Notes: generated from the letters alone by a model not told the origin. A DNA stretch of 64,000 nt from an uncultured Candidatus Peribacteria bacterium (GCA_964383675.1 CAYLHX010000003.1:2412-66411), one strand, 5' to 3'; positions 1 through 64,000 are shown, numbered from the stretch's first letter. Made by a program: numbers and translations.

Positions 1-1303
1 TGGCCTTTTGCAATAAAGGTAATGGCTCTTCGATCTCATAAGCTATTTCATTTACAGCCTTCTCCAAAGCATCATTTACATTTTTCAGATAGGCCTTTGT
101 ATACTCATCTTTTACCGTGATCAACGAAGGTACGCTATCTATCGGTAAAGGATCTTCGGCATGCGGAGCAAAACGGTGAGTATTTTCAGCAAAATTATTT
201 ATCTGCGAAATCTGCTTAGTCAAAAGCTTGTAATAGGGGATCAAATAGGTGTCTATGATGTTTTTAGTGTAGATATCCGGAACTGTCGCCAAAGGATCGT
301 CTCCCTCAATGGCGGCCAGAAACCCGGCGGATCCGGGATGGTTTTCATTAACAGGCAAGCCCGGATTTGCGGCATCAACCGAAGTTTCCTCCACTATACT
401 TTGCAAAAGCTCCTGCGCCCAGAACTTGTTGTAGCGCATATAAGCCAAATCCTCCCATTTCTCCAGATATTTCAGATAGTATTTGTAAACGTCACTGTTA
501 ATTGCTTCCTCTTCATGAATAAAATCCGCAAAGAACATTTTGCGGTCGAAGTTGGCAAACTCCGGCACGCCCTCATGATATAGGTGGTTCTTATCAAAAA
601 ACTCCGCTAACCGCATGCGGCCATCAATACCATTTTCCGGTGCCCGAATCACCCCGTGCCAAATATCAGCTTTTGGAAACTCTACCGTATCATTAAGCTC
701 AAAGGTCTGACTGCCGTCATTGTAAATATAAGATTTATTCTCAAAATCGGTATAGGGGAACATGCTGATAAACTTATTGCCGTTCTTGTTCACCACCGGC
801 AAAGGCACATCTCCCACCAACACCACACCGCTCAGACGATTATTGTGCTGATCATCCCCATTGATATAAAGATTTTCCAGTGCATTCACCAGATCATAAA
901 CAGTTTCCTGCTCTTTATCGAAAATAATGATTCGCACATCGGTGTACTCGTTGTTATCGCGAATGTCGTTGGCGTAGCGCAGAACTCGCCCTTCCAGATC
1001 GGTAACATCGATATTGGCCTCATTGAGCTGATTGCCATATTGATCCAGCAAACCTTCGTAGTAGCCGCCATCCGTGGCCAGCTCTTTATCAACAATGATC
1101 GCAACCAAATCATAAACGGTCTCATATTCATTGGGCGGCTCGGCCGGCTCAACCTGATCGGCATATGCCGTTTGTGAAAAGAAACTCACCGCGTAGGCCA
1201 CATGTAGCGGCACCACTTGCGTGAAGGTCACAACAAAAACCAACATCCAACAGATGAAATTTTGCAGATTGATCTCAAGCTTTTTGCGTGGAATGAAGGG
1301 CAT
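1..1303 (-). CDS. Large secreted or membrane-anchored hypothetical protein; only the N-terminal 434 codons are present because the gene runs off the window start
   Basis: Absent from the ORF track because it has no stop codon inside the window. Hand translation of the minus strand from the ATG at 1303..1301 stays open to position 1 (MPFIPRKKLEINLQNFICWMLVFVVTFTQVVPLHVAYAVSFFSQTAYADQVEPAEPPNEYETVYDLVAIIVDKELATDGGYYEGLL...). The N-terminus is a hydrophobic signal or anchor. The + ORFs 161..583 and 656..1177 are its antisense shadows. Confidence 0.55.
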   Translation of the reverse strand, partial: MPFIPRKKLEINLQNFICWMLVFVVTFTQVVPLHVAYAVSFFSQTAYADQVEPAEPPNEYETVYDLVAIIVDKELATDGGYYEGLLDQYGNQLNEANIDVTDLEGRVLRYANDIRDNNEYTDVRIIIFDKEQETVYDLVNALENLYINGDDQHNNRLSGVVLVGDVPLPVVNKNGNKFISMFPYTDFENKSYIYNDGSQTFELNDTVEFPKADIWHGVIRAPENGIDGRMRLAEFFDKNHLYHEGVPEFANFDRKMFFADFIHEEEAINSDVYKYYLKYLEKWEDLAYMRYNKFWAQELLQSIVEETSVDAANPGLPVNENHPGSAGFLAAIEGDDPLATVPDIYTKNIIDTYLIPYYKLLTKQISQINNFAENTHRFAPHAEDPLPIDSVPSLITVKDEYTKAYLKNVNDALEKAVNEIAYEIEEPLPLLQKA

Positions 1304-1428
1304 AAAGTATACAATACTCCAAGAGTAAAATATACCACACCGGCACCGCAAAAACAATTAACCTAAGCCAAGAACAAGGTTTTTGGTTGACAGAAGTTGT
1401 GGAGGTTTTAGAACTTAGGGGCTATTGG

Positions 1429-1998
1429 CTATTGATAGACGAGATTAACATAATATTGCCCGGAATCGTGAAGAGGTGCTGAACCGGTTAATACCTGCAT
1501 TAAGTCCGGCTGAGTGATGTCAAAGTTGCCGTTTTCCTCGTTTTCAACAGAAGAAAAAACAGCGATAACATGGCCCATTTCCGGAAAAAAATCTACAAAC
1601 CAAAACAAAGATAATATTGCGTATTGACCACTGCAAAGCTGAAGATTTTGGTCGCTCGGCTCCGGATCTTGTGGATAGTTTCCAGCAAATTGCGGCAGAT
1701 TTTCTTGTATGAAAAATCTATAAAAATCATTGTTAGTTCCCAGGCTGACATCAAGGCAATGCCAGCCAAAAGTGGTGGCATCTCCTCCGTCATTAACCCA
1801 CGATGCCTGGTCAAGGGCATGCACTTGCAGCAAGTCGGTTATCTTTTTCACATCCTGCTGTCTTTGCTTATCTCGCGCTTGAGAAGGATAATTGAGTCCG
1901 GTTGGAATTAAAATAACTGACAACACAACGATAATAGCAATAACTATCATCAGTTCAACTAGAGTAAAACCTCTCTGTTTTTTTAAGATTTTTTTCAT
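1429..1998 (-). CDS. Type IV pilin / pseudopilin-like protein
   Basis: Class III signal peptide and N-methylation motif at the N-terminus: KKQRGFTLVELMIVIAIIVVLSVIL (G/FTLxE followed by a hydrophobic helix). Confidence 0.85.
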   Translation of the reverse strand: MKKILKKQRGFTLVELMIVIAIIVVLSVILIPTGLNYPSQARDKQRQQDVKKITDLLQVHALDQASWVNDGGDATTFGWHCLDVSLGTNNDFYRFFIQENLPQFAGNYPQDPEPSDQNLQLCSGQYAILSLFWFVDFFPEMGHVIAVFSSVENEENGNFDITQPDLMQVLTGSAPLHDSGQYYVNLVYQ

Positions 1999-2059
1999 AT
2001 AAACAAAAACTCCCCTCCATTATATAACAGAGGGGAGTTTGGTTGAAAGAAGAAATGTG

Positions 2060-2590
2060 TTAATGGATTAGGCTGAGGTAGCAAGGAAAAGCGGCATTGT
2101 CAGGATCTTCAGTTACAGTTGCTAGTAAGGCCGGTTCGGTATCAGCAGCGATATCCTCACATATGATATTACCGTTCTCTTCATTTTCAACCCTTACGAA
2201 CAATCCTCCAGTATAAGGTATACCATCGTCAAAATTTACAAAACCATAGCCATCACACCCTCCCTCGGCACCAGTAGCCACATTAGTGGCAGACGGATCG
2301 GTAGGATACACTCCACCAAAATCAGCAAGATTGTCAGCAATCACATCCGCTATTGTGTCATCAGCAGGATTTGCTTCCGCCAAACATCCTGAAACCGGTA
2401 AGTCATTTCCGGCCAAAAGCTCAGTGACCAAGAAATTCTGAATTTTCTGCACTGTTGCCAGTCTTTGCGCGTCACGACCACGCGAAGGAGCGTCAAGCAA
2501 GCTTGGCAAAAATGCTACCGCCAAAATACCGATAATGGCAATGACGATCAAAAGCTCAATTAATGTAAAACCTTTTTTTGTAAACTTCAT
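2060..2590 (-). CDS. Type IV pilin
   Basis: N-terminus MKFTKKGFTLIELLIVIAIIGILAVAFLP is a canonical prepilin cleavage/methylation motif. It lies adjacent to a second pilin and to pilB/pilC. Confidence 0.85.
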   Translation of the reverse strand: MKFTKKGFTLIELLIVIAIIGILAVAFLPSLLDAPSRGRDAQRLATVQKIQNFLVTELLAGNDLPVSGCLAEANPADDTIADVIADNLADFGGVYPTDPSATNVATGAEGGCDGYGFVNFDDGIPYTGGLFVRVENEENGNIICEDIAADTEPALLATVTEDPDNAAFPCYLSLIH

Positions 2591-3051
2591 AGGTAGGGGT
2601 TATTAAACTACCTACTATTATAGTGGTCTCGAAACAAAACTCAAGTAAATTAAAATGAGTTTGATTGGGGTTTGTCAGGCGGGATCGAATTAGTGGACGG
2701 GGGTGTGGAGGAAAACCTCTCCCCGGGGAGAACTTTTTTGTGGTAAGCCAAGATCGCAACCGGCCCGCGCCGCCCGCATTTCAACTTGACGCAAAAAGTG
2801 TTTTTCAAAAAAACTTTCAAAAATTTGCTTAGAAAAGTTTTTCGATTTTTTCCGGCAAAATTTTCTGCTGCGAACATTTTTCTAGCTATGTGATGGCTGC
2901 GATGGAGTCAGGTTGGGAAATTTTTGGAGGAGTCGTTTCTCGTTCAAATCGCGCCCTCGAAAATGTTGCAAAATAGCATTTGTAAGCCATTCTTGGCTTG
3001 TCTTGCTTGGTTAGAAGTGAGATAATTGAGACGAATTTTAACCAAGAGCAA

Positions 3052-3942
3052 ATGATGAATCTACATAAAGAATTTGTACAATTAGGTAAGGAGAGAAATA
3101 AGCTTACATATAAATTATTGGCCCTTATTCCGGAAATCTATTCAAGCGGAATCTACAAAACCCATGCCGCCACGATTTACGAGTATACCGGGAAGTTCGG
3201 AGGCTTGAGTAAAGAAGTGGTGAAGAAAGTTTTAAGGAGTGAGAGGCATTTGGAAGATAAGCCAAGTTTGAAAGCGGCAGTACAAAAACACGGCATCCAC
3301 AAAGTTTCAATGGTCGCGACTTTGGCAACTCCGGAAACTGAAAAGATTTGGGCTGAAAGAGTGGAGAATATGAGTAAGTCTGCCCTTCAGGTTTTAGTTA
3401 AGGAGGTGAGAAGTAAGGAACCTACAGCTTGTGCGCCAATTTGCAGGGCAGCGGAAGAGAAGATAAAAATTGAATTAACAGGCGAACTGATGTTTGAATT
3501 TTTGAAATTGAAACAAGAATTTGAAAAAGAGAAGAAAGAAAAACTTTCTAATACCGAAACCATGCGCACCATTTTCCAAAAACTAAAAACACCTCCGCAA
3601 CAGAAAGCCAAAAAGCAGCAAAAAGTTCTCCCCGGGGAAACATTTTCCAAGCCGGCCAAGCGATACATTCCGGCACACCTAAAGAGAGCAACTCTCGCAA
3701 AAACGAACAAAAAGTGCGCCTATCCGAACTGCCAGAAACCATATGAAGTCATTCATCACCGTGAACGATTTGCCAAACACAAAAGCCACGAATCCATCAT
3801 CCCGCTTTGCAAAGAGCACCATGAGTTTGCGCATAATTCGCTGATAAAAAATGAGAGGCAGGCGGTCAAGGAATGGCTGCTGGAAGCGGAAAGAACCAGC
3901 ATCAACTTCTACGATTTCCTTTGCCTCCAAGCTCGAAAATGA
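3052..3942 (+). CDS. HNH endonuclease-domain protein
   Basis: The C-terminus CAYPNCQKPYEVIHHRERFAKHKSHESIIPLCKEHHEFAHN carries Cys pairs plus an HNH-type His/Asn pattern. The track ORF begins at a TTG (2998). The first ATG at 3052 (MMNLHKEF) is taken as the start. Confidence 0.7.
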   Translation: MMNLHKEFVQLGKERNKLTYKLLALIPEIYSSGIYKTHAATIYEYTGKFGGLSKEVVKKVLRSERHLEDKPSLKAAVQKHGIHKVSMVATLATPETEKIWAERVENMSKSALQVLVKEVRSKEPTACAPICRAAEEKIKIELTGELMFEFLKLKQEFEKEKKEKLSNTETMRTIFQKLKTPPQQKAKKQQKVLPGETFSKPAKRYIPAHLKRATLAKTNKKCAYPNCQKPYEVIHHRERFAKHKSHESIIPLCKEHHEFAHNSLIKNERQAVKEWLLEAERTSINFYDFLCLQARK

Positions 3943-3996
3943 GGCCGCGTTTAAAACGGCCGCAACAATTAGAAGGGCTCCACAGGATTACAACTC

Positions 3997-5238
3997 CTAA
4001 AGTACCCCGGCAATATTGGAAAGCTGCATCACCGGCAGCATTATGGCCGCGACAATTATACCAACCGCCAAGCCGACCACGATCAGCACAACCGGTTCGA
4101 TGATTTTTGCAATTCCCTGAACCGCCGAATCCACCTCCTCCTCATAGAAATTTGCCACCTTATCGCTAATAGCATCAAGTTGCGCGGTTTTTTCACCAAC
4201 GTCAATCATGTTCACCAGCATCGGTGGAAAAAGATCGCTCTCGGTAATGTTTTCCGCCAGCGGCATACCTTGTTTAATATCCTCCACCGCCAGAAGCAAC
4301 CTCCTGCGATATACTTCATTTCCAACCGTATTGGCCGAAATTTCCAGAGTGCGTACAATTGAAACATTACTGTCCAACAGGTTGCTTAGAAGACGCATGA
4401 ATCTTGAAAGATACGCTTTTTTAAAAAGTTCACCAAAAATCGGAATACTGATTTTTATCTTATCAAGCATGTATTTTCCAGTGTCGGTTCTTCTGAAGAA
4501 TATGAAAAAAGCCACCAAACTTCCCACTATAGCCAATAGCTTTATTTTCTCATTCAATAGAAAATCACTGGCCGCAATCACCCACTTGGTAATCACCGGA
4601 AGTTCCTGGGCATTTGCCGCGAACAGATCGGTTAACTGAGGGACAACATAGCCCAACATTCCTATCACCACTGCCGTTAAAAGTAGCATTACCACAATAG
4701 GATAGGTCATTGCGCTTTTAATTTTGTGCCTAATGGTATAGGCCTTTTCAGCATCTTTGGCGATATTTGACATTACCTTACTCAACTGGCCCGATACCTC
4801 ACCGGATTGCACCATGCCAATCTCCTTTTCATCGAAAACATCATTGAAATCCAGCATCGATTGGGACAAACTCCTACCACCCTCCACCGCGGCAGCCAAA
4901 GAGGAAAGTGTTACCTGTAATTTTGGGCTTCTTTCCTGCTGAACCGCAAGGGATCTCAGCGATTTAATCATCGGCACACCGGCATTCAACATTACGGATA
5001 GAAGGTGAAAGAAGGTCGCTTTATCCTGAAGTCTCACCTTTGAAAAACCGGCCAAAGCCCTATTAATCTTCTCATACCAGTCGGACCTCTTTTTCTTGCC
5101 ATCTTCCTTGGACAAAACAACGCCTTCCTTATCTTGTTGAATATTGATCACTACGTCGTCTCTCTTTTTTTTAGCGGTGGAGAGATTGTAAGATTCACTC
5201 CCCATAGTGGCAAAACCCTTTTTGATTTCTTCAGCCAT
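3997..5238 (-). CDS. pilC: Type IV pilus assembly platform protein PilC (GspF/T2SS-F family)
   Basis: A 413-aa polytopic protein with duplicated T2SSF-like segments (LSVMLNAGVPMIKSLRSL..., LSNLLDSNVSIVRTLEISA...). It sits immediately downstream of the PilB ATPase. Confidence 0.9.
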   Translation of the reverse strand: MAEEIKKGFATMGSESYNLSTAKKKRDDVVINIQQDKEGVVLSKEDGKKKRSDWYEKINRALAGFSKVRLQDKATFFHLLSVMLNAGVPMIKSLRSLAVQQERSPKLQVTLSSLAAAVEGGRSLSQSMLDFNDVFDEKEIGMVQSGEVSGQLSKVMSNIAKDAEKAYTIRHKIKSAMTYPIVVMLLLTAVVIGMLGYVVPQLTDLFAANAQELPVITKWVIAASDFLLNEKIKLLAIVGSLVAFFIFFRRTDTGKYMLDKIKISIPIFGELFKKAYLSRFMRLLSNLLDSNVSIVRTLEISANTVGNEVYRRRLLLAVEDIKQGMPLAENITESDLFPPMLVNMIDVGEKTAQLDAISDKVANFYEEEVDSAVQGIAKIIEPVVLIVVGLAVGIIVAAIMLPVMQLSNIAGVL

Positions 5239-5239
5239 T

Positions 5240-6673
5240 TTATTCTGATTTACGTGCTACTCGATATACTTCTTCCAAAGTGGTTTTCCCTTCCAAAGCT
5301 TTAATGACACCGGCCTGCTCCAAAGTGATCATGCCATTTTCTTGAGCCGCTTTTTGCAAATCGATATTGGTGGCTCCTTCGGCAATCAGACGCCTCATGG
5401 AATTATTCATTCTAAAAACTTCATACAAACCTAAACGCCCTTTATATCCGATGTTATTACATTGATCACAGCCCACGGCTTCATAAAATTGCAGCCCCTG
5501 AGCCAGTTGCGGATCAACTTCACCCTCCACATGCAAATTATCCAAAGCCTTTTTAATCACCGCCAGCATTTCCTCACTGGTTTGCGCCGGTTTTTTACAA
5601 TTGTCACAGATTTTTCGTACCAGACGTTGAGCGATAATCAGCTCAAGTGAAGAGGTGATCAGGTAGGGTTGAACCCCCATGTTGATCAGACGAGTTAAAG
5701 ACTCGATCGCGCTGTTGGTGTGCAGAGTTGAAAACACCAGATGACCTGTTAAAGATGCCTCAATAGCTGTGTCGGCCGTCTCCTTATCACGGATCTCACC
5801 CACCATAATAATATCCGGATCCTGACGCAGAGCCGCTCTCATACCGGTGGCGAAATTGTAATCGATGGCATGGTGAACCTGACTTTGATTTAAGCCATCC
5901 AATTGAATTTCCACCGGATCTTCAATTGTTAAAATGTTTACATCGGTTTTATTCAGTCTGGCTAAGCACGAGTAAAGTGTGGTTGTTTTACCCGAACCGG
6001 TCGGACCGGTATTGATTATGATTCCATTGGGCAAAGTAAGCGCACCTTCCAGGTTTTTCAAGCTGATACCACTGATTCCCAGCTCGGGCAGATCGGGAAT
6101 TTCGCGAGATTTATCTTGGATACGCATCACGATCTTTTCACCGTTCACGGTAGGCAAAGTAGAGACACGCAGATCCATTTCACGACCGTCTCTAGTAGTT
6201 ACATCGGCACGACCATCTTGAGGAATACGCTGTTCATCGATTTTTAGATTGGACATGATTTTCACCCTGGAAACCACCGCCGGATGAAGATTATTTGGGT
6301 ATTCAACGATATGTCGTAGCACACCGTCCACGCGATAACGGATTCTGATGTGGTTTTCCAAAGGTTCAATATGGATATCGCTGGATCTTAAATCCAGAGC
6401 GTAACTGATTCCAATTAGTACCATTTGCGGAATATTGGCCGCCAAAATGGAGTCCTGGAGCTGTTTCAGTTTATCGTTTTCAGCTTTTTGGGGTGCGGCT
6501 TGCTGAGTAGGTTGCTGAACAGGCGGTTGTGCAGGCGGCTGTGGTGCCGGCTGTGATGCCGGCGAAACCGCTGGTGGCTGGGTAGCCTGCAGATTTTGAC
6601 TAGGCATAGTTGTTTGAACCACCGGAGTGGTTTGAGTAACCTGAACTTGTTGTTGAGCTTGAGTGTTCTCCAC
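5240..6673 (-). CDS. pilB: Type IV pilus assembly ATPase PilB (GspE family)
   Basis: Walker A GPTGSGKTTTLYS, an Asp box/Walker B region DPDIIMVGEIRD, a His box TGHLVFSTLHTN and a tetracysteine CDNC...CDQC. The N-terminal 60 aa are a Pro/Gln-rich low-complexity tract. Confidence 0.9.
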   Translation of the reverse strand: MENTQAQQQVQVTQTTPVVQTTMPSQNLQATQPPAVSPASQPAPQPPAQPPVQQPTQQAAPQKAENDKLKQLQDSILAANIPQMVLIGISYALDLRSSDIHIEPLENHIRIRYRVDGVLRHIVEYPNNLHPAVVSRVKIMSNLKIDEQRIPQDGRADVTTRDGREMDLRVSTLPTVNGEKIVMRIQDKSREIPDLPELGISGISLKNLEGALTLPNGIIINTGPTGSGKTTTLYSCLARLNKTDVNILTIEDPVEIQLDGLNQSQVHHAIDYNFATGMRAALRQDPDIIMVGEIRDKETADTAIEASLTGHLVFSTLHTNSAIESLTRLINMGVQPYLITSSLELIIAQRLVRKICDNCKKPAQTSEEMLAVIKKALDNLHVEGEVDPQLAQGLQFYEAVGCDQCNNIGYKGRLGLYEVFRMNNSMRRLIAEGATNIDLQKAAQENGMITLEQAGVIKALEGKTTLEEVYRVARKSE

Positions 6674-6678
6674 CTGAC

Positions 6679-7302
6679 TTATTGGTAATATGCGTTTATC
6701 TGAACAGTAAAGGTAATAATATCCGATTCTCCTCCACCAAGGCCGCCGGTAGCTGTACCAAAGCTCAAACGTATGGAAGAAATATCCATTAGTCTGATTT
6801 GGTCAAGTAACGATCCGGAATTTTCAATGGAATGCAGAAACTTTTCAAAGTTATCTGCCGAAGAGCTGATATTCATGGTAAAGGGCAAGAGCGAATATTT
6901 GTCGCTTTTTATCGGAGTTTGATACTGAATACTCGAAACTTCAAAGGGGCTGTTTGGCTTCGTTAAAGTCTTTTCAATCAGATCAAGCTGCCTGGTAAGA
7001 TTGGTATAGTCATCGGTTTCAGGGAAAATAATCGCCAACTTGTCTTCAATTTCTTTGTTCAAACTCATAAATTCATCCTTCTTAGTATCATACTCCGATT
7101 TTTCATCCGAAGCTTCTTTCTTCAAAGCCGCGACAAGTTCGGTGTTTCTCTCTACAACTTGTTTTACGAAAGAATACTCATTCCACTTTTGATAGCTAAA
7201 GAAACCCACAGCTATCGTTAAAACCAAACATAAAAGAGCGTATGCTTTTGTCTGCATTTTTTGTCTCTTTTGAACCAACATGTAATTTATTTGTTTGGTC
7301 AT
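6679..7302 (-). CDS. PilO-like pilus alignment protein (single TM helix plus coiled coil)
   Basis: A TM helix (AYALLCLVLTIAVGFFSY) is followed by a charged coiled-coil segment. The position directly downstream in the pil operon supports the call. Assignment rests on architecture and context only. Confidence 0.45.
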   Translation of the reverse strand: MTKQINYMLVQKRQKMQTKAYALLCLVLTIAVGFFSYQKWNEYSFVKQVVERNTELVAALKKEASDEKSEYDTKKDEFMSLNKEIEDKLAIIFPETDDYTNLTRQLDLIEKTLTKPNSPFEVSSIQYQTPIKSDKYSLLPFTMNISSSADNFEKFLHSIENSGSLLDQIRLMDISSIRLSFGTATGGLGGGESDIITFTVQINAYYQ

Positions 7303-7303
7303 T

Positions 7304-8632
7304 TTACAATTGATTTAATAGGTTTTTAAGCTCCTCTTCAGGGTCTCCAACCGTGGTGTTGGTCTGTAAAGTTTTTGTTTCACCGGTAATTATGTCTTTA
7401 AGATCCAATGAAAGCCTCAAATTAGCCGTATAGCCGGTTTCCAAAGATCCGGATTTGGTAAAGGATCTCATCTCAGCGTTATCAAAAAGTTTTGAGCGAT
7501 TTAATTCATCAATCAGATCGGAAATCATGGTGAAGTTGATGGTGTCAAAAAGCTTTGTTTCACCTACAATAGTAATTTTTTGCTGCTCACTGTCGATGTC
7601 GTAACTGGTATAGCGAATACCACCAAGCAGCTCATAACTGCCGCTATTGTAGTACTTATCAACCGCGATTGTGCGTAGGTCAATTTCGTTCATGATATCC
7701 GACCAACGAATGCGGTTGGTTTTTATCTGCTGAATGATACTCAGGTCATTAACCGTTAAGTTGTTGACCTGCTTGATAAATTTGTAGAGATCATTGTCGT
7801 CCATGTCATCAAAGTCGGCTGCCGCCAAAAGATTGTAAAGCTGTGCATTACCCACCAAATTGATGGCGTGCATGTAATTTTTGTATTCTCTTCGTGCCTC
7901 GGGATCGGAATTGTTGTTAAACTGATTGGCTTTATTTTGCAGTTCGGTGATCAACTTTTGTCGGAACATCTGTTCCATTTGCGCATCATTTGACTCATCG
8001 GTTGTTAAAATTGCCGCTGCGTATTTTGAAGCGTAGTTCTCCAGAGCTCCAAAGTAGGCCTCGCGCAAAATAGGTTTTACATAAACCATTTCATTTTCAG
8101 CCTTCTCCACGTCTTCGGGATTTGCGGTCTGGCTATGAAGAACATCGTAGTTCTGCACAAATGAATCGCCGTAATAGCTCAACTCATCCAGATGGGCCTT
8201 AACCTGCAGGATCTTTTGAACATTCATTTCAGTCTGCAGCTTGATAATCTGAGAATTTGAGGAAGATAGCTCTTTGGAGACATTAGTTAGACCTATCTTG
8301 GAAGTTACAAAATCAAGACTGGAGGTAAGTTGAGAAGAGAAAAAAGTGATCGAGGTAATACCTGCCACCAGAATAAAAACAAAAAATATCTTCAATACTA
8401 AAAGCAACAAGCTTTTAGGCGGCTCAATATCCTGAAGTAAAGACATATCCAACTCGGGAGCCGCCTCCAAAATATTCCCTTCTTCTTCTTTCGTTTCGGT
8501 GGAGACGATGCCCTGTATCAGGTTAGAAGCGTTTTTGTCGGTGGTAAGGCCTTGATCCAAAGGATTTTCCAAACTTGGCTGCTCTTTCTCAGGCTTTGGT
8601 TGTGCATTTGGTAATGCCGTAGCGTCGGCCAT
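7304..8632 (-). CDS. Hypothetical membrane protein of the pilus operon (PilM/N-like role possible)
   Basis: A single TM helix (LLLLVLKIFFVFILVAGITSITFF) follows an acidic N-terminus. There is a 1-nt gap to the next pil gene. No recognisable motif. Confidence 0.35.
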   Translation of the reverse strand: MADATALPNAQPKPEKEQPSLENPLDQGLTTDKNASNLIQGIVSTETKEEEGNILEAAPELDMSLLQDIEPPKSLLLLVLKIFFVFILVAGITSITFFSSQLTSSLDFVTSKIGLTNVSKELSSSNSQIIKLQTEMNVQKILQVKAHLDELSYYGDSFVQNYDVLHSQTANPEDVEKAENEMVYVKPILREAYFGALENYASKYAAAILTTDESNDAQMEQMFRQKLITELQNKANQFNNNSDPEARREYKNYMHAINLVGNAQLYNLLAAADFDDMDDNDLYKFIKQVNNLTVNDLSIIQQIKTNRIRWSDIMNEIDLRTIAVDKYYNSGSYELLGGIRYTSYDIDSEQQKITIVGETKLFDTINFTMISDLIDELNRSKLFDNAEMRSFTKSGSLETGYTANLRLSLDLKDIITGETKTLQTNTTVGDPEEELKNLLNQL

Positions 8633-8693
8633 ATTTTGTTTTTATTTTTATTCTTTATATTTTACCAAATTTTCAAGGTTTCGTAAAGGCCCT

Positions 8694-8725
8694 AAAGCAA
8701 AAAGGACGTCTATTTCTAGACGCCC
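8694..8725 (-). terminator. Rho-independent terminator after rplL
   Basis: The minus-strand RNA reads GGGCGUCUA-GAAA-UAGACGUCC followed by UUUUUGCUUU. The stem contains a G.U pair on the minus strand that would be an A.C mismatch on the plus strand, which fits the strand call. Confidence 0.6.
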
Positions 8726-8750
8726 TTTTCCTATTTCCAAAGAAATTCGA

Positions 8751-9182
8751 TTATTGCAACTCAACAGTCGCACCAGCTTCTTCAAGCTTTTTCTTGATTT
8801 CTTCAGCCTCAGCCTTCTCAACACCTTCCTTAACCGGCTTTGGTGCTGCATCAACGATGTCTTTAGCCTCTTTAAGACCAAGACCTGTAAGTTCACGTAC
8901 AACCTTGATAACAGCGATTTTTTGTCCACCAGCAGAAGCAAGAATAACATTTTTCTTACCACCACCAGCTTCCTCAGCACCGGCGTCACCACCACCGGCA
9001 GCAGGAGCACCAGCCATCATCATTGGGGCGGCAGCGCTCACACCGAATTTTTCTTCTAGAGCCTTAACCAGGTTGGCAAGCTCAAGAACTGGTAATTTTT
9101 CAACTAGTTCAAGGATTTTTTCAGCATCCTTACTTAGTTCGATAGAAGATTTCTCTTCTTGTGTTGTAGCTTCATCAGCCAT
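8751..9182 (-). CDS. rplL: 50S ribosomal protein L7/L12
   Basis: An Ala/Gly-rich hinge is followed by [56 protein letters not shown]. Confidence 0.95.
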
Positions 9183-9208
9183 GATATTTTGGGTTATAGA
9201 TATAGTAA

Positions 9209-9745
9209 TTAAGCAGCCTGTTCTTTTTGCTCTTTAATTGCGTTAAGAGCGCGAACAAATCCTGCAAGTGTGTTGTTAAGTGCACCATGAAATCCTGAAA
9301 TCGGTGACTTGAGTAGGTAAATAAATTTGGCAATAAGTTCTTCTTTTCCTGGCAATTGAGCCAATTCTTTTGTCATGGCAACGTCCAGAAGCTTTCCTTC
9401 GAAGAAAGCGCCTCTCAGCTTTAGATTTTGGTTTTTCTTTGCGAATTCATAAATAGTTTTTACCGCAGCCATCTCATCTTCCATGCTGAAAGCCGCACCA
9501 ACGGGACCTTCCAATACTTCATTTGGAATATCCTGTTCGTAACCGGCATCTTTAGCGGCGATCTTGATCAAGGTTTTCTTTGCAATACTGAAAGCCGCAC
9601 CTTTTTCTCTTAGTGTGTCTCGCAGTTTTTTCAGGTCCTTCACGGTAAGCCCCTGATAATCGGCGAAAACTATGGATTTAGCCTCCTTAAGCTGCACCGC
9701 GAGCTGCTTCACTATATCCTGTTTTTGTTCTTTTGTTAGAGCCAT
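9209..9745 (-). CDS. rplJ: 50S ribosomal protein L10
   Basis: [47 protein letters not shown] is a typical L10 N-terminus. The gene lies directly upstream of rplL. Confidence 0.95.
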
Positions 9746-9763
9746 GCTATCAAAAATTAAAAA

Positions 9764-9892
9764 ATCTCGATTGGTTTCGCAGACATCGAGATAAAAGAGC
9801 TCACTAATATATAGTGTTTTGCGCTGATTTTTTGTCTCGGCAGGTCTTATTTGGTTGCCTACTGTCTACGAACGGTTCGCACTATATATTAG
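9764..9892 (-). promoter_or_regulatory. Structured 5' leader of rplJ (candidate L10 leader-type autoregulatory RNA)
   Basis: A 13-nt perfect inverted repeat (9804..9816 ctaatatatagtg / 9880..9892 cactatatattag) encloses about 63 nt. A separate 8-bp hairpin pairs 9764..9771 atctcgat with 9785..9792 atcgagat, just upstream of the rplJ ATG. Confidence 0.35.
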
Positions 9893-9962
9893 GAATAAGC
9901 GCTGAGTCAAGAAAAAAATCTAAAATTTGCTTAATCAAAATTTATTACCTAAACTTTTGAAG

Positions 9963-10886
9963 ATGAATCTATCCGAAGAAATTCAGGCATTCTTGGGAAA
10001 AAGCGAAAAACCCTTAATCGTAGTTCTCGGACCTACGGCTTCCGGGAAAACGGCTCTTTCCGTGAAAATCGCTAAAAGCTTTTCCGGTGAGATAATTTCC
10101 ACCGATTCTAGGCAGATCTATAAAGGCATGAGCATCGGCACCGATGCGGTTTCGTCCGATGAACAAGAGGGGATTCCTCATCATATGTTGTCCATTGTCG
10201 AGCCCGATCAGATTCTATCGGCCGCCGATTATGCCGTCCGGGCCAGGCAAATTATTGAGGAGATTTATAAAAGAGAACATTTGCCAATTTTGGCCGGAGG
10301 CACCGGCCTATACATAAGCTCAATAATAGAGAGTTATGATATCCCCCGCATCGCTCCAAACGCCGAGCTCCGGAAGAAACTGGAGCTAGAAGCGGCGGAA
10401 AAAGGCGCTCAATTTTTACATCAAAAGCTTAAAAAACTCGATCCGGAAGCGGCAGATTCTATTCATCCAAATAATATCAGATATGTTATCAGGGCGATCG
10501 AGATCAATTTGGAAGGGGGGCGCAACAAGAAAGCGGAAATTCAAGATTCCCCCTATGATATTTTTATGATCGGAATCAAATGGCCACGCGAAGAGCTTTA
10601 CGAAAGAATTGGCATGAGAGTGGATAGACAAATTGAGCGAGGTCTTTTAGAGGAGGTAAAGGGCTTGCTTGCTAAAGGTTACGAAGAGTCGTTGCCGGCC
10701 ATGAGCTCTTTGGGGGTTAAGGAGATAATTCCTTATTTGAAGGGAGAAATGGAGCTTGCGGAGTGTCTGGAAATATTAAAACAAAACACCCGACGTTACG
10801 CCAAAAGGCAAATGACATGGTTCCGGAGATATGATAATGTAAAATGGCTTTCACCTGAAGAACTTGAAAAATATCTCAACAACTAA
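9963..10886 (+). CDS. miaA: tRNA dimethylallyltransferase
   Basis: P-loop LIVVLGPTASGKTALS, then STDSRQIYKGMSIGTD, and RRYAKRQMTWFRR at the C-terminus. The track start (9927) is a TTG, so the first ATG at 9963 is used. Confidence 0.9.
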   Translation: MNLSEEIQAFLGKSEKPLIVVLGPTASGKTALSVKIAKSFSGEIISTDSRQIYKGMSIGTDAVSSDEQEGIPHHMLSIVEPDQILSAADYAVRARQIIEEIYKREHLPILAGGTGLYISSIIESYDIPRIAPNAELRKKLELEAAEKGAQFLHQKLKKLDPEAADSIHPNNIRYVIRAIEINLEGGRNKKAEIQDSPYDIFMIGIKWPREELYERIGMRVDRQIERGLLEEVKGLLAKGYEESLPAMSSLGVKEIIPYLKGEMELAECLEILKQNTRRYAKRQMTWFRRYDNVKWLSPEELEKYLNN

Positions 10887-11279
10887 ATGAGCAAACCAAA
10901 AAAATCAATTCGCGACCTGAAAATACTGGCTGAAAAACTACGCTCCGAGACGGGTTGTCCCTGGGATAGGAAGCAGACTATTGCCAGCATGCTGCAGTAT
11001 ATCGAAGAGGAAGTTGGCGAAGTGCGCCAGGCTATCGAGAACGGCGATCACGAAAATCTACGGGAAGAGCTCGGTGATGTGCTTTTCCAGATTGTAATGA
11101 TCAGCCAGATTGCCAAAGAGCATAATTATTTCACTTTGGATGAAGTTGTCACGGATGTTTACAATAAAATAAGGTCCCGACACACCTGGGTTTTCGGCAA
11201 GGACAAGGCTAAAACTCCCGAAGAAGCTTTGGAGATGTGGCGTCGCAATAAAGAGGAAGAAAAACGTAAGAAACAGTAG
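10887..11279 (+). CDS. mazG: MazG-type nucleotide pyrophosphohydrolase
   Basis: CPWDRKQT...EEVGEV...EELGDVLFQIVMIS matches the EExxE / ExxD MazG helices. Confidence 0.85.
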   Translation: MSKPKKSIRDLKILAEKLRSETGCPWDRKQTIASMLQYIEEEVGEVRQAIENGDHENLREELGDVLFQIVMISQIAKEHNYFTLDEVVTDVYNKIRSRHTWVFGKDKAKTPEEALEMWRRNKEEEKRKKQ

Positions 11280-11282
11280 TCT

Positions 11283-12941
11283 ATGTCAGTTCTAGGAAAA
11301 AAATGGTTTATTAAAAACCAAACTTCAGGCCTAAGCGCCTATGAAAAGTTATTGGAAAATCGTAAAGATATTGAGCTTAATGCCGAAGCTTTTCATGATC
11401 CGCACCTTTTTGGCGACATGTCCAAAGTTGTTGAGCGCATCGAAAAGGCCATGCAAAACAACGAGAGAATAATGATTTTCGGCGATTACGATGTTGACGG
11501 CATCACCTCAACCGCCATACTGTTTTCGATCTTGAACAGGCTTAAAGCCAACGTATCCTATCGTTTGCCTCACCGGGTAAATGATGGTTACGGGCTTTCC
11601 CAAAAATTTATCGATGAATTCAGAGATAAGGATGTGCAGCTGGTGATTACGGTGGATTGCGGAATTTCCTGTTTTCAGGAGGTTGAAAAAGCCAATGAGT
11701 ATGGGATGGAAGTGATCATTACCGATCATCACAATATTCCTGAAAAAATTCCTAATGCTTATGCCATTTTACATCCCAAGCATGACCCCAATTATCCCTT
11801 CAAAGAATTGACCGGAGCCGGCGTGGCCTTAAAACTTGCTCATGCCCTAATTAAACACTTTTTTCCTCAAGAAGAAGAGGAGTTGGTCGCCCCCTTAATC
11901 GATCTGGCATCTTTAGGGACCGTCGCGGATCTTGGGCCGCTTACCGGAGAAAACCGCTATCTGGTGAAAAGAGGTCTTCAATCATTGAACAACACCAAAT
12001 GGTTGGGGATCAAGAAAATACTTCAGGCCGCCAACTTTCCCAGCAACAACGAGATTACCGCAACCACCATCGGTTTTCTGATAGCGCCTCGCATTAACGC
12101 CGCCGGACGCATTGGTGATCCTTATCTTGCGTTACACCTTTTACTACAGCAAGAAGCCAACGAAAAACTACACCAACTGGGCGACAAACTGGAGGCCTTA
12201 AATAAAGAGAGGCAGCTCATGACAGAAGAGTCTATAAAGGAGGCGGAAGAATTTTTGCTAGACCAAAAGGAAATACCTTATATTATTGTGACCGAAAATC
12301 CTAATTGGCACGTTGGAGTACTGGGCTTAATCGCCTCCAAATTGGTGGAGAAATATTCTAGGCCGGCCATAGTAATGCAAGATTTAGGTGATGTTTTGGT
12401 GGCCTCGGCGCGCAGTCCGGAATTTTTTAATGTCATCGAGGCGATATCTGAATTTGGTGATTGTCTCAAAGGTTTTGGTGGGCATGCTCAGGCGGCCGGA
12501 TTTAGTTTGAAAAAGGAGAATCTCGAGGATTTTAAGGAGAAAATCGGCAAATATGCTGAAGAAAGGTTAAAAAATCAGGATTTAAAACCTCTCTTGGAGA
12601 TTGACTGCCAGATTGAAGGTTCTGAGGTGAATTTTGAGCTGCTTGAGAAGCTTGAGACACTGGCACCATTTGGAGTTGGAAATAGCAGGCCAACTCTACT
12701 GGTGAGAGGAGTCGAGCCACAGTTTATTGAACAAATCGGTCGGGACAGTTCTCATTTAAAATTCACTCTCGATCTGGGCGACAGTTCCTTTAAAGCGGTG
12801 GCCTTTAGAATGGGAACTTATGCCGAACATTTGAGGAAACACAACAAAATTGATTTGGTATTTCAGATTGAGAGCAATACCTGGAATAATAAGACCTACC
12901 TTGAACTAAGGCCCCTAGACTTTGCTCCATCACAGGAGTAA
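11283..12941 (+). CDS. recJ: Single-stranded-DNA-specific exonuclease RecJ
   Basis: DHH motifs FGDYDVDGITS, VDCG, ITDHH and DHHA1 GGHAQAAGF. Confidence 0.9.
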   Translation: MSVLGKKWFIKNQTSGLSAYEKLLENRKDIELNAEAFHDPHLFGDMSKVVERIEKAMQNNERIMIFGDYDVDGITSTAILFSILNRLKANVSYRLPHRVNDGYGLSQKFIDEFRDKDVQLVITVDCGISCFQEVEKANEYGMEVIITDHHNIPEKIPNAYAILHPKHDPNYPFKELTGAGVALKLAHALIKHFFPQEEEELVAPLIDLASLGTVADLGPLTGENRYLVKRGLQSLNNTKWLGIKKILQAANFPSNNEITATTIGFLIAPRINAAGRIGDPYLALHLLLQQEANEKLHQLGDKLEALNKERQLMTEESIKEAEEFLLDQKEIPYIIVTENPNWHVGVLGLIASKLVEKYSRPAIVMQDLGDVLVASARSPEFFNVIEAISEFGDCLKGFGGHAQAAGFSLKKENLEDFKEKIGKYAEERLKNQDLKPLLEIDCQIEGSEVNFELLEKLETLAPFGVGNSRPTLLVRGVEPQFIEQIGRDSSHLKFTLDLGDSSFKAVAFRMGTYAEHLRKHNKIDLVFQIESNTWNNKTYLELRPLDFAPSQE

Positions 12942-12967
12942 AATTGAGAATATAATCCCCACATTCC

Positions 12968-14482
12968 ATGAAAAAACAGTTAAGCTTTTGGTTAACAATA
13001 ATATTCTTTTTGATAGCCGTAACCGGTACCTCGCTGGCGCTTGACACTTCGAGCTGGTTTGAATATAACGGCCTTTCAACCACCCACTCTTATTCCGTAA
13101 AATTCCCCACCGACTGGAAAGTAAAAACCTTTGGTGATGATCTGCAGGGCTTCAGCCCAAAAGATGAAAACGAGGCGGTGTTTTTAACGATTCAGGAATT
13201 CGAGGGGAAAACCTATACTCAAGCCATTAACTCCTATCTTGTCGGCAACAACAAGCTGGTGAACGTGGATGACAAGATCTTTTCAACCAACTCTGATATG
13301 CTGGTTAAAGAGGCGGCTTACCATAATTCCGACGAAGGAAGGGATTTTGCGATTACTTTTATTAAGCGGGGTAGTTTGATTGTAGCTATCACCAACCCCA
13401 ACTTGGATGGCAATAGCGATTACCCCGTACCGTCAGAACATAATGAAATGGTGAAGGAGATTTTTAATTCTTTCCGCTTCACCGATAACTGGCATCAATA
13501 CATTGATTTTCAGGAAAAATACACTTTTGTGTTTCCAAAAAGTTTAAATTTGAACAGTCTGAGCGATGGTGTTGAACTCGTTGATGCCAAACAGCTAAAT
13601 AGTACAATTTTTTCGCTTATTCACTATCCCGGCACTAAAATTTCCGAGGTGGCCGAAGAGGCTGAAGGTTATAGTGAAGAGTTAACTGAGGAGGCCAATA
13701 TTCTCTTCCATGGTTTTAGCAAAGCCATCCGTGCGACCTATTATGACGAAGAGGCCGAAAAGGAATTAAATCGAATTTTTGTTGAACAAAACGGCAATAG
13801 CTACGGTATGACCGACATCAATATCGCCACCAACTTTCCACATCTGGACTACTATGATCAATATATAATTGAGATCCTGGAAAGCTTTGAGTTCTTTGAT
13901 ATTTCGGGAAACTACAGTAGTTATCTCTACTTCCCGGACGTTCGTGACGATCACGAAAATGCCCAGTCCATTAATTTTCTTACCAGCCAGAAAGTTGTCG
14001 CGGGTTATCCGGACGGCACCTTTAAGCCTGATGGAGAAATCAATCGCGCCGAATTAACCAAAATGATTGTGGCATCCGAACTTACACCCGATGCCAAGAA
14101 ATATAAGGACTGTTTTCCCGATGTGAAAAATGAGTGGTTCGCACCTTTTGTCTGTTATGCCAAGGAGCAGGGCTGGGTCGCCGGCTATCCCGATGGCACT
14201 TTTAAACCTGAACAAAGCGTGAATCGCGCCGAGGCTTTGAAAATCATTTTCGAGGTGAGCTTTAACGGAAAAAATATTGACCAGAAAGCAAAAAACACCC
14301 TTCCACTGGATGTTGATACCGATGACTGGTACGCCAGCTACTTCATCTTTGGCGATAACAATAAACTGCTGGATAAACAGCACATTACCACCGATAAAGA
14401 CGGCTATTTTTACCATCCTTCCAAGAACATAACTCGAAAAGAGGTAGCCGAAACCATCTACCGTAGCATCATCTTCAACTAG
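12968..14482 (+). CDS. Secreted SLH-domain surface protein (SLH repeats at the C-terminus)
   Basis: A signal peptide is followed by three C-terminal SLH-like repeats (FPDVRDDHENAQSINFLTSQKVVAGYPDGTFKPDGEINRAELTKMIV; FPDVKNEWFAPFVCYAKEQGWVAGYPDGTFKPEQSVNRAEALKII). Confidence 0.8.
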   Translation: MKKQLSFWLTIIFFLIAVTGTSLALDTSSWFEYNGLSTTHSYSVKFPTDWKVKTFGDDLQGFSPKDENEAVFLTIQEFEGKTYTQAINSYLVGNNKLVNVDDKIFSTNSDMLVKEAAYHNSDEGRDFAITFIKRGSLIVAITNPNLDGNSDYPVPSEHNEMVKEIFNSFRFTDNWHQYIDFQEKYTFVFPKSLNLNSLSDGVELVDAKQLNSTIFSLIHYPGTKISEVAEEAEGYSEELTEEANILFHGFSKAIRATYYDEEAEKELNRIFVEQNGNSYGMTDINIATNFPHLDYYDQYIIEILESFEFFDISGNYSSYLYFPDVRDDHENAQSINFLTSQKVVAGYPDGTFKPDGEINRAELTKMIVASELTPDAKKYKDCFPDVKNEWFAPFVCYAKEQGWVAGYPDGTFKPEQSVNRAEALKIIFEVSFNGKNIDQKAKNTLPLDVDTDDWYASYFIFGDNNKLLDKQHITTDKDGYFYHPSKNITRKEVAETIYRSIIFN

Positions 14483-14533
14483 CAAAAGGCTTTTTGGTGT
14501 TATATACTGCTAGCCACTTTTGATTTTACTTCG

Positions 14534-14562
14534 TTGACATAGTGGAAAAAATGTTTTATAAT
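14534..14562 (+). promoter_or_regulatory. Consensus sigma70-type promoter for the DHH phosphoesterase gene
   Basis: TTGACA (14534..14539), a 17-nt spacer, then TATAAT (14557..14562), ending 25 nt before the ATG at 14588. Confidence 0.5.
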
Positions 14563-14587
14563 GTATAAATAGCATTTAGGTCATTCG

Positions 14588-16153
14588 ATGGGCAATAATA
14601 ACACCACGCACAGACAAGTAATTGAACAAATCAAACGCAGCAAGAAGATTCTTGTATTGCCATCGGCTCCCCCGGATGGGGATTCGATAGGTAGTGCCAT
14701 TGCGCTTTATTTGTCCTTAAGTAAGCTAGGCAAGGAAGTTACGGTTATTTGTACCGATCCGGTACCGGAAGTTTTACAGTTCCTGCCGAAAACTCGAATA
14801 ATCGGTTCACAGATACATACCAGTAAAGATTTTATTATTACCTTGGACTGTTCGCAGGCCAAAGTAGATAATATTCAGCATGCTTTCGAGGACAATAAGG
14901 TCAACATCATTATCACTCCCAAAGAAGGTCAGTTTACTGAAACCGATGTGATTTTTGGTAAGGGTAAACTTAGCTATGACCTTATCATCACCGTGGACTG
15001 TGCCGAACTGAAACAGCTGCGGGATTTTTACGAAAACAATTTAGAGCTCTTCCATCAGGTGCCGGTGGTAAATATTGATCACCACGTTTCCAATAACCAT
15101 TTTGGACGTATAAACCACGTGGATATTATGTCCTCCTCCACCACAGAGCTGATTTTGCCGATTTTGGAAGATTTGGGCAAAGAACAAAACATCGACCTTA
15201 TCGATGAAGATATCGCCACACTTTTATTAACTGGTATTATTACCGATACAGGAAGTTTCCAGAATGCCAATACCACTCCCAGATCTTTTGCCAAGGCCGC
15301 CCAGCTTATTGCTTACGGAGCGCGTCAGCAGGAGATTATTCAACATATTTATAAAACAAAGCAGCTTAGTCAGCTGAAGCTTTGGGGTAGGGTGCTATCG
15401 AAAATTCAAACCGATGAGGTTCATCGGATTGTTTGGTCGGTGGTTAGTCAGCAAGACTTTAAAGATACCGAAAGCTCCGAAGAACAAACCGGAGACATCA
15501 TCGATGAGCTCATGACCAATGCACCCGGTGCCGAGGTGATTCTTCTAATAAAAGAAAGACAAGATAACACCATTTCGGTAAGTATAAGAACTACCAGCCC
15601 CTCAATCGACTCTTCACAGATTGCCGAAGACTTTGGTGGTGGAGGACACACCCAGGCAGCCGGATTTCGCATATCCAGCATGAATTTGCGGGATGCCGAA
15701 TATAAGATCATTGAATACGTGAAACAATTCCAACAAGATAGGTTGGGGCTTAACACCGAGAAAACCACTGATCAAACTGACCAAACTGAACAGAGTGAAG
15801 AGATCATTAACGTTGAAGAGTTAATGAATCGTGTAAAGGAGGCGCAAAAGGCCGCAGATATGATGCCAAAAGCTGAAGATCAAGCCAGATACGAAAAGAT
15901 GGATGAGACAAAGCCGGAAGTGCCGCTAAGTGAAGATAGCGAAAATCTCGATTTCCCCAAGAAAAAGAAGAAGAGACGCCGCAAAAAAAAGAGTAACGGA
16001 GAATCAACGGCGGAGCAGCAAGATTTTTCACCAACAACACCTCCTACTGAAAACAGTACCCCAGCAGCCGAAGTTGAAATAGCCGCAGTTGAAGAAGAAC
16101 CCTCCGATTCAGAAGAATCCTCTACCGATTATGGTTATCGTTTTGAGGATTAA
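14588..16153 (+). CDS. DHH/DHHA1 phosphoesterase, NrnA-like (oligoribonuclease / pAp phosphatase family), with a long C-terminal low-complexity tail
   Basis: Motifs DGDSIGS, DCAE, NIDHH, TDTGSF and GGGGHTQAAGF. The last 140 aa or so are acidic and Lys/Arg-rich (PKKKKKRRRKKKS). Confidence 0.8.
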   Translation: MGNNNTTHRQVIEQIKRSKKILVLPSAPPDGDSIGSAIALYLSLSKLGKEVTVICTDPVPEVLQFLPKTRIIGSQIHTSKDFIITLDCSQAKVDNIQHAFEDNKVNIIITPKEGQFTETDVIFGKGKLSYDLIITVDCAELKQLRDFYENNLELFHQVPVVNIDHHVSNNHFGRINHVDIMSSSTTELILPILEDLGKEQNIDLIDEDIATLLLTGIITDTGSFQNANTTPRSFAKAAQLIAYGARQQEIIQHIYKTKQLSQLKLWGRVLSKIQTDEVHRIVWSVVSQQDFKDTESSEEQTGDIIDELMTNAPGAEVILLIKERQDNTISVSIRTTSPSIDSSQIAEDFGGGGHTQAAGFRISSMNLRDAEYKIIEYVKQFQQDRLGLNTEKTTDQTDQTEQSEEIINVEELMNRVKEAQKAADMMPKAEDQARYEKMDETKPEVPLSEDSENLDFPKKKKKRRRKKKSNGESTAEQQDFSPTTPPTENSTPAAEVEIAAVEEEPSDSEESSTDYGYRFED

Positions 16154-16899
16154 AGTTTTTCCAAAATTTCCATGGGAATGTCAAAATTGCTGTAGACATT
16201 GGCCACATCTTCATCATCTTCCAAGGCCTCAACCAATTTAATGACCTTCCGGGCATCCTCCAGATTATCAACCTTTACCGGAGTTTTTGGTACATAATTA
16301 AGCTCCGCCTTGTGAATTTCAAACCCGGATTCTATTAGATTGTCCTTCACCTGCATCAATTCGGTCGGGGAAGTAATTACCTCTATATCGCCATCCTCAA
16401 TTTCCAAGTCTTCCGCGCCGGCATCAATAATCTGCAGTTCCGCCTCATCCCGATCTCTGGCTCCTAATTTTGTTAAAATTAAGCCCTTTTTTTCAAACAT
16501 CCAACCAACCGTGCCGGCCTCTCCCATGTTCCCGCCATTTTTGGTAAATGCTATTTTTACATTGGAAACCGAACGATTCCTGTTATCGGTAATAACTTGA
16601 ACATACATCGCAGTACCGGCCGGTCCAAAACCCTCGTACATAATCTCCTCAAAATTCATTCCATCCTTATCATCGCCGGACCCCTTTTTTACGGCCTTCT
16701 CAATATTGGCATTTGGCACATTATCGGCTTTGGCATTGGCGATCGCACTCCTAAGCCCCGGATTCATCTCCGGATCATCACCACCATCGCGCGCGGCAAT
16801 GGCAATCAGCTTGGCGTGCTTGGTAAAAATCTTACCGCGTTTTGCATCGGCGGCGCCTTTTTTATGTTTAATTGAATGCCACTTTGAATGTCCAGACAT
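16150..16899 (-). CDS. yebC: YebC/PmpR-family DNA-binding regulator
   Basis: MSGHSKWHSIKHKKGAADAKRGKIFTKHAKLI is the hallmark N-terminus. The track ORF starts 19 codons earlier (16956), but MSGHSKW at 16899 is the conserved start. Confidence 0.9.
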   Translation of the reverse strand: MSGHSKWHSIKHKKGAADAKRGKIFTKHAKLIAIAARDGGDDPEMNPGLRSAIANAKADNVPNANIEKAVKKGSGDDKDGMNFEEIMYEGFGPAGTAMYVQVITDNRNRSVSNVKIAFTKNGGNMGEAGTVGWMFEKKGLILTKLGARDRDEAELQIIDAGAEDLEIEDGDIEVITSPTELMQVKDNLIESGFEIHKAELNYVPKTPVKVDNLEDARKVIKLVEALEDDEDVANVYSNFDIPMEILEKL

Positions 16900-16915
16900 A
16901 GCACAAACTTTAATC

Positions 16916-17863
16916 TTAAGCGGGCGAATTATATACGTCTTCCCGCTCTTTTGCAAAAATCATTTTGATCGGAATCAGTCCAATCGCCCAGACAAATTCA
17001 TAGAAAACCGTCACCAATACCGTTAGGGAATCAAAATATTCATTGGCTACGACAATAGATAACCCGGCATTGAAGTAGGCAAAAATAATTATGCCGGTTA
17101 CCAACAGGTCGGCTTTGGAACGCATAAATGAGATGAAGGCGTAAAAGTGAAAGAAAAGTGATAATCCGACAACCAGCGCGAAGATATTGATCGATTTAGC
17201 CAGATCTTGGAGTATAAATTCGGAATAGGGTGCGAAAACCGAAATCATAAAAATAAAAATCAGTAGAGTAGCTATGGGGGAAGAACGTTTATTTATGGTT
17301 TTTACAAGGTCGGGTTTAAATTTTTCCAGGAGGTAGGCCAAGATGAATGGTCCGGTGACTAAAATGAGCAGAAACAAAAATATGGAAAAGAAATCCAAGG
17401 CAACCGCGGTACCGACTGTATATTTTAAAACCAAGGGCATGGTGATCGGAGCGATTAAATTGCTCACTACCGTAAGTACCAGCCCCAAATTTATGTCTCC
17501 TTTTAAGATCATTAATAGGCTGGGACCCGCCACTGCCGCCGGACTTGCAGCCAATAAGACCAGACCTGGTAGGTATTCTTTTGGCAACATCAGTGCCAAA
17601 AAGTAGACAATTACCGGCAAAATAATCATCTTGGAAATGGTCAGGAAGGTTATTAACCGAACACGTTTAAAACTCTTTAGAAAATCCAGCAGATTGGTTT
17701 TGAGAGTGGCAAGCAGCAGCATTAGAAATAGATTGAAGGGAAGAGAAGCCTCCAGAAAAGTTAAAACTCCCGACTCAGAGCCGACGCTCCAACCTAGCAA
17801 AATACCAAAAACTATTCCACTGGTTATCACCAAACCAAAATGGCGCTGCAAGAACTTAATCAT
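16916..17863 (-). CDS. Bile acid:Na+ symporter (BASS)-family transporter
   Basis: A polytopic protein of 315 aa with about 9-10 TM helices. The layout resembles the SBF/BASS family. There is a 1-nt gap to the malic enzyme gene. Confidence 0.55.
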   Translation of the reverse strand: MIKFLQRHFGLVITSGIVFGILLGWSVGSESGVLTFLEASLPFNLFLMLLLATLKTNLLDFLKSFKRVRLITFLTISKMIILPVIVYFLALMLPKEYLPGLVLLAASPAAVAGPSLLMILKGDINLGLVLTVVSNLIAPITMPLVLKYTVGTAVALDFFSIFLFLLILVTGPFILAYLLEKFKPDLVKTINKRSSPIATLLIFIFMISVFAPYSEFILQDLAKSINIFALVVGLSLFFHFYAFISFMRSKADLLVTGIIIFAYFNAGLSIVVANEYFDSLTVLVTVFYEFVWAIGLIPIKMIFAKEREDVYNSPA

Positions 17864-17864
17864 A

Positions 17865-19016
17865 CTATTTTTTTACGTGTTTTTTCACCGCTTTCGCAAC
17901 CGCTTCGGCAACACCTTTGTCAAAGGCGTCCGGTATAAACTTTTTTGGTGTGGGGTTCTTCACCAAATTGGCCAACGCCTCCGCCGCCGACAACTTCATC
18001 TTTTCGGTAATATCCTTTGCTCGCGCCTCCAGCGCGCCCTTGAAAATACCGGGAAAGACCAAAACATTGTTTACTTGATTCGGATACATGCTGGAGCCGG
18101 TAGCAATAATTCGGGCCCCGGCCGCCCTGGCATCTTCCGGACTAATCTCCTGTACCGGATTGGCCATGGCAAAAATAATGGGATCCTCGTTCATGGACTT
18201 CACCATCGCTTTGGAAACGGTGTTAGGTTGAGAAACGCCAATAAAAACATCCGCTCCTTTCATGGCCTCCGCCAAGTCACCCTTAATTTTTTCTTTATTG
18301 GTAATCTTGGCCATCTCTTTTTTTGTCTCGTTCAAATCCGCACGTCCCTGATAAATAACCCCCTTACTGTCTTGTAAAATCAAATTTTTGAAACCATAAC
18401 TCAAAAGCAGTTTTGCAATTGCGATACCCGCAGCACCCGCTCCACTAATCACCACACGGACTTTCTCCTTCTTTTTGCCACTTACTTTTAGAGCATTAAT
18501 TAAGCCGGCCAAAGTGACAATAGCCGTGCCGTGCTGATCATCATGAAAGACCGGAATATCCAGTTCCTTGCTCAGACGCTCTTCTATTTCAAAACAGCGT
18601 GGCGCGCTGATATCTTCCAAATTAATACCTCCAAAAGAAGGTGCAATCGCCTTCACGATATTAATAATCTCCTCGGAATCTTCGCTGTTTATACAAATGG
18701 GAACGGCACTTAGTCCCGCAAACTTCCTGATTAAAGCACATTTACCTTCCATAACCGGCAAACCTGCCAGTGCCCCTATATTTCCCAGGCCAAGAACGGC
18801 GGTGCCATCGGTTACTACCGCCACCACTGTGCCTCGGTAGGTGTAGTCATAGGCTTTTTCCGGATTTTTGGCAATCTCTTTACAAGGTTCCGCCACACCC
18901 GGGGTATAGTAAATACTCAGATCCCTTTTACTGTTCAAAGGCACTTTAGATGTAACTTCCAGCTTACCTTTATGTTTTTTGTGTTCAGCTAAAGCAATTT
19001 TCCTTAATTCGGACAT
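17865..19016 (-). CDS. NAD(P)-dependent malic enzyme (short form)
   Basis: LSIYYTPGVAEPCKEI, VVTDGTAVLGLGNIGALAGLPVMEGKCALIRKFAGL and GAGAAGIAIAKLL. Confidence 0.9.
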   Translation of the reverse strand: MSELRKIALAEHKKHKGKLEVTSKVPLNSKRDLSIYYTPGVAEPCKEIAKNPEKAYDYTYRGTVVAVVTDGTAVLGLGNIGALAGLPVMEGKCALIRKFAGLSAVPICINSEDSEEIINIVKAIAPSFGGINLEDISAPRCFEIEERLSKELDIPVFHDDQHGTAIVTLAGLINALKVSGKKKEKVRVVISGAGAAGIAIAKLLLSYGFKNLILQDSKGVIYQGRADLNETKKEMAKITNKEKIKGDLAEAMKGADVFIGVSQPNTVSKAMVKSMNEDPIIFAMANPVQEISPEDARAAGARIIATGSSMYPNQVNNVLVFPGIFKGALEARAKDITEKMKLSAAEALANLVKNPTPKKFIPDAFDKGVAEAVAKAVKKHVKK

Positions 19017-19037
19017 ACTGTATAGAGTGATTAAGTT

Positions 19038-19280
19038 TTATTCGCTAGGAGGGGGGAAGGTTGGTGCCTCCACCGAAGGGGGACCATCCGGAGTGGAGGT
19101 GCTGCCCGGAGTTATCATTGTGGTATCATTTTCATTTTGTTCAATCAAAATCTCTTCCAGTTCAACCGGATCGGTGGTAATCAGAGAATAAATAAAAGCC
19201 GCAACCGCAACTGTAATGATAATCAAGGCCGCATAGACAAAACTGAAATACTGTTTTGCTTCTTTTTTTGGATCTGGCAT
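19038..19280 (-). CDS. Small single-pass membrane protein
   Basis: An 80-aa protein with the TM helix FSFVYAALIIITVAVAAFIYSLI. Coding potential is judged only from ORF length and context. Confidence 0.4.
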   Translation of the reverse strand: MPDPKKEAKQYFSFVYAALIIITVAVAAFIYSLITTDPVELEEILIEQNENDTTMITPGSTSTPDGPPSVEAPTFPPPSE

Positions 19281-19292
19281 ATTTTGTGGTTA

Positions 19293-20621
19293 TTAAAATG
19301 CGCTGGTCTTGCCCTCTTTCTTGTCCAGAATCACATCGGCGGCACGTTCATATTTGAAAGTATAGTTGAGAGCTTCACTATAATAGTAGTCAACCGGTCC
19401 GGTGCCAACACCAATTGTATCTGTTTCGATAATAACGCTATCCGGCAGTTTATCAATCATCTCCATACCTTTTCCTTCCATCAGAATGTTGGCAAAAATC
19501 TCACTCTTTAATGTCTCATAATCATCCCCAGCATCAGTAACTGTGTCCTCGCTGTATTCAAAAGTTGAAAGCATCGCCTTAATAACTTGTTGATTCAGAT
19601 AGGCCAATCCGCCATTGCCAAATTCGGTGTAGATGGCCAAAACTTTACCGCTATCCATATATAGGTACCAATCTACGATTCTTTGTTCCGGATAAAGTAC
19701 CTCCATTGCCGCCAATCCCTCCAAATCAAATTCGGTGTATTTGGCATTTGGGAAAGCGAGCTTCAAATTGGCAAAATATTGCGTGGAATTCAAACCTCCC
19801 TTGTTCTCATCCAAGACCACCTTTACGGTCGCACCGTTGGGATAACTTCTCCAGGGCGAAAACTGATAAAGCGCCTCATCATAGCTATAGAAAGTCACCT
19901 CCTTACCGTTTTCTTCTACGCTCCAGCTGCTATCATCATAGCGAATTTTGAAGGGTAGATTTTTGCTGGCATATTCAGGCCAGTTTAAATGCAGAGGAAA
20001 GGGCTCCTCGGTTTCCTGCACAATCAACATTCTATAAATGACTTCTGCAAAAGCACCGCGGGTCATGTTATCTTCGGCGTGCAGTTTGCCGTCATCATGT
20101 GAGAAGACAATGTTATTGTCGCGAGCGAAAAGAGCATGTGGCGCATACCACTCGTCTTTGTTCACATCCATAAAGACCTTTTGTTCAACAGTGCTTGGTA
20201 GGTCAACCTTGCCGGCCAACACCACCATCTTTAAAGTCTCGGCCAGATTGACAGTAGCACCGGGTTTAAAAGTACCATCTGGGTAACCGCTTAGCACACC
20301 GGCTTTTTGGCCCGACATCACAAAATCAAAAAACCACTCTCCTTGAGGAACATCTGGAAATATCTCTTCAGCATCCTCCACCTTTTCAACGCCAAAAGCT
20401 CCAACTATTATCTTTATAGCCTCGGCACGGTTGACCGGATCTTCCGGTTTGAAAGTTCCATCGGGATAACCATTGATAATATCCAGATCATCCAGATATT
20501 CCACGGCCTCATAATTCAGATGGTCCTCGCCGACATCGGGGTAAGAGGCAGCAAAAACACCTGTAGTGGAAAGAAAAATCAAGAGAAATGAGGGAGCGAT
20601 TAGGCTCAATATTTTTTTCAT
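19293..20621 (-). CDS. Secreted SLH-domain surface protein (SLH repeats at the N-terminus)
   Basis: A signal peptide is followed by three SLH repeats (YPDVGEDHLNYEAVEYLDDLDIINGYPDGTFKPEDPVNRAEAIKII; FPDVPQGEWFFDFVMSGQKAGVLSGYPDGTFKPGATVNLAETLKMV). Confidence 0.8.
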   Translation of the reverse strand: MKKILSLIAPSFLLIFLSTTGVFAASYPDVGEDHLNYEAVEYLDDLDIINGYPDGTFKPEDPVNRAEAIKIIVGAFGVEKVEDAEEIFPDVPQGEWFFDFVMSGQKAGVLSGYPDGTFKPGATVNLAETLKMVVLAGKVDLPSTVEQKVFMDVNKDEWYAPHALFARDNNIVFSHDDGKLHAEDNMTRGAFAEVIYRMLIVQETEEPFPLHLNWPEYASKNLPFKIRYDDSSWSVEENGKEVTFYSYDEALYQFSPWRSYPNGATVKVVLDENKGGLNSTQYFANLKLAFPNAKYTEFDLEGLAAMEVLYPEQRIVDWYLYMDSGKVLAIYTEFGNGGLAYLNQQVIKAMLSTFEYSEDTVTDAGDDYETLKSEIFANILMEGKGMEMIDKLPDSVIIETDTIGVGTGPVDYYYSEALNYTFKYERAADVILDKKEGKTSAF

Positions 20622-20685
20622 ACCCTAAATATAACAATAACCACACTTACCAGCAAATAAAATCTGGATCGAGTTATTACAAAAT

Positions 20686-22032
20686 TTAGGAGTAAACCAA
20701 ATCCCCCGGAGAATAAAGGTCAAGTTGATCTTCACCGATTAACTTCACCAGCTTTTCCACAACCTTATCAAATTTAACCGTCTCCTGAGATCCTTTTTGC
20801 ATATTGCGAATAATGGCGGTGCCTTCACGCACCTCGGTAATTCCAATAAGCACAGTATAAGGCACCTTAAACTTATCTGCCAACTTCAGCTGAATATTGA
20901 TGGAACCTTTACCAAGCGCACCCATGGTTTTAATTCCAGCTTCCCGCAGGTCGTCAATCAAAGTAAGACATTTCTTTTTGGCCTCTTTGCCAAGCTGGGC
21001 CACAAAAACATGCAGATTATCTTTCGAAGGGACTCTGATTTTTTCCCTCTTCATGTTTGCGATCAGGCGCTCCACTCCGGCGGCGTAACCTACGGCGGGT
21101 GTTGGTTGACCTCCCATCAGTTCAATCAGCCCATCATAACGGCCACCACCACCCACGGCATTTTGGGCTCCTTCGTTTTTATCCCAGAATTCAAAAACCG
21201 TCTTCGCATAGTAGTCCAAACCGCGAACAAGTTTAGTGTTTTCCACATATTCGATACCAATCTCCTCCAAGTACTCTTTAAGCTCCTCATGATACTCCAA
21301 GGATTCTTTATCCAAGTAATCTCTCATCGCCGGCGCCAATTGAGCCAAAATCTGACAATCCTCTTCCTTACAATCTAAAAGCCGTAGCGGATTTGTTCGT
21401 AGACGACTCACGCAGTTTTCACATAGTGATCGCTCCTTGCCAACATAATAATCTTCCAGAGTTTGCATATATTTTTTGCGGGCTTCCGGGGTGCCGATAG
21501 TATTTAGCTGCAAAGAAAACATTTCCCCCAGTCCCAAATCATCATGAACCTTATGTGCAAGTTGAATAATTTGCGCGTCCAATGCCGGATCGCTCTCACC
21601 GATTATCTCAAAACCGAATTGCCAAAATTGCCTGTAGCGTCCTTTTTGGGGTTTGTCATAACGGAAATGTGGCTCAAAATAATAGAGCATTACTGGTTGC
21701 GGCCATTGATTCATACCGTTTTGAATATAAGAACGGGCAACTCCTGCGGTTCCTTCCGGCTTTAAAGTAAGACTTCTGCCCTTGCGATCCTCAAAAGTAT
21801 ACATCTCCTTGCTCACAATATCGGACCCTTCGCCAATAGTTCTCTTAAAAACATCGGTATATTCAAATATCGGCGTGGAAATACGTCGGAAACCGGCTTG
21901 TCTGCCGCGATGACGCACCACCTTCTTGATAAAAGTGTGAAATTCATGATCGCCCGGTAGAATGTCATGAACTCCTTTCGGTGTTTGAAATGGTTCGTAC
22001 TTGATCTTAGTATCGTCCTTGCCGTCCGACAT
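20686..22032 (-). CDS. hisS: Histidine--tRNA ligase
   Basis: Class II motifs MYTFEDRKGRSLTLKPEGT, FRYDKPQKGRYRQFWQFGFE and GGGRYDGL. Confidence 0.95.
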   Translation of the reverse strand: MSDGKDDTKIKYEPFQTPKGVHDILPGDHEFHTFIKKVVRHRGRQAGFRRISTPIFEYTDVFKRTIGEGSDIVSKEMYTFEDRKGRSLTLKPEGTAGVARSYIQNGMNQWPQPVMLYYFEPHFRYDKPQKGRYRQFWQFGFEIIGESDPALDAQIIQLAHKVHDDLGLGEMFSLQLNTIGTPEARKKYMQTLEDYYVGKERSLCENCVSRLRTNPLRLLDCKEEDCQILAQLAPAMRDYLDKESLEYHEELKEYLEEIGIEYVENTKLVRGLDYYAKTVFEFWDKNEGAQNAVGGGGRYDGLIELMGGQPTPAVGYAAGVERLIANMKREKIRVPSKDNLHVFVAQLGKEAKKKCLTLIDDLREAGIKTMGALGKGSINIQLKLADKFKVPYTVLIGITEVREGTAIIRNMQKGSQETVKFDKVVEKLVKLIGEDQLDLYSPGDLVYS

Positions 22033-22067
22033 AGAGGTGAAAATAAATGATAATAGAGCCCAAAGAC

Positions 22068-22095
22068 ACTAGATATCATTGTAGGACATTTATCA
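22068..22095 (-). promoter_or_regulatory. Candidate promoter for hisS
   Basis: On the minus strand: TTGAAA (22095..22090), a 16-nt spacer, then TACAAT (22073..22068). Confidence 0.35.
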
Positions 22096-22122
22096 GATAT
22101 TTCAAGGGTGAATTTCCGACCT

Positions 22123-23202
22123 CTAATTGTAATAATTTTCAAATTCGAAGGAAAGCTCTGGAATAACGTTGCTTTTCGGCTGATATTTGTCCGGTGACAA
22201 CTGATATTGAAAATAAGCCGCGCCGGCGATCATGGCCGCATTGTCCGTACAAAAGCCGAAAGATTTCGGATGCCTGAAAGTTATCCCCGGTGAGAAGTTT
22301 TGAATCGCTAAAGCCAAAGCCTCTCTCAGTCTCAAATTGGCCGAAACTCCTCCCGCCAGATGTACCTCTTTAAGCTCCGGATACTTTGTCAAAACTCTTA
22401 AAACCTTCTCCACCAAAACATCCACCACCGCCTCCTGAAACTCCGCGGCAATATCCGCCTTGAACTGCTCTCCCAGGTCGTCATTGTTGGAGGCATAGCT
22501 CTTTACCTCGTTTAAAACAGCGGTTTTGAGCCCGGAAAAACTGAAGTCCAAGCTGTCTTTTTCCAGAAAAATTCTCGGCAACTTAAAAGCTCCGGCATTG
22601 CCCTTTTCGGCGATTTTGGAGATAGCGGGACCGCCCGGATAGCCCAGGCCCAAAATTCTGGCCACTTTGTCGAAGGCCTCTCCCGCCGCGTCGTCGCGGG
22701 TTTCCCCCAAGACCTCAAAGTGGTGGTGATCTTTCATCAAGATCAGCTCATTGTGTCCTCCGGAAACGGTAAGAATTAAAAGTGGAAATTGCGGCTCGGG
22801 CTCTTGTTCAGCATCTTTTGTAAATAACCAGTTTGAATAGATGTGCCCCACGATATGCTGGACAGGTATCAAAGGTTTTTCTTTCACATAAGAAATAACC
22901 GAAGCGGTTTCGGTACCGATAATTAAAGAGGAAACCAAACCGGGTCCTTTGGTAATAGCCAGGGCATCAACTTGTTTCCAGGCTGCTCCACCGCTGACTC
23001 CGAAAGTCTCTGTGAGGCAATGATCTAAAACCGGCAACATTTTTAAAACATGTTCCCTAGCGGCAACCTCCGGTACTACGCCACCCGTTTTAGCGTGCAA
23101 GTCAACCTGTGATGCAATCACATTGGCCAAAACTTTACGGCCGTTTTCTACCACCGCGCAGGCCGTTTCATCACAAGATGTTTCAATAGCCAGAATTTTC
23201 AT
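22123..23202 (-). CDS. tsaD: tRNA N6-adenosine threonylcarbamoyltransferase
   Basis: MKILAIETSCDETACAVV, HIVGHIYSN, SGGHNELI and GLGYPGGP. Confidence 0.95.
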   Translation of the reverse strand: MKILAIETSCDETACAVVENGRKVLANVIASQVDLHAKTGGVVPEVAAREHVLKMLPVLDHCLTETFGVSGGAAWKQVDALAITKGPGLVSSLIIGTETASVISYVKEKPLIPVQHIVGHIYSNWLFTKDAEQEPEPQFPLLILTVSGGHNELILMKDHHHFEVLGETRDDAAGEAFDKVARILGLGYPGGPAISKIAEKGNAGAFKLPRIFLEKDSLDFSFSGLKTAVLNEVKSYASNNDDLGEQFKADIAAEFQEAVVDVLVEKVLRVLTKYPELKEVHLAGGVSANLRLREALALAIQNFSPGITFRHPKSFGFCTDNAAMIAGAAYFQYQLSPDKYQPKSNVIPELSFEFENYYN

Positions 23203-23211
23203 TTCAGTAAC

Positions 23212-23985
23212 TTAGGGATATTGTTGTCTCAACTTTATTCTACCATTACGCCCATTAAGATAATCACGAACAGTCTTTTGATGAGAAGAAAAACATAAAT
23301 CCGGCATGTTATGACTTCCGACAATAGCTACCTCTTCGGCATCATCTCCCGCTTCTAAGCTACCGTCAACCGGACTTACCAAACCATGTAAAATTACTTG
23401 ATTTAATCTTCCCGGAACCGGATTGCAAGGATGCAAAAATTTCTCCAACCTAACCCTAACTCCTACCTCTTGAAGCATCTCATTGCCTAGCGAACGGGCC
23501 GGCGTGTCACCTCTCATCATATAACCACCCGGTAAAGCCCATTGCCCCCTAAATGGCTCATTACCTCTTTTAATTACAACTATACCGGTTTCAGAGGGGT
23601 CTGCATATTCATCTGTTGTGAAGTCAAAAGGTCCATTAACATTCGTTGCCCCAATCAACTTTTTTGGAAATGGTAGTAGACCGGCGACCACCGGGATAGG
23701 TGCGTCCCAATCGATCCAGCCGCAAGCATTACAGGCATTGCGCCAAACCTCCTCCTGAATCGCCGCTTCCACCATCTTTGGGTGTAGAGGGCTGGTACAC
23801 CTTACACAGCTCCGCTGATCCGGATCTCGAACGTCCGGAAATTTCCCCGTTCTCACATGTTGAGCTGCAAGGCTGACCGCATGCCTCACGATGACAATTC
23901 CTTTATGCAATCTATCTATACCTTCCTGCACGCCTTCAGAGGCTCTATTTAGTAGGTTAACCATAAAACTGTTAAAAAGGACCAC
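23212..23985 (-). CDS. NUDIX hydrolase with an N-terminal zinc-ribbon-like segment
   Basis: Cys pairs CVRC...CNACG precede a Nudix-box-like segment GQWALPGGYMMRGDTPARSLGNEMLQEVG. Confidence 0.7.
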   Translation of the reverse strand: MVLFNSFMVNLLNRASEGVQEGIDRLHKGIVIVRHAVSLAAQHVRTGKFPDVRDPDQRSCVRCTSPLHPKMVEAAIQEEVWRNACNACGWIDWDAPIPVVAGLLPFPKKLIGATNVNGPFDFTTDEYADPSETGIVVIKRGNEPFRGQWALPGGYMMRGDTPARSLGNEMLQEVGVRVRLEKFLHPCNPVPGRLNQVILHGLVSPVDGSLEAGDDAEEVAIVGSHNMPDLCFSSHQKTVRDYLNGRNGRIKLRQQYP

Positions 23986-24044
23986 ATAATATTAATAACT
24001 TTCAACTTTTTCAACCTCAAGGGGAAAATGGTATAATGTAAAAG

Positions 24045-25424
24045 ATGCATCCTACTTCCATACAAATCATTGAAACACTTAAAAAGGCCGGCCATGAAGC
24101 CTACTGGGCCGGAGGCTGCGTGCGCGACATGTTGCTGGGTATCAAACCCAAAGATTTTGATATTGTGACCTCGGCCAAGCCGGATGAAATTGAAGAGCTT
24201 CTGGAACATACAATTCCTATCGGTAAGCAATTCGGCGTTATTTTGGCGATTCAGAATAGTCATCATTTTGAGATTGCCACTTTTCGTTCCGATGGAGGAT
24301 ACAGTGACGGTCGTCGGCCCGATGCGGTATATTTTACCAGTGCCAAGGAAGATGCCTTAAGAAGAGATTTTACCATCAACGCCCTTTTTTATGATCCTTT
24401 GGAGGACAAGGTTATCGATTATGTTGAAGGACAAAAAGACTTAAGGGACCGGCTGGTGCGCTTTATCGGCAATCCGGAAGAACGTATTAATGAAGACCAT
24501 TTGAGAATTTTGAGGGCGGTGCGTTTTAAAAACGCCTACGACATGCAGTATCACCCCGATACTTATCAGGCTATTAAAAAGCATGTGCATTTGATTGAAA
24601 ACATTTCCAAGGAGCGCATTCGCGACGAGCTCAATAAAATGATCATGGGCGAAAATGCCGGGCAAGCTTTTGAGGAACTTTTTGAAATTGGGGCCCTTGA
24701 TCTTTTAATTCCGGAAATGGCCAGACTAAAAGGGCTGGCTCAACCATTAATGTATCATCAGGAAGGTGACGTCTGGGACCACTCCAAAAGAGCCCTTGAA
24801 TCCTTGACCAATGAGGAAGACGATCCTAACCCTCTACCGGAAAAAGAGCCCTCGCTCGCCTTACGATGGGCCACCTTCATGCATGACATCGGCAAGTACG
24901 AAACCTTCTCCCAAGATAACGAGCGCATCCGCTATGATCATCATGCCGAGGCCGGTTCGGAGACGGCAAAAAATATTCTCAAGCGCCTGAACTTTCCCGC
25001 TAAAATTATTGACCGGGTTTACTGGTTGATCCGTCATCACATGATGGTGGTTCCGCTTTTTGAGATGCCTGACGGGCGTCGTCGCCACTGGTTTTTACAG
25101 CCAGGCTTTGAAGAGTTGCTGGAAGTCTATCGCGCCGATGCCATGGGCACGGAGCCCATGGACCTTTCAGCCTACGAAAAAATGAAAAAACTTTATCGTC
25201 ATGAAATAGCCAAATTAAAACTTATGCCCAAAAAGCTGATCAGCGGCAAGGAGGTCATGAAAATCCTCGGTATTTCAGAAGGAAAAGATGTCGGCAAAAT
25301 CCTCCTGGACATTCGCAACCAACAGTTGGAGCACAAAATTAAAAACGCCAAGGAGGCCAAAGCTTATGTTATCGACAAATACTTGAATGATGGCTCTATT
25401 GACAAAACTTCTACAGAAGAGTAA
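24045..25424 (+). CDS. cca: CCA-adding tRNA nucleotidyltransferase with HD domain
   Basis: GHEAYWAGGCVRDMLLGIKPKDFDIVT, RRDFTINALFYD and HDIGK. Confidence 0.9.
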   Translation: MHPTSIQIIETLKKAGHEAYWAGGCVRDMLLGIKPKDFDIVTSAKPDEIEELLEHTIPIGKQFGVILAIQNSHHFEIATFRSDGGYSDGRRPDAVYFTSAKEDALRRDFTINALFYDPLEDKVIDYVEGQKDLRDRLVRFIGNPEERINEDHLRILRAVRFKNAYDMQYHPDTYQAIKKHVHLIENISKERIRDELNKMIMGENAGQAFEELFEIGALDLLIPEMARLKGLAQPLMYHQEGDVWDHSKRALESLTNEEDDPNPLPEKEPSLALRWATFMHDIGKYETFSQDNERIRYDHHAEAGSETAKNILKRLNFPAKIIDRVYWLIRHHMMVVPLFEMPDGRRRHWFLQPGFEELLEVYRADAMGTEPMDLSAYEKMKKLYRHEIAKLKLMPKKLISGKEVMKILGISEGKDVGKILLDIRNQQLEHKIKNAKEAKAYVIDKYLNDGSIDKTSTEE

Positions 25425-25454
25425 AACCGCCTCATAGTAGCAATAAGCGCTGAT

Positions 25455-26414
25455 ATGGTAGAGGCATCAATCCTTAGAGACCGTTCAGAGATTCAGAGAA
25501 GAAACTGCTGCCCTCAAGCATGTCCGGTTAAGCCGGTGCCAACCAGCCCTCAGATTGTTTTTCCCAAGAGAGAGGAGAGAGTCGGATTTGACGAAGTTGA
25601 CTATCAACGGGTTATTGAATCTGTGAGCTCTAGAAATGTCATGATGGAGGCACAGTTAAGAATAGCGAAGATGCTTGTTGACGCCGGACAAAATGAGATA
25701 ACGGCTTTAACTACTGCCCAGTCAATTGCAACTATGCTAAGTAGCGCAACTTCAGAGGAAGATATACAAAGGGTTGGACAGATCTGGTGCGACATATTTG
25801 AGGAACAAGGCTTTACCGCAGCTATCGATGTTAACATGATGGAGAGGAATAGATGGGTTGCCGACTTAATCTCTCAGAGGCTAAGACCTGGCTCCGTCAT
25901 CGATCACGATTCGGGTGATTCCCATGTTGCCAACTTTATTCAAGGCAATAGGCCAGACGTCCAGGTGCATACTGCGGATTCTTACGATTTCAGATCAGCA
26001 ATTAAAGACCTTCCGTTTGCACTGTACGACTATCAAAGTAAAAGCCTACCTTTTGGCGATGAGGCTTTCGATCAAGCCATTATGGCAACTGTTTTACATC
26101 ACTGCGATGAGCCGGAAAAAATGTTCGACGAAGTAGTAAGGACCGTAAAACCGGGAGGTTTGGTTATTTTACTGGAAAACACTTTTAAGAGAGGTGATAA
26201 CCGTGAACAGTTGCTCAATGCTTTCTTCGATTGGTTTTTTAATGCTATCTTACACAAAAGCGGTTTACCATGTCCTTTTGCTCATTTCTGCGAAGAAGAA
26301 TGGGAACATTTTCTTAGTGCGAAGGGACTTCATTTACAAGAAAAATTAGAGCTCGGGCAATGGAAATCTATCCCTTTACCACATGTCTTATATGTGGCTC
26401 AAAAAAGCCAGTAA
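25455..26414 (+). CDS. Class I SAM-dependent methyltransferase
   Basis: The C-terminal half has FDQAIMATVLHHCDEPEKMFDEVVRTVKPGGLVILLEN (Methyltransf_11-like motifs post-I to III). The N-terminal 130 aa or so are unassigned. Confidence 0.6.
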   Translation: MVEASILRDRSEIQRRNCCPQACPVKPVPTSPQIVFPKREERVGFDEVDYQRVIESVSSRNVMMEAQLRIAKMLVDAGQNEITALTTAQSIATMLSSATSEEDIQRVGQIWCDIFEEQGFTAAIDVNMMERNRWVADLISQRLRPGSVIDHDSGDSHVANFIQGNRPDVQVHTADSYDFRSAIKDLPFALYDYQSKSLPFGDEAFDQAIMATVLHHCDEPEKMFDEVVRTVKPGGLVILLENTFKRGDNREQLLNAFFDWFFNAILHKSGLPCPFAHFCEEEWEHFLSAKGLHLQEKLELGQWKSIPLPHVLYVAQKSQ

Positions 26415-27270
26415 GGTTGGAATAAGCGCCGGACTTGTTACGGCTCTGGGGTGGGGCTCTATAGGTTTGTGGATCAGCAATATCCCTCTGGAAGCTTTCA
26501 CTTTGGCCAGTATTCGTTTTATTTTTAGCAGTGTTTTTTTGTTGGCCATTGCACTGCCACTTTTCAGGAATAAGAGGGGATTATTCGACTCAAAAAAAAT
26601 ATTTCAGTCAGCCATTTGTGGCACAATTTTATTCTTTCAGTTTGTAGTTACAATTTATTCCTATCAACTGTTGAGTATCGGCCAAGCAACCCTGCTAACC
26701 AACCTACATTTGTTGTTTATAATACTCTTTTATTTCCAAAAATTGCGCAAAGTTGTTTTTCAAATATTTTTAACTTCACTCATATTAGTGGGGGGTATCT
26801 ATTTAATATTCTACCAAGGGGCCAGCTGGACTTATACAGGCATTTTATTCGGAGTCGGATCATCACTCTTCTTTGCGGCTTACACTTTCTGTGTTGAGAG
26901 ATTCTTTCCGAATAATACCGAGCAATATCAGGCACCGATTTTCTTTACGGGTGCCATACTCAGCCTTTTATTCATAGGTTTGGATTTCGATTCTCTCAAG
27001 GCATTAAACTCCACTAACTGGATCAACCTGGCTATCCTTCTCCTTATATCCACACTTTTAGCACATTTTGCCTACCTTATAGCCATCAAAAAGAGCGGGG
27101 GACTGGTAGCTGGAACCTTATCTTACTTTGCAATAATTTTCGGCTTCATCTTCGAGGGTTTTTATATTGAGAGCCTGTCACTCAAGGAAATCACCGGGGT
27201 AATCGTGGTATTTATATCATTGTGTTACCTACTATTTGTTTTTGAAACTAAAAGAGTGGCGACACGATAA
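26383..27270 (+). CDS. EamA/DMT-family transporter
   Basis: About 10 TM helices with a duplicated EamA-like layout. The start is ambiguous (26383 or 26392). Confidence 0.7.
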   Translation: MSYMWLKKASKVGISAGLVTALGWGSIGLWISNIPLEAFTLASIRFIFSSVFLLAIALPLFRNKRGLFDSKKIFQSAICGTILFFQFVVTIYSYQLLSIGQATLLTNLHLLFIILFYFQKLRKVVFQIFLTSLILVGGIYLIFYQGASWTYTGILFGVGSSLFFAAYTFCVERFFPNNTEQYQAPIFFTGAILSLLFIGLDFDSLKALNSTNWINLAILLLISTLLAHFAYLIAIKKSGGLVAGTLSYFAIIFGFIFEGFYIESLSLKEITGVIVVFISLCYLLFVFETKRVATR

Positions 27271-27309
27271 AAATGATCAAACCATAAAATTGGTTAGCGC
27301 CTCTACCTA

Positions 27310-29247
27310 TTACCCCGATACGACCATACCGCGTGTCAAAGCATCTCTAAATCCTTTTTGTTGCTCCAACGCGTGGTTGAAAAAACTAATGACCGATGAT
27401 AATCCGGCCAGAACGTTTGGATAGCCATTGGCAAACAGCCTATAGCTGGATTGTGGCTTAAAATGTCTCCTATAAACATTAACTATTGAGTCGCGAACTT
27501 CTTGGTCCGGACCAATGCCCACGACCAGAAAGTAAATACGAGGATCTTCAACAATTTTTTTCACAATTTTATCCAGTAACGGACCTCCATCTTGCCCATC
27601 GGTAATCAAGGTTAAAACTCTCACTATGCCATCATCATCATTGGCGGTTAAGCGATCATATTCGAAATTTAGTGCCTCATGGGTTACGGTTCCGCCCCCC
27701 CTTTTTTGCATTTCATTAAATTTTACAACTACTTCCCGAAGGGATAACAAAGCTGACATTGGTAGAACAACCTCAGGTTTATCCGCAAATACGGTTAGCT
27801 CCAGTGAGGCCGGCATTTTATCCCCCTCCTTCCAATTATATCTTTGAGGTTCGTTTGTAACTGTCTCATGCACCATTCTAATGGACTCCATCAAAGTAGC
27901 CAGAAGCCCCAACATGCCATCTGTGTATGGATACATACTTCCCGAGGTATCCAATATTAAAGCGGCCTCCAATGATAGTGAGCGTGGTTGTTCCTTCGCA
28001 TCCAGTATTGTCGGTGGCTCAAAATCACCGGACATTATCCCATAATAGGTTAGAGCCTCCATGCCCGGCTCAATCATAAAACCATCACGGTGTCCCGGAG
28101 TTATTTGCATCTCACGATCTTTCAATATGAATTCGATCAAAATTTCCTTTAACCTTTCGATGTAAAACCTATATTCATTCACATAATGCATATAATCTGC
28201 CAGTTGCTCCGGTGGGACATCAATTTGCGCCGCTTGCATTGCATCAATCGTCCTACTTGCATCAATAAGGGCTGATTTTATTGAATTTGCCAAATCCTTA
28301 TGATCAGTAGTGCTATCGGAGGTTTCCGGCTCTCCGCTTGAATCCGGGTCTTCAGTTACCATGGCATGTGGTTCCATTCCGTTGAGGAATTTATCCAATA
28401 CAGCTTCCATCTTGGCCGTGGCATCAGCCATATTCAAGGCAACCGTGTCAGCATCCAGATTTACAAGATGTGCGGCGATGTGGAAAATTTTTATCTGAGC
28501 ATGCACCTTCTGCATAACCGAAACCTGACGTTTATTACCATTGCGAATTATGTCCATTGATTCATATGCGGTTTTTAATGATTCTTTTACGCGTGGGTCA
28601 AAAATACCATCGGGCGGCAAACCAAATTTTGCCATTAACAAAAAACCGTTCATGAATTGCTGGAATAGAAAAGAATCGCCATCACCTCCTGCTGCCTCCT
28701 GCCAGGGGAAATTCTCATCACTGAGGTCGTCTTTGTAGTCTTCAAATACTTGAGGAGTTTCGCGCAAAAAATCCTGTGCCAAAGCGCGACGGTATAACTT
28801 TGACATCATACCGTGATATAAGCCGCCTCGGGCTGCAGCATTGCGCTCCTCCAAATAGATATCGGCACTGGCATTATTTAAAACCTGAATAATTTTGGCT
28901 ATTGGCAATATGCCTTTAAAGAGATGTGCAAAATTAATCCCCATAGCCTGACAAGTATCTTGAAATTTTACCAGATCAGGATGGTGGTGCCCCATTTCGT
29001 GAGCAAAAATTGCGAAAGCATAAGCCGGCCCTTTTCCTTCAACATCATGAGGGTTATAAAAAATAACTTTTTTACCCGGGAAAGTATACCAACCAATACC
29101 TATCTTTGGTGGTTCAGGATATTCCGGATATGGTAGACATTGATAACCCGTTTCATCCAAAATCGCCTCCAACATAACCATCAAGGTAGGATCCAAAATT
29201 TCTTCCAAAGTTGGTGGCAGTTTTTTCTCTAGGTCTCCCGGCTGCAT
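27310..29247 (-). CDS. Zincin-like metallopeptidase fused to a von Willebrand factor A domain
   Basis: The N-terminal part has FAIFAHEMGHHHPD (HExxH). The C-terminal part has a complete MIDAS set: LILDTSGSM (DxSxS), GGGTVTHEAL and LITDGQDG. It starts 9 nt after the AAA+ gene stop. Confidence 0.75.
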   Translation of the reverse strand: MQPGDLEKKLPPTLEEILDPTLMVMLEAILDETGYQCLPYPEYPEPPKIGIGWYTFPGKKVIFYNPHDVEGKGPAYAFAIFAHEMGHHHPDLVKFQDTCQAMGINFAHLFKGILPIAKIIQVLNNASADIYLEERNAAARGGLYHGMMSKLYRRALAQDFLRETPQVFEDYKDDLSDENFPWQEAAGGDGDSFLFQQFMNGFLLMAKFGLPPDGIFDPRVKESLKTAYESMDIIRNGNKRQVSVMQKVHAQIKIFHIAAHLVNLDADTVALNMADATAKMEAVLDKFLNGMEPHAMVTEDPDSSGEPETSDSTTDHKDLANSIKSALIDASRTIDAMQAAQIDVPPEQLADYMHYVNEYRFYIERLKEILIEFILKDREMQITPGHRDGFMIEPGMEALTYYGIMSGDFEPPTILDAKEQPRSLSLEAALILDTSGSMYPYTDGMLGLLATLMESIRMVHETVTNEPQRYNWKEGDKMPASLELTVFADKPEVVLPMSALLSLREVVVKFNEMQKRGGGTVTHEALNFEYDRLTANDDDGIVRVLTLITDGQDGGPLLDKIVKKIVEDPRIYFLVVGIGPDQEVRDSIVNVYRRHFKPQSSYRLFANGYPNVLAGLSSVISFFNHALEQQKGFRDALTRGMVVSG

Positions 29248-29256
29248 AAATATACG

Positions 29257-36359: not shown

Positions 36360-36395
36360 TTAAACTAGTTGACGCATTGTAATAAACAATTCTAA

Positions 36396-37772
36396 TTAAG
36401 GCTTGCGCTCCAGTTTTACCACGCATTCTATATGGAAAGTCTGGGGAAACATGTCCACCGGTTGAATGGATTTTACCTCATAACCATAGGCGGCCAACCA
36501 ATTGCAGTCCCGCGCCAAAGTCGAAGGATTACAGCTTACATAAACCAGTTCATCAACTGCGAAACCGTTAATCTTTTCAATCATTTTTTCGGTCAGACCG
36601 GCTCGCGGCGGGTCCAGCACAATTAATGAGGGGCGCTCTTGTAGATTTTTTAAAAGTTTGGCCACGTCTCCGATAAAAAAGTCGATATTTGAGATTTTAT
36701 TCCTTTCAGCGTTTGCTCTTGCCGATGTTACCGCATCGGGGTTCAGTTCGATGCCGTAAACATGTTTTACATGCTTGGCCATAAAAAGTCCGATGGTCCC
36801 GGTGCCGCAAAACAGATCGAAAACCACCTGGTGATTTCCATCCAAAACCAAATCAATCACCTGACTATACAAAACCTCTGCCTGGTAGGTATTAACCTGG
36901 AAAAAGGCCTGTGGCAAAATATCAAATTCCAGAGCGTCGCCGCTTGCCAAAATCATTTTTTCGGTTAAAGCCTTTTTGCCGTATAAAAGTTTTTCCTTTA
37001 AAGTTTTCGGCTGACCCCTCTTACTAATTACCTGGGTCCAATAGATCGAGCTCACTTCATCTTTAAGCAATTCAGTAAATTCGGCCAGCTCTGCCTCAAA
37101 GTTTTTATCGGTACTTTCCGAGGTACTTAAATTTATCATTACCTCACCGGTATGCTTGGCCTCGCGCACAAAAAGCGATCTGAGTAGTCCCTCTCCGGTT
37201 GAAAATTGGTAGGGGAGCCAGCCCTTTGCCTTCACGAAATCTCTAACCTTATTAACCAGCTTATAGGAAAACTCCGATTGCAAATGGCACTCCTCCGTAT
37301 CCAAAATATCGTATCTTCTTTTTGGTAAATGAAAGCCGAGCGTAAAGTTCATCTCTTCATCGTAGCCGAAAGAGAACTCCATCTTGTTTCGATAGTAGTA
37401 TTCCTCTTTAGCCGCAAGAGCGTCTTTTACCGGCGGATTATAAATCTTACCGATGCGCTCAAAAGCATCTATCACATGTTGCTTTTTAAACTCCAGCTGC
37501 TTTTCATAAGGCGCGAACTGCAGCTGACACCCCCCGCAGGTTCCGAAATAACGACACTTGGCCTCTCTTCGATCACTGGAAGGTTGTACCACCTCTACTA
37601 AATCGGCCTCCGCGTATTGTTTTTTTAATCTGGTAAAGCTGGCCTTCACCTTATCTCCCGGTAAAGTTTTCTCCACAAAAACCGTCATTCCCTCGAATTT
37701 ACCAATACCAGCGCCGCCAAAGGCCAGACGCTCCATCTCCAACTCCACAATTTGCCCCTTTTTTAATTGCAT
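36396..37772 (-). CDS. rlmD: 23S rRNA (uracil-5-)-methyltransferase, RumA/RlmD family
   Basis: TRAM-like N-terminus, Fe-S cysteines CRYFGTCGGCQLQ, SAM motif DLFCGTGTIG and C-terminal VDMFPQTFHIECV. Confidence 0.9.
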   Translation of the reverse strand: MQLKKGQIVELEMERLAFGGAGIGKFEGMTVFVEKTLPGDKVKASFTRLKKQYAEADLVEVVQPSSDRREAKCRYFGTCGGCQLQFAPYEKQLEFKKQHVIDAFERIGKIYNPPVKDALAAKEEYYYRNKMEFSFGYDEEMNFTLGFHLPKRRYDILDTEECHLQSEFSYKLVNKVRDFVKAKGWLPYQFSTGEGLLRSLFVREAKHTGEVMINLSTSESTDKNFEAELAEFTELLKDEVSSIYWTQVISKRGQPKTLKEKLLYGKKALTEKMILASGDALEFDILPQAFFQVNTYQAEVLYSQVIDLVLDGNHQVVFDLFCGTGTIGLFMAKHVKHVYGIELNPDAVTSARANAERNKISNIDFFIGDVAKLLKNLQERPSLIVLDPPRAGLTEKMIEKINGFAVDELVYVSCNPSTLARDCNWLAAYGYEVKSIQPVDMFPQTFHIECVVKLERKP

Positions 37773-37784
37773 AACCCAGCCATC

Positions 37785-38534
37785 TTAAGCGGACGTATCT
37801 GATTTGTCCACCTGAATCTTGGGAGCAGTTTCCAGAATGTTGCCAATGCCAATGTCAAAATGATGAGCCCTTTTAATAACCCTCTTCAAATGCATCCACA
37901 TTACAATCATCAAAGGCACAACCATAGCGATTAACCACACCACCTCCGAAAATAGCAAAAAGTTGAAGGTTCCATGATAAAAAACAGCGAAACCAAGACC
38001 TTTCCAGATCAAGAAATCACGTCGTTTCTCTTTGACCGCAAACTTGGCTATTCCGATATAAAAGCCCATAATCCCTGAGAACAAAGCATGTGCCGGTACT
38101 GAAAAAATCGCTCTGATCAGTGCAACCATAAAACCACCATCCAGAACATACATAATGTTTTCAACCGTTGCAAAGCCCAAACTGGCAATAATTGCGTAGG
38201 TAATACCATCCATGAACTCGTTAAAGTTTTGGTCATGATAAACATGGGTTTTGACTACCCAAAGCTTCAGTGCCTCTTCAACCAAAGCCGCGGTAACAAA
38301 GGCCGAAAGGAAAATGTAAATCCACTTATCTCTAAAGGGATCAAGAAAGCCGAGCTAGAACTCCTCCACAAATATCTCAATAAAAATGGCAAATACCGTT
38401 GCTAAAATACCCCAGCGGAAAATCTTCCACTTCAGTTTATGCGGCTCTTTATGCCCCTTATCCTGCCTCTCAAAATACCACAGCAAAAGAGCCGCCGGTA
38501 AAATGGAAAGTATAATTAGCAGAACAGTTTGCAT
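37785..38534 (-). pseudogene. PrsW-family intramembrane protease gene interrupted by an in-frame TAG
   Basis: Hand translation from the ATG at 38534 gives MQTVLLIILSILPAALLLWYFERQDKGHKEPHKLKWKIFRWGILATVFAIFIEIFVEEF, then TAG (38357..38355). The same frame continues LGFLDPFRDKWIYIFLSAFVTAALVEEALKLWVV... into the track ORF 37785..38285, which starts at a TTG. EExxK and HxxxN-type PrsW features lie in the downstream part. Confidence 0.6.
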
Positions 38535-38642
38535 TAGCTCGTTTAAAAGATTGACCTTGGCTAATTTATCAGGTGTCGACCACCTTGCCTAGTTGTAAAA
38601 AAAGGTGTTTTATGGTAAAATTAACAGAAGTAAACAATTAAC

Positions 38643-39398
38643 ATGTTTAAAGAAAAATATTTGGTTTGGTTTGCCGGAGTTGATGATTCAACCGGTCCGG
38701 AAGTGGAAGCAACAATGGATACAGTTGCCGATGAATCTCGAAACAGTGGTGACAAAGCCCGGCGCATTTTAGCGGCAATCGCCCCCGAACAGGTAAAAGA
38801 TCCTCAGCAGGCCTATGAAAACCTGCGTACCGCTTTGGAAATGTTAGAGAGAAAATTGCCGATCCGTGCGGACGATATCTATTTTGAAAAACTTCCCGGC
38901 TCCGCCGTTGGAGAAACAACTCATAAAGGGATTGCAGTTGATCACATTATGTTGATGCATCCCGCCGCACGTTTGGCACATGTTATCGCTCACGAGTGGG
39001 CCCACGCAGGTGGTCATATCCAGAACGAAGGATTGGTGGAACAATATATTCGAGTGCTCGGTTTTGCCGACGACGGTTTAAATGTAACCGATAAGTATAC
39101 TAAGGCTTTGGAGGATTTTAATGAATTTGTTGCCAGGGTAAGCCCCACAGGCGCAGCCGACCCCCAAACCGTGGAAAAAGTTTATGAACTTTACTACGGC
39201 AATCGCTTCAATGATTTATATGAGCTTTATGAGGAGAATTATTGGTCGGTAAAAGGAACCGCTAAAGAGCGTGATGAAGCCGAAGCTTTCTTCTGGCAAG
39301 TTTTTCCGGAACTGGATTACTCCGACACCGGCGAAACCGAACCAAAAAAGAGGGAGGCGCTTTATCCGGACTACGCCAATGAGGAAAAAGAAGGCTAA
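38643..39398 (+). CDS. Hypothetical protein with an HExxH motif
   Basis: VIAHEWAHAGGH is the only recognisable feature. The rest of the protein is acidic and unassigned. Confidence 0.45.
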   Translation: MFKEKYLVWFAGVDDSTGPEVEATMDTVADESRNSGDKARRILAAIAPEQVKDPQQAYENLRTALEMLERKLPIRADDIYFEKLPGSAVGETTHKGIAVDHIMLMHPAARLAHVIAHEWAHAGGHIQNEGLVEQYIRVLGFADDGLNVTDKYTKALEDFNEFVARVSPTGAADPQTVEKVYELYYGNRFNDLYELYEENYWSVKGTAKERDEAEAFFWQVFPELDYSDTGETEPKKREALYPDYANEEKEG

Positions 39399-41554
39399 AC
39401 TCCCTCAAAGTTTTCACGGAAGAACCATTTGATGACATTCCAATTATTGTCTCTCGGAAGCAGCGTGTAGGCCTGATTTTCATTTTCGCAGTTCGGTCTC
39501 GGCTGTCCGGCAGCCTCGGCTTCGGCAATCAGCTTACTGCAATTCTCCGCGGTTATATAAGGCGGCACATATAACACATTGCCCGAAGACATAACATTGT
39601 TGGATTTGATTTCATAGTTTTGATAGCGGAAGTAGTAGGCTATTGCCTCGTCCAGGGTGATGTCGGTCTCGGTTTTTGAAAGTACCACTTTTGCAATTTC
39701 ATAAATGGTATCGGCGTCACCGAAGCCAAAGTTGCGGGCCTTATCCTGTAAGGCTTCCAGAATCATCTGCTGTCTTTCGGCGCGGGCGAAGTCGGAAGAG
39801 GTATGACGGGTCCTCGCAAGGCGCAGAGCTTCTTTGCCACCGAGGTGGTAGTCGCCAGGCTCGTAGTGTAGGGTCCCTTCCACACCATTATCAATAGTTT
39901 TATAAGTGGGATCAATAACCGCCTGATCCAGATGAATATCGATACCGCCTATCAGGTCGATTACATCGATAAAGGCGTACATATCGATCAAAATAAACTT
40001 GTCCAACTCATAACCGGTAATGTCGCTTAAAACTTTTTTCAGCTCCTCCATACCGTAGTAATGGGGGAAGGAATTGATTTTACGGCCATTATAAAAAAGA
40101 TCCCTAGGGATGCTTATCATGCGAATGTCTCCACGCTCTTCATCGATGTGGGTGAAGATCATGGTGTCGACCAGACTGCCGTGCTTACCGGCAATTAGAA
40201 TATTGAAGGTGCTATCGTCATGGGAAAGTTCGTCACCGTATTCCGGAATTACGTCAGGAATCTCTAGAGTTTTTTTTTTGAACTCCGGATCAAAGAACAG
40301 GAGGTTTTCCGCGTTGGTGCCGTTGGCATCCACTATATTTATGACCCCCGTAGTCTTTTCCACCACCAGCGAACTTACCAGTTCACCGCCGGCATTCAAA
40401 ATGTCATAATAAATTCGTTCATCATCCTCGCGTGGTTGCTCGGAAACAGTGAAGCCGGTTTGATCCAATAAAAGCTTGAAGCCCTCATCGGCCAAAGTTT
40501 CTTTCAACTGAACCAAAGCTTCCTGTGCCTTCTTTTCCACAAAAGTTTTCGTGTCCAACTTCTTTAAGAAGGGAACCAAACCTTTATTTATATCGGTAAC
40601 CTGCAAAGATAGAGAACTGTCTTTCTTGTCCACCAGCCAAAGTTCCAGATTTGGTTGATCCAACAAAATCTCGGCGATTATCTCATTGGTCTTGTTGTAT
40701 ATGGCATAGCTCAATTTAAGATCCTGCTCGGTTGGCTGCGTTGCCAAAGTTATTTCCAGCTCAGCTAAAGCTTTTTGAGTATCGCTCGCGGATATTGCTG
40801 CGGCAATCTCCTCCTTCATCTTTTTCAGCTTTTCCAGATTGTTTTCCAGTACACTTTTATTGGCATTGATAAAGGTCTCCATCTCCTTAATAAAGGCTTC
40901 GGAATTTTCACTACCTACAGTTTCTTTTTTAAGTATGGTCTTCAAAAACAAGCTGCCATCCTCTTTAGAAAGATAGAAAAATATAAGTTCATCGTTGGCA
41001 TTATTTACAGAAAGGGTTACGCTTTCAGGCGTTTCTTGCAAAGCCGATAGGGTGAGATTGTTGTCACCCAAAAAATTCGCAAACTCCTCACTGTTGGTAA
41101 GGTCACTTAAAAACCCCTGATATTTTTTTACATCCTGTTCGACCTTCTTGGTTTTATTAAGGTAGTCTACGTATTGAAAAAGGGCCAGTTGAACTTGATT
41201 GGTATTTTTGCTGCCATCCTCGTTTTCCAGTCCTTCTATTTCTCCGAAATTCATATAGTTTTTCGTAGGCATTCTAAGAAACTCGCGGATTTCATTTAGA
41301 TCTTCTCCGAAACTGATATAGGCCTCCTTGATTTCACCAATTTCAGTAACCAAAGAGCTATCGCGACCTTCCAGAAATGAGAAAGTGCCGAGTACGCTTT
41401 GCAATTGAATGTACTGTATCAAAAAGAGCACTCCTATAACCGTGAAAATTGTATTTCTTTTCGTGAAAAAGGCCTTAATTCTCCCTTTTTCTTTATTTTT
41501 ATTTTCCTTTTGAGTCATCTGACTTGTAAAAAACTTTTGTACACGACCTGACAA
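39395..41554 (-). CDS. LytR-CpsA-Psr (LCP) family cell-envelope phosphotransferase with a long N-terminal extension
   Basis: The C-terminal part has MISIPRDLFYNGRKINSFPHYYG, HLGGKEALRLARTRHTSSDFARAERQQMILEAL. A TM anchor lies near the N-terminus, followed by about 400 aa containing three similar modules of roughly 90 aa. Confidence 0.8.
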   Translation of the reverse strand: MSGRVQKFFTSQMTQKENKNKEKGRIKAFFTKRNTIFTVIGVLFLIQYIQLQSVLGTFSFLEGRDSSLVTEIGEIKEAYISFGEDLNEIREFLRMPTKNYMNFGEIEGLENEDGSKNTNQVQLALFQYVDYLNKTKKVEQDVKKYQGFLSDLTNSEEFANFLGDNNLTLSALQETPESVTLSVNNANDELIFFYLSKEDGSLFLKTILKKETVGSENSEAFIKEMETFINANKSVLENNLEKLKKMKEEIAAAISASDTQKALAELEITLATQPTEQDLKLSYAIYNKTNEIIAEILLDQPNLELWLVDKKDSSLSLQVTDINKGLVPFLKKLDTKTFVEKKAQEALVQLKETLADEGFKLLLDQTGFTVSEQPREDDERIYYDILNAGGELVSSLVVEKTTGVINIVDANGTNAENLLFFDPEFKKKTLEIPDVIPEYGDELSHDDSTFNILIAGKHGSLVDTMIFTHIDEERGDIRMISIPRDLFYNGRKINSFPHYYGMEELKKVLSDITGYELDKFILIDMYAFIDVIDLIGGIDIHLDQAVIDPTYKTIDNGVEGTLHYEPGDYHLGGKEALRLARTRHTSSDFARAERQQMILEALQDKARNFGFGDADTIYEIAKVVLSKTETDITLDEAIAYYFRYQNYEIKSNNVMSSGNVLYVPPYITAENCSKLIAEAEAAGQPRPNCENENQAYTLLPRDNNWNVIKWFFRENFEGV

Positions 41555-41660
41555 TTTTATGGAAAAAAACTTCCCAGCGCAAACAAAAATAATTTAAGCT
41601 TGAAATTTCACATGCACTTCGTTAAATTTCCAGAAGCAATCAAGCTTCTTTAAAAAAATA

Positions 41661-41735
<75 letters not shown>

Positions 41736-41738
41736 AAA

Positions 41739-42869
41739 TCAATCTTCATCATGGACTGCCGGCACACTTTCAATGGGAAGAATTGAACAGTCTCCCTCCA
41801 TTCCCAGCATCGACGTGAGACCCTCCAGATGTCCCTTTCCGTAAACAACAACAAAAATTCTTTTCCCGGTTTTTCTATGTTCCTCCCAAAGTTTTTTTAC
41901 CGCCGCTAATGATCGATCATCCTTAACAATGGTCTCATAGTGTTTGTCCATCAATAGTCTGATCCCGTATACAACTCTATATTCATAGTGTACAAGATCC
42001 TCGCCTTCTTTCAATTTTATATCTTTTAAGTTTATTCCCAGCTGCTCTTCCGTCTTCCGCATCAGCTCTTGAAATTCCTCGCTATCTATCATTTCTCTAA
42101 ACATTTTATTTCTCTCTTTCGTATCTTTTTCCCTCACCGCCTTCTGATATAGCTCTCTATATTTCGGATTTTGGTCCGCGAAAGCAAAAAACGTATTTAT
42201 GATACATTTACAAAAAAGGTTATGATACTTGGATCTGGTTTCCTTGTCCGACCTGCTTGTGAGGTTCCGGAGAGTTTCAAATATAATCGCTTGAGCAAAG
42301 ATTCGTATCGGCAAATACTCTAGCGCCTTTACCTGAAGTTCGGGATCTTCCAGGGGAGTTACCTGATATTCGGGTTTAACCAACAAATGTTTAATCAATT
42401 CTTCTTCAGCATTAATCAATCTGATTCCCCGTTCCTTATCAACTTCGTGTCCGGCCCATCCTTCAATACCAACTCGATTAATTCCATACTCGGTCCTGAG
42501 CCATTCCAGGGTTTCCCACTCGATTTCCGGACTGCCGTGAGTGTCGTTCAAAATGATAAAAACGGGAGCATCAGGTGTTTCGCTGATTACCGGTTCACCA
42601 AGAATGCCTATCTTATCTGATTTTAAAATATCGCTAAAAAGATCTTGGGCGGTCAGGCATCCCCATTCAACAAGGTCGGCCATGCTTGCTTGTCTTTCAA
42701 AATGTGGTCCGGCGGAGGCAGAGGTTTCCATCCTCATCTCGCTGATCATAGCTGCGCATTGTGCAGCGTCGGGTGATTCAATAGGCGAATCCGGAGCCGC
42801 CTTGTGGGCTAAGGAACATCCTTCAATCAAACTCGCCAAAACCACTATGCTTTTTTGTGGTGATCTCAT
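41739..42869 (-). CDS. Hypothetical protein (weak resemblance to the Tiki/TraB/ChaN-type fold)
   Basis: The only hints are ILNDTHGSPE near the front and VVVYGKGHLEG near the end, which resemble the paired His motifs of that superfamily. This is weak evidence. Confidence 0.4.
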   Translation of the reverse strand: MRSPQKSIVVLASLIEGCSLAHKAAPDSPIESPDAAQCAAMISEMRMETSASAGPHFERQASMADLVEWGCLTAQDLFSDILKSDKIGILGEPVISETPDAPVFIILNDTHGSPEIEWETLEWLRTEYGINRVGIEGWAGHEVDKERGIRLINAEEELIKHLLVKPEYQVTPLEDPELQVKALEYLPIRIFAQAIIFETLRNLTSRSDKETRSKYHNLFCKCIINTFFAFADQNPKYRELYQKAVREKDTKERNKMFREMIDSEEFQELMRKTEEQLGINLKDIKLKEGEDLVHYEYRVVYGIRLLMDKHYETIVKDDRSLAAVKKLWEEHRKTGKRIFVVVYGKGHLEGLTSMLGMEGDCSILPIESVPAVHDED

Positions 42870-42972
42870 ATTAACTGTTATATGTAGAAAATGCCAGATT
42901 TAGGGAGTTGCGTCAAGCTTTCGTTGACTTTCTAAGCCTTTTCTTTTATATTAAGCATTCACCATTTGTAAA

Positions 42973-45024
42973 ATGACTATTCACACTAAATGTGATGTGG
43001 GCGGACTGGAGTCACAGGATATTAATATTATCCCTATTCCCGAATTTTTGATACCCGACAAAGCTGCCGATGATATTCGTAGAAGAGTTGCAGATAAAGC
43101 CGAAGGCACGATGGTGCGGGACGAGCCTTATCCAGAACCCCAAACTGGAGAATTCTCCTTCCATCCGGAATTCCTCGATGTCGCCAAGACCAGAGAGGCT
43201 TTGAAGTATTTATGGAAATTGGCTCAACGTAAGCCCTATGTGTCATTTTCTCGTGGACATTACAAATTGGCTTTTTGTTATGATGATGAAAGTGAAGACT
43301 TAATCTTCTCTATGGAAATTGATGGTGAATTTGATGCTTTTTGTGTAATCACCGGAAGTTCCATAGATGACGAGGATTCACCTCTCCCCTTAAATACGTT
43401 TAGCTTAACAGTTAATGACGCTTACACAAATAACAAAGAAGCTTTGGATGCTTGGCCGGATCAAGTAAAACGTCAGTTGACCGATCCGCAAATTTTATGT
43501 GGAAATTTACGTGACATACTTTTGACAGGATTACTGGCGCGTGTGCGGAAGATTATGGAAGATGACAAGATTTTTGATAAAAAGCAGAAAATCCTTGATG
43601 AGTGGAGAGCGGTATTTGGAGAAAAAATGCATGTTAGTTTTGCGGAAATGCTCGATAAGGACCCAATGTCCAAGGAACATGATCCCAAGTATTATAGGTT
43701 TATGGATGTGGGGAATCTTGATATTGATTCTGTCGCCGATCCGGAGCACTTTCCAAAGGATTCCGGTTGGGCGGTTGCCGTGACCATCGAAGGGGCCGGT
43801 CTTTGCATCAATTTAAATAATGGTTCGCAGCTTTCACTTGTTGAAATTGATGATTTGGGTCTGCGGAGCCTTAATAAAGGATCGCAAGCGGCTCGATCTC
43901 AAGGTGAATTGCAAAAACGAATACACGATAGGTTGCATGAGTTTGGTTTTCGCGATCGCACAGCAATTGATCATGTTGATAAGGCTTTGGAAGCCGTCAG
44001 TAAGAAAGTTATGCCCATATTGAGTTATCTGCAGAACGATGGTGGATGTGTTGAAATAGTTGGCGATAATATTTTTATCTTTGGTTGCCCTTTCAGGACG
44101 GGGGGCGCCAGAACTTATGTGCCTGCAATCTGCATTCCAGTGAATGCAACAACAATGCAGCGCCCTATGGCTGCACCGAGATATTTTTATAAGTCGGTCT
44201 CACAAGGAGCCTGGCGTAGTTGTCCCAGCATTACAAAGCGAGGAGAGGAGGATTATCATTTCTCCAAAGGTAATAATATTTCATATACTTTGGAAACCAG
44301 AGTGGTGCCGGAGCTTGAATCTGTTTTGGATGATCTTAGTTTGAATAATGAAGTGAGAACTTTGAAAACCGCCGATGCCAGACCGATTCAAGAGGCGATG
44401 TTGTTAGAGGGATCCGTTTGGGGAGAGTATGGCAAAGACCGGAAAAATGGTTATACCTATCCCGAAGAAGTTTCGGAGCATCCATTGAGTTTGGCGGGTG
44501 CTTTTAAACCTTTCAGTACAGCTTTTGATGATTGGGTAAGTAATAATATTCCGCCCTCATTTGCGGAGCTTGATTTTCCTGAGGGGTTTACTGAGTTAGA
44601 GCCGGATTTTCAAAACCCAATAGCCGTCAGGAAGGGAAGCCATGAAAAAGCCGGCGATTACACTGCGGAGATTTTTAAGTCCACATTCAACTATGAGGGA
44701 CATACATATGAACTGTTATGGGAATTTTCTTATGATAAAGATGGTAAAGTCTGGATATCAAATATCTATGATCCCAATGCTTCCGTCACAACCTATGGGA
44801 CAAGGGGATTGGTTCTGAGGGCGGGGGTTTTGACATCAAAACTGTATGAATACAAAAAGATGCTGAAGCCCAGAGAAATCTTGCATGACGAGGACCCCCA
44901 CTATAGAGAGATTGGGTATGACTTGATAGACAAGCTGCCATTAGTTCAAAGATTTAGAGCTGCAAGGGGTGTATTTTTGAATGGTATTGATTTTTTGAAG
45001 GACACCGCAAAATACGGTGAGTAG
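42973..45024 (+). CDS. Hypothetical protein, 683 aa, no recognisable domain
   Basis: A long uninterrupted ORF divergent from 41739..42869. I could identify no motif. Confidence 0.45.
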   Translation: MTIHTKCDVGGLESQDINIIPIPEFLIPDKAADDIRRRVADKAEGTMVRDEPYPEPQTGEFSFHPEFLDVAKTREALKYLWKLAQRKPYVSFSRGHYKLAFCYDDESEDLIFSMEIDGEFDAFCVITGSSIDDEDSPLPLNTFSLTVNDAYTNNKEALDAWPDQVKRQLTDPQILCGNLRDILLTGLLARVRKIMEDDKIFDKKQKILDEWRAVFGEKMHVSFAEMLDKDPMSKEHDPKYYRFMDVGNLDIDSVADPEHFPKDSGWAVAVTIEGAGLCINLNNGSQLSLVEIDDLGLRSLNKGSQAARSQGELQKRIHDRLHEFGFRDRTAIDHVDKALEAVSKKVMPILSYLQNDGGCVEIVGDNIFIFGCPFRTGGARTYVPAICIPVNATTMQRPMAAPRYFYKSVSQGAWRSCPSITKRGEEDYHFSKGNNISYTLETRVVPELESVLDDLSLNNEVRTLKTADARPIQEAMLLEGSVWGEYGKDRKNGYTYPEEVSEHPLSLAGAFKPFSTAFDDWVSNNIPPSFAELDFPEGFTELEPDFQNPIAVRKGSHEKAGDYTAEIFKSTFNYEGHTYELLWEFSYDKDGKVWISNIYDPNASVTTYGTRGLVLRAGVLTSKLYEYKKMLKPREILHDEDPHYREIGYDLIDKLPLVQRFRAARGVFLNGIDFLKDTAKYGE

Positions 45025-45045
45025 GTTTTAATGAATCAAAAGCAT

Positions 45046-45552
45046 TTATAATTTACGACTATCGTACGCCCAGTGTAACAGAGCTTGGCGTTGTTTGGGA
45101 CGGCAATCCCAATTTCCTTTTTCACAATTTTTCGTTAACTGCGAAATATGACGTTTCATGGCCTTCCATCTTTTAATTTGTCGTTTGTCTTCGTCGGGTG
45201 TTCGACGGCCCATATAGTAGCGGCAATACCACTGAAACCAGCCGCGAGGATCTTGCGGATGTATCCACCCTTTTTTCTTCCAATAGGAGAGTGGTTTGCT
45301 GGCATTGATTTGGAAAAAATTTAAACTTCGATCATGAAACTTTGGCGAAAGCTTTGCATTTTTAAAACAACTATCAGGGAATTCTTGCTTGCAGTCTGTC
45401 ATATATTTTCCACCAAAAACTCCTATTTCCAGCATCTGCTTCGGAGTAAGTTCCGGCTTAAATTCCAAATCAAAGTCTTTTCCCGCCTCTTTGACAAGTT
45501 CATAACTGTATCCTTTTTGCATTTTGTCGTTCACCAGAATTATTTTGCCCAT
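45046..45552 (-). CDS. Conserved-looking hypothetical protein
   Basis: 168 aa with a Trp/Arg-rich segment GWIHPQDPRGWFQWYCRYYMGRRTPDEDKRQIKRWKAMKRH. Function unknown. Confidence 0.45.
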   Translation of the reverse strand: MGKIILVNDKMQKGYSYELVKEAGKDFDLEFKPELTPKQMLEIGVFGGKYMTDCKQEFPDSCFKNAKLSPKFHDRSLNFFQINASKPLSYWKKKGWIHPQDPRGWFQWYCRYYMGRRTPDEDKRQIKRWKAMKRHISQLTKNCEKGNWDCRPKQRQALLHWAYDSRKL

Positions 45553-45573
45553 TTTGAACTTAATAATGAATTA

Positions 45574-46584
45574 CTATGCAATATTTGCTTTTTCCTTTAA
45601 AAAATTGGCCATGTCTCGATAGCCCTTCCTTGTTCTATGTACGCCATCACCACTCATCTCAAAACGTTGGCCGTGAACATCTACTACCATATCAACCAAC
45701 CCTCCCTGCTGCTTAATAATCCAATTATTTATCTCAACAGTTTGTGCTGCCAACTCTTCCGGCGAGTATGGATAGACACCTTTAACCTTTCCCCAACCCC
45801 TATTTTTCCATCTTTCCACCCAGATTGCGTGGAGCTTTTTCTCATGCCAATTAGGAATAGTACAGGCCACAACTTCCAGACCCGCCTGCTTGGCTGCGGC
45901 GAACATCGCCTGCAAATTTTTAATCACGTGCGCCGCCCCCTTCGTACTACTAATATCATTGAATCCCCCCATAACAACAATTCTCTTTGCGTTTGGATGA
46001 AGCCCCTCCCTCTTTTCCTTCAAAAAATTTAAGAACTGAGCAAGCATCCATCCTGTTTGTTTTGCACCTTTGTAAAGACTGTAAGCCCCCTCAATAAAGG
46101 GTTTCATGCCAACGGTAAGAGAATCTCCAATAAAAACGCTTTCGGATAGTGACACAGGCTCAAGCTCCCGCCCCTCTGAAACGGCTGCTTTAACATCTGC
46201 TGGCTCGATCTTTGTAAGCTCTTTTAACGATTCATCACCAACTTCACGCGTTAAATTGCGCTGGCCGCTTCTTAAAAGTCGCTCCTTCAGTTTTCGATTT
46301 GTATACGGTCCGAACATGGCATCACAGCCAAGACCGCTTTGGTTCATAGGGAACCCCAGTGCTTTTTGCAATTCAAAAACAGCTAGAGACAAAGATCTGT
46401 CATCATCAAATTCTATGGAAACTTCGGGAATTACCAGGGCGACTTCATTTTGGAACTGCTCAGTGGATTTACCTATCTTATTCAAAAACGCACGCGTGTA
46501 GCTTGCCCTGCCGCCGGCAGTTCTTTCAATTGCCTCTTGAAGATTAAGGGGCCGGTCTGAATTTCCTTCTGGTGATGGTCTCAA
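45574..46584 (-). CDS. Peptidoglycan-binding-domain protein fused to an SGNH/GDSL hydrolase
   Basis: PG_binding_1-like LAVFELQKALGFPMNQSGLGCDAMFGPYTNRKLKE, then SGNH blocks VFIGDSLTVG and VVMGGFNDI. The track start is a TTG, so the start is uncertain. Confidence 0.65.
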   Translation of the reverse strand: MRPSPEGNSDRPLNLQEAIERTAGGRASYTRAFLNKIGKSTEQFQNEVALVIPEVSIEFDDDRSLSLAVFELQKALGFPMNQSGLGCDAMFGPYTNRKLKERLLRSGQRNLTREVGDESLKELTKIEPADVKAAVSEGRELEPVSLSESVFIGDSLTVGMKPFIEGAYSLYKGAKQTGWMLAQFLNFLKEKREGLHPNAKRIVVMGGFNDISSTKGAAHVIKNLQAMFAAAKQAGLEVVACTIPNWHEKKLHAIWVERWKNRGWGKVKGVYPYSPEELAAQTVEINNWIIKQQGGLVDMVVDVHGQRFEMSGDGVHRTRKGYRDMANFLKEKANIA

Positions 46585-46641
46585 TTTTTGGGCTTATAAT
46601 CATCCCATTATATCAAAAAAAGCCCATTTTGGACAGCCAAG

Positions 46642-47748
46642 CTATACCTCCTCAACCTCAAACTTCCCTTTTTTCCAATGCAATTTGTATAATATCTCAT
46701 CACTGAATTGCTCTGTCACCTCAATGGTTGTTCCGTAGCGCGGCAAAACAAAGAGCGGAACAAACGGAGCATTTGGATCCTCTGCAAAAGTTTCGGCCTT
46801 TTCCTTACTGAAGTCTAAGTCAGGAAGATATTGGGCGGTCACATCAATGAACTGGCCGTTATCATATCTGAGAAAATAAATCTCCTGCTCACAAGCCGGA
46901 CCGCATCCCTTCATTTCGGTAACAATTAAATGTTCACCATTGTGAAGGAAAACGGTCATGCTGCCGGAACCTTCAATCTCCATAGGTGAAAAACTTATGT
47001 AATAATTCTCCAGGTCCAGAACATCTATCGCACCGGTACGGACTGCTTTGCTCACATCCCTAAAATATTGATCCGGAATTTCATTAAAGTAATCTTCAAC
47101 GGTTTTTGTCTCCGGCATGGCAAATTCCACCGTCTCCAGAATCTTGTCCAATAAACTCACCTCGCCCGGATTTGTATTAAAAACATAAAACCTGTCACCG
47201 ACTTTAACAAAAACCAAAGTTAACTTAGTGCTACCAAAACTCTCATAGACCAATTTTACCGCCGGTTGACCGCCAACGGTAAGTTCGGATTCCTCAACAA
47301 CACTTTCCCATTCTCGAATTTGTTCCACTCGTTCCTCAAGACTCTGTTCACTATTTTCCGTGTCTACCCAAAGTGACGTTACAAAAGCCCCTCCATCTCC
47401 CACCGCTCTTTCCGAGGCTTCCTTTACGTCATATGTATCTATAATGGGGAAATAATCGCCGTCCCATTTGTCCTGAAAAACATTATGGGCCGGGTACCCA
47501 GCGGGTAAACGGAAACTAACACCTAACTCCGGAAAATCATATTGCAGACCGGCAGTTCCCAATTTTGCAATCGGCTCAACCAAAACATAATAAATATCCT
47601 CTTCCTCATTTTCTTGTTCCTCAACAGGGGGCTTCACTGAAAAGTCTCTATAGCCATTAACAGAATTATTTGCTTCATCAAGAGGAACAGCGGGCTCGCA
47701 TCCCACCAAAATAAAAATCGACATTAAGACAATTGAAAACTTTAACAT
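46642..47748 (-). CDS. Lipoprotein, function unknown
   Basis: Lipobox at the N-terminus: MLKFSIVLMSIFILVGC. Confidence 0.55.
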   Translation of the reverse strand: MLKFSIVLMSIFILVGCEPAVPLDEANNSVNGYRDFSVKPPVEEQENEEEDIYYVLVEPIAKLGTAGLQYDFPELGVSFRLPAGYPAHNVFQDKWDGDYFPIIDTYDVKEASERAVGDGGAFVTSLWVDTENSEQSLEERVEQIREWESVVEESELTVGGQPAVKLVYESFGSTKLTLVFVKVGDRFYVFNTNPGEVSLLDKILETVEFAMPETKTVEDYFNEIPDQYFRDVSKAVRTGAIDVLDLENYYISFSPMEIEGSGSMTVFLHNGEHLIVTEMKGCGPACEQEIYFLRYDNGQFIDVTAQYLPDLDFSKEKAETFAEDPNAPFVPLFVLPRYGTTIEVTEQFSDEILYKLHWKKGKFEVEEV

Positions 47749-47769
47749 AGCAAGAAGGTTAGGTATAAA

Positions 47770-48264
47770 CTAGCGGTAATTCGAAAAATTAAGGGGCAGA
47801 TCCAAACTCTCATCTGCCTGCAGCTTGGCAATAATTTGTTGCAGCTCATCGATAGATTTTGAAAAAACCCTTACCGTATCGCCTTGAATAACCGGCTTGG
47901 ATTTTGGGAAAAGCTCTCGCACCAACTTGGAAATCTTTTTTGCCCCTTCCGAATCAAGTGCCTTAATAAGTTTAATCTCCAGTCTAACTCTCATTCCGCC
48001 AATCTCTTTAATTTCTTGTCTGTTCAAAATCTTTGGGGAAAGTTTTCTACTAATCATCTTTTTGGTCAAAATATCGTAGACCGATTCAATCTGTATATTA
48101 CTTGGCGCGGTAATTTTTATATCATCCTGATTGAGTTCAAGTTCGATATTGGCATCTTTCAAGTCGAAGCGAGTAGTTGCCTCACGCTTAGACTGGTCTA
48201 CGGCATTTACCAGTTCCTGATAATCGAACTGCACCATAATATCCATTGAATGTTCGCTGGCCAT
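47770..48264 (-). CDS. yajQ: YajQ-family nucleotide (cyclic-di-GMP)-binding protein
   Basis: SMDIMVQFDYQELVNAVDQSKREATTRFDLKDANIELELNQDDIKITA is typical of UPF0234/YajQ. Confidence 0.85.
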   Translation of the reverse strand: MASEHSMDIMVQFDYQELVNAVDQSKREATTRFDLKDANIELELNQDDIKITAPSNIQIESVYDILTKKMISRKLSPKILNRQEIKEIGGMRVRLEIKLIKALDSEGAKKISKLVRELFPKSKPVIQGDTVRVFSKSIDELQQIIAKLQADESLDLPLNFSNYR

Positions 48265-48442
48265 AAAATTTTAGGTTAGAAAATATTCATGCGGAGAAAA
48301 CTTTTTTCTTGAGTTCAACCTGGTGTTTGTACAAAATAGCATTGTGAATGGCCGATGCCACCACTCATCCCTTCATTAAACGGAGTAAGTTTTTCACCGG
48401 TTGCATTTTTAAGTTTTGAGAAATATTCTTGCATCTACCAGT

Positions 48443-49876
48443 TTATTCAACCAAATCTAAAAATTGATCAAGTTTGCTTTGAACACTTGCCAAATCCGCC
48501 TCGTTAACAGTTCTCTCTTCTGTTACCGAATCCAAAGTACGATCCAGCCAATCCAGATAATATTCATAATTTTCCATAGTCGGATTACCGAAAATCATAT
48601 CGTCTTCCGGCGCATTCAGCCATAAATCCAAAGCGTACTCCAGATCTTCCAGCTCCTCTTGAGGAGTACCGGCTTCCTTAGCCTCCAGAATTATTTTTTT
48701 ATCACCATTTGGATTCTCCAAGTTATCCTGGTCCAGTGGTGCACCATTATCACATATTACCCCCTGCCCCTGATAAGATCCTAAAAAGCCCCAATATTCC
48801 TGATCCATCAAAACAAATTCCCAGATCGGCGCCCAGTTATTGTCTAATTCTGGATTTGCGGGAAAGTCTAAGGAGAAATCAAGTTCACTGATATAATAAC
48901 ACATTTCCTCATCCATCTCTCCCTCTCCTTCAAAGTCAAAAGTGGCAGTAATTTGTTCCACCTCAAACAAGATATAGTCAAGTTTACTGAGCAACTCTTC
49001 ACTACAGTCTCCGCTCAAAATGCAAGTAATGCTGGAAGTGTAATAATAGGTGAAAGTATCACCAGAATACAAGAAAGTAAGGGGCATTCCTTGCAGTGAC
49101 GGGTCACCGATGTCTTCGGTCAAGATCTGTAGAATTGTAAGAACTCGATCATGATCAAAATTAGACGATAATATGGTTGTTGCCACTAGGGCATTATTAT
49201 TTGGGTCAAAATCCCAATTGATATCGTTCATAGCGGCATCAATTGTATCAAAGGTGACGGTCAAGCTTGAGCGTGGGCCAAGATAATCGGCAAGCTCACC
49301 TTGCTGATCCTTTAGAACGCGGGTTATAAGATCGGCCATTTGATTTCTCCTCAAATTACCATCGAAGCTCGTCACATCCATGGGAATGTAATTTTCCGCG
49401 GATGCCGCATTTATAATACCGCGATACCAAATCTCTTCATCTTCCTCATACTCTATGCCAAAAACCTCTAAAACTATTTTCACAGCTTCAACAATATTAA
49501 CCGGATTGGCCGGTCTGAAAGAACCATCGGCGTAACCATCCACATAGCCCTCAGACTTAGCATAACAAACATATTTGGTAAACCAAGCTCCGGCAGGGAC
49601 ATCACTGAAACAGCTCTGGTTTTGGAAAGGTTCCAAAACCTCTTCTTCAATTCCAACCGCCTCAAAAACAATCTTTAGCATCTCTGCGCGGTTTACTTCA
49701 TTATCAGGGCGGTAAGTTCCATCTGCGTAACCGTTTACTATGCCCGTCTCTTGAAGAAATTCGATTGCCTTTCTGTAAAGTTCGGAATCGTCAACATCGT
49801 TAAAGTCGGCAAAGGCCGTGGCATTAAGAGCTAAAATGAGGCCTAAGAAAATTATTAATGACTTCAAGATTTTCAT
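48443..49876 (-). CDS. Secreted SLH-domain surface protein (SLH repeats at the N-terminus)
   Basis: A signal peptide is followed by the SLH repeats FNDVDDSELYRKAIEFLQETGIVNGYADGTYRPDNEVNRAEMLKIV and FSDVPAGAWFTKYVCYAKSEGYVDGYADGSFRPANPVNIVEAVKIV. Confidence 0.8.
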   Translation of the reverse strand: MKILKSLIIFLGLILALNATAFADFNDVDDSELYRKAIEFLQETGIVNGYADGTYRPDNEVNRAEMLKIVFEAVGIEEEVLEPFQNQSCFSDVPAGAWFTKYVCYAKSEGYVDGYADGSFRPANPVNIVEAVKIVLEVFGIEYEEDEEIWYRGIINAASAENYIPMDVTSFDGNLRRNQMADLITRVLKDQQGELADYLGPRSSLTVTFDTIDAAMNDINWDFDPNNNALVATTILSSNFDHDRVLTILQILTEDIGDPSLQGMPLTFLYSGDTFTYYYTSSITCILSGDCSEELLSKLDYILFEVEQITATFDFEGEGEMDEEMCYYISELDFSLDFPANPELDNNWAPIWEFVLMDQEYWGFLGSYQGQGVICDNGAPLDQDNLENPNGDKKIILEAKEAGTPQEELEDLEYALDLWLNAPEDDMIFGNPTMENYEYYLDWLDRTLDSVTEERTVNEADLASVQSKLDQFLDLVE

Positions 49877-50087
49877 AAATGTTGATGGTTAAATTAGTGA
49901 AAACTACACAACTTTAGCATACTGTTTAAGATTTTAGAAATATGGCTTGCATAAGGTGTAAAATGCCGCTCACATTAGCAATGCATCACAGTTCGAAATA
50001 AAAGCAACGAAATATATCAATTAATCTATTGGATTTATGCCATAAATGTCTTAAATGATAATTGCTTTTATTCTTTAAATTTTCGCA

Positions 50088-50876
50088 ATGAAAGTACTGA
50101 TGTGCAACCCTCAACATTTCGACGTAAATTATGAAATCAACGTCTGGATGGACAAACAAAAAACCGTAGATAGGGAGAAGACCATAAATCAGTATCAAAA
50201 TCTCAAAGACACTTATAAAAAACTTGGAGTTGAGGTAAAAGAAATAGAACAGGCCGAGGGCTTACCGGACATGGTATACGCCGCCAATTACGGATTTTTG
50301 CACAACAATATTTTTGTCCGCTCCAACTTTTTCCACCAAGAGCGCAGAAAGGAGGCTGAGCTTGCCGCCGAGTTTATGGCAAAATTAGGTTACGAAGTTG
50401 TTCCTCTGGCTGAAGAGCTTTACTTTGAAGGCCAGGGAGATCTCTTCCGCTGTAACGATCAATTTTTCTGCGGCTATGGTTTTCGCACCAAACTGGAAAC
50501 CATCAAGGAGCTGGAAAAAATCTTCAGTGAACCGGTACACGCTTTAAAACTTGTAGACCCTCGCTGGTATCACCTGGATACCTGCTTTTTGCCGCTCGGT
50601 AATAAAAGGGTTATGATTGCCCCCGAGGCCTTTGATCAGGAGTCTCTTCAAATAATCAAAAACAATTTTGATCTCGTGATAGAAACAAACGATCCAACCG
50701 ATATTGCCGGCTTTGCCTGTAACTCCATGGTTATTGGCGACAAAGTCATCACTTACCGTATGTCGGAAAACACCAAGAAAACACTTTCTGAACTCGGCTT
50801 TGAAGTGATTGAGGTTGATATGTCCGAATTCATGAAAGGCGGAGGCAGCGTTAGATGCTTAACCATGGACTTGTGA
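50088..50876 (+). CDS. Guanidino-group-modifying enzyme superfamily protein (amidinotransferase / DDAH / arginine-deiminase-like)
   Basis: MCNPQHFDVNYEINVWMD, EGQGDLF, WYHLDTCF and the C-terminal nucleophile motif GGGSVRCLTMDL. Confidence 0.75.
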   Translation: MKVLMCNPQHFDVNYEINVWMDKQKTVDREKTINQYQNLKDTYKKLGVEVKEIEQAEGLPDMVYAANYGFLHNNIFVRSNFFHQERRKEAELAAEFMAKLGYEVVPLAEELYFEGQGDLFRCNDQFFCGYGFRTKLETIKELEKIFSEPVHALKLVDPRWYHLDTCFLPLGNKRVMIAPEAFDQESLQIIKNNFDLVIETNDPTDIAGFACNSMVIGDKVITYRMSENTKKTLSELGFEVIEVDMSEFMKGGGSVRCLTMDL

Positions 50877-50879
50877 TAA

Positions 50880-53255
50880 ATGAAAAAAGACCTAAATCTT
50901 ACAGGTAAAACACTCCTGTTTGTAAACTCCGGCGGTAAAAAGAAGAAGTTTACACTCGAAAAAGCCAAAAAACTTGGTGCCAATATCGTTCTACTCAATA
51001 AAACGCTCGATGTCTCCAAAAATTTGGTGAATCATTTCATTGAGGCGGACAATTACAATCATGGAGAGGTAATCGAAAAGCTGCACTTCTTTCTTAAACA
51101 ACATCCGGAACTGCAATTTGATGGCGCCATTACCTTCTGGGAAGATGACGTGCCACTTTTGGCGCGAATTTGCGATGAGTTTAATCTTCCCGGCAATAAT
51201 TACGATACAGCGATAAAAACCAGAAATAAGTATGAGATGCGCAAGCGTCTTAAAGAAACCGGCTTGGGCAATCCCAAGTTCGCCCTGGTTAAAACCCCCA
51301 AAGATCTTCAAGTGGCAGTTAACGAAGTGGGCTTTCCTGCTGTAATGAAGCCCGTTTGGGGGTCAGACAGTGAGTTTGTGGTACTGGTAAAGAATGAAGA
51401 AGAGGCCGCCAATACGCTTAACTATCTGCTCAAAAACTGTACCGAACAATTTAATGCAATTTTCAAGTATAACGACGGAGCTTTTTTGTTTGAAGAATAT
51501 ATGGATGGCATGGAGGTTAGCGTGGAGGGATTTTCTCAGTTTGGTATCCCCAATGTTATTGGTATTCACGAGAAGCAACCCATCAAACCACCATACTTTA
51601 TCGAATATGGTGATATCGCCCCCGCTCGTATCGAGTCCAAGATGGAACAGGAGGTAATTAAGTTGGCGGAGTCGGCCCTGATTGCACTGGGAGTGCAAAA
51701 CAGCCTTTCCCATATTGAGATTAAAATCACCTCCGAGGGGCCCAAAATCGTGGAAGTGGCCTCACGCATGGGCGGTGACGACATCTACTTCAATGTGAAG
51801 CATGTCTGGGGCGTGGACATGGTCGAGGCTGGCGTGCAGGTTGCCACCAATATGCCGGTTAACTTTAAGCGCAAAGAACCCAAGGACAAAGTTATCTGCC
51901 GCTATTTCATTCCCGAGTTTTCCGGAATTGTTACCAAGATTCAAAATCTGAAAGAGGTGCAGAAAATGAAGAATGTTTTGCAGGTGACAGTAAACAAGAG
52001 CATCGGCGATCCGGTTTTAGTACCGCCGGCCGGTTTTGATAATACCGGTTGGGCCATTGTGAAGGGGAAAACTTATCAGGAAGCCGAGACATTAATGAAC
52101 AAGTTGTTGGAAAAAATCACTATTAACATCACCAAGTTTCACAAAGACTCTTCGCTCGGTAAGACCACTCGCAAACCCGATCTTGCCTCAGCTTCCAGAG
52201 TAAGAAGTCAGATCTTGCGCGCCTCAAAAATCGAGAAGATTCGCTCCATTAACCTACAGGCCTTGCAAGAATTTCATATTGGTATCGTAACCAATGAACC
52301 GTTAAGTGGTGCCGAGTCCGCCGCGATTCTAACGAATCGCGGCTACAAAGTAAGCCTTTTCGACATTAGCCAGTCGCCGCTTCCGATTAGAAAGATTCAA
52401 GAGGCCAACCTGGACTTTGTGCTTAATCTCGCGCAAGCGGTTTACGATTCACCACTGCTTAAACCCTATATCGCCGGTCTCTTCGATATCCTTCAGCTGC
52501 CTTACACCGGTTCCGGTTCCTCAACCTTGGCCTTGGCCGCCGACAAAATTAAAACCAAAAAACTACTGGATTATCATGGGATTCCCACACCCGCTTGGGA
52601 TTACGTCGAGGAAATGGAGGATGAGATTGATCCAAACCTAAAATTCCCCCTTATTGTAAAACCGGCCAACTCCGATAACGCGTTCGGCATCAACAACGAA
52701 TCGGTTGTCACCAATGAGCGCGACCTAAAAAAGCAACTTGAAATAATCGTTGAAGAACTCAAAAGACCGGCCTTGATTGAAGAGTATATCGAGGGAGATG
52801 AGTTTGATGTCTGTATTTTGGGTAATGACGAAGATGCCGAAATTCTGCCGCTGATTCGCTCTATTTTTGACCGCATGCCCAAACCTAATTGGCATATCTA
52901 TCATTCCGCATTAAAAAATCAGGAAAACGAGGAGATCCTGAAAAGCATTCGTCTGGAAAAACCCGCCAAAATCCCCAAGAAACTGGATTCACTGATTAGC
53001 GAAATGTCTCTGGATGTCTTCAATATCTTTGATTGTCGCGATTACCTGAAGATGGAGATGCGCGTGGACAAAAACGGTAATCCATTCGTATTGGAACTTA
53101 ACCCCAATCCGCCGATTCACCGGGACGATTTCCTGCCAATGGCGGCAAAGCTGGCCGGTTACAGCTATGAGGATCTTTTGGAAGAGATAATTATCCTGGC
53201 AATTCAGCGTTACAAAGATCATCCGCCCTTTTATCACTTAAGCTCAATTAAGTAA
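50880..53255 (+). CDS. Fusion of two ATP-grasp ligase modules (an amino-acid-ligase-like N-terminal half and a D-Ala-D-Ala-ligase-like C-terminal half)
   Basis: N-terminal half: FPAVMKPVWGSDSEFVVLV, FLFEEYMDGMEVSVEGF and SHIEIKITSEGPKIVEVASRMGGD. C-terminal half: LPYTGSGSSTLALAADKIKTKKLL, FPLIVKPANSDNAFGI, LIEEYIEGDEFDVCILG and FVLELNPNP. Confidence 0.8.
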   Translation: MKKDLNLTGKTLLFVNSGGKKKKFTLEKAKKLGANIVLLNKTLDVSKNLVNHFIEADNYNHGEVIEKLHFFLKQHPELQFDGAITFWEDDVPLLARICDEFNLPGNNYDTAIKTRNKYEMRKRLKETGLGNPKFALVKTPKDLQVAVNEVGFPAVMKPVWGSDSEFVVLVKNEEEAANTLNYLLKNCTEQFNAIFKYNDGAFLFEEYMDGMEVSVEGFSQFGIPNVIGIHEKQPIKPPYFIEYGDIAPARIESKMEQEVIKLAESALIALGVQNSLSHIEIKITSEGPKIVEVASRMGGDDIYFNVKHVWGVDMVEAGVQVATNMPVNFKRKEPKDKVICRYFIPEFSGIVTKIQNLKEVQKMKNVLQVTVNKSIGDPVLVPPAGFDNTGWAIVKGKTYQEAETLMNKLLEKITINITKFHKDSSLGKTTRKPDLASASRVRSQILRASKIEKIRSINLQALQEFHIGIVTNEPLSGAESAAILTNRGYKVSLFDISQSPLPIRKIQEANLDFVLNLAQAVYDSPLLKPYIAGLFDILQLPYTGSGSSTLALAADKIKTKKLLDYHGIPTPAWDYVEEMEDEIDPNLKFPLIVKPANSDNAFGINNESVVTNERDLKKQLEIIVEELKRPALIEEYIEGDEFDVCILGNDEDAEILPLIRSIFDRMPKPNWHIYHSALKNQENEEILKSIRLEKPAKIPKKLDSLISEMSLDVFNIFDCRDYLKMEMRVDKNGNPFVLELNPNPPIHRDDFLPMAAKLAGYSYEDLLEEIIILAIQRYKDHPPFYHLSSIK

Positions 53256-54544
53256 TGAGCAAAGAGATTTTAATCGTCACCGGCTCAGACTATTCAGCTC
53301 AGGTATATGAAGCTTTTCATCAAGTAAAACAGCTCGGACATAAACTGTACCTTTTAAGTGATGGCTCTTTTGAGGCGCGACCGAACATTTTTAAAGAACA
53401 TTTTAAGTACGATCTCAGAAAAACCAAAGAAGTCTTGCAGTATATGACAAAGCAGCCCTTTAAGTTTGACGCTGTAACTATCAAAACTTCGGAGTGGCTT
53501 ACTCCTTTGGTAGCTCTGCTTGCCAAACAATATGACTGCCTCGGCAATCAACCTCAAGTGGCTTTCAACTGTCGAAGCAAGTATCACATGCGCAAAAAAT
53601 TGGCCGAACACGGTGTACCAATTCCCGCCTTTGAGCTTTGCCAAAACTATGAACAACTTCTGGCGGCCATTAAGAAGATCGGTCTGCCTTGTGTTGCCAA
53701 ACCGGTAGGAGGCAATGCCAGCTACGGCACCTTTTTAATACGGCACGAGGAAGATTTAGCCCAGCTGGAGGAAAATTATAAAAAGTCCATTCAGTACCTT
53801 CAAAATAAGGCGCTGCAAGATGATGTATTTGCCTTTTCAGAAGAAGAACTCGAACTTTTTGAAATTGAAGAGAAGGTGAACATGGTTACCGATTATCTGG
53901 TGGAGGAATTTATGGCCGGACCGGAAATAAGTGTGGATGCCCTGGTACAAAACGGACAGGTCTCTATTTTGGGAGTTGCCGATCAGGTACGCATGGAGCC
54001 GCCCTATTTCGTTCAATTGGCAGAATACATGCCTTATCTATGTTCTCCGGAAGAAGAAGCAAAAATAGAGGAGTTAATTAAAAAAACAATCTCAGCCTTG
54101 GACATTCAAAACTCCGCAACTCATACTGAAATAATTTTCACTCCAGAGGGGCCGAAAATAGTAGAAATCGCCTGCCGCATCGGCGGCGATAATATTCACG
54201 ACGCAGTCTATCAAACCAGCGGCTACAATCTGATGTTTGAAAATATAATGATTGCCTTGGGCGAAAATCGTCAACATCGCTCACTGAAACAATCTCACAC
54301 CGCCATGAAATATCTCCTGCCGGAGAAAGAGGGCAAAATTCAACAAATCCAAGTACCCCCAGAGCTTTATCTGGACCACAATATCACCGAAATAGAAATT
54401 ACCGCTCAAAAAGGTGATCTGGTTGCCCCTCCACCCAAAAGTTTTGATTTCCTGGGCTATATCTCGGTTAAAGGTAATACCAGAGAAGAGGCCGAAGCCA
54501 AACTATCAGATACACTTTCCAAAATAGACATTCAAATTGAATAA
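53255..54544 (+). CDS. ATP-grasp ligase
   Basis: LPCVAKPVGGNASYGTFLI, YLVEEFMAGPEISVDALV and THTEIIFTPEGPKIVEIACRIGGDNI. The start overlaps the upstream stop (TAATG). Confidence 0.8.
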   Translation: MSKEILIVTGSDYSAQVYEAFHQVKQLGHKLYLLSDGSFEARPNIFKEHFKYDLRKTKEVLQYMTKQPFKFDAVTIKTSEWLTPLVALLAKQYDCLGNQPQVAFNCRSKYHMRKKLAEHGVPIPAFELCQNYEQLLAAIKKIGLPCVAKPVGGNASYGTFLIRHEEDLAQLEENYKKSIQYLQNKALQDDVFAFSEEELELFEIEEKVNMVTDYLVEEFMAGPEISVDALVQNGQVSILGVADQVRMEPPYFVQLAEYMPYLCSPEEEAKIEELIKKTISALDIQNSATHTEIIFTPEGPKIVEIACRIGGDNIHDAVYQTSGYNLMFENIMIALGENRQHRSLKQSHTAMKYLLPEKEGKIQQIQVPPELYLDHNITEIEITAQKGDLVAPPPKSFDFLGYISVKGNTREEAEAKLSDTLSKIDIQIE

Positions 54545-54545
54545 A

Positions 54546-55790
54546 ATGAAGATAGTGGGAATAGAAAGCCTGGAATTACTCTTTTCAAAGCTTAAGAACA
54601 GCTGTTATTTTGCCACCTCTGAAAGTAGTCCGGCCTACGACTTTTTCAAAACCAATATCTCTCCAAACCACCTACTTACGCTCAAACAATCCGAAAATTT
54701 CGCCCTTCACCTAAATGATGACAAAGCCATTGAAAAATCAGATTTGAATCAGAGGGTAATGGGTGAAGGCATAGACTCCTTTTGGATTTCACACAGGACT
54801 TCCAGAAAACTTGTCGATTGGGAACAAAACTCGCGGATCAAACTCTTAGCGAATCAGCTCAAACACCAGACCAGATTTGAAAATAAAATAGTGTTTGACG
54901 ATCTACTAAGGCAAAATAAGCTACCCGTTCCTCAGGGGAAAGTCCTCAGTGGTACAAGCGATCTTCAAAACTTGGAAAGTTTTCCGGCAGTGCTCCAGAT
55001 TCCCGAAAGCGATGGTTCCACCGGCACCTTTTTTGTCTCCGACCGACGGGAAATCGAACAACTTCTGAAACTTAAGAAACTTTCTTTTCCCTGCCTTTTT
55101 CGCCAATACATCGACGGAATCCCTCTTGGCATAACCGCCCTTATAGGCAAAGAAAACCTGATTTTTTCCTCTCTAAGACTGCAATTATTTTTCCTCAACA
55201 ACAAGGGCGGTAACGACTATTATGGTATCCAATGGCTGCCTTCTACACTATTTAGCAAAGCTTTCTACGAAAAGCTAAGTTCAAGCTTAAAGAAAATCTG
55301 CACAATTTTCAGAGACCAAGGTTTTTCCGGAGTCGCCAACTTTGACCTAATTGCCAAGGACAACGAATTCTATTTTATCGAATGTAACCCGCGACTCTCT
55401 CTCTCTTCCGCGCAATTAACCAATCAAAAAGAACTTTTTCACGGTCTAGATTTTACTGAGGAATTTGCCCAGGTTATTAATGAAGGGGATTCTAGCTCAA
55501 ATAAACCAACAATTCCACAAACCGATTATCAGGGCGCTACAATTGATTTGGACTTTGTTAAAAACAAATGCGGAAAAGAGAGAATTTTCAAAACCGGTAC
55601 CTATAGTTTTACAAACCACGATTTCATTTATGAATCCAATAAGTTGGATGACTTTGCTACCGATAAAATTTTTGCCTACACCAACTGCCTTATTACTAAC
55701 TTCCCGGTTGCAACCATTCAAAATGACCGCTTTGCATTATCAAAGTACGGACAAGATATAATTGCATCCATCCAAGCTAACACCAACTAA
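54546..55790 (+). CDS. Divergent ATP-grasp-like ligase
   Basis: FPAVLQIPESDGSTGTFFV, LFRQYIDGIPLGITAL and GVANFDLIAKDNEFYFIECNPRLS. The track start at 54537 is a TTG. The ATG at 54546 lies 1 nt after the upstream stop. Confidence 0.55.
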   Translation: MKIVGIESLELLFSKLKNSCYFATSESSPAYDFFKTNISPNHLLTLKQSENFALHLNDDKAIEKSDLNQRVMGEGIDSFWISHRTSRKLVDWEQNSRIKLLANQLKHQTRFENKIVFDDLLRQNKLPVPQGKVLSGTSDLQNLESFPAVLQIPESDGSTGTFFVSDRREIEQLLKLKKLSFPCLFRQYIDGIPLGITALIGKENLIFSSLRLQLFFLNNKGGNDYYGIQWLPSTLFSKAFYEKLSSSLKKICTIFRDQGFSGVANFDLIAKDNEFYFIECNPRLSLSSAQLTNQKELFHGLDFTEEFAQVINEGDSSSNKPTIPQTDYQGATIDLDFVKNKCGKERIFKTGTYSFTNHDFIYESNKLDDFATDKIFAYTNCLITNFPVATIQNDRFALSKYGQDIIASIQANTN

Positions 55791-55792
55791 AT

Positions 55793-57070
55793 ATGCTCGA
55801 AAGCAAGTTCTCCAAAATTTCCCAAATTAAGTTTCATTTATTGCAAGTCGCAGAACAAGAATCAACACCTGCCTACATTTATGATCCAGCGGAGCTAAAA
55901 AATAATTTGCAGCTTTTCAAAAATGCCTTTAACGAGCAGGGAGTTGAGGCCAAAATCTTTTACGCCATCAAAAGCAATTATTATGCTCAACTTTTAAAGG
56001 ATGTGGTGGAATTTGGGGAAGGATTGGATGCCTCCAGTCAACGCGAGCTTAAGCTGGCACTTGAAGCGGGAGCCAAAAAAATTATTTATACCGGTCCGGC
56101 AAAAGAAGAAAAAGATTTTGAATTAATTTTAGAACACACCGAAAAAGTAAGTGTTAATTTGGAAAGTTTTCGCGAATTGAAACTGCTTGGAGAAATGGCT
56201 GAAAAATCCGGTAAGGTTGTCCGTTGTGCCTTAAGGGTAACCACCTCAAGCCAGAAAGGCTGGACCAAATTTGGCCTTCCGCTCGAACGATTTAAAGATT
56301 TCTACCTTGAGACCTTAAACTATCCGGCTTTAAACTTTTGCGGATTACACTTTCACATCAGTATGAACAAAACTCCAGATAAGTATGTCTCTACGCTGAA
56401 CGAAATTGCTGCTTATTTCAAACAAAATTTCACGCCACAAGAACTCCAGAAATTTGAATACATTGATATGGGTGGAGGAATCTATCCACAGCCCTTTGAA
56501 GGTATTTACTCCTGGAATCCGGATCAGGTTATGCAGTTTTTTAGCAATGAAACTCATTTTGAGGACATCATCGCCGATAAGTGGCAACCACGATATCTAC
56601 CTCTGGAAGTTGAACCCATCGAAAAATTTGCCGAAGCAATCTGCGGGACTTGGCTCAAAACAATCAAACCTATTTTGCCGAATGCAGAACTATACTGCGA
56701 GCCGGGACGTTTCATCTGCCACAGCGCCATGCATATCCTATTAAAGTTGGTGGAAATCAAAAACGAAAACATGGGCATCACCGATGGTGGCAACAACATT
56801 GTCGGCTGGGAAAAACATCAATTTTTCAACTACACGCCACTCTTCAATCTTTCTCAATTCGATTTGGAGAACGAACGCCCATTTGTATCATATGGCTCAC
56901 TCTGCACGCCGGACGACATCTGGGGCTACTATCTCTACACCAAAGGCCAACCCAAGCCCGGAGACATAATCTTAATGCCTTTCCAGGGGGCTTACACCTA
57001 TACCTTGGCCCAGGAGTTCATCAAAGACATCCCAAAAGTAGTGAATCTTTCAGCGGATCAGGTTAGTTAA
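55793..57070 (+). CDS. PLP-dependent decarboxylase, fold type III (ornithine / diaminopimelate / arginine decarboxylase family)
   Basis: PLP-lysine context IFYAIKSNY, Gly loop DMGGGIY, CEPGRFI and GSLCTPDD. Confidence 0.85.
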   Translation: MLESKFSKISQIKFHLLQVAEQESTPAYIYDPAELKNNLQLFKNAFNEQGVEAKIFYAIKSNYYAQLLKDVVEFGEGLDASSQRELKLALEAGAKKIIYTGPAKEEKDFELILEHTEKVSVNLESFRELKLLGEMAEKSGKVVRCALRVTTSSQKGWTKFGLPLERFKDFYLETLNYPALNFCGLHFHISMNKTPDKYVSTLNEIAAYFKQNFTPQELQKFEYIDMGGGIYPQPFEGIYSWNPDQVMQFFSNETHFEDIIADKWQPRYLPLEVEPIEKFAEAICGTWLKTIKPILPNAELYCEPGRFICHSAMHILLKLVEIKNENMGITDGGNNIVGWEKHQFFNYTPLFNLSQFDLENERPFVSYGSLCTPDDIWGYYLYTKGQPKPGDIILMPFQGAYTYTLAQEFIKDIPKVVNLSADQVS

Positions 57071-57548
57071 ATCTCACCGGTAGCTCCAAACTCAAATCAT
57101 TTTCCGGTAGTCCAGAAGCATTAGCCTTTCTAAAGACTAAAGTTCCAGTATCGGTTGTTGGATTTGCGGAGCTGATTTCGCCTTCAAAATCAACAAAGTC
57201 TTCCTGCATCCAGTCTTCCTGAGCTTCTACGATAGTGGTGGCCAGGCTATCACCATTGCTGTCCAGCAGCTCAACCATAAAACTTGCCTCAAAGAACCAT
57301 GGCCCTCTTGCCTCTCCTTCAATTACCAAAGGAAATTGCACCATCTCATCCGCCTCCGGACTATCAATAATTAAACCCTGAGCCTCAAATTGCGCCTCTA
57401 AATCATCTTCATCGATTTGGTCTTTATCTTTTTGATCGTCAACTTGGCCGTTATCCTGGTCGTCGGTGTCCGGTGTCGCCTCAAAAGGCTCGCAGGCGGC
57501 GAATACCAAGGAGGTAATTAGCAGCAAAGCAATTAATAAATTTTTCAT
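57063..57548 (-). CDS. Lipoprotein with a Gmad2-type Ig-like domain
   Basis: Lipobox LVFAAC, an acidic linker, then IDSPEADEMVQFPLVIEGEARGPWFFEASFMVELLDSNGDSL. Confidence 0.55.
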   Translation of the reverse strand: MKNLLIALLLITSLVFAACEPFEATPDTDDQDNGQVDDQKDKDQIDEDDLEAQFEAQGLIIDSPEADEMVQFPLVIEGEARGPWFFEASFMVELLDSNGDSLATTIVEAQEDWMQEDFVDFEGEISSANPTTDTGTLVFRKANASGLPENDLSLELPVRFN

Positions 57549-57673
57549 AGTAAATGGTTAATAGATAAACCCTTATACTAATTAATACGTATGAAACAGG
57601 ATTTAGTTTCACTATTTTAGTGGATTGCTAAAAAAATCGGCCGGTGTTATCTTCAAGTTAATAGGCAAAAAGC

Positions 57674-60463
57674 ATGAATAACAAAAACATCTATTATCAG
57701 TTAACTGTCGATGAGACGCTTGAAAGCCTTGATAGCAAAGCCGATGGTTTAAACGATAAAGATGCCAGGGAGCGCCTTAAGCTGTATGGCAAAAATAAGC
57801 TAAAGATTCAAAACAAAACCCCTCTGATCTTTAGGCTGTTAAAACAGGTTAAAGACTTAATGATTATTATCCTTATAGTCTCCGGCCTTTTCTCAATTTA
57901 TCTGCAGGAGTATCGCGATGCCATTATCGTTTACTCGATTGTGGTTATCAACGCGCTGATCGGATTTTTTCAGGAGTATAAGGCGGAGAAGATGATGGCT
58001 TCGCTCAAGGTTATGGTTGAGGCCAAGGCTAAGGTTATCAGGATGGGTAAAGTGATTGAGATTGATGGCGCTGACCTGGTTCCGGGAGATATAGTGGTTA
58101 TTGAAGAAGGGGATGCCGTGCCGGCCGATCTGAGAGTTTTGCAGGACAATAATCTTTCCACCAACGACTTTGCGTTAACCGGTGAATCCAATCCTACCAA
58201 AAAGTTCACGCATGAAATAAAAGGTGCCGTACCTTTAGGGGACCGCAACAATATAGCCTTCATGGGAACCACAGTGGCCACCGGAAATGGTCAGGGAATT
58301 GTGATCGCTACCGGAATGGAAACCGAAATAGGCCGTATTGCCCATTTGAGCCAGGTAAGTACGGATGGACTTTCTCCTCTGCAGAAAGAATTAAATACCG
58401 TAGCCAAGAAACTCTCTTTTGCGGCTTTAACCATCGCCTCTTTGCTTTTCATTGTGGCCATTCTACTGGATTTCGGTCTTAAAGAGGCGGTCTTATTTGC
58501 TTTAGGCATGGCCGTTTCTGTTGTTCCTCAGGGACTTCCGGCTCAGGTATCGATTGCTCTTTCGCTGGCTGCGGGGCGTCTGGCCAGGGAAAAAGCAATC
58601 ATTAAAAAGCTCTCGGCCGTGGAAACCTTAGGTGCCACCCACATCATCTGCACCGACAAAACCGGTACCCTGACCAAAAATGAGATGACCGTGCAGAAGC
58701 TCACGATTGGGTACCAAGAATTTACGATTAGCGGATTGGGTTATGAACCAAAAGGAGAAATTCTCTACAACAACAAACCGCTTCAAGCTGCTGAGTTGGA
58801 AAAATACAAACTAGTTTTCGAAACCGGCTCTTTGGCTTCCAACGCCAAGATCAATGCTCCGGACGAAGAGCACCACAGTTGGTATGGCATAGGAGACCCC
58901 ACCGAGGCGGCTCTAATAACTCTGGCCCTCAAGGCCGGCGTGGATACCGAAAAGCTAAGTAAAGAATGTACTGAACTTAAGGAATTCACCTTTGATGCCG
59001 TGCGCAAAAGGATGTCTTCGATTCGTCAGTGCGACGGTAAAATCATAGTTTTTGTAAAGGGTGCGCCGGAAAGAATCATGGAAAATTGCAACTCTTATTA
59101 TGATGATGGTGAAATAAAACCGCTTACTGAGGAATTTAAAAAATTCATCGAAGAGACCGACAAAACCAATGCCGGAGAGGCTATGCGCAATTTGGCCTTA
59201 GCCTATAAAGAAATTGATCAATATGACCCTGAGGCCAAGATGGAAGACATCGAAAAGGATTTAATTTTCCTGGGCGTGGTTTCCATGATCGATCCCCTGC
59301 GTGAAGAGGTAGAGGAGGCTTTGCAAATGGCTTTAAGAGCCAATATCAGAGTGATTATCATAACCGGAGACTATCCTCTAACCGCGGAGGCCATTGCCAG
59401 AAAAATAGATCTGGCCAAGTATAGTCACCATGATAAGGAAATTACCGTAATTACAGGAGCCGAATTACACAAAATCTCAGACATTGAGTTATTGCACCAG
59501 TTGATTCACAGCAACTTGATTTTTGCCCGCACCTCACCTGACGACAAGCTGCGGATAGTTGATTTGTTAAAGAAGGCGGGCGAAATAGTCGCGGTTACCG
59601 GCGACGGGGTGAATGATTCGCCCGCCCTCAAAAAAGCCGATATAGGAGTTGCCATGGGCAAAACGGGAACGGAGGTGGCAAAGGAATCAGCAGAAATAAT
59701 CCTCCTCGACGACAGCTTTGCCACCCTGGTAACAGCCATTAAAGAGGGCAGAACGGTTTTTCAAAATCTCAAAAAAAACATCCTCTCCTCCCTCACCTCC
59801 AACGGCGCCGAACTCTTTGCCGTACTCTTAAGCCTTGCTTTCGGTATTTTATACGACTTTCCTCTGGCTATTCTGGTGGTGCAGATCCTAGCCATCGATT
59901 TGATAGGAGAAATGTTGCCGCTTACCTTTCTTACCTGGGATCCACCACAAACCGAAATCATGACCGAGGCCCCCCGCAATCCCAATCAGCACATCTTAAA
60001 CCGCAAGCGGCTGATAGACATTATCTGGAGTGGTTTTTTAATGGGTGGGCTGGGCTACCTCAATTTCATACTATTCTTCCAAAGAGCCGAGATTGACCCG
60101 GCCGGTCTTTCCACCGATACAATCACCTACATGCAGGCCACAACCCTAACCTACGTTAGCATCGTCTTCACTCAATGGATGAACATCCTCTCCCGCCGCG
60201 CCGGCGAAACAAATTCAGCTTTCACTTCCTATCTTTTTTCCAATAAGCGTCTCCTCGTCGGTTACGCCATTTCTCTCTTCCTACTGCTAAACATCTCCTA
60301 TAATCCCTGGATTAGCCATTTTTTCCGTACAGCTCCGCTCTCGCTGATAGATTGGCTCTTTGCCGCAACAGCAGCGCTAAGCTTCTTCCTCATAAGAGAA
60401 GGCTACAAATTTGTTTCCAGATGGCAACTCTCCCAGGCATCCAATCCTCCTTCCAAGTTGTAA
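57674..60463 (+). CDS. P-type cation-transporting ATPase (P2, Ca2+/Mg2+-ATPase-like)
   Basis: TGES, the phosphorylation site ICTDKTGTLT, KGAPE, the hinge TGDGVNDSPALKKADIGVAMG, and about 10 TM helices. Confidence 0.9.
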   Translation: MNNKNIYYQLTVDETLESLDSKADGLNDKDARERLKLYGKNKLKIQNKTPLIFRLLKQVKDLMIIILIVSGLFSIYLQEYRDAIIVYSIVVINALIGFFQEYKAEKMMASLKVMVEAKAKVIRMGKVIEIDGADLVPGDIVVIEEGDAVPADLRVLQDNNLSTNDFALTGESNPTKKFTHEIKGAVPLGDRNNIAFMGTTVATGNGQGIVIATGMETEIGRIAHLSQVSTDGLSPLQKELNTVAKKLSFAALTIASLLFIVAILLDFGLKEAVLFALGMAVSVVPQGLPAQVSIALSLAAGRLAREKAIIKKLSAVETLGATHIICTDKTGTLTKNEMTVQKLTIGYQEFTISGLGYEPKGEILYNNKPLQAAELEKYKLVFETGSLASNAKINAPDEEHHSWYGIGDPTEAALITLALKAGVDTEKLSKECTELKEFTFDAVRKRMSSIRQCDGKIIVFVKGAPERIMENCNSYYDDGEIKPLTEEFKKFIEETDKTNAGEAMRNLALAYKEIDQYDPEAKMEDIEKDLIFLGVVSMIDPLREEVEEALQMALRANIRVIIITGDYPLTAEAIARKIDLAKYSHHDKEITVITGAELHKISDIELLHQLIHSNLIFARTSPDDKLRIVDLLKKAGEIVAVTGDGVNDSPALKKADIGVAMGKTGTEVAKESAEIILLDDSFATLVTAIKEGRTVFQNLKKNILSSLTSNGAELFAVLLSLAFGILYDFPLAILVVQILAIDLIGEMLPLTFLTWDPPQTEIMTEAPRNPNQHILNRKRLIDIIWSGFLMGGLGYLNFILFFQRAEIDPAGLSTDTITYMQATTLTYVSIVFTQWMNILSRRAGETNSAFTSYLFSNKRLLVGYAISLFLLLNISYNPWISHFFRTAPLSLIDWLFAATAALSFFLIREGYKFVSRWQLSQASNPPSKL

Positions 60464-60720
60464 ACGTTCTCAAAGCCCAGGCCACCCAAGACCTCACAGG
60501 CCTGCCCGCCGCGTCCTCCCTTCTTGCAGTGGACATAGATGTTTTTATAAGGCTTAAGCTCTTCCAGGCGCGTTTCCAGCTCGTTTAAGGGGATATTTAT
60601 TACCCCCGGGATACGCTTCTCCAAATATTCCTCAGGAGTTCTTACGTCTATAAAAACATTTTCATGTTTATCGGAGTTTTTTATCAGATCACAAAGTTCT
60701 TCAGCTGAAATAGTTTTCAT
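60403..60720 (-). CDS. Single-domain rhodanese (sulfurtransferase)
   Basis: Active-site loop YVHCKKGGRGGQA and C-terminal NLEGGLDAW. Confidence 0.85.
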   Translation of the reverse strand: MKTISAEELCDLIKNSDKHENVFIDVRTPEEYLEKRIPGVINIPLNELETRLEELKPYKNIYVHCKKGGRGGQACEVLGGLGFENVYNLEGGLDAWESCHLETNL

Positions 60721-61441
60721 ATAGAATTGAGATTAAATATATTATTGGTACATGTATAACATAGATTATCAGTGACTTCCTTCCCAAGTAAATAACAACT
60801 CTGCCCCAAACACTTTCCTTCAGCACTCTCCGCAGAGCACTGAAATGATCCTTCAATAATGCCAGGTAAAGATGCCCGAAACTGATACCAAATAAAACCA
60901 CAGCACTCCACGGAAAGATGGAGAAATAGTCCAACGAGGCAAAAGGGCCGTTAAATCCCAAAATGAACAAGAATAAGTTCTCGGTTTCGATAGCGCTTAT
61001 GTAGGAACCAACTAGAATTGCCGTTATACCAAGAATAAAACTCAATAACGGACGTTTAGAGAGCGGACTCAAAAATAAAATACTAAAAGCGATGAAGTGT
61101 AAAATTCCAAACTGCACCCATACCTCCGGCACCACCAAATAGCTGACCAGTGAAATCATCAAGGCAAAAAATACACATATCAGGCCACGCTTAAACTCTT
61201 TACGGTAAAAATCCCAACTTCTGCCACGCGCTAAAACGAAAGAAACGCCGACAAGTCCCAAAAAGGAAAATTGCACCAGTCTGGCCAAAACCGTCCACCA
61301 GAAGGAATGCATATCTTGTATCAACAGTCCCTGAAAATTGAAGACAAAGAAAAAGTGGTAAATAATCATACCTATTACAGCCATTCCCCGCCAGAAATCT
61401 ATCTCCGCCAGGCGTTCTTTCTTTGATTTTTGATCAGCCAT
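60701..61441 (-). CDS. DUF1624 / heparan-alpha-glucosaminide N-acetyltransferase-like membrane protein
   Basis: The N-terminal RLAEIDFWRGMAVIGMIIYHF and a polytopic layout. Confidence 0.6.
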   Translation of the reverse strand: MADQKSKKERLAEIDFWRGMAVIGMIIYHFFFVFNFQGLLIQDMHSFWWTVLARLVQFSFLGLVGVSFVLARGRSWDFYRKEFKRGLICVFFALMISLVSYLVVPEVWVQFGILHFIAFSILFLSPLSKRPLLSFILGITAILVGSYISAIETENLFLFILGFNGPFASLDYFSIFPWSAVVLFGISFGHLYLALLKDHFSALRRVLKESVWGRVVIYLGRKSLIIYVIHVPIIYLISILYENYFS

Positions 61442-61443
61442 GG

Positions 61444-62205
61444 TTAGTGTCCGGGTGCTTCAAATAGCAAAAGCAAAAACATTATAGCAATTCCCAGCAC
61501 AAAGAAGAAAAACTGCAAAAGAGACTTTTTAACTGCCACCTCCTTGTGTAGTTCCGGAATCAGATCGGCCGAAGCGATATAAATGAAGCTACCCGCGGCG
61601 AAAGGAATAAGATAAGTGGTAAGATTTTCCACATAATGGTCTAGGAATAAAGCGATGATCGTGCCCAAAAGTGAAAGTAGGGCGGTCGCAAAATTCAACA
61701 TTAGAGCTTTGAACTTTGAAAAACCACCATGCAAAAGTACGCCAAAGTCTCCAATTTCTTGAGGAATCTCGTGCAAAATTACCGCGATAGTTGTGGCAAT
61801 ACCAACCGGAATGCTTATCATGTAGGCAGCTCCAACTATCAAGCCGTCAATAAAGTTGTGTACGCCATCCCCGAACAGATTCATCCAGGCAAAGGGATGC
61901 GGGTGATCGTGAGTTGTGGTGTGATGGCAGTGACGCCAGTGAATAATCTTCTCCACGATAAAAGAAAAAGCGATACCCACCATGATCATAATGGAAATAT
62001 CTATTCCAAAACCGTGTTCTTCGGCAATTTCCGGGAGTAGGTGGACAAAGGAGTCTCCGATCAGGGCGCCGGCGGAAAAACTGATCATATATATGAGTAT
62101 GCGGTCTAAAGTTTTAGGTTTTATTGAGAGCGTAAAAACACCAACAAGCGACATCAAGCTGATGAGCAGCACACTACCAATCGCGTATAACCATACTGTT
62201 TCCAT
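61444..62205 (-). CDS. zupT: ZIP-family divalent metal transporter (ZupT-like)
   Basis: His-rich loop HWRHCHHTTTHDHPHP and the conserved HNFIDGL / HEIPQEIGDF helices. Confidence 0.85.
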   Translation of the reverse strand: METVWLYAIGSVLLISLMSLVGVFTLSIKPKTLDRILIYMISFSAGALIGDSFVHLLPEIAEEHGFGIDISIMIMVGIAFSFIVEKIIHWRHCHHTTTHDHPHPFAWMNLFGDGVHNFIDGLIVGAAYMISIPVGIATTIAVILHEIPQEIGDFGVLLHGGFSKFKALMLNFATALLSLLGTIIALFLDHYVENLTTYLIPFAAGSFIYIASADLIPELHKEVAVKKSLLQFFFFVLGIAIMFLLLLFEAPGH

Positions 62206-62214
62206 ATGAGATTA

Positions 62215-62652
62215 TTATTTTTTAAAACATTTTTTGCAGATTCCCGAAAACTCAAAATAATGGCCTTCAAAAATCAGCTCGGAAAAATTTTTCTTCAATT
62301 TTTCAATAAAAGTGGAGTCATCAACATGTATTTCACTAACTTTCTCGCATTTTTTGCAGACAAACTGATGATGACAATGTTTTGCCTCACAGCAGTCATA
62401 GTCCTGACAAGCCAGATAGCCCTGCTGCTCCTTTACAAAGTGTACCAATTTTAGCTTTTTGAAAACTTCCAAAATCCGATAGACGGTGGAAACATCGATA
62501 CTAAACCCTTGAGCACCGATTACTCTGCATATTTCATAAGGGTTTTGTGCCACCGCATCTTTAGATAGTGCCTGTAGTACTAAATGGCGCGGTTTGGTAA
62601 CTCTGTACCCTGCTTCCTTTAAACGTTGCTCTGCAAAATCTGTGTATTTCAT
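62215..62652 (-). CDS. Fur-family metalloregulator (probably Zur, judging from the ZIP neighbour)
   Basis: A winged-helix N-terminus (GYRVTKPRHLVLQAL) and C-terminal Cys/His sites CQDYDCC, HCHHQFVCKKCEKV. Confidence 0.85.
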   Translation of the reverse strand: MKYTDFAEQRLKEAGYRVTKPRHLVLQALSKDAVAQNPYEICRVIGAQGFSIDVSTVYRILEVFKKLKLVHFVKEQQGYLACQDYDCCEAKHCHHQFVCKKCEKVSEIHVDDSTFIEKLKKNFSELIFEGHYFEFSGICKKCFKK

Positions 62653-62671
62653 AGTGCTGAGAACTTATCAC

Positions 62672-62703
62672 TATTGCAATATTATTGCAATAACTTTTGC
62701 AAT
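62672..62703. promoter_or_regulatory. Candidate Fur-family operator: three phased TTGCAAT palindromic cores
   Basis: The palindrome TATTGCAATA occurs at 62672..62681 and again at 62683..62692, with a third core TTGCAAT at 62697..62703. Core spacing is 11 and 12 bp. The site lies 20-50 nt upstream of the repressor start codon. Confidence 0.45.
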
Positions 62704-62765
62704 TTAGTTTAAATGAGAGGCAGTGTCACTTGATTATTCCGATCCGGTAGGCGTACAATTCCTTT

Positions 62766-62987
62766 ATGAGCAACTATTTAGCTATCATCACAGTAGTAAA
62801 TATAGTATCGCTTATAGGTCTCTATCTTATTCTTCGCAAAATAGCCGAAATGGTTCGTCGACAAATCCATATTTTGGGCCCGGATGCGCGTTTTTTGGTG
62901 ATCGTTAACTCTACCAAAGTATTTCGCTACATTTACATTTTATTGATTATTACTTTGGCCGCCACATCGTATCTTTTAATCCGTTAA
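62766..62987 (+). CDS. Small two-TM membrane protein
   Basis: A 73-aa protein with two hydrophobic helices. Its stop abuts the next ORF start. Confidence 0.35.
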   Translation: MSNYLAIITVVNIVSLIGLYLILRKIAEMVRRQIHILGPDARFLVIVNSTKVFRYIYILLIITLAATSYLLIR

Positions 62988-63575
62988 ATGCGTCGACTGG
63001 AATATCGCGAACAAAAATTTTCCGAAGAGATCCTACTTGCTTTAAACGAGCATTGGATCATTATTCTAAAACCTCTACTTGCGCTTTTAATCGGCGTGGC
63101 GATTTTTGTGGTAATACTTTTAACGGCTTTGGGATTAAAAGCGGAGAACTTTATCGCCGCTGAGGCGATCATTATAACTGATTACATCGCACTCCTTCTA
63201 TTAATTCATTGGGTTTTTATCTCACTTTTTGAGTGGTCTATCTCCAGTTGGTATATCGGAGAAAAGCATCTGGTGATATTTAATACCCTGCCATACATCA
63301 AAAATGACGTTACTTTTATCAAAATAGCCGAAATCGATGAGATTGAGGAGGAACAACACGGGCTCCTGGCCAATATCTTCAATTATGGCAAAGTGAAACT
63401 CAATCTACCCGCCTCACCCAAGCCGGTTTTTCTCTATTTCGTGCCACAACCAAGCAAAGTGGTTAACATCCTGGAAGCGATAAGGGAGAACCGTTTTTAT
63501 AAAGAGATTGAAATAGATGTTTTAAGAAGGTTATATAGGCGTAGGATAAAATTTTCCGTAAAAGATAAATCATGA
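62988..63575 (+). CDS. Membrane protein, possibly with a bacterial PH-like (YdbS/YdbT-type) domain
   Basis: Two TM helices are followed by a segment KHLVIFNTLPYIKNDVTFIKIAEIDEIEEEQHGLLANIFNYGKVKL. The assignment is weak. Confidence 0.4.
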   Translation: MRRLEYREQKFSEEILLALNEHWIIILKPLLALLIGVAIFVVILLTALGLKAENFIAAEAIIITDYIALLLLIHWVFISLFEWSISSWYIGEKHLVIFNTLPYIKNDVTFIKIAEIDEIEEEQHGLLANIFNYGKVKLNLPASPKPVFLYFVPQPSKVVNILEAIRENRFYKEIEIDVLRRLYRRRIKFSVKDKS

Positions 63576-64000
63576 GGCTTGATCAGTATTTAGTTAAAGA
63601 GGGCTTTTTCACGAGTCGTGAAAAAGCCCGTACCGCAATTGAAAAAGGTCTTATCACGCTCGACATTCAACCTGCCTTAAAGCCGGCCACTAAAGTGTTG
63701 CCAGCTTCAAATATCAAAGTTAAGAGGATCAAGAGCTATGTCAGTCGTGCCGGTACTAAATTGGAACAGGCCATGCGGCATTTTCAAATCAATCCCGAGC
63801 ATTACCTTTGTCTGGATGTAGGTAGTTCCACCGGCGGTTTTACTCAATATCTTCTAGAAAATGGTGCCAGCAAAGTTTTTGCGGTGGACGTCGGCACCAA
63901 TCAAATGGCTGAAGAACTGGCCAAACATCCAAAGGTTGAACTCTTTGAAAACACCGATATAAGAAATTTTGAACTGCCCTCCGGCCTCACTTTTGACCTG
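63572..64000 (+). CDS. tlyA: TlyA-family rRNA 2'-O-methyltransferase, N-terminal part (runs off the window end)
   Basis: Hand translation gives MRLDQYLVKEGFFTSREKARTAIEKGLITL (S4-like), then YVSRAGTKLEQAM and CLDVGSSTGGFTQYLLENGASKVFAVDVG. The start overlaps the upstream stop (ATGA). It is not in the ORF track because no stop lies inside the window. Confidence 0.85.
   Translation, partial: MRLDQYLVKEGFFTSREKARTAIEKGLITLDIQPALKPATKVLPASNIKVKRIKSYVSRAGTKLEQAMRHFQINPEHYLCLDVGSSTGGFTQYLLENGASKVFAVDVGTNQMAEELAKHPKVELFENTDIRNFELPSGLTFDL

Follow-up and report, generated by a model that had tools for sequence, protein, structure and literature searches.

A widespread, uncharacterised family of gene clusters built around a double ATP-grasp ligase in CPR bacteria and DPANN archaea

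RimK modifies ribosomal protein S6, tubulin-tyrosine ligases modify tubulin, and BtrJ and PvsA are ATP-grasp enzymes. In cyanobacteria, ArgZ-type enzymes serve the catabolism of arginine and cyanophycin. Precedents for an ATP-dependent ligase paired with a PLP decarboxylase are BtrJ/BtrK and PvsA/PvsE (PMC7857480, PMC5577590), and members of that decarboxylase clade other than DAP decarboxylase (DAPDC) act on conjugated amino acids (PMC7857480). MurL and the L-Ala-D/L-Glu epimerases, meanwhile, epimerise the C-terminal residue of small peptides (PMC5808125, PMC8788868). We examined an operon from a family of clusters around a gene of about 800 codons, g2, which is widespread and uncharacterised in CPR bacteria and DPANN archaea. 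Our searches found neither a curated family for the system nor a publication on it.

In the window, the whole 64,000-nt stretch of Candidatus Peribacteria DNA analysed here, ORF calling found five abutting ORFs on the + strand (g1 to g5; Table 1). The analysis places the source of the window among Peregrinibacteria-like CPR bacteria. A prior sequence-only reading had described overlapping or near-abutting junctions, and all four read as it stated: TGA-TAA-ATG between g1 and g2 (3-nt gap), a TAATG overlap between g2 and g3, TAA-A-ATG between g3 and g4 (1-nt gap), and TAA-AT-ATG between g4 and g5 (2-nt gap). With spacing of -1 to 3 nt on a single strand, g1 to g5 are predicted to be one transcription unit, whose 3' end is overlapped by a convergent gene. 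The upstream intergenic region is the sole sizeable noncoding gap ahead of g1 to g5 and likely contains the operon promoter. It includes one sigma-70-like match (49935-49964), but because such matches were no commoner there than in shuffled sequence, this marks a position rather than a demonstrated promoter. With gaps of only -1 to 3 nt, a precursor-peptide gene would not fit inside the operon; ORFs of at least 80 aa in the span all overlap g1 to g5 in other frames or on the other strand. We rejected a graspetide or PGM1-type system on this absence of a ribosomal precursor-peptide gene. No exporter, carrier protein, or regulator occurs among g1 to g5, and the window operon has no SET, GNAT, or epimerase gene.

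Table 1. Features of the operon at positions 50088-57070 and of the region upstream of it
Feature	Position	Strand	Length	Remarks
Upstream intergenic region	49877-50087	+	211 nt	Between divergent genes; 5' of g1
g1	50088-50876	+	262 aa	
g2	50880-53255	+	791 aa	
g3	53255-54544	+	429 aa	
g4	54546-55790	+	414 aa	Alternative TTG start at 54537 gives 417 aa
g5	55793-57070	+	425 aa	

Pfam and NCBIfam agreed with the outline given earlier, namely a DDAH fold, a 791-aa double-ligase fusion with a Ddl-like C half, two further ATP-grasp proteins of which g4 is divergent, and a PLP decarboxylase. The motifs on which that outline drew (GGGSVRC at residue 251 of g1; AIKSN at 58, EPGR at 303, and CTPDD at 371 of g5) are all present. 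The count of five ATP-grasp domains had to be corrected to four: two in g2 and one each in g3 and g4. All four domains, and g5 as well, keep their catalytic or ATP/Mg motifs.

The signature gene of the cluster family is g2. Its N half (about residues 1-430) is an LAL-type ATP-grasp region with LAL_C2, and its C half (about residues 476-775) is a Ddl-like ATP-grasp region (Pfam, NCBIfam). LAL_C2 in g2 scored 49 bits against a Pfam cut-off of 29.4, and profile searches of the PDB matched the N half to the LAL BL00235 (3vot; E = 8e-51) and to BacD (E = 4e-36). The neighboring g3 carries ATP-grasp_4 and LAL_C2 (Pfam; 55.6 bits for LAL_C2 against 29.4) and is paralogous to the N half, aligning with g2 residues 25 to 417 at 30% identity (E = 3e-55). 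By fold, C2 domain, and structure matches, we assign both to the LAL family. Models of named LALs in NCBIfam were missed: BacD scored 77 bits on g2 and 47 bits on g3 (cut-off, 850), and DdaF scored 41 bits on g2 (cut-off, 840). RimK-family matches for g2 and g3 (Pfam, NCBIfam) scored far under the LAL-type matches, and g2 and g4 weakly matched archaeal "pseudomurein ATP-grasp" and CPS-like models (NCBIfam). Orthologs of g3 (60-63% identity) lie 3' of g2 on four other contigs (L005, L006, L088, and L089). The number of LAL paralogs per operon ranges from 1 to 3, as would be expected of a variable peptide product.

The C half of g2 matched Dala_Dala_lig_C at 101 bits (Pfam) and a Ddl structure in the PDB profile search (3r23; E = 2e-35). 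Both Ddl models in NCBIfam were missed (PRK01372, 175.6 bits versus 243; TIGR01205, 132.1 versus 245.65). We aligned 15 homologs to DdlB, having confirmed that the DdlB sequence is identical to that of 2dln. The ATP/Mg residues K97, K144, E180, E187, E270, and N272 of DdlB are retained in 15/15, and D257 is conservatively replaced by Glu. The D-Ala-binding residues of DdlB (2DLN) are the E15-S150-Y216 triad, H63, R255, S281, and L282. At these sites, S150 is replaced by N; Y216 by W, N, S, or T; L282 by F or C; and H63 by Y, N, or P. S281 becomes Asp in 13 of the 15 homologs, R255 becomes Lys within the clade of the window's g2, and the E15 region does not align; E68 is also replaced, by Leu. 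We interpret an Asp at position 281 as incompatible with Ddl-style binding of the D-Ala2 carboxylate. With ATP/Mg residues kept and D-Ala pockets replaced, the C half is predicted not to be a Ddl, an identity that we rejected on the missed curated scores as well (175.6 versus 243).

As judged from its AF2 model (pLDDT 94.1), g4 is a divergent ATP-grasp enzyme of the PurK/PurD/biotin-carboxylase/CPS structural branch; the folds most similar to it are those of PurK, biotin carboxylase, PurD, and PylC (TM 0.55-0.64, 10-16% identity). It matched Pfam ATP-grasp_3 at 36 bits, the "CPS-like protein" PRK12767 as its best NCBIfam model at 33 bits, and the CPS large chain in the PDB profile search (E = 6e-10). 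Since the nearest folds include the bicarbonate-activating PurK, biotin carboxylase, and CPS, g4 may carboxylate rather than ligate. Identity with PurK, PurT, or PurD was rejected (28-34 bits versus NCBIfam cut-offs of 288-502). At E <= 1e-3, g4 has only 445 relatives among 1.84 billion representatives. E279, N281, and R283 are invariant, and Gln151 stands in place of the usual "VKP" Lys. The site occupied by Gln151 is that of the phosphate-binding Lys of ATP-grasp enzymes. Where g4 occurs, g5 is present in 12 of 13 loci, usually as the next gene.

The product of g5 is an Orn/Arg/DAP-decarboxylase-type PLP enzyme (Orn_Arg_deC_N, 99 bits; Pfam). Its matches in the PDB were DAPDC (E = 1e-20), SbnH (6knh; 1.7e-17), BtrK (3e-13), and FigC/FslC (1.6e-12), while ODCs reached 6.8e-11 at best and eukaryote-type ODCs 4e-8 or weaker. 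The AF2 model of g5 (pLDDT 92.8) superposes on DAPDC, SbnH, BtrK, FigC/FslC, and ODC structures with TM 0.7-0.8 at 20-23% identity. By E-value ranking and model, g5 is a predicted alanine-racemase-fold (fold III) decarboxylase of the DAPDC/SbnH/FigC/BtrK clade; PMC7857480 numbers the SbnH/FigC/AcsE/BtrK group as clade 2. Lys60, His188, GGG227-229, E303-R306, Cys371, and the GAY motif are invariant in 30 homologs. Despite the catalytic motifs and fold, we rejected LysA as its identity: TIGR01048 gave 139.9 bits versus 297.9, with the best stretch covering only residues 13 to 230. The SpeA model gave 21.7 bits (NCBIfam). In DAPDC, the distal carboxylate of DAP is presumably held by an Arg-Pro-x-Leu-Tyr-type motif after the DGG strand; at this position, placed by eye, g5 reads TDGGNNIVGWEKHQFF, where W339 and E340 are nearly invariant. 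The Cys-loop is C-D in ODC, C-E in DAPDC, and C354 ... H357 in FigC. The C-T-P-D-D loop of g5 is unlike all three, which argues that a different distal group is recognised. At E <= 1e-10, the family of g5 comprises just 136 proteins; relatives with a source name are labelled as CPR-type or Bdellovibrionales MAGs, plus one "Nitrospirota."

The first gene, g1, had been read as an amidinotransferase/DDAH-fold enzyme. The DDAH/ADI fold (Pfam, NCBIfam) and the GGGSVRC motif hold, whereas the amidinotransferase alternative does not: its sole such match was SxtG (E = 9e-5), against 2e-50 for ArgZ (Sll1336 in the PDB; residues 2-260, about 42% identity). In the PDB, g1 also matches DDAH of M. tuberculosis. 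In g1, FEGQGD, YHLDTCF, and GGGSVRC line up with FEGAGD, YHLDTCF, and GGAAKC of Sll1336, placing the Cys nucleophile, the His, and an acidic residue. NCBIfam cut-offs were missed for DDAH-Mtb (251.5 bits versus 300), Arg_dihydro (221.4 versus 450), and bifunctional ArgZ (213 versus 1025). From these alignments, g1 is probably a guanidino-group hydrolase of ArgZ N-domain/DDAH type and a candidate for conversion of arginine to ornithine or a related reaction. Its candidate substrates are arginine, methyl-arginine, or another guanidine. No g1 was found beside g2 in 87/87 related loci by tblastn, nor in L088 or L089 by Pfam gene tables; its orthologs (46-63% identity) are stand-alone genes elsewhere in their own genomes. 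On this distribution, g1 appears to be a genome-specific addition to the operon, and the earlier view of guanidino chemistry as part of the system does not hold.

What is conserved is g2-g3-g4-g5, in that order, on independent contigs (L005, L006, L088, and L089; 55-70% identity), and this is the real unit. Full-length homologs of g2, at 45-69% identity, occur in CPR and DPANN. A species-representative search placed the fusion in at least 593 species-level genomes across many Patescibacteria classes, DPANN archaea, and Elusimicrobia; the DPANN homologs form a coherent archaeal clade (44-52% identity). Both g4 and g5 accompany g2 in Komeili-, Falkow-, Roizman-, and Saccharibacteria, Bdellovibrionales, and a nanoarchaeon. 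Of the 46 loci with sufficiently long flanks, g2 is joined by g4, g5, extra LALs, or epimerase-like partners in 19 and stands alone in 16. The core had seemed unexpected in a minimal genome, but it is typical of such genomes (at least 593 from CPR, DPANN, and similar groups). It has the look of a function shared across the lineage, not of an isolated secondary-metabolite cluster.

Partners of g2 elsewhere include a MurL-like protein, a dipeptide-epimerase-like enzyme, FemAB/CelD-type GNATs, and SET-domain proteins. In other Patescibacteria, g2 is followed by a distant MurL homolog and often then by an AEE-like enzyme. In these sister clusters, 13 of 15 MurL-like members match NCBIfam MurL (best E = 6e-12, far under the cut-off of 700), and the L-Ala-D/L-Glu-epimerase-like enzyme (enolase superfamily) scores 213 bits. 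By analogy, such partners suggest a peptide substrate. A FemAB/CelD-type GNAT (Pfam Acetyltransf_6) lies directly downstream of g2 in 19 loci, and 10 of about 60 have SET-domain genes no more than 7 kb from g2, with same-strand runs of g2-GNAT-SET (L010), g2-GNAT-SET-SET (L045), and g2-SET-MurL-like (L042). The SET and GNAT neighbors would fit protein modification as well as a free peptide.

From the ligases, the guanidino chemistry, and the decarboxylase, the sequence-only reading had proposed a dedicated small peptide, polyamine-peptide conjugate, or amino-acid polymer. Although its five ligase domains (here four) and guanidino chemistry fell away, a ribosome-independent ligase pathway with decarboxylation is still the best reading, because curated cut-offs are missed, D-Ala residues are replaced, and the linkage of g2, g4, and g5 crosses phyla. 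Specifically, on sequence and analogy, we give a little less than an even chance to a pathway in which ATP-grasp enzymes build a short peptide or pseudopeptide step by step and a side-chain-linked residue is then decarboxylated. Together, g2 to g5 would join about 3-5 building blocks independently of ribosome and NRPS; at every ATP-grasp domain, a carboxylate would be activated as an acyl-phosphate and coupled to an amine. Alpha-peptide bonds between free amino acids would be formed by g3 and by the N half of g2. The C half, having lost the D-Ala pockets and gained an Asp at the Ser281 position (13/15), would take a different nucleophile, probably cationic, and g4 would perform a further ligation. 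Finally, g5 would remove the alpha-carboxyl from a side-chain-attached Orn/Lys/Dap-type residue or a gamma-linked Glu, yielding a peptidyl-amine by analogy with the "ligate, then decarboxylate" logic of SbnH, FigC/FslC, AcsE, and BtrK. The single pointer to a side-chain-ligated substrate for g5 is its adjacency to g4 (12/13 loci). In this genome only, g1 might hydrolyse arginine and supply ornithine; since it is tied to the operon in one genome, this role can be proposed only weakly. The data establish the gene structure, the domain identities, the loss of the D-Ala pockets, the conserved linkage of g2, g4, and g5, and the taxonomic spread, whereas we infer that the substrates are free amino acids, in which order the steps run, that a basic residue is joined through its side chain, and what g1 does. 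Given that g2 stands alone in 16/46 loci, two ligations may be enough to finish its product, g3 to g5 then being a lineage-specific elaboration.

Four other explanations bear on the same genes. The ligases could add amino acids to the C terminus or a side chain of a specific protein, after which GNAT, SET, and decarboxylase enzymes would modify the appendage. A housekeeping target of this kind would explain the very broad spread of g2 alone, and it would draw on the RimK-family matches of g2 and g3, on the protein lysine methyltransferase fold of SET near g2 (<=7 kb in 10 of about 60 loci, several on the same strand, as in L010, L045, and L042), and on the GNAT directly 3' of g2 in 19 loci. 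Yet the N half and g3 are most like the free-amino-acid ligases BL00235 and BacD, down to the LAL-specific C2, with RimK scores far lower; no conserved candidate target gene adjoins g2 in the neighborhoods examined, partners of the MurL and AEE types have small peptides as substrates (PMC5808125), and the window operon has neither SET nor GNAT. We consider protein modification rather unlikely. Quite improbable, in our view, is a cell-wall route in which a peptidoglycan-type stem peptide, or parts of it, would be built or supplied outside the Mur ligases, four ligations giving a pentapeptide, with epimerases providing D-Glu, a DAPDC-like enzyme turning a DAP residue into Lys, and g1 providing Orn as the diamino acid. 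Four ligase domains, one of them Ddl-like, are indeed in the window operon; g5 is closest to DAP decarboxylases; MurL and L-Ala-D/L-Glu epimerase homologs occur in sister clusters; a FemAB/CelD-type GNAT lies downstream of g2 in 19 loci; and g2 and g4 weakly match the pseudomurein and CPS-like models. Against this, g2 is kept at 44-52% identity in a coherent DPANN clade without murein, the D-Ala-binding residues of Ddl are replaced, g5 falls far under the LysA cut-off, the window operon lacks an epimerase, and the neighborhoods examined hold no Mur ligase, MraY/MurG, or UDP-sugar gene.

An amino-acid polymer or nitrogen-rich store, made by processive ATP-grasp synthesis of a cyanophycin-like or RimK-like poly-amino acid and linked by g1 to arginine turnover, is very improbable. 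The ArgZ type of g1 (structures 6juy and 6lrf matched), with its cyanobacterial catabolic role, and weak matches of g2 and g3 to cyanophycin synthetase and RimK models speak for a store. However, g1 is no conserved partner, Pfam and NCBIfam found no Mur-ligase-like M domain and no cyanophycinase, and the combination of four different ligase types with a decarboxylase is better suited to a defined product than to a homopolymer. We rejected cyanophycin synthetase itself as an identity, the Mur-ligase domain being absent (Pfam) and its models scoring 26-57 bits versus cut-offs of 850-877. That the genes are ordinary Ddl, LysA, PurK/PurT/PurD, and an arginine-catabolic hydrolase that are merely adjacent, a possibility raised at the outset, we find hardly credible. 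Public annotation does call the homologs "D-alanine-D-alanine ligase," "diaminopimelate decarboxylase," or "alanine racemase," and g1 is truly stand-alone elsewhere. But all the curated cut-offs are missed by far (Ddl, 175.6 versus 243; LysA, 139.9 versus 297.9; PurK/PurT/PurD, 28-34 versus 288-502), the D-Ala pockets are replaced, and the fusion and the g2/g4/g5 order persist from phylum to phylum and in archaea. Both g4 and g5 belong to small families whose contig-placed members adjoin g2, and those g5 relatives that are named derive from similar kinds of MAGs.

Extending the peptide-assembly reading, CPR and DPANN might share a dedicated, interdomain-exchanged ATP-grasp pathway to a small peptidyl-amine, which in some lineages would consist in part of D-amino acids, as a core metabolite of ultra-small symbionts; we regard this as unlikely. 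Such a peptidyl-amine could serve as a redox buffer of low molecular weight, as a cation or osmotic buffer, or as an envelope or host-interaction molecule. If this is true, the pathway would count among the few biosynthetic capacities that ultra-small symbionts have kept, and its product would be a previously unknown class of primary metabolite.

Compared with known systems, the N half of g2 and g3 resemble the LALs (BL00235 of Bacillus licheniformis, BacD/YwfE of bacilysin, RizA, TabS, and DdaF) in their ATP-grasp region with an N-terminal pre-domain and LAL-specific C2. By analogy, the chemistry should be the same: ADP-forming, through an acyl-phosphate, giving dipeptides from unprotected amino acids. 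However, g2 is no ortholog of a named LAL, is fused to a second ligase domain, and occurs in core-like contexts of CPR and DPANN rather than in antibiotic clusters. With the Ddl/VanA family, the C half shares the Ddl C-terminal domain and the ATP/Mg residues, but it differs in the E15/S150/Y216 triad, H63, E68, S281, and L282. Similarly, g5 shares fold and catalytic residues with SbnH (staphyloferrin B), FigC/FslC (rhizoferrin), AcsE/PvsE (achromobactin/vibrioferrin), BtrK (butirosin), and MccE, and, as in those clusters, its gene adjoins a candidate substrate-making ligase, here g4. Identity is only 20-23%, though, and NIS synthetase, citrate chemistry, and a carrier protein are all missing here. 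ArgZ (Sll1336/Alr4995) aligns with g1 end to end over its N-domain, at about 42% and with Cys, His, and acidic motifs kept, whereas g1 lacks the ornithine-cyclodeaminase-like C-terminal domain (262 aa versus about 700). Unlike ArgZ and M. tuberculosis-type DDAH, g1 falls under both curated cut-offs and is stand-alone in relatives. Distant homologs of MurL, known from the MurD2/MurL route, and relatives of YcjG/YkfB-type epimerases accompany g2 in other Patescibacteria; the window operon has neither partner, the resemblance to MurL is remote, and there is no MurD2 or UDP-MurNAc context. The pheganomycin/ketomemicin analogy drawn earlier was not sustained, as the operon has no amidinotransferase, no precursor peptide, and none of those clusters' other enzymes. 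Pheganomycin (PGM1), ketomemicin, and phaseolotoxin do share with it ATP-grasp ligases, ribosome-independent amide bonds, and a small cluster, but they use true amidinotransferases, and PGM1 a ribosomal peptide substrate, where the operon has the hydrolase-type g1.

We found that genes of the g2-to-g5 type form a conserved module of carboxylate-activating ligases, which includes a dedicated decarboxylase encoded beside the most divergent ligase. The window carries this module behind g1 in one operon. As the sequence-only reading had described, the gene junctions are near-abutting (TGA TAA ATG, TAATG, TAA A ATG, and TAA AT ATG), and the motifs that it quoted for g1 and g5 were found in the sequence. 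Pfam and NCBIfam also bore out the domain types that it assigned to the five genes, and its count of five ATP-grasp domains was revised to four (g2 contains two, and g3 and g4 contain one apiece). Upstream, the operon is bounded by a 211-nt gap followed by a divergent SLH-domain gene, and downstream by a convergent Gmad2-domain gene that overlaps the final codons of g5. A scan of the window for promoters and terminators returned matches no better than those in shuffled sequence, and an Rfam scan returned a single tRNA and nothing else.

Positions of the operon genes and of other features of the window
Feature	Position	Strand	Length	Basis
g1	50088-50876	+	262 aa	ORF listing
g2	50880-53255	+	791 aa	ORF listing
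g3	53255-54544	+	429 aa	ORF listing
g4	54546-55790	+	414 aa; 417 aa if TTG start at 54537	
g5	55793-57070	+	425 aa	ORF listing
SLH-domain surface protein	12968-14482			
SLH-domain surface protein	19293-20621			
SLH-domain surface protein	48443-49876			
P-type cation ATPase	57674-60463	+	929 aa	
Reverse transcriptase	32501-34564	-	687 aa	
Repeat	34714-34825		112 nt	
Repeat	35005-35116		112 nt	

The central gene, g2, is a fusion of an L-amino-acid-ligase (LAL)-type ATP-grasp domain (residues 1 to 430) and a Ddl-like domain (residues 476 to 775). The N-terminal half contains an LAL_C2 domain, and against the PDB the g2 family profile matched the BL00235 structure (8e-51) and BacD (4e-36) there; the C-terminal half matched Ddl of B. 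anthracis (2e-35). Fifteen g2 homologues were compared with E. coli DdlB by alignment of their C halves; the DdlB sequence used is identical to PDB 2dln. The nucleotide and Mg ligands were invariant (K97, K144, E180, E187, E270, and N272 in DdlB numbering), and the residues binding both D-alanines were replaced (S150 by N; Y216 by W, N, S, or T; H63 by Y, N, or P; E68 by L; L282 by F or C). Because of these replacements, and because g2 misses the curated Ddl cut-offs, g2 is, judged by its sequence, not a D-Ala-D-Ala ligase. The position of DdlB S281 is occupied by Asp in 13 of the 15 sequences; an acidic residue in this nucleophile pocket suggests that the incoming substrate would be positively charged. 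The third gene, g3, and the N half of g2 are paralogous (30% identity, E = 3e-55). Throughout the module, the carboxylate-activating ligases keep their catalytic residues intact.

The remaining ATP-grasp protein, g4, is very divergent: a search of 1.84 billion representative proteins yields just 445 relatives at E ≤ 1e-3. Its predicted model (pLDDT 94) lies nearest to PurK, biotin carboxylase, PurD, and PylC (TM of about 0.6, 10 to 16% identity), and its family profile matches the large subunit of CPS; profile and fold searches place it on the generic PurK/biotin carboxylase/PurD/CPS branch and nowhere narrower. All g4 family members share E279, N281, and R283, the ligands of Mg and phosphate. 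The lysine of the "VKP" motif, which binds phosphate in the usual ATP-grasp enzymes, is an invariant Gln (VLQIP); the other catalytic residues are kept.

The decarboxylase gene, g5, encodes all the catalytic hallmarks of alanine-racemase-fold decarboxylases (predicted model pLDDT, 92.8). It scored 139.9 against a LysA cut-off of 297.9, with a good match limited to the N-terminal barrel. Its PDB neighbors are diaminopimelate decarboxylase (DAPDC), SbnH, BtrK, FigC/FslC, and D-Orn/Lys decarboxylase, with much weaker matches to ODCs, and in fold its model is as far from DAPDC as from D-Orn/Lys decarboxylase, FigC, SbnH, and L/ODC. These PDB neighbors make up "clade 2" of Li et al. (PMC7857480), whose members other than DAPDC decarboxylate amino acids already conjugated through the side chain, namely, citryl-Dap, citryl-Orn, O-citryl-Ser, and gamma-Glu-S-carrier protein (PMC7857480).

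The first gene of the operon, g1, encodes a protein whose full length aligns with the N-terminal domain of ArgZ, an arginine dihydrolase of cyanobacteria (Sll1336, E = 2e-50). The protein keeps the acidic, His, and Cys motifs of ArgZ and lacks its C-terminal domain. An amidinotransferase, as had been considered from sequence, did not hold up, since such enzymes are very distant (SxtG, 9e-5). Hence g1 is predicted to be a guanidino-group hydrolase, and its reaction is most likely the conversion of arginine to ornithine. It misses the curated cut-offs for Mtb-type DDAH (251.5 versus 300) and arginine dihydrolase (221 versus 450). We rejected g1 as a conserved member of the pathway: tblastn with the window proteins did not find it in 87 related loci, the four closest operons (L005, L006, L088, and L089) lack it, and its orthologues (46 to 63% identity) sit in unrelated neighborhoods.

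Full-length g2 homologues, at 45 to 69% identity, occur in Peregrinibacteria, Gracilibacteria, Nano-, Woese-, and Micrarchaeota, and Diapherotrites. With a pattern scan in which a single genome represented each GTDB species, we recovered at least 593 g2 loci; under their deposited taxon labels, these also cover Gottesman-, Magasanik-, Falkow-, Komeili-, Woese-, Roizman-, Wildermuth-, and Saccharibacteria, Paceibacterota, Elusimicrobia, Bdellovibrionota, and MAGs labelled Gammaproteobacteria. In a rough neighbor-joining tree, the DPANN sequences form a single clade, 44 to 52% identical to the CPR clades, and the window g2 groups with Peregrinibacteria, Gracilibacteria, and one Bdellovibrionota MAG. 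We found no description of the g2 system in the literature and no curated family model. A different double-ligase architecture, consisting of tandem or fused Ddl-like pairs with 30 to 38% identity to the g2 C half, was seen at L074, L076 to L081, L084, L086, and L087, in MAGs labelled Ignavibacteriota, Bacteroidota, Planctomycetota, and Deltaproteobacteria and in one labelled "uncultured bacterium."

Partners of g2 were sought by tblastn of the five window proteins against the 87 loci and by clustering all ORFs that neighbor g2. In the tblastn search, g4 and g5 followed g2 in about 13 to 16 loci from several classes, and extra LAL genes were confined to the clade of the window and one Bdellovibrionales MAG. 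The four closest operons keep the order g2-g3-g4-g5, the number of LAL paralogues ranging from one to three, and one nanoarchaeon locus has g2, then an ATP-grasp gene, then g5. Where flanking sequence was sufficient (46 loci), g2 stood alone in 16, had a GNAT as its sole partner in 11, and was accompanied by g4, g5, MurL-like, epimerase-like (AEE), or extra LAL genes in 19.

Directly 3' of g2 lies an Acetyltransf_6-type GNAT in 19 loci and a 458-aa protein without a Pfam family in 15. The latter consistently matches only MurL, an ATP-dependent peptide epimerase of which it is a distant homologue (matched by 13 of 15 members; best, 6e-12), and against the PDB its profile gave only marginal PP-loop ATPase matches (E of about 0.2). 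This Patescibacteria family (L008, L012, L018, L021, L022, L027, L038, L042, L053, L057, L063, L065, L068, L069, and L070) has an SFGKES PP-loop-like motif together with a CxxC...C cluster, and we found no literature account of it outside Xanthomonas-type peptidoglycan synthesis. In eight loci the partner is an enolase-superfamily protein closest to the Thermotoga L-Ala-D/L-Glu epimerase (213 bits). The epimerase-like partners in the sister clusters have characterized relatives that epimerize small peptides at their C-terminal residue (PMC5808125). SET-domain proteins (lysine methyltransferase fold) of two kinds occur in 10 loci (L010, L038, L042, L043, L045, L051, L054, L059, L070, and L072), beside or inside g2 gene runs such as g2-GNAT-SET, which hints at methylation of a product amine or of a protein target. 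Beside the g2-g4-g5 clusters of L021, L049, and L088 is a peptidase-C45/acyl-CoA:6-APA acyltransferase-like gene (Pfam AAT), a possible partner in peptide processing or acyl transfer.

We infer the product and role of the g2-to-g5 system as follows. The LAL domains would condense free amino acids, and the remodelled Ddl-like domain and g4 would attach further units. One unit would be attached through its side chain and then decarboxylated by g5, a post-ligation step that follows SbnH, FigC, AcsE, and BtrK; ligases and decarboxylases are paired in BtrJ/BtrK and the pvs operon (PMC7857480, PMC5577590). In the window genome, ornithine could come from the action of g1, which lies 3 nt upstream of g2. 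The varying number of LAL paralogues fits peptides that differ in length or composition between lineages.

Some of the same evidence would also suit a RimK-like protein modification, a reading we keep alive: SET and GNAT proteins are among the partners, and the spread of g2 resembles that of a housekeeping gene. However, the similarity to LALs is strong, and the partners include small-peptide epimerases. A cell-wall stem-peptide or D-Glu route is likewise suggested by the four ligations and by the Ddl-like, MurL-like, AEE-like, FemAB-type, and DAPDC-like parts, but g2 has a DPANN clade, its C half has lost the D-Ala pockets, and Mur and UDP-sugar genes are absent nearby. A cyanophycin-like polymer is poorly supported, as is the reading of the operon as housekeeping genes that are merely adjacent. 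Cyanophycin synthetase itself was rejected because the M domain is absent, graspetide or PGM1-type RiPP logic because there is no precursor gene, and a carrier-protein pathway of the LysW or BtrI type because a small conserved ORF was seen in no cluster.

The window encodes a type IV pilus ATPase and platform proteins, several SLH-domain proteins, LytR-CpsA-Psr, and few metabolic genes, and this content reads as that of a CPR (Patescibacteria) genome, probably of the Peregrinibacteria type. The closest named homologues of g2 and g5, which point the same way, are from Peregrinibacteria, Peribacteraceae, and Gracilibacteria MAGs. The operon genes read in the standard genetic code. One of the three SLH genes in the 64-kb window diverges from the operon promoter region. 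Shortly downstream of the operon is a P-type cation ATPase, homologues of which lie ≤7 kb from g2 in six other loci (L006, L022, L037, L060, L063, and L068) that span several Patescibacteria classes, in some as the immediate neighbor (L063 and L068); this could reflect a functional tie to cation handling, or chance or synteny. Elsewhere, a reverse transcriptase gene (Pfam RVT_1) is flanked by 400-aa and 1092-aa ORFs, both without Pfam families. The two repeats upstream of it on its strand are 89% alike; they are not a textbook diversity-generating retroelement, because their mismatches are not adenine-specific.

The defining mark of CPR bacteria and DPANN archaea is what they are unable to make. 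That g2 is kept across both at 40 to 50% identity, in at least 593 species-level genomes, and recurs with further ligases, epimerase-like enzymes, and a dedicated decarboxylase implies a molecule that they insist on making. Its identification would close a real gap in what is mapped of the metabolism of roughly one quarter of microbial diversity and would yield ATP-grasp ligases of new specificity, useful as biocatalysts in the synthesis of peptides. It would also correct a systematic and misleading annotation, since genes of the g2-family operons are publicly labelled "D-Ala-D-Ala ligase," "DAP decarboxylase," and "alanine racemase." At only 7 kb, the entire window operon puts the question within direct reach of a test and offers a concrete handle on a putative metabolite that minimal-genome organisms have kept. 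All parts of the operon belong to known enzyme superfamilies; together they combine NRPS-independent amide assembly of the ATP-grasp kind with a conjugate decarboxylase. The novelty lies in the g2 fusion, in the g4 and g5 families, in the association of g2 with MurL-like and AEE-like genes, and most of all in how g2 is distributed over CPR and DPANN.
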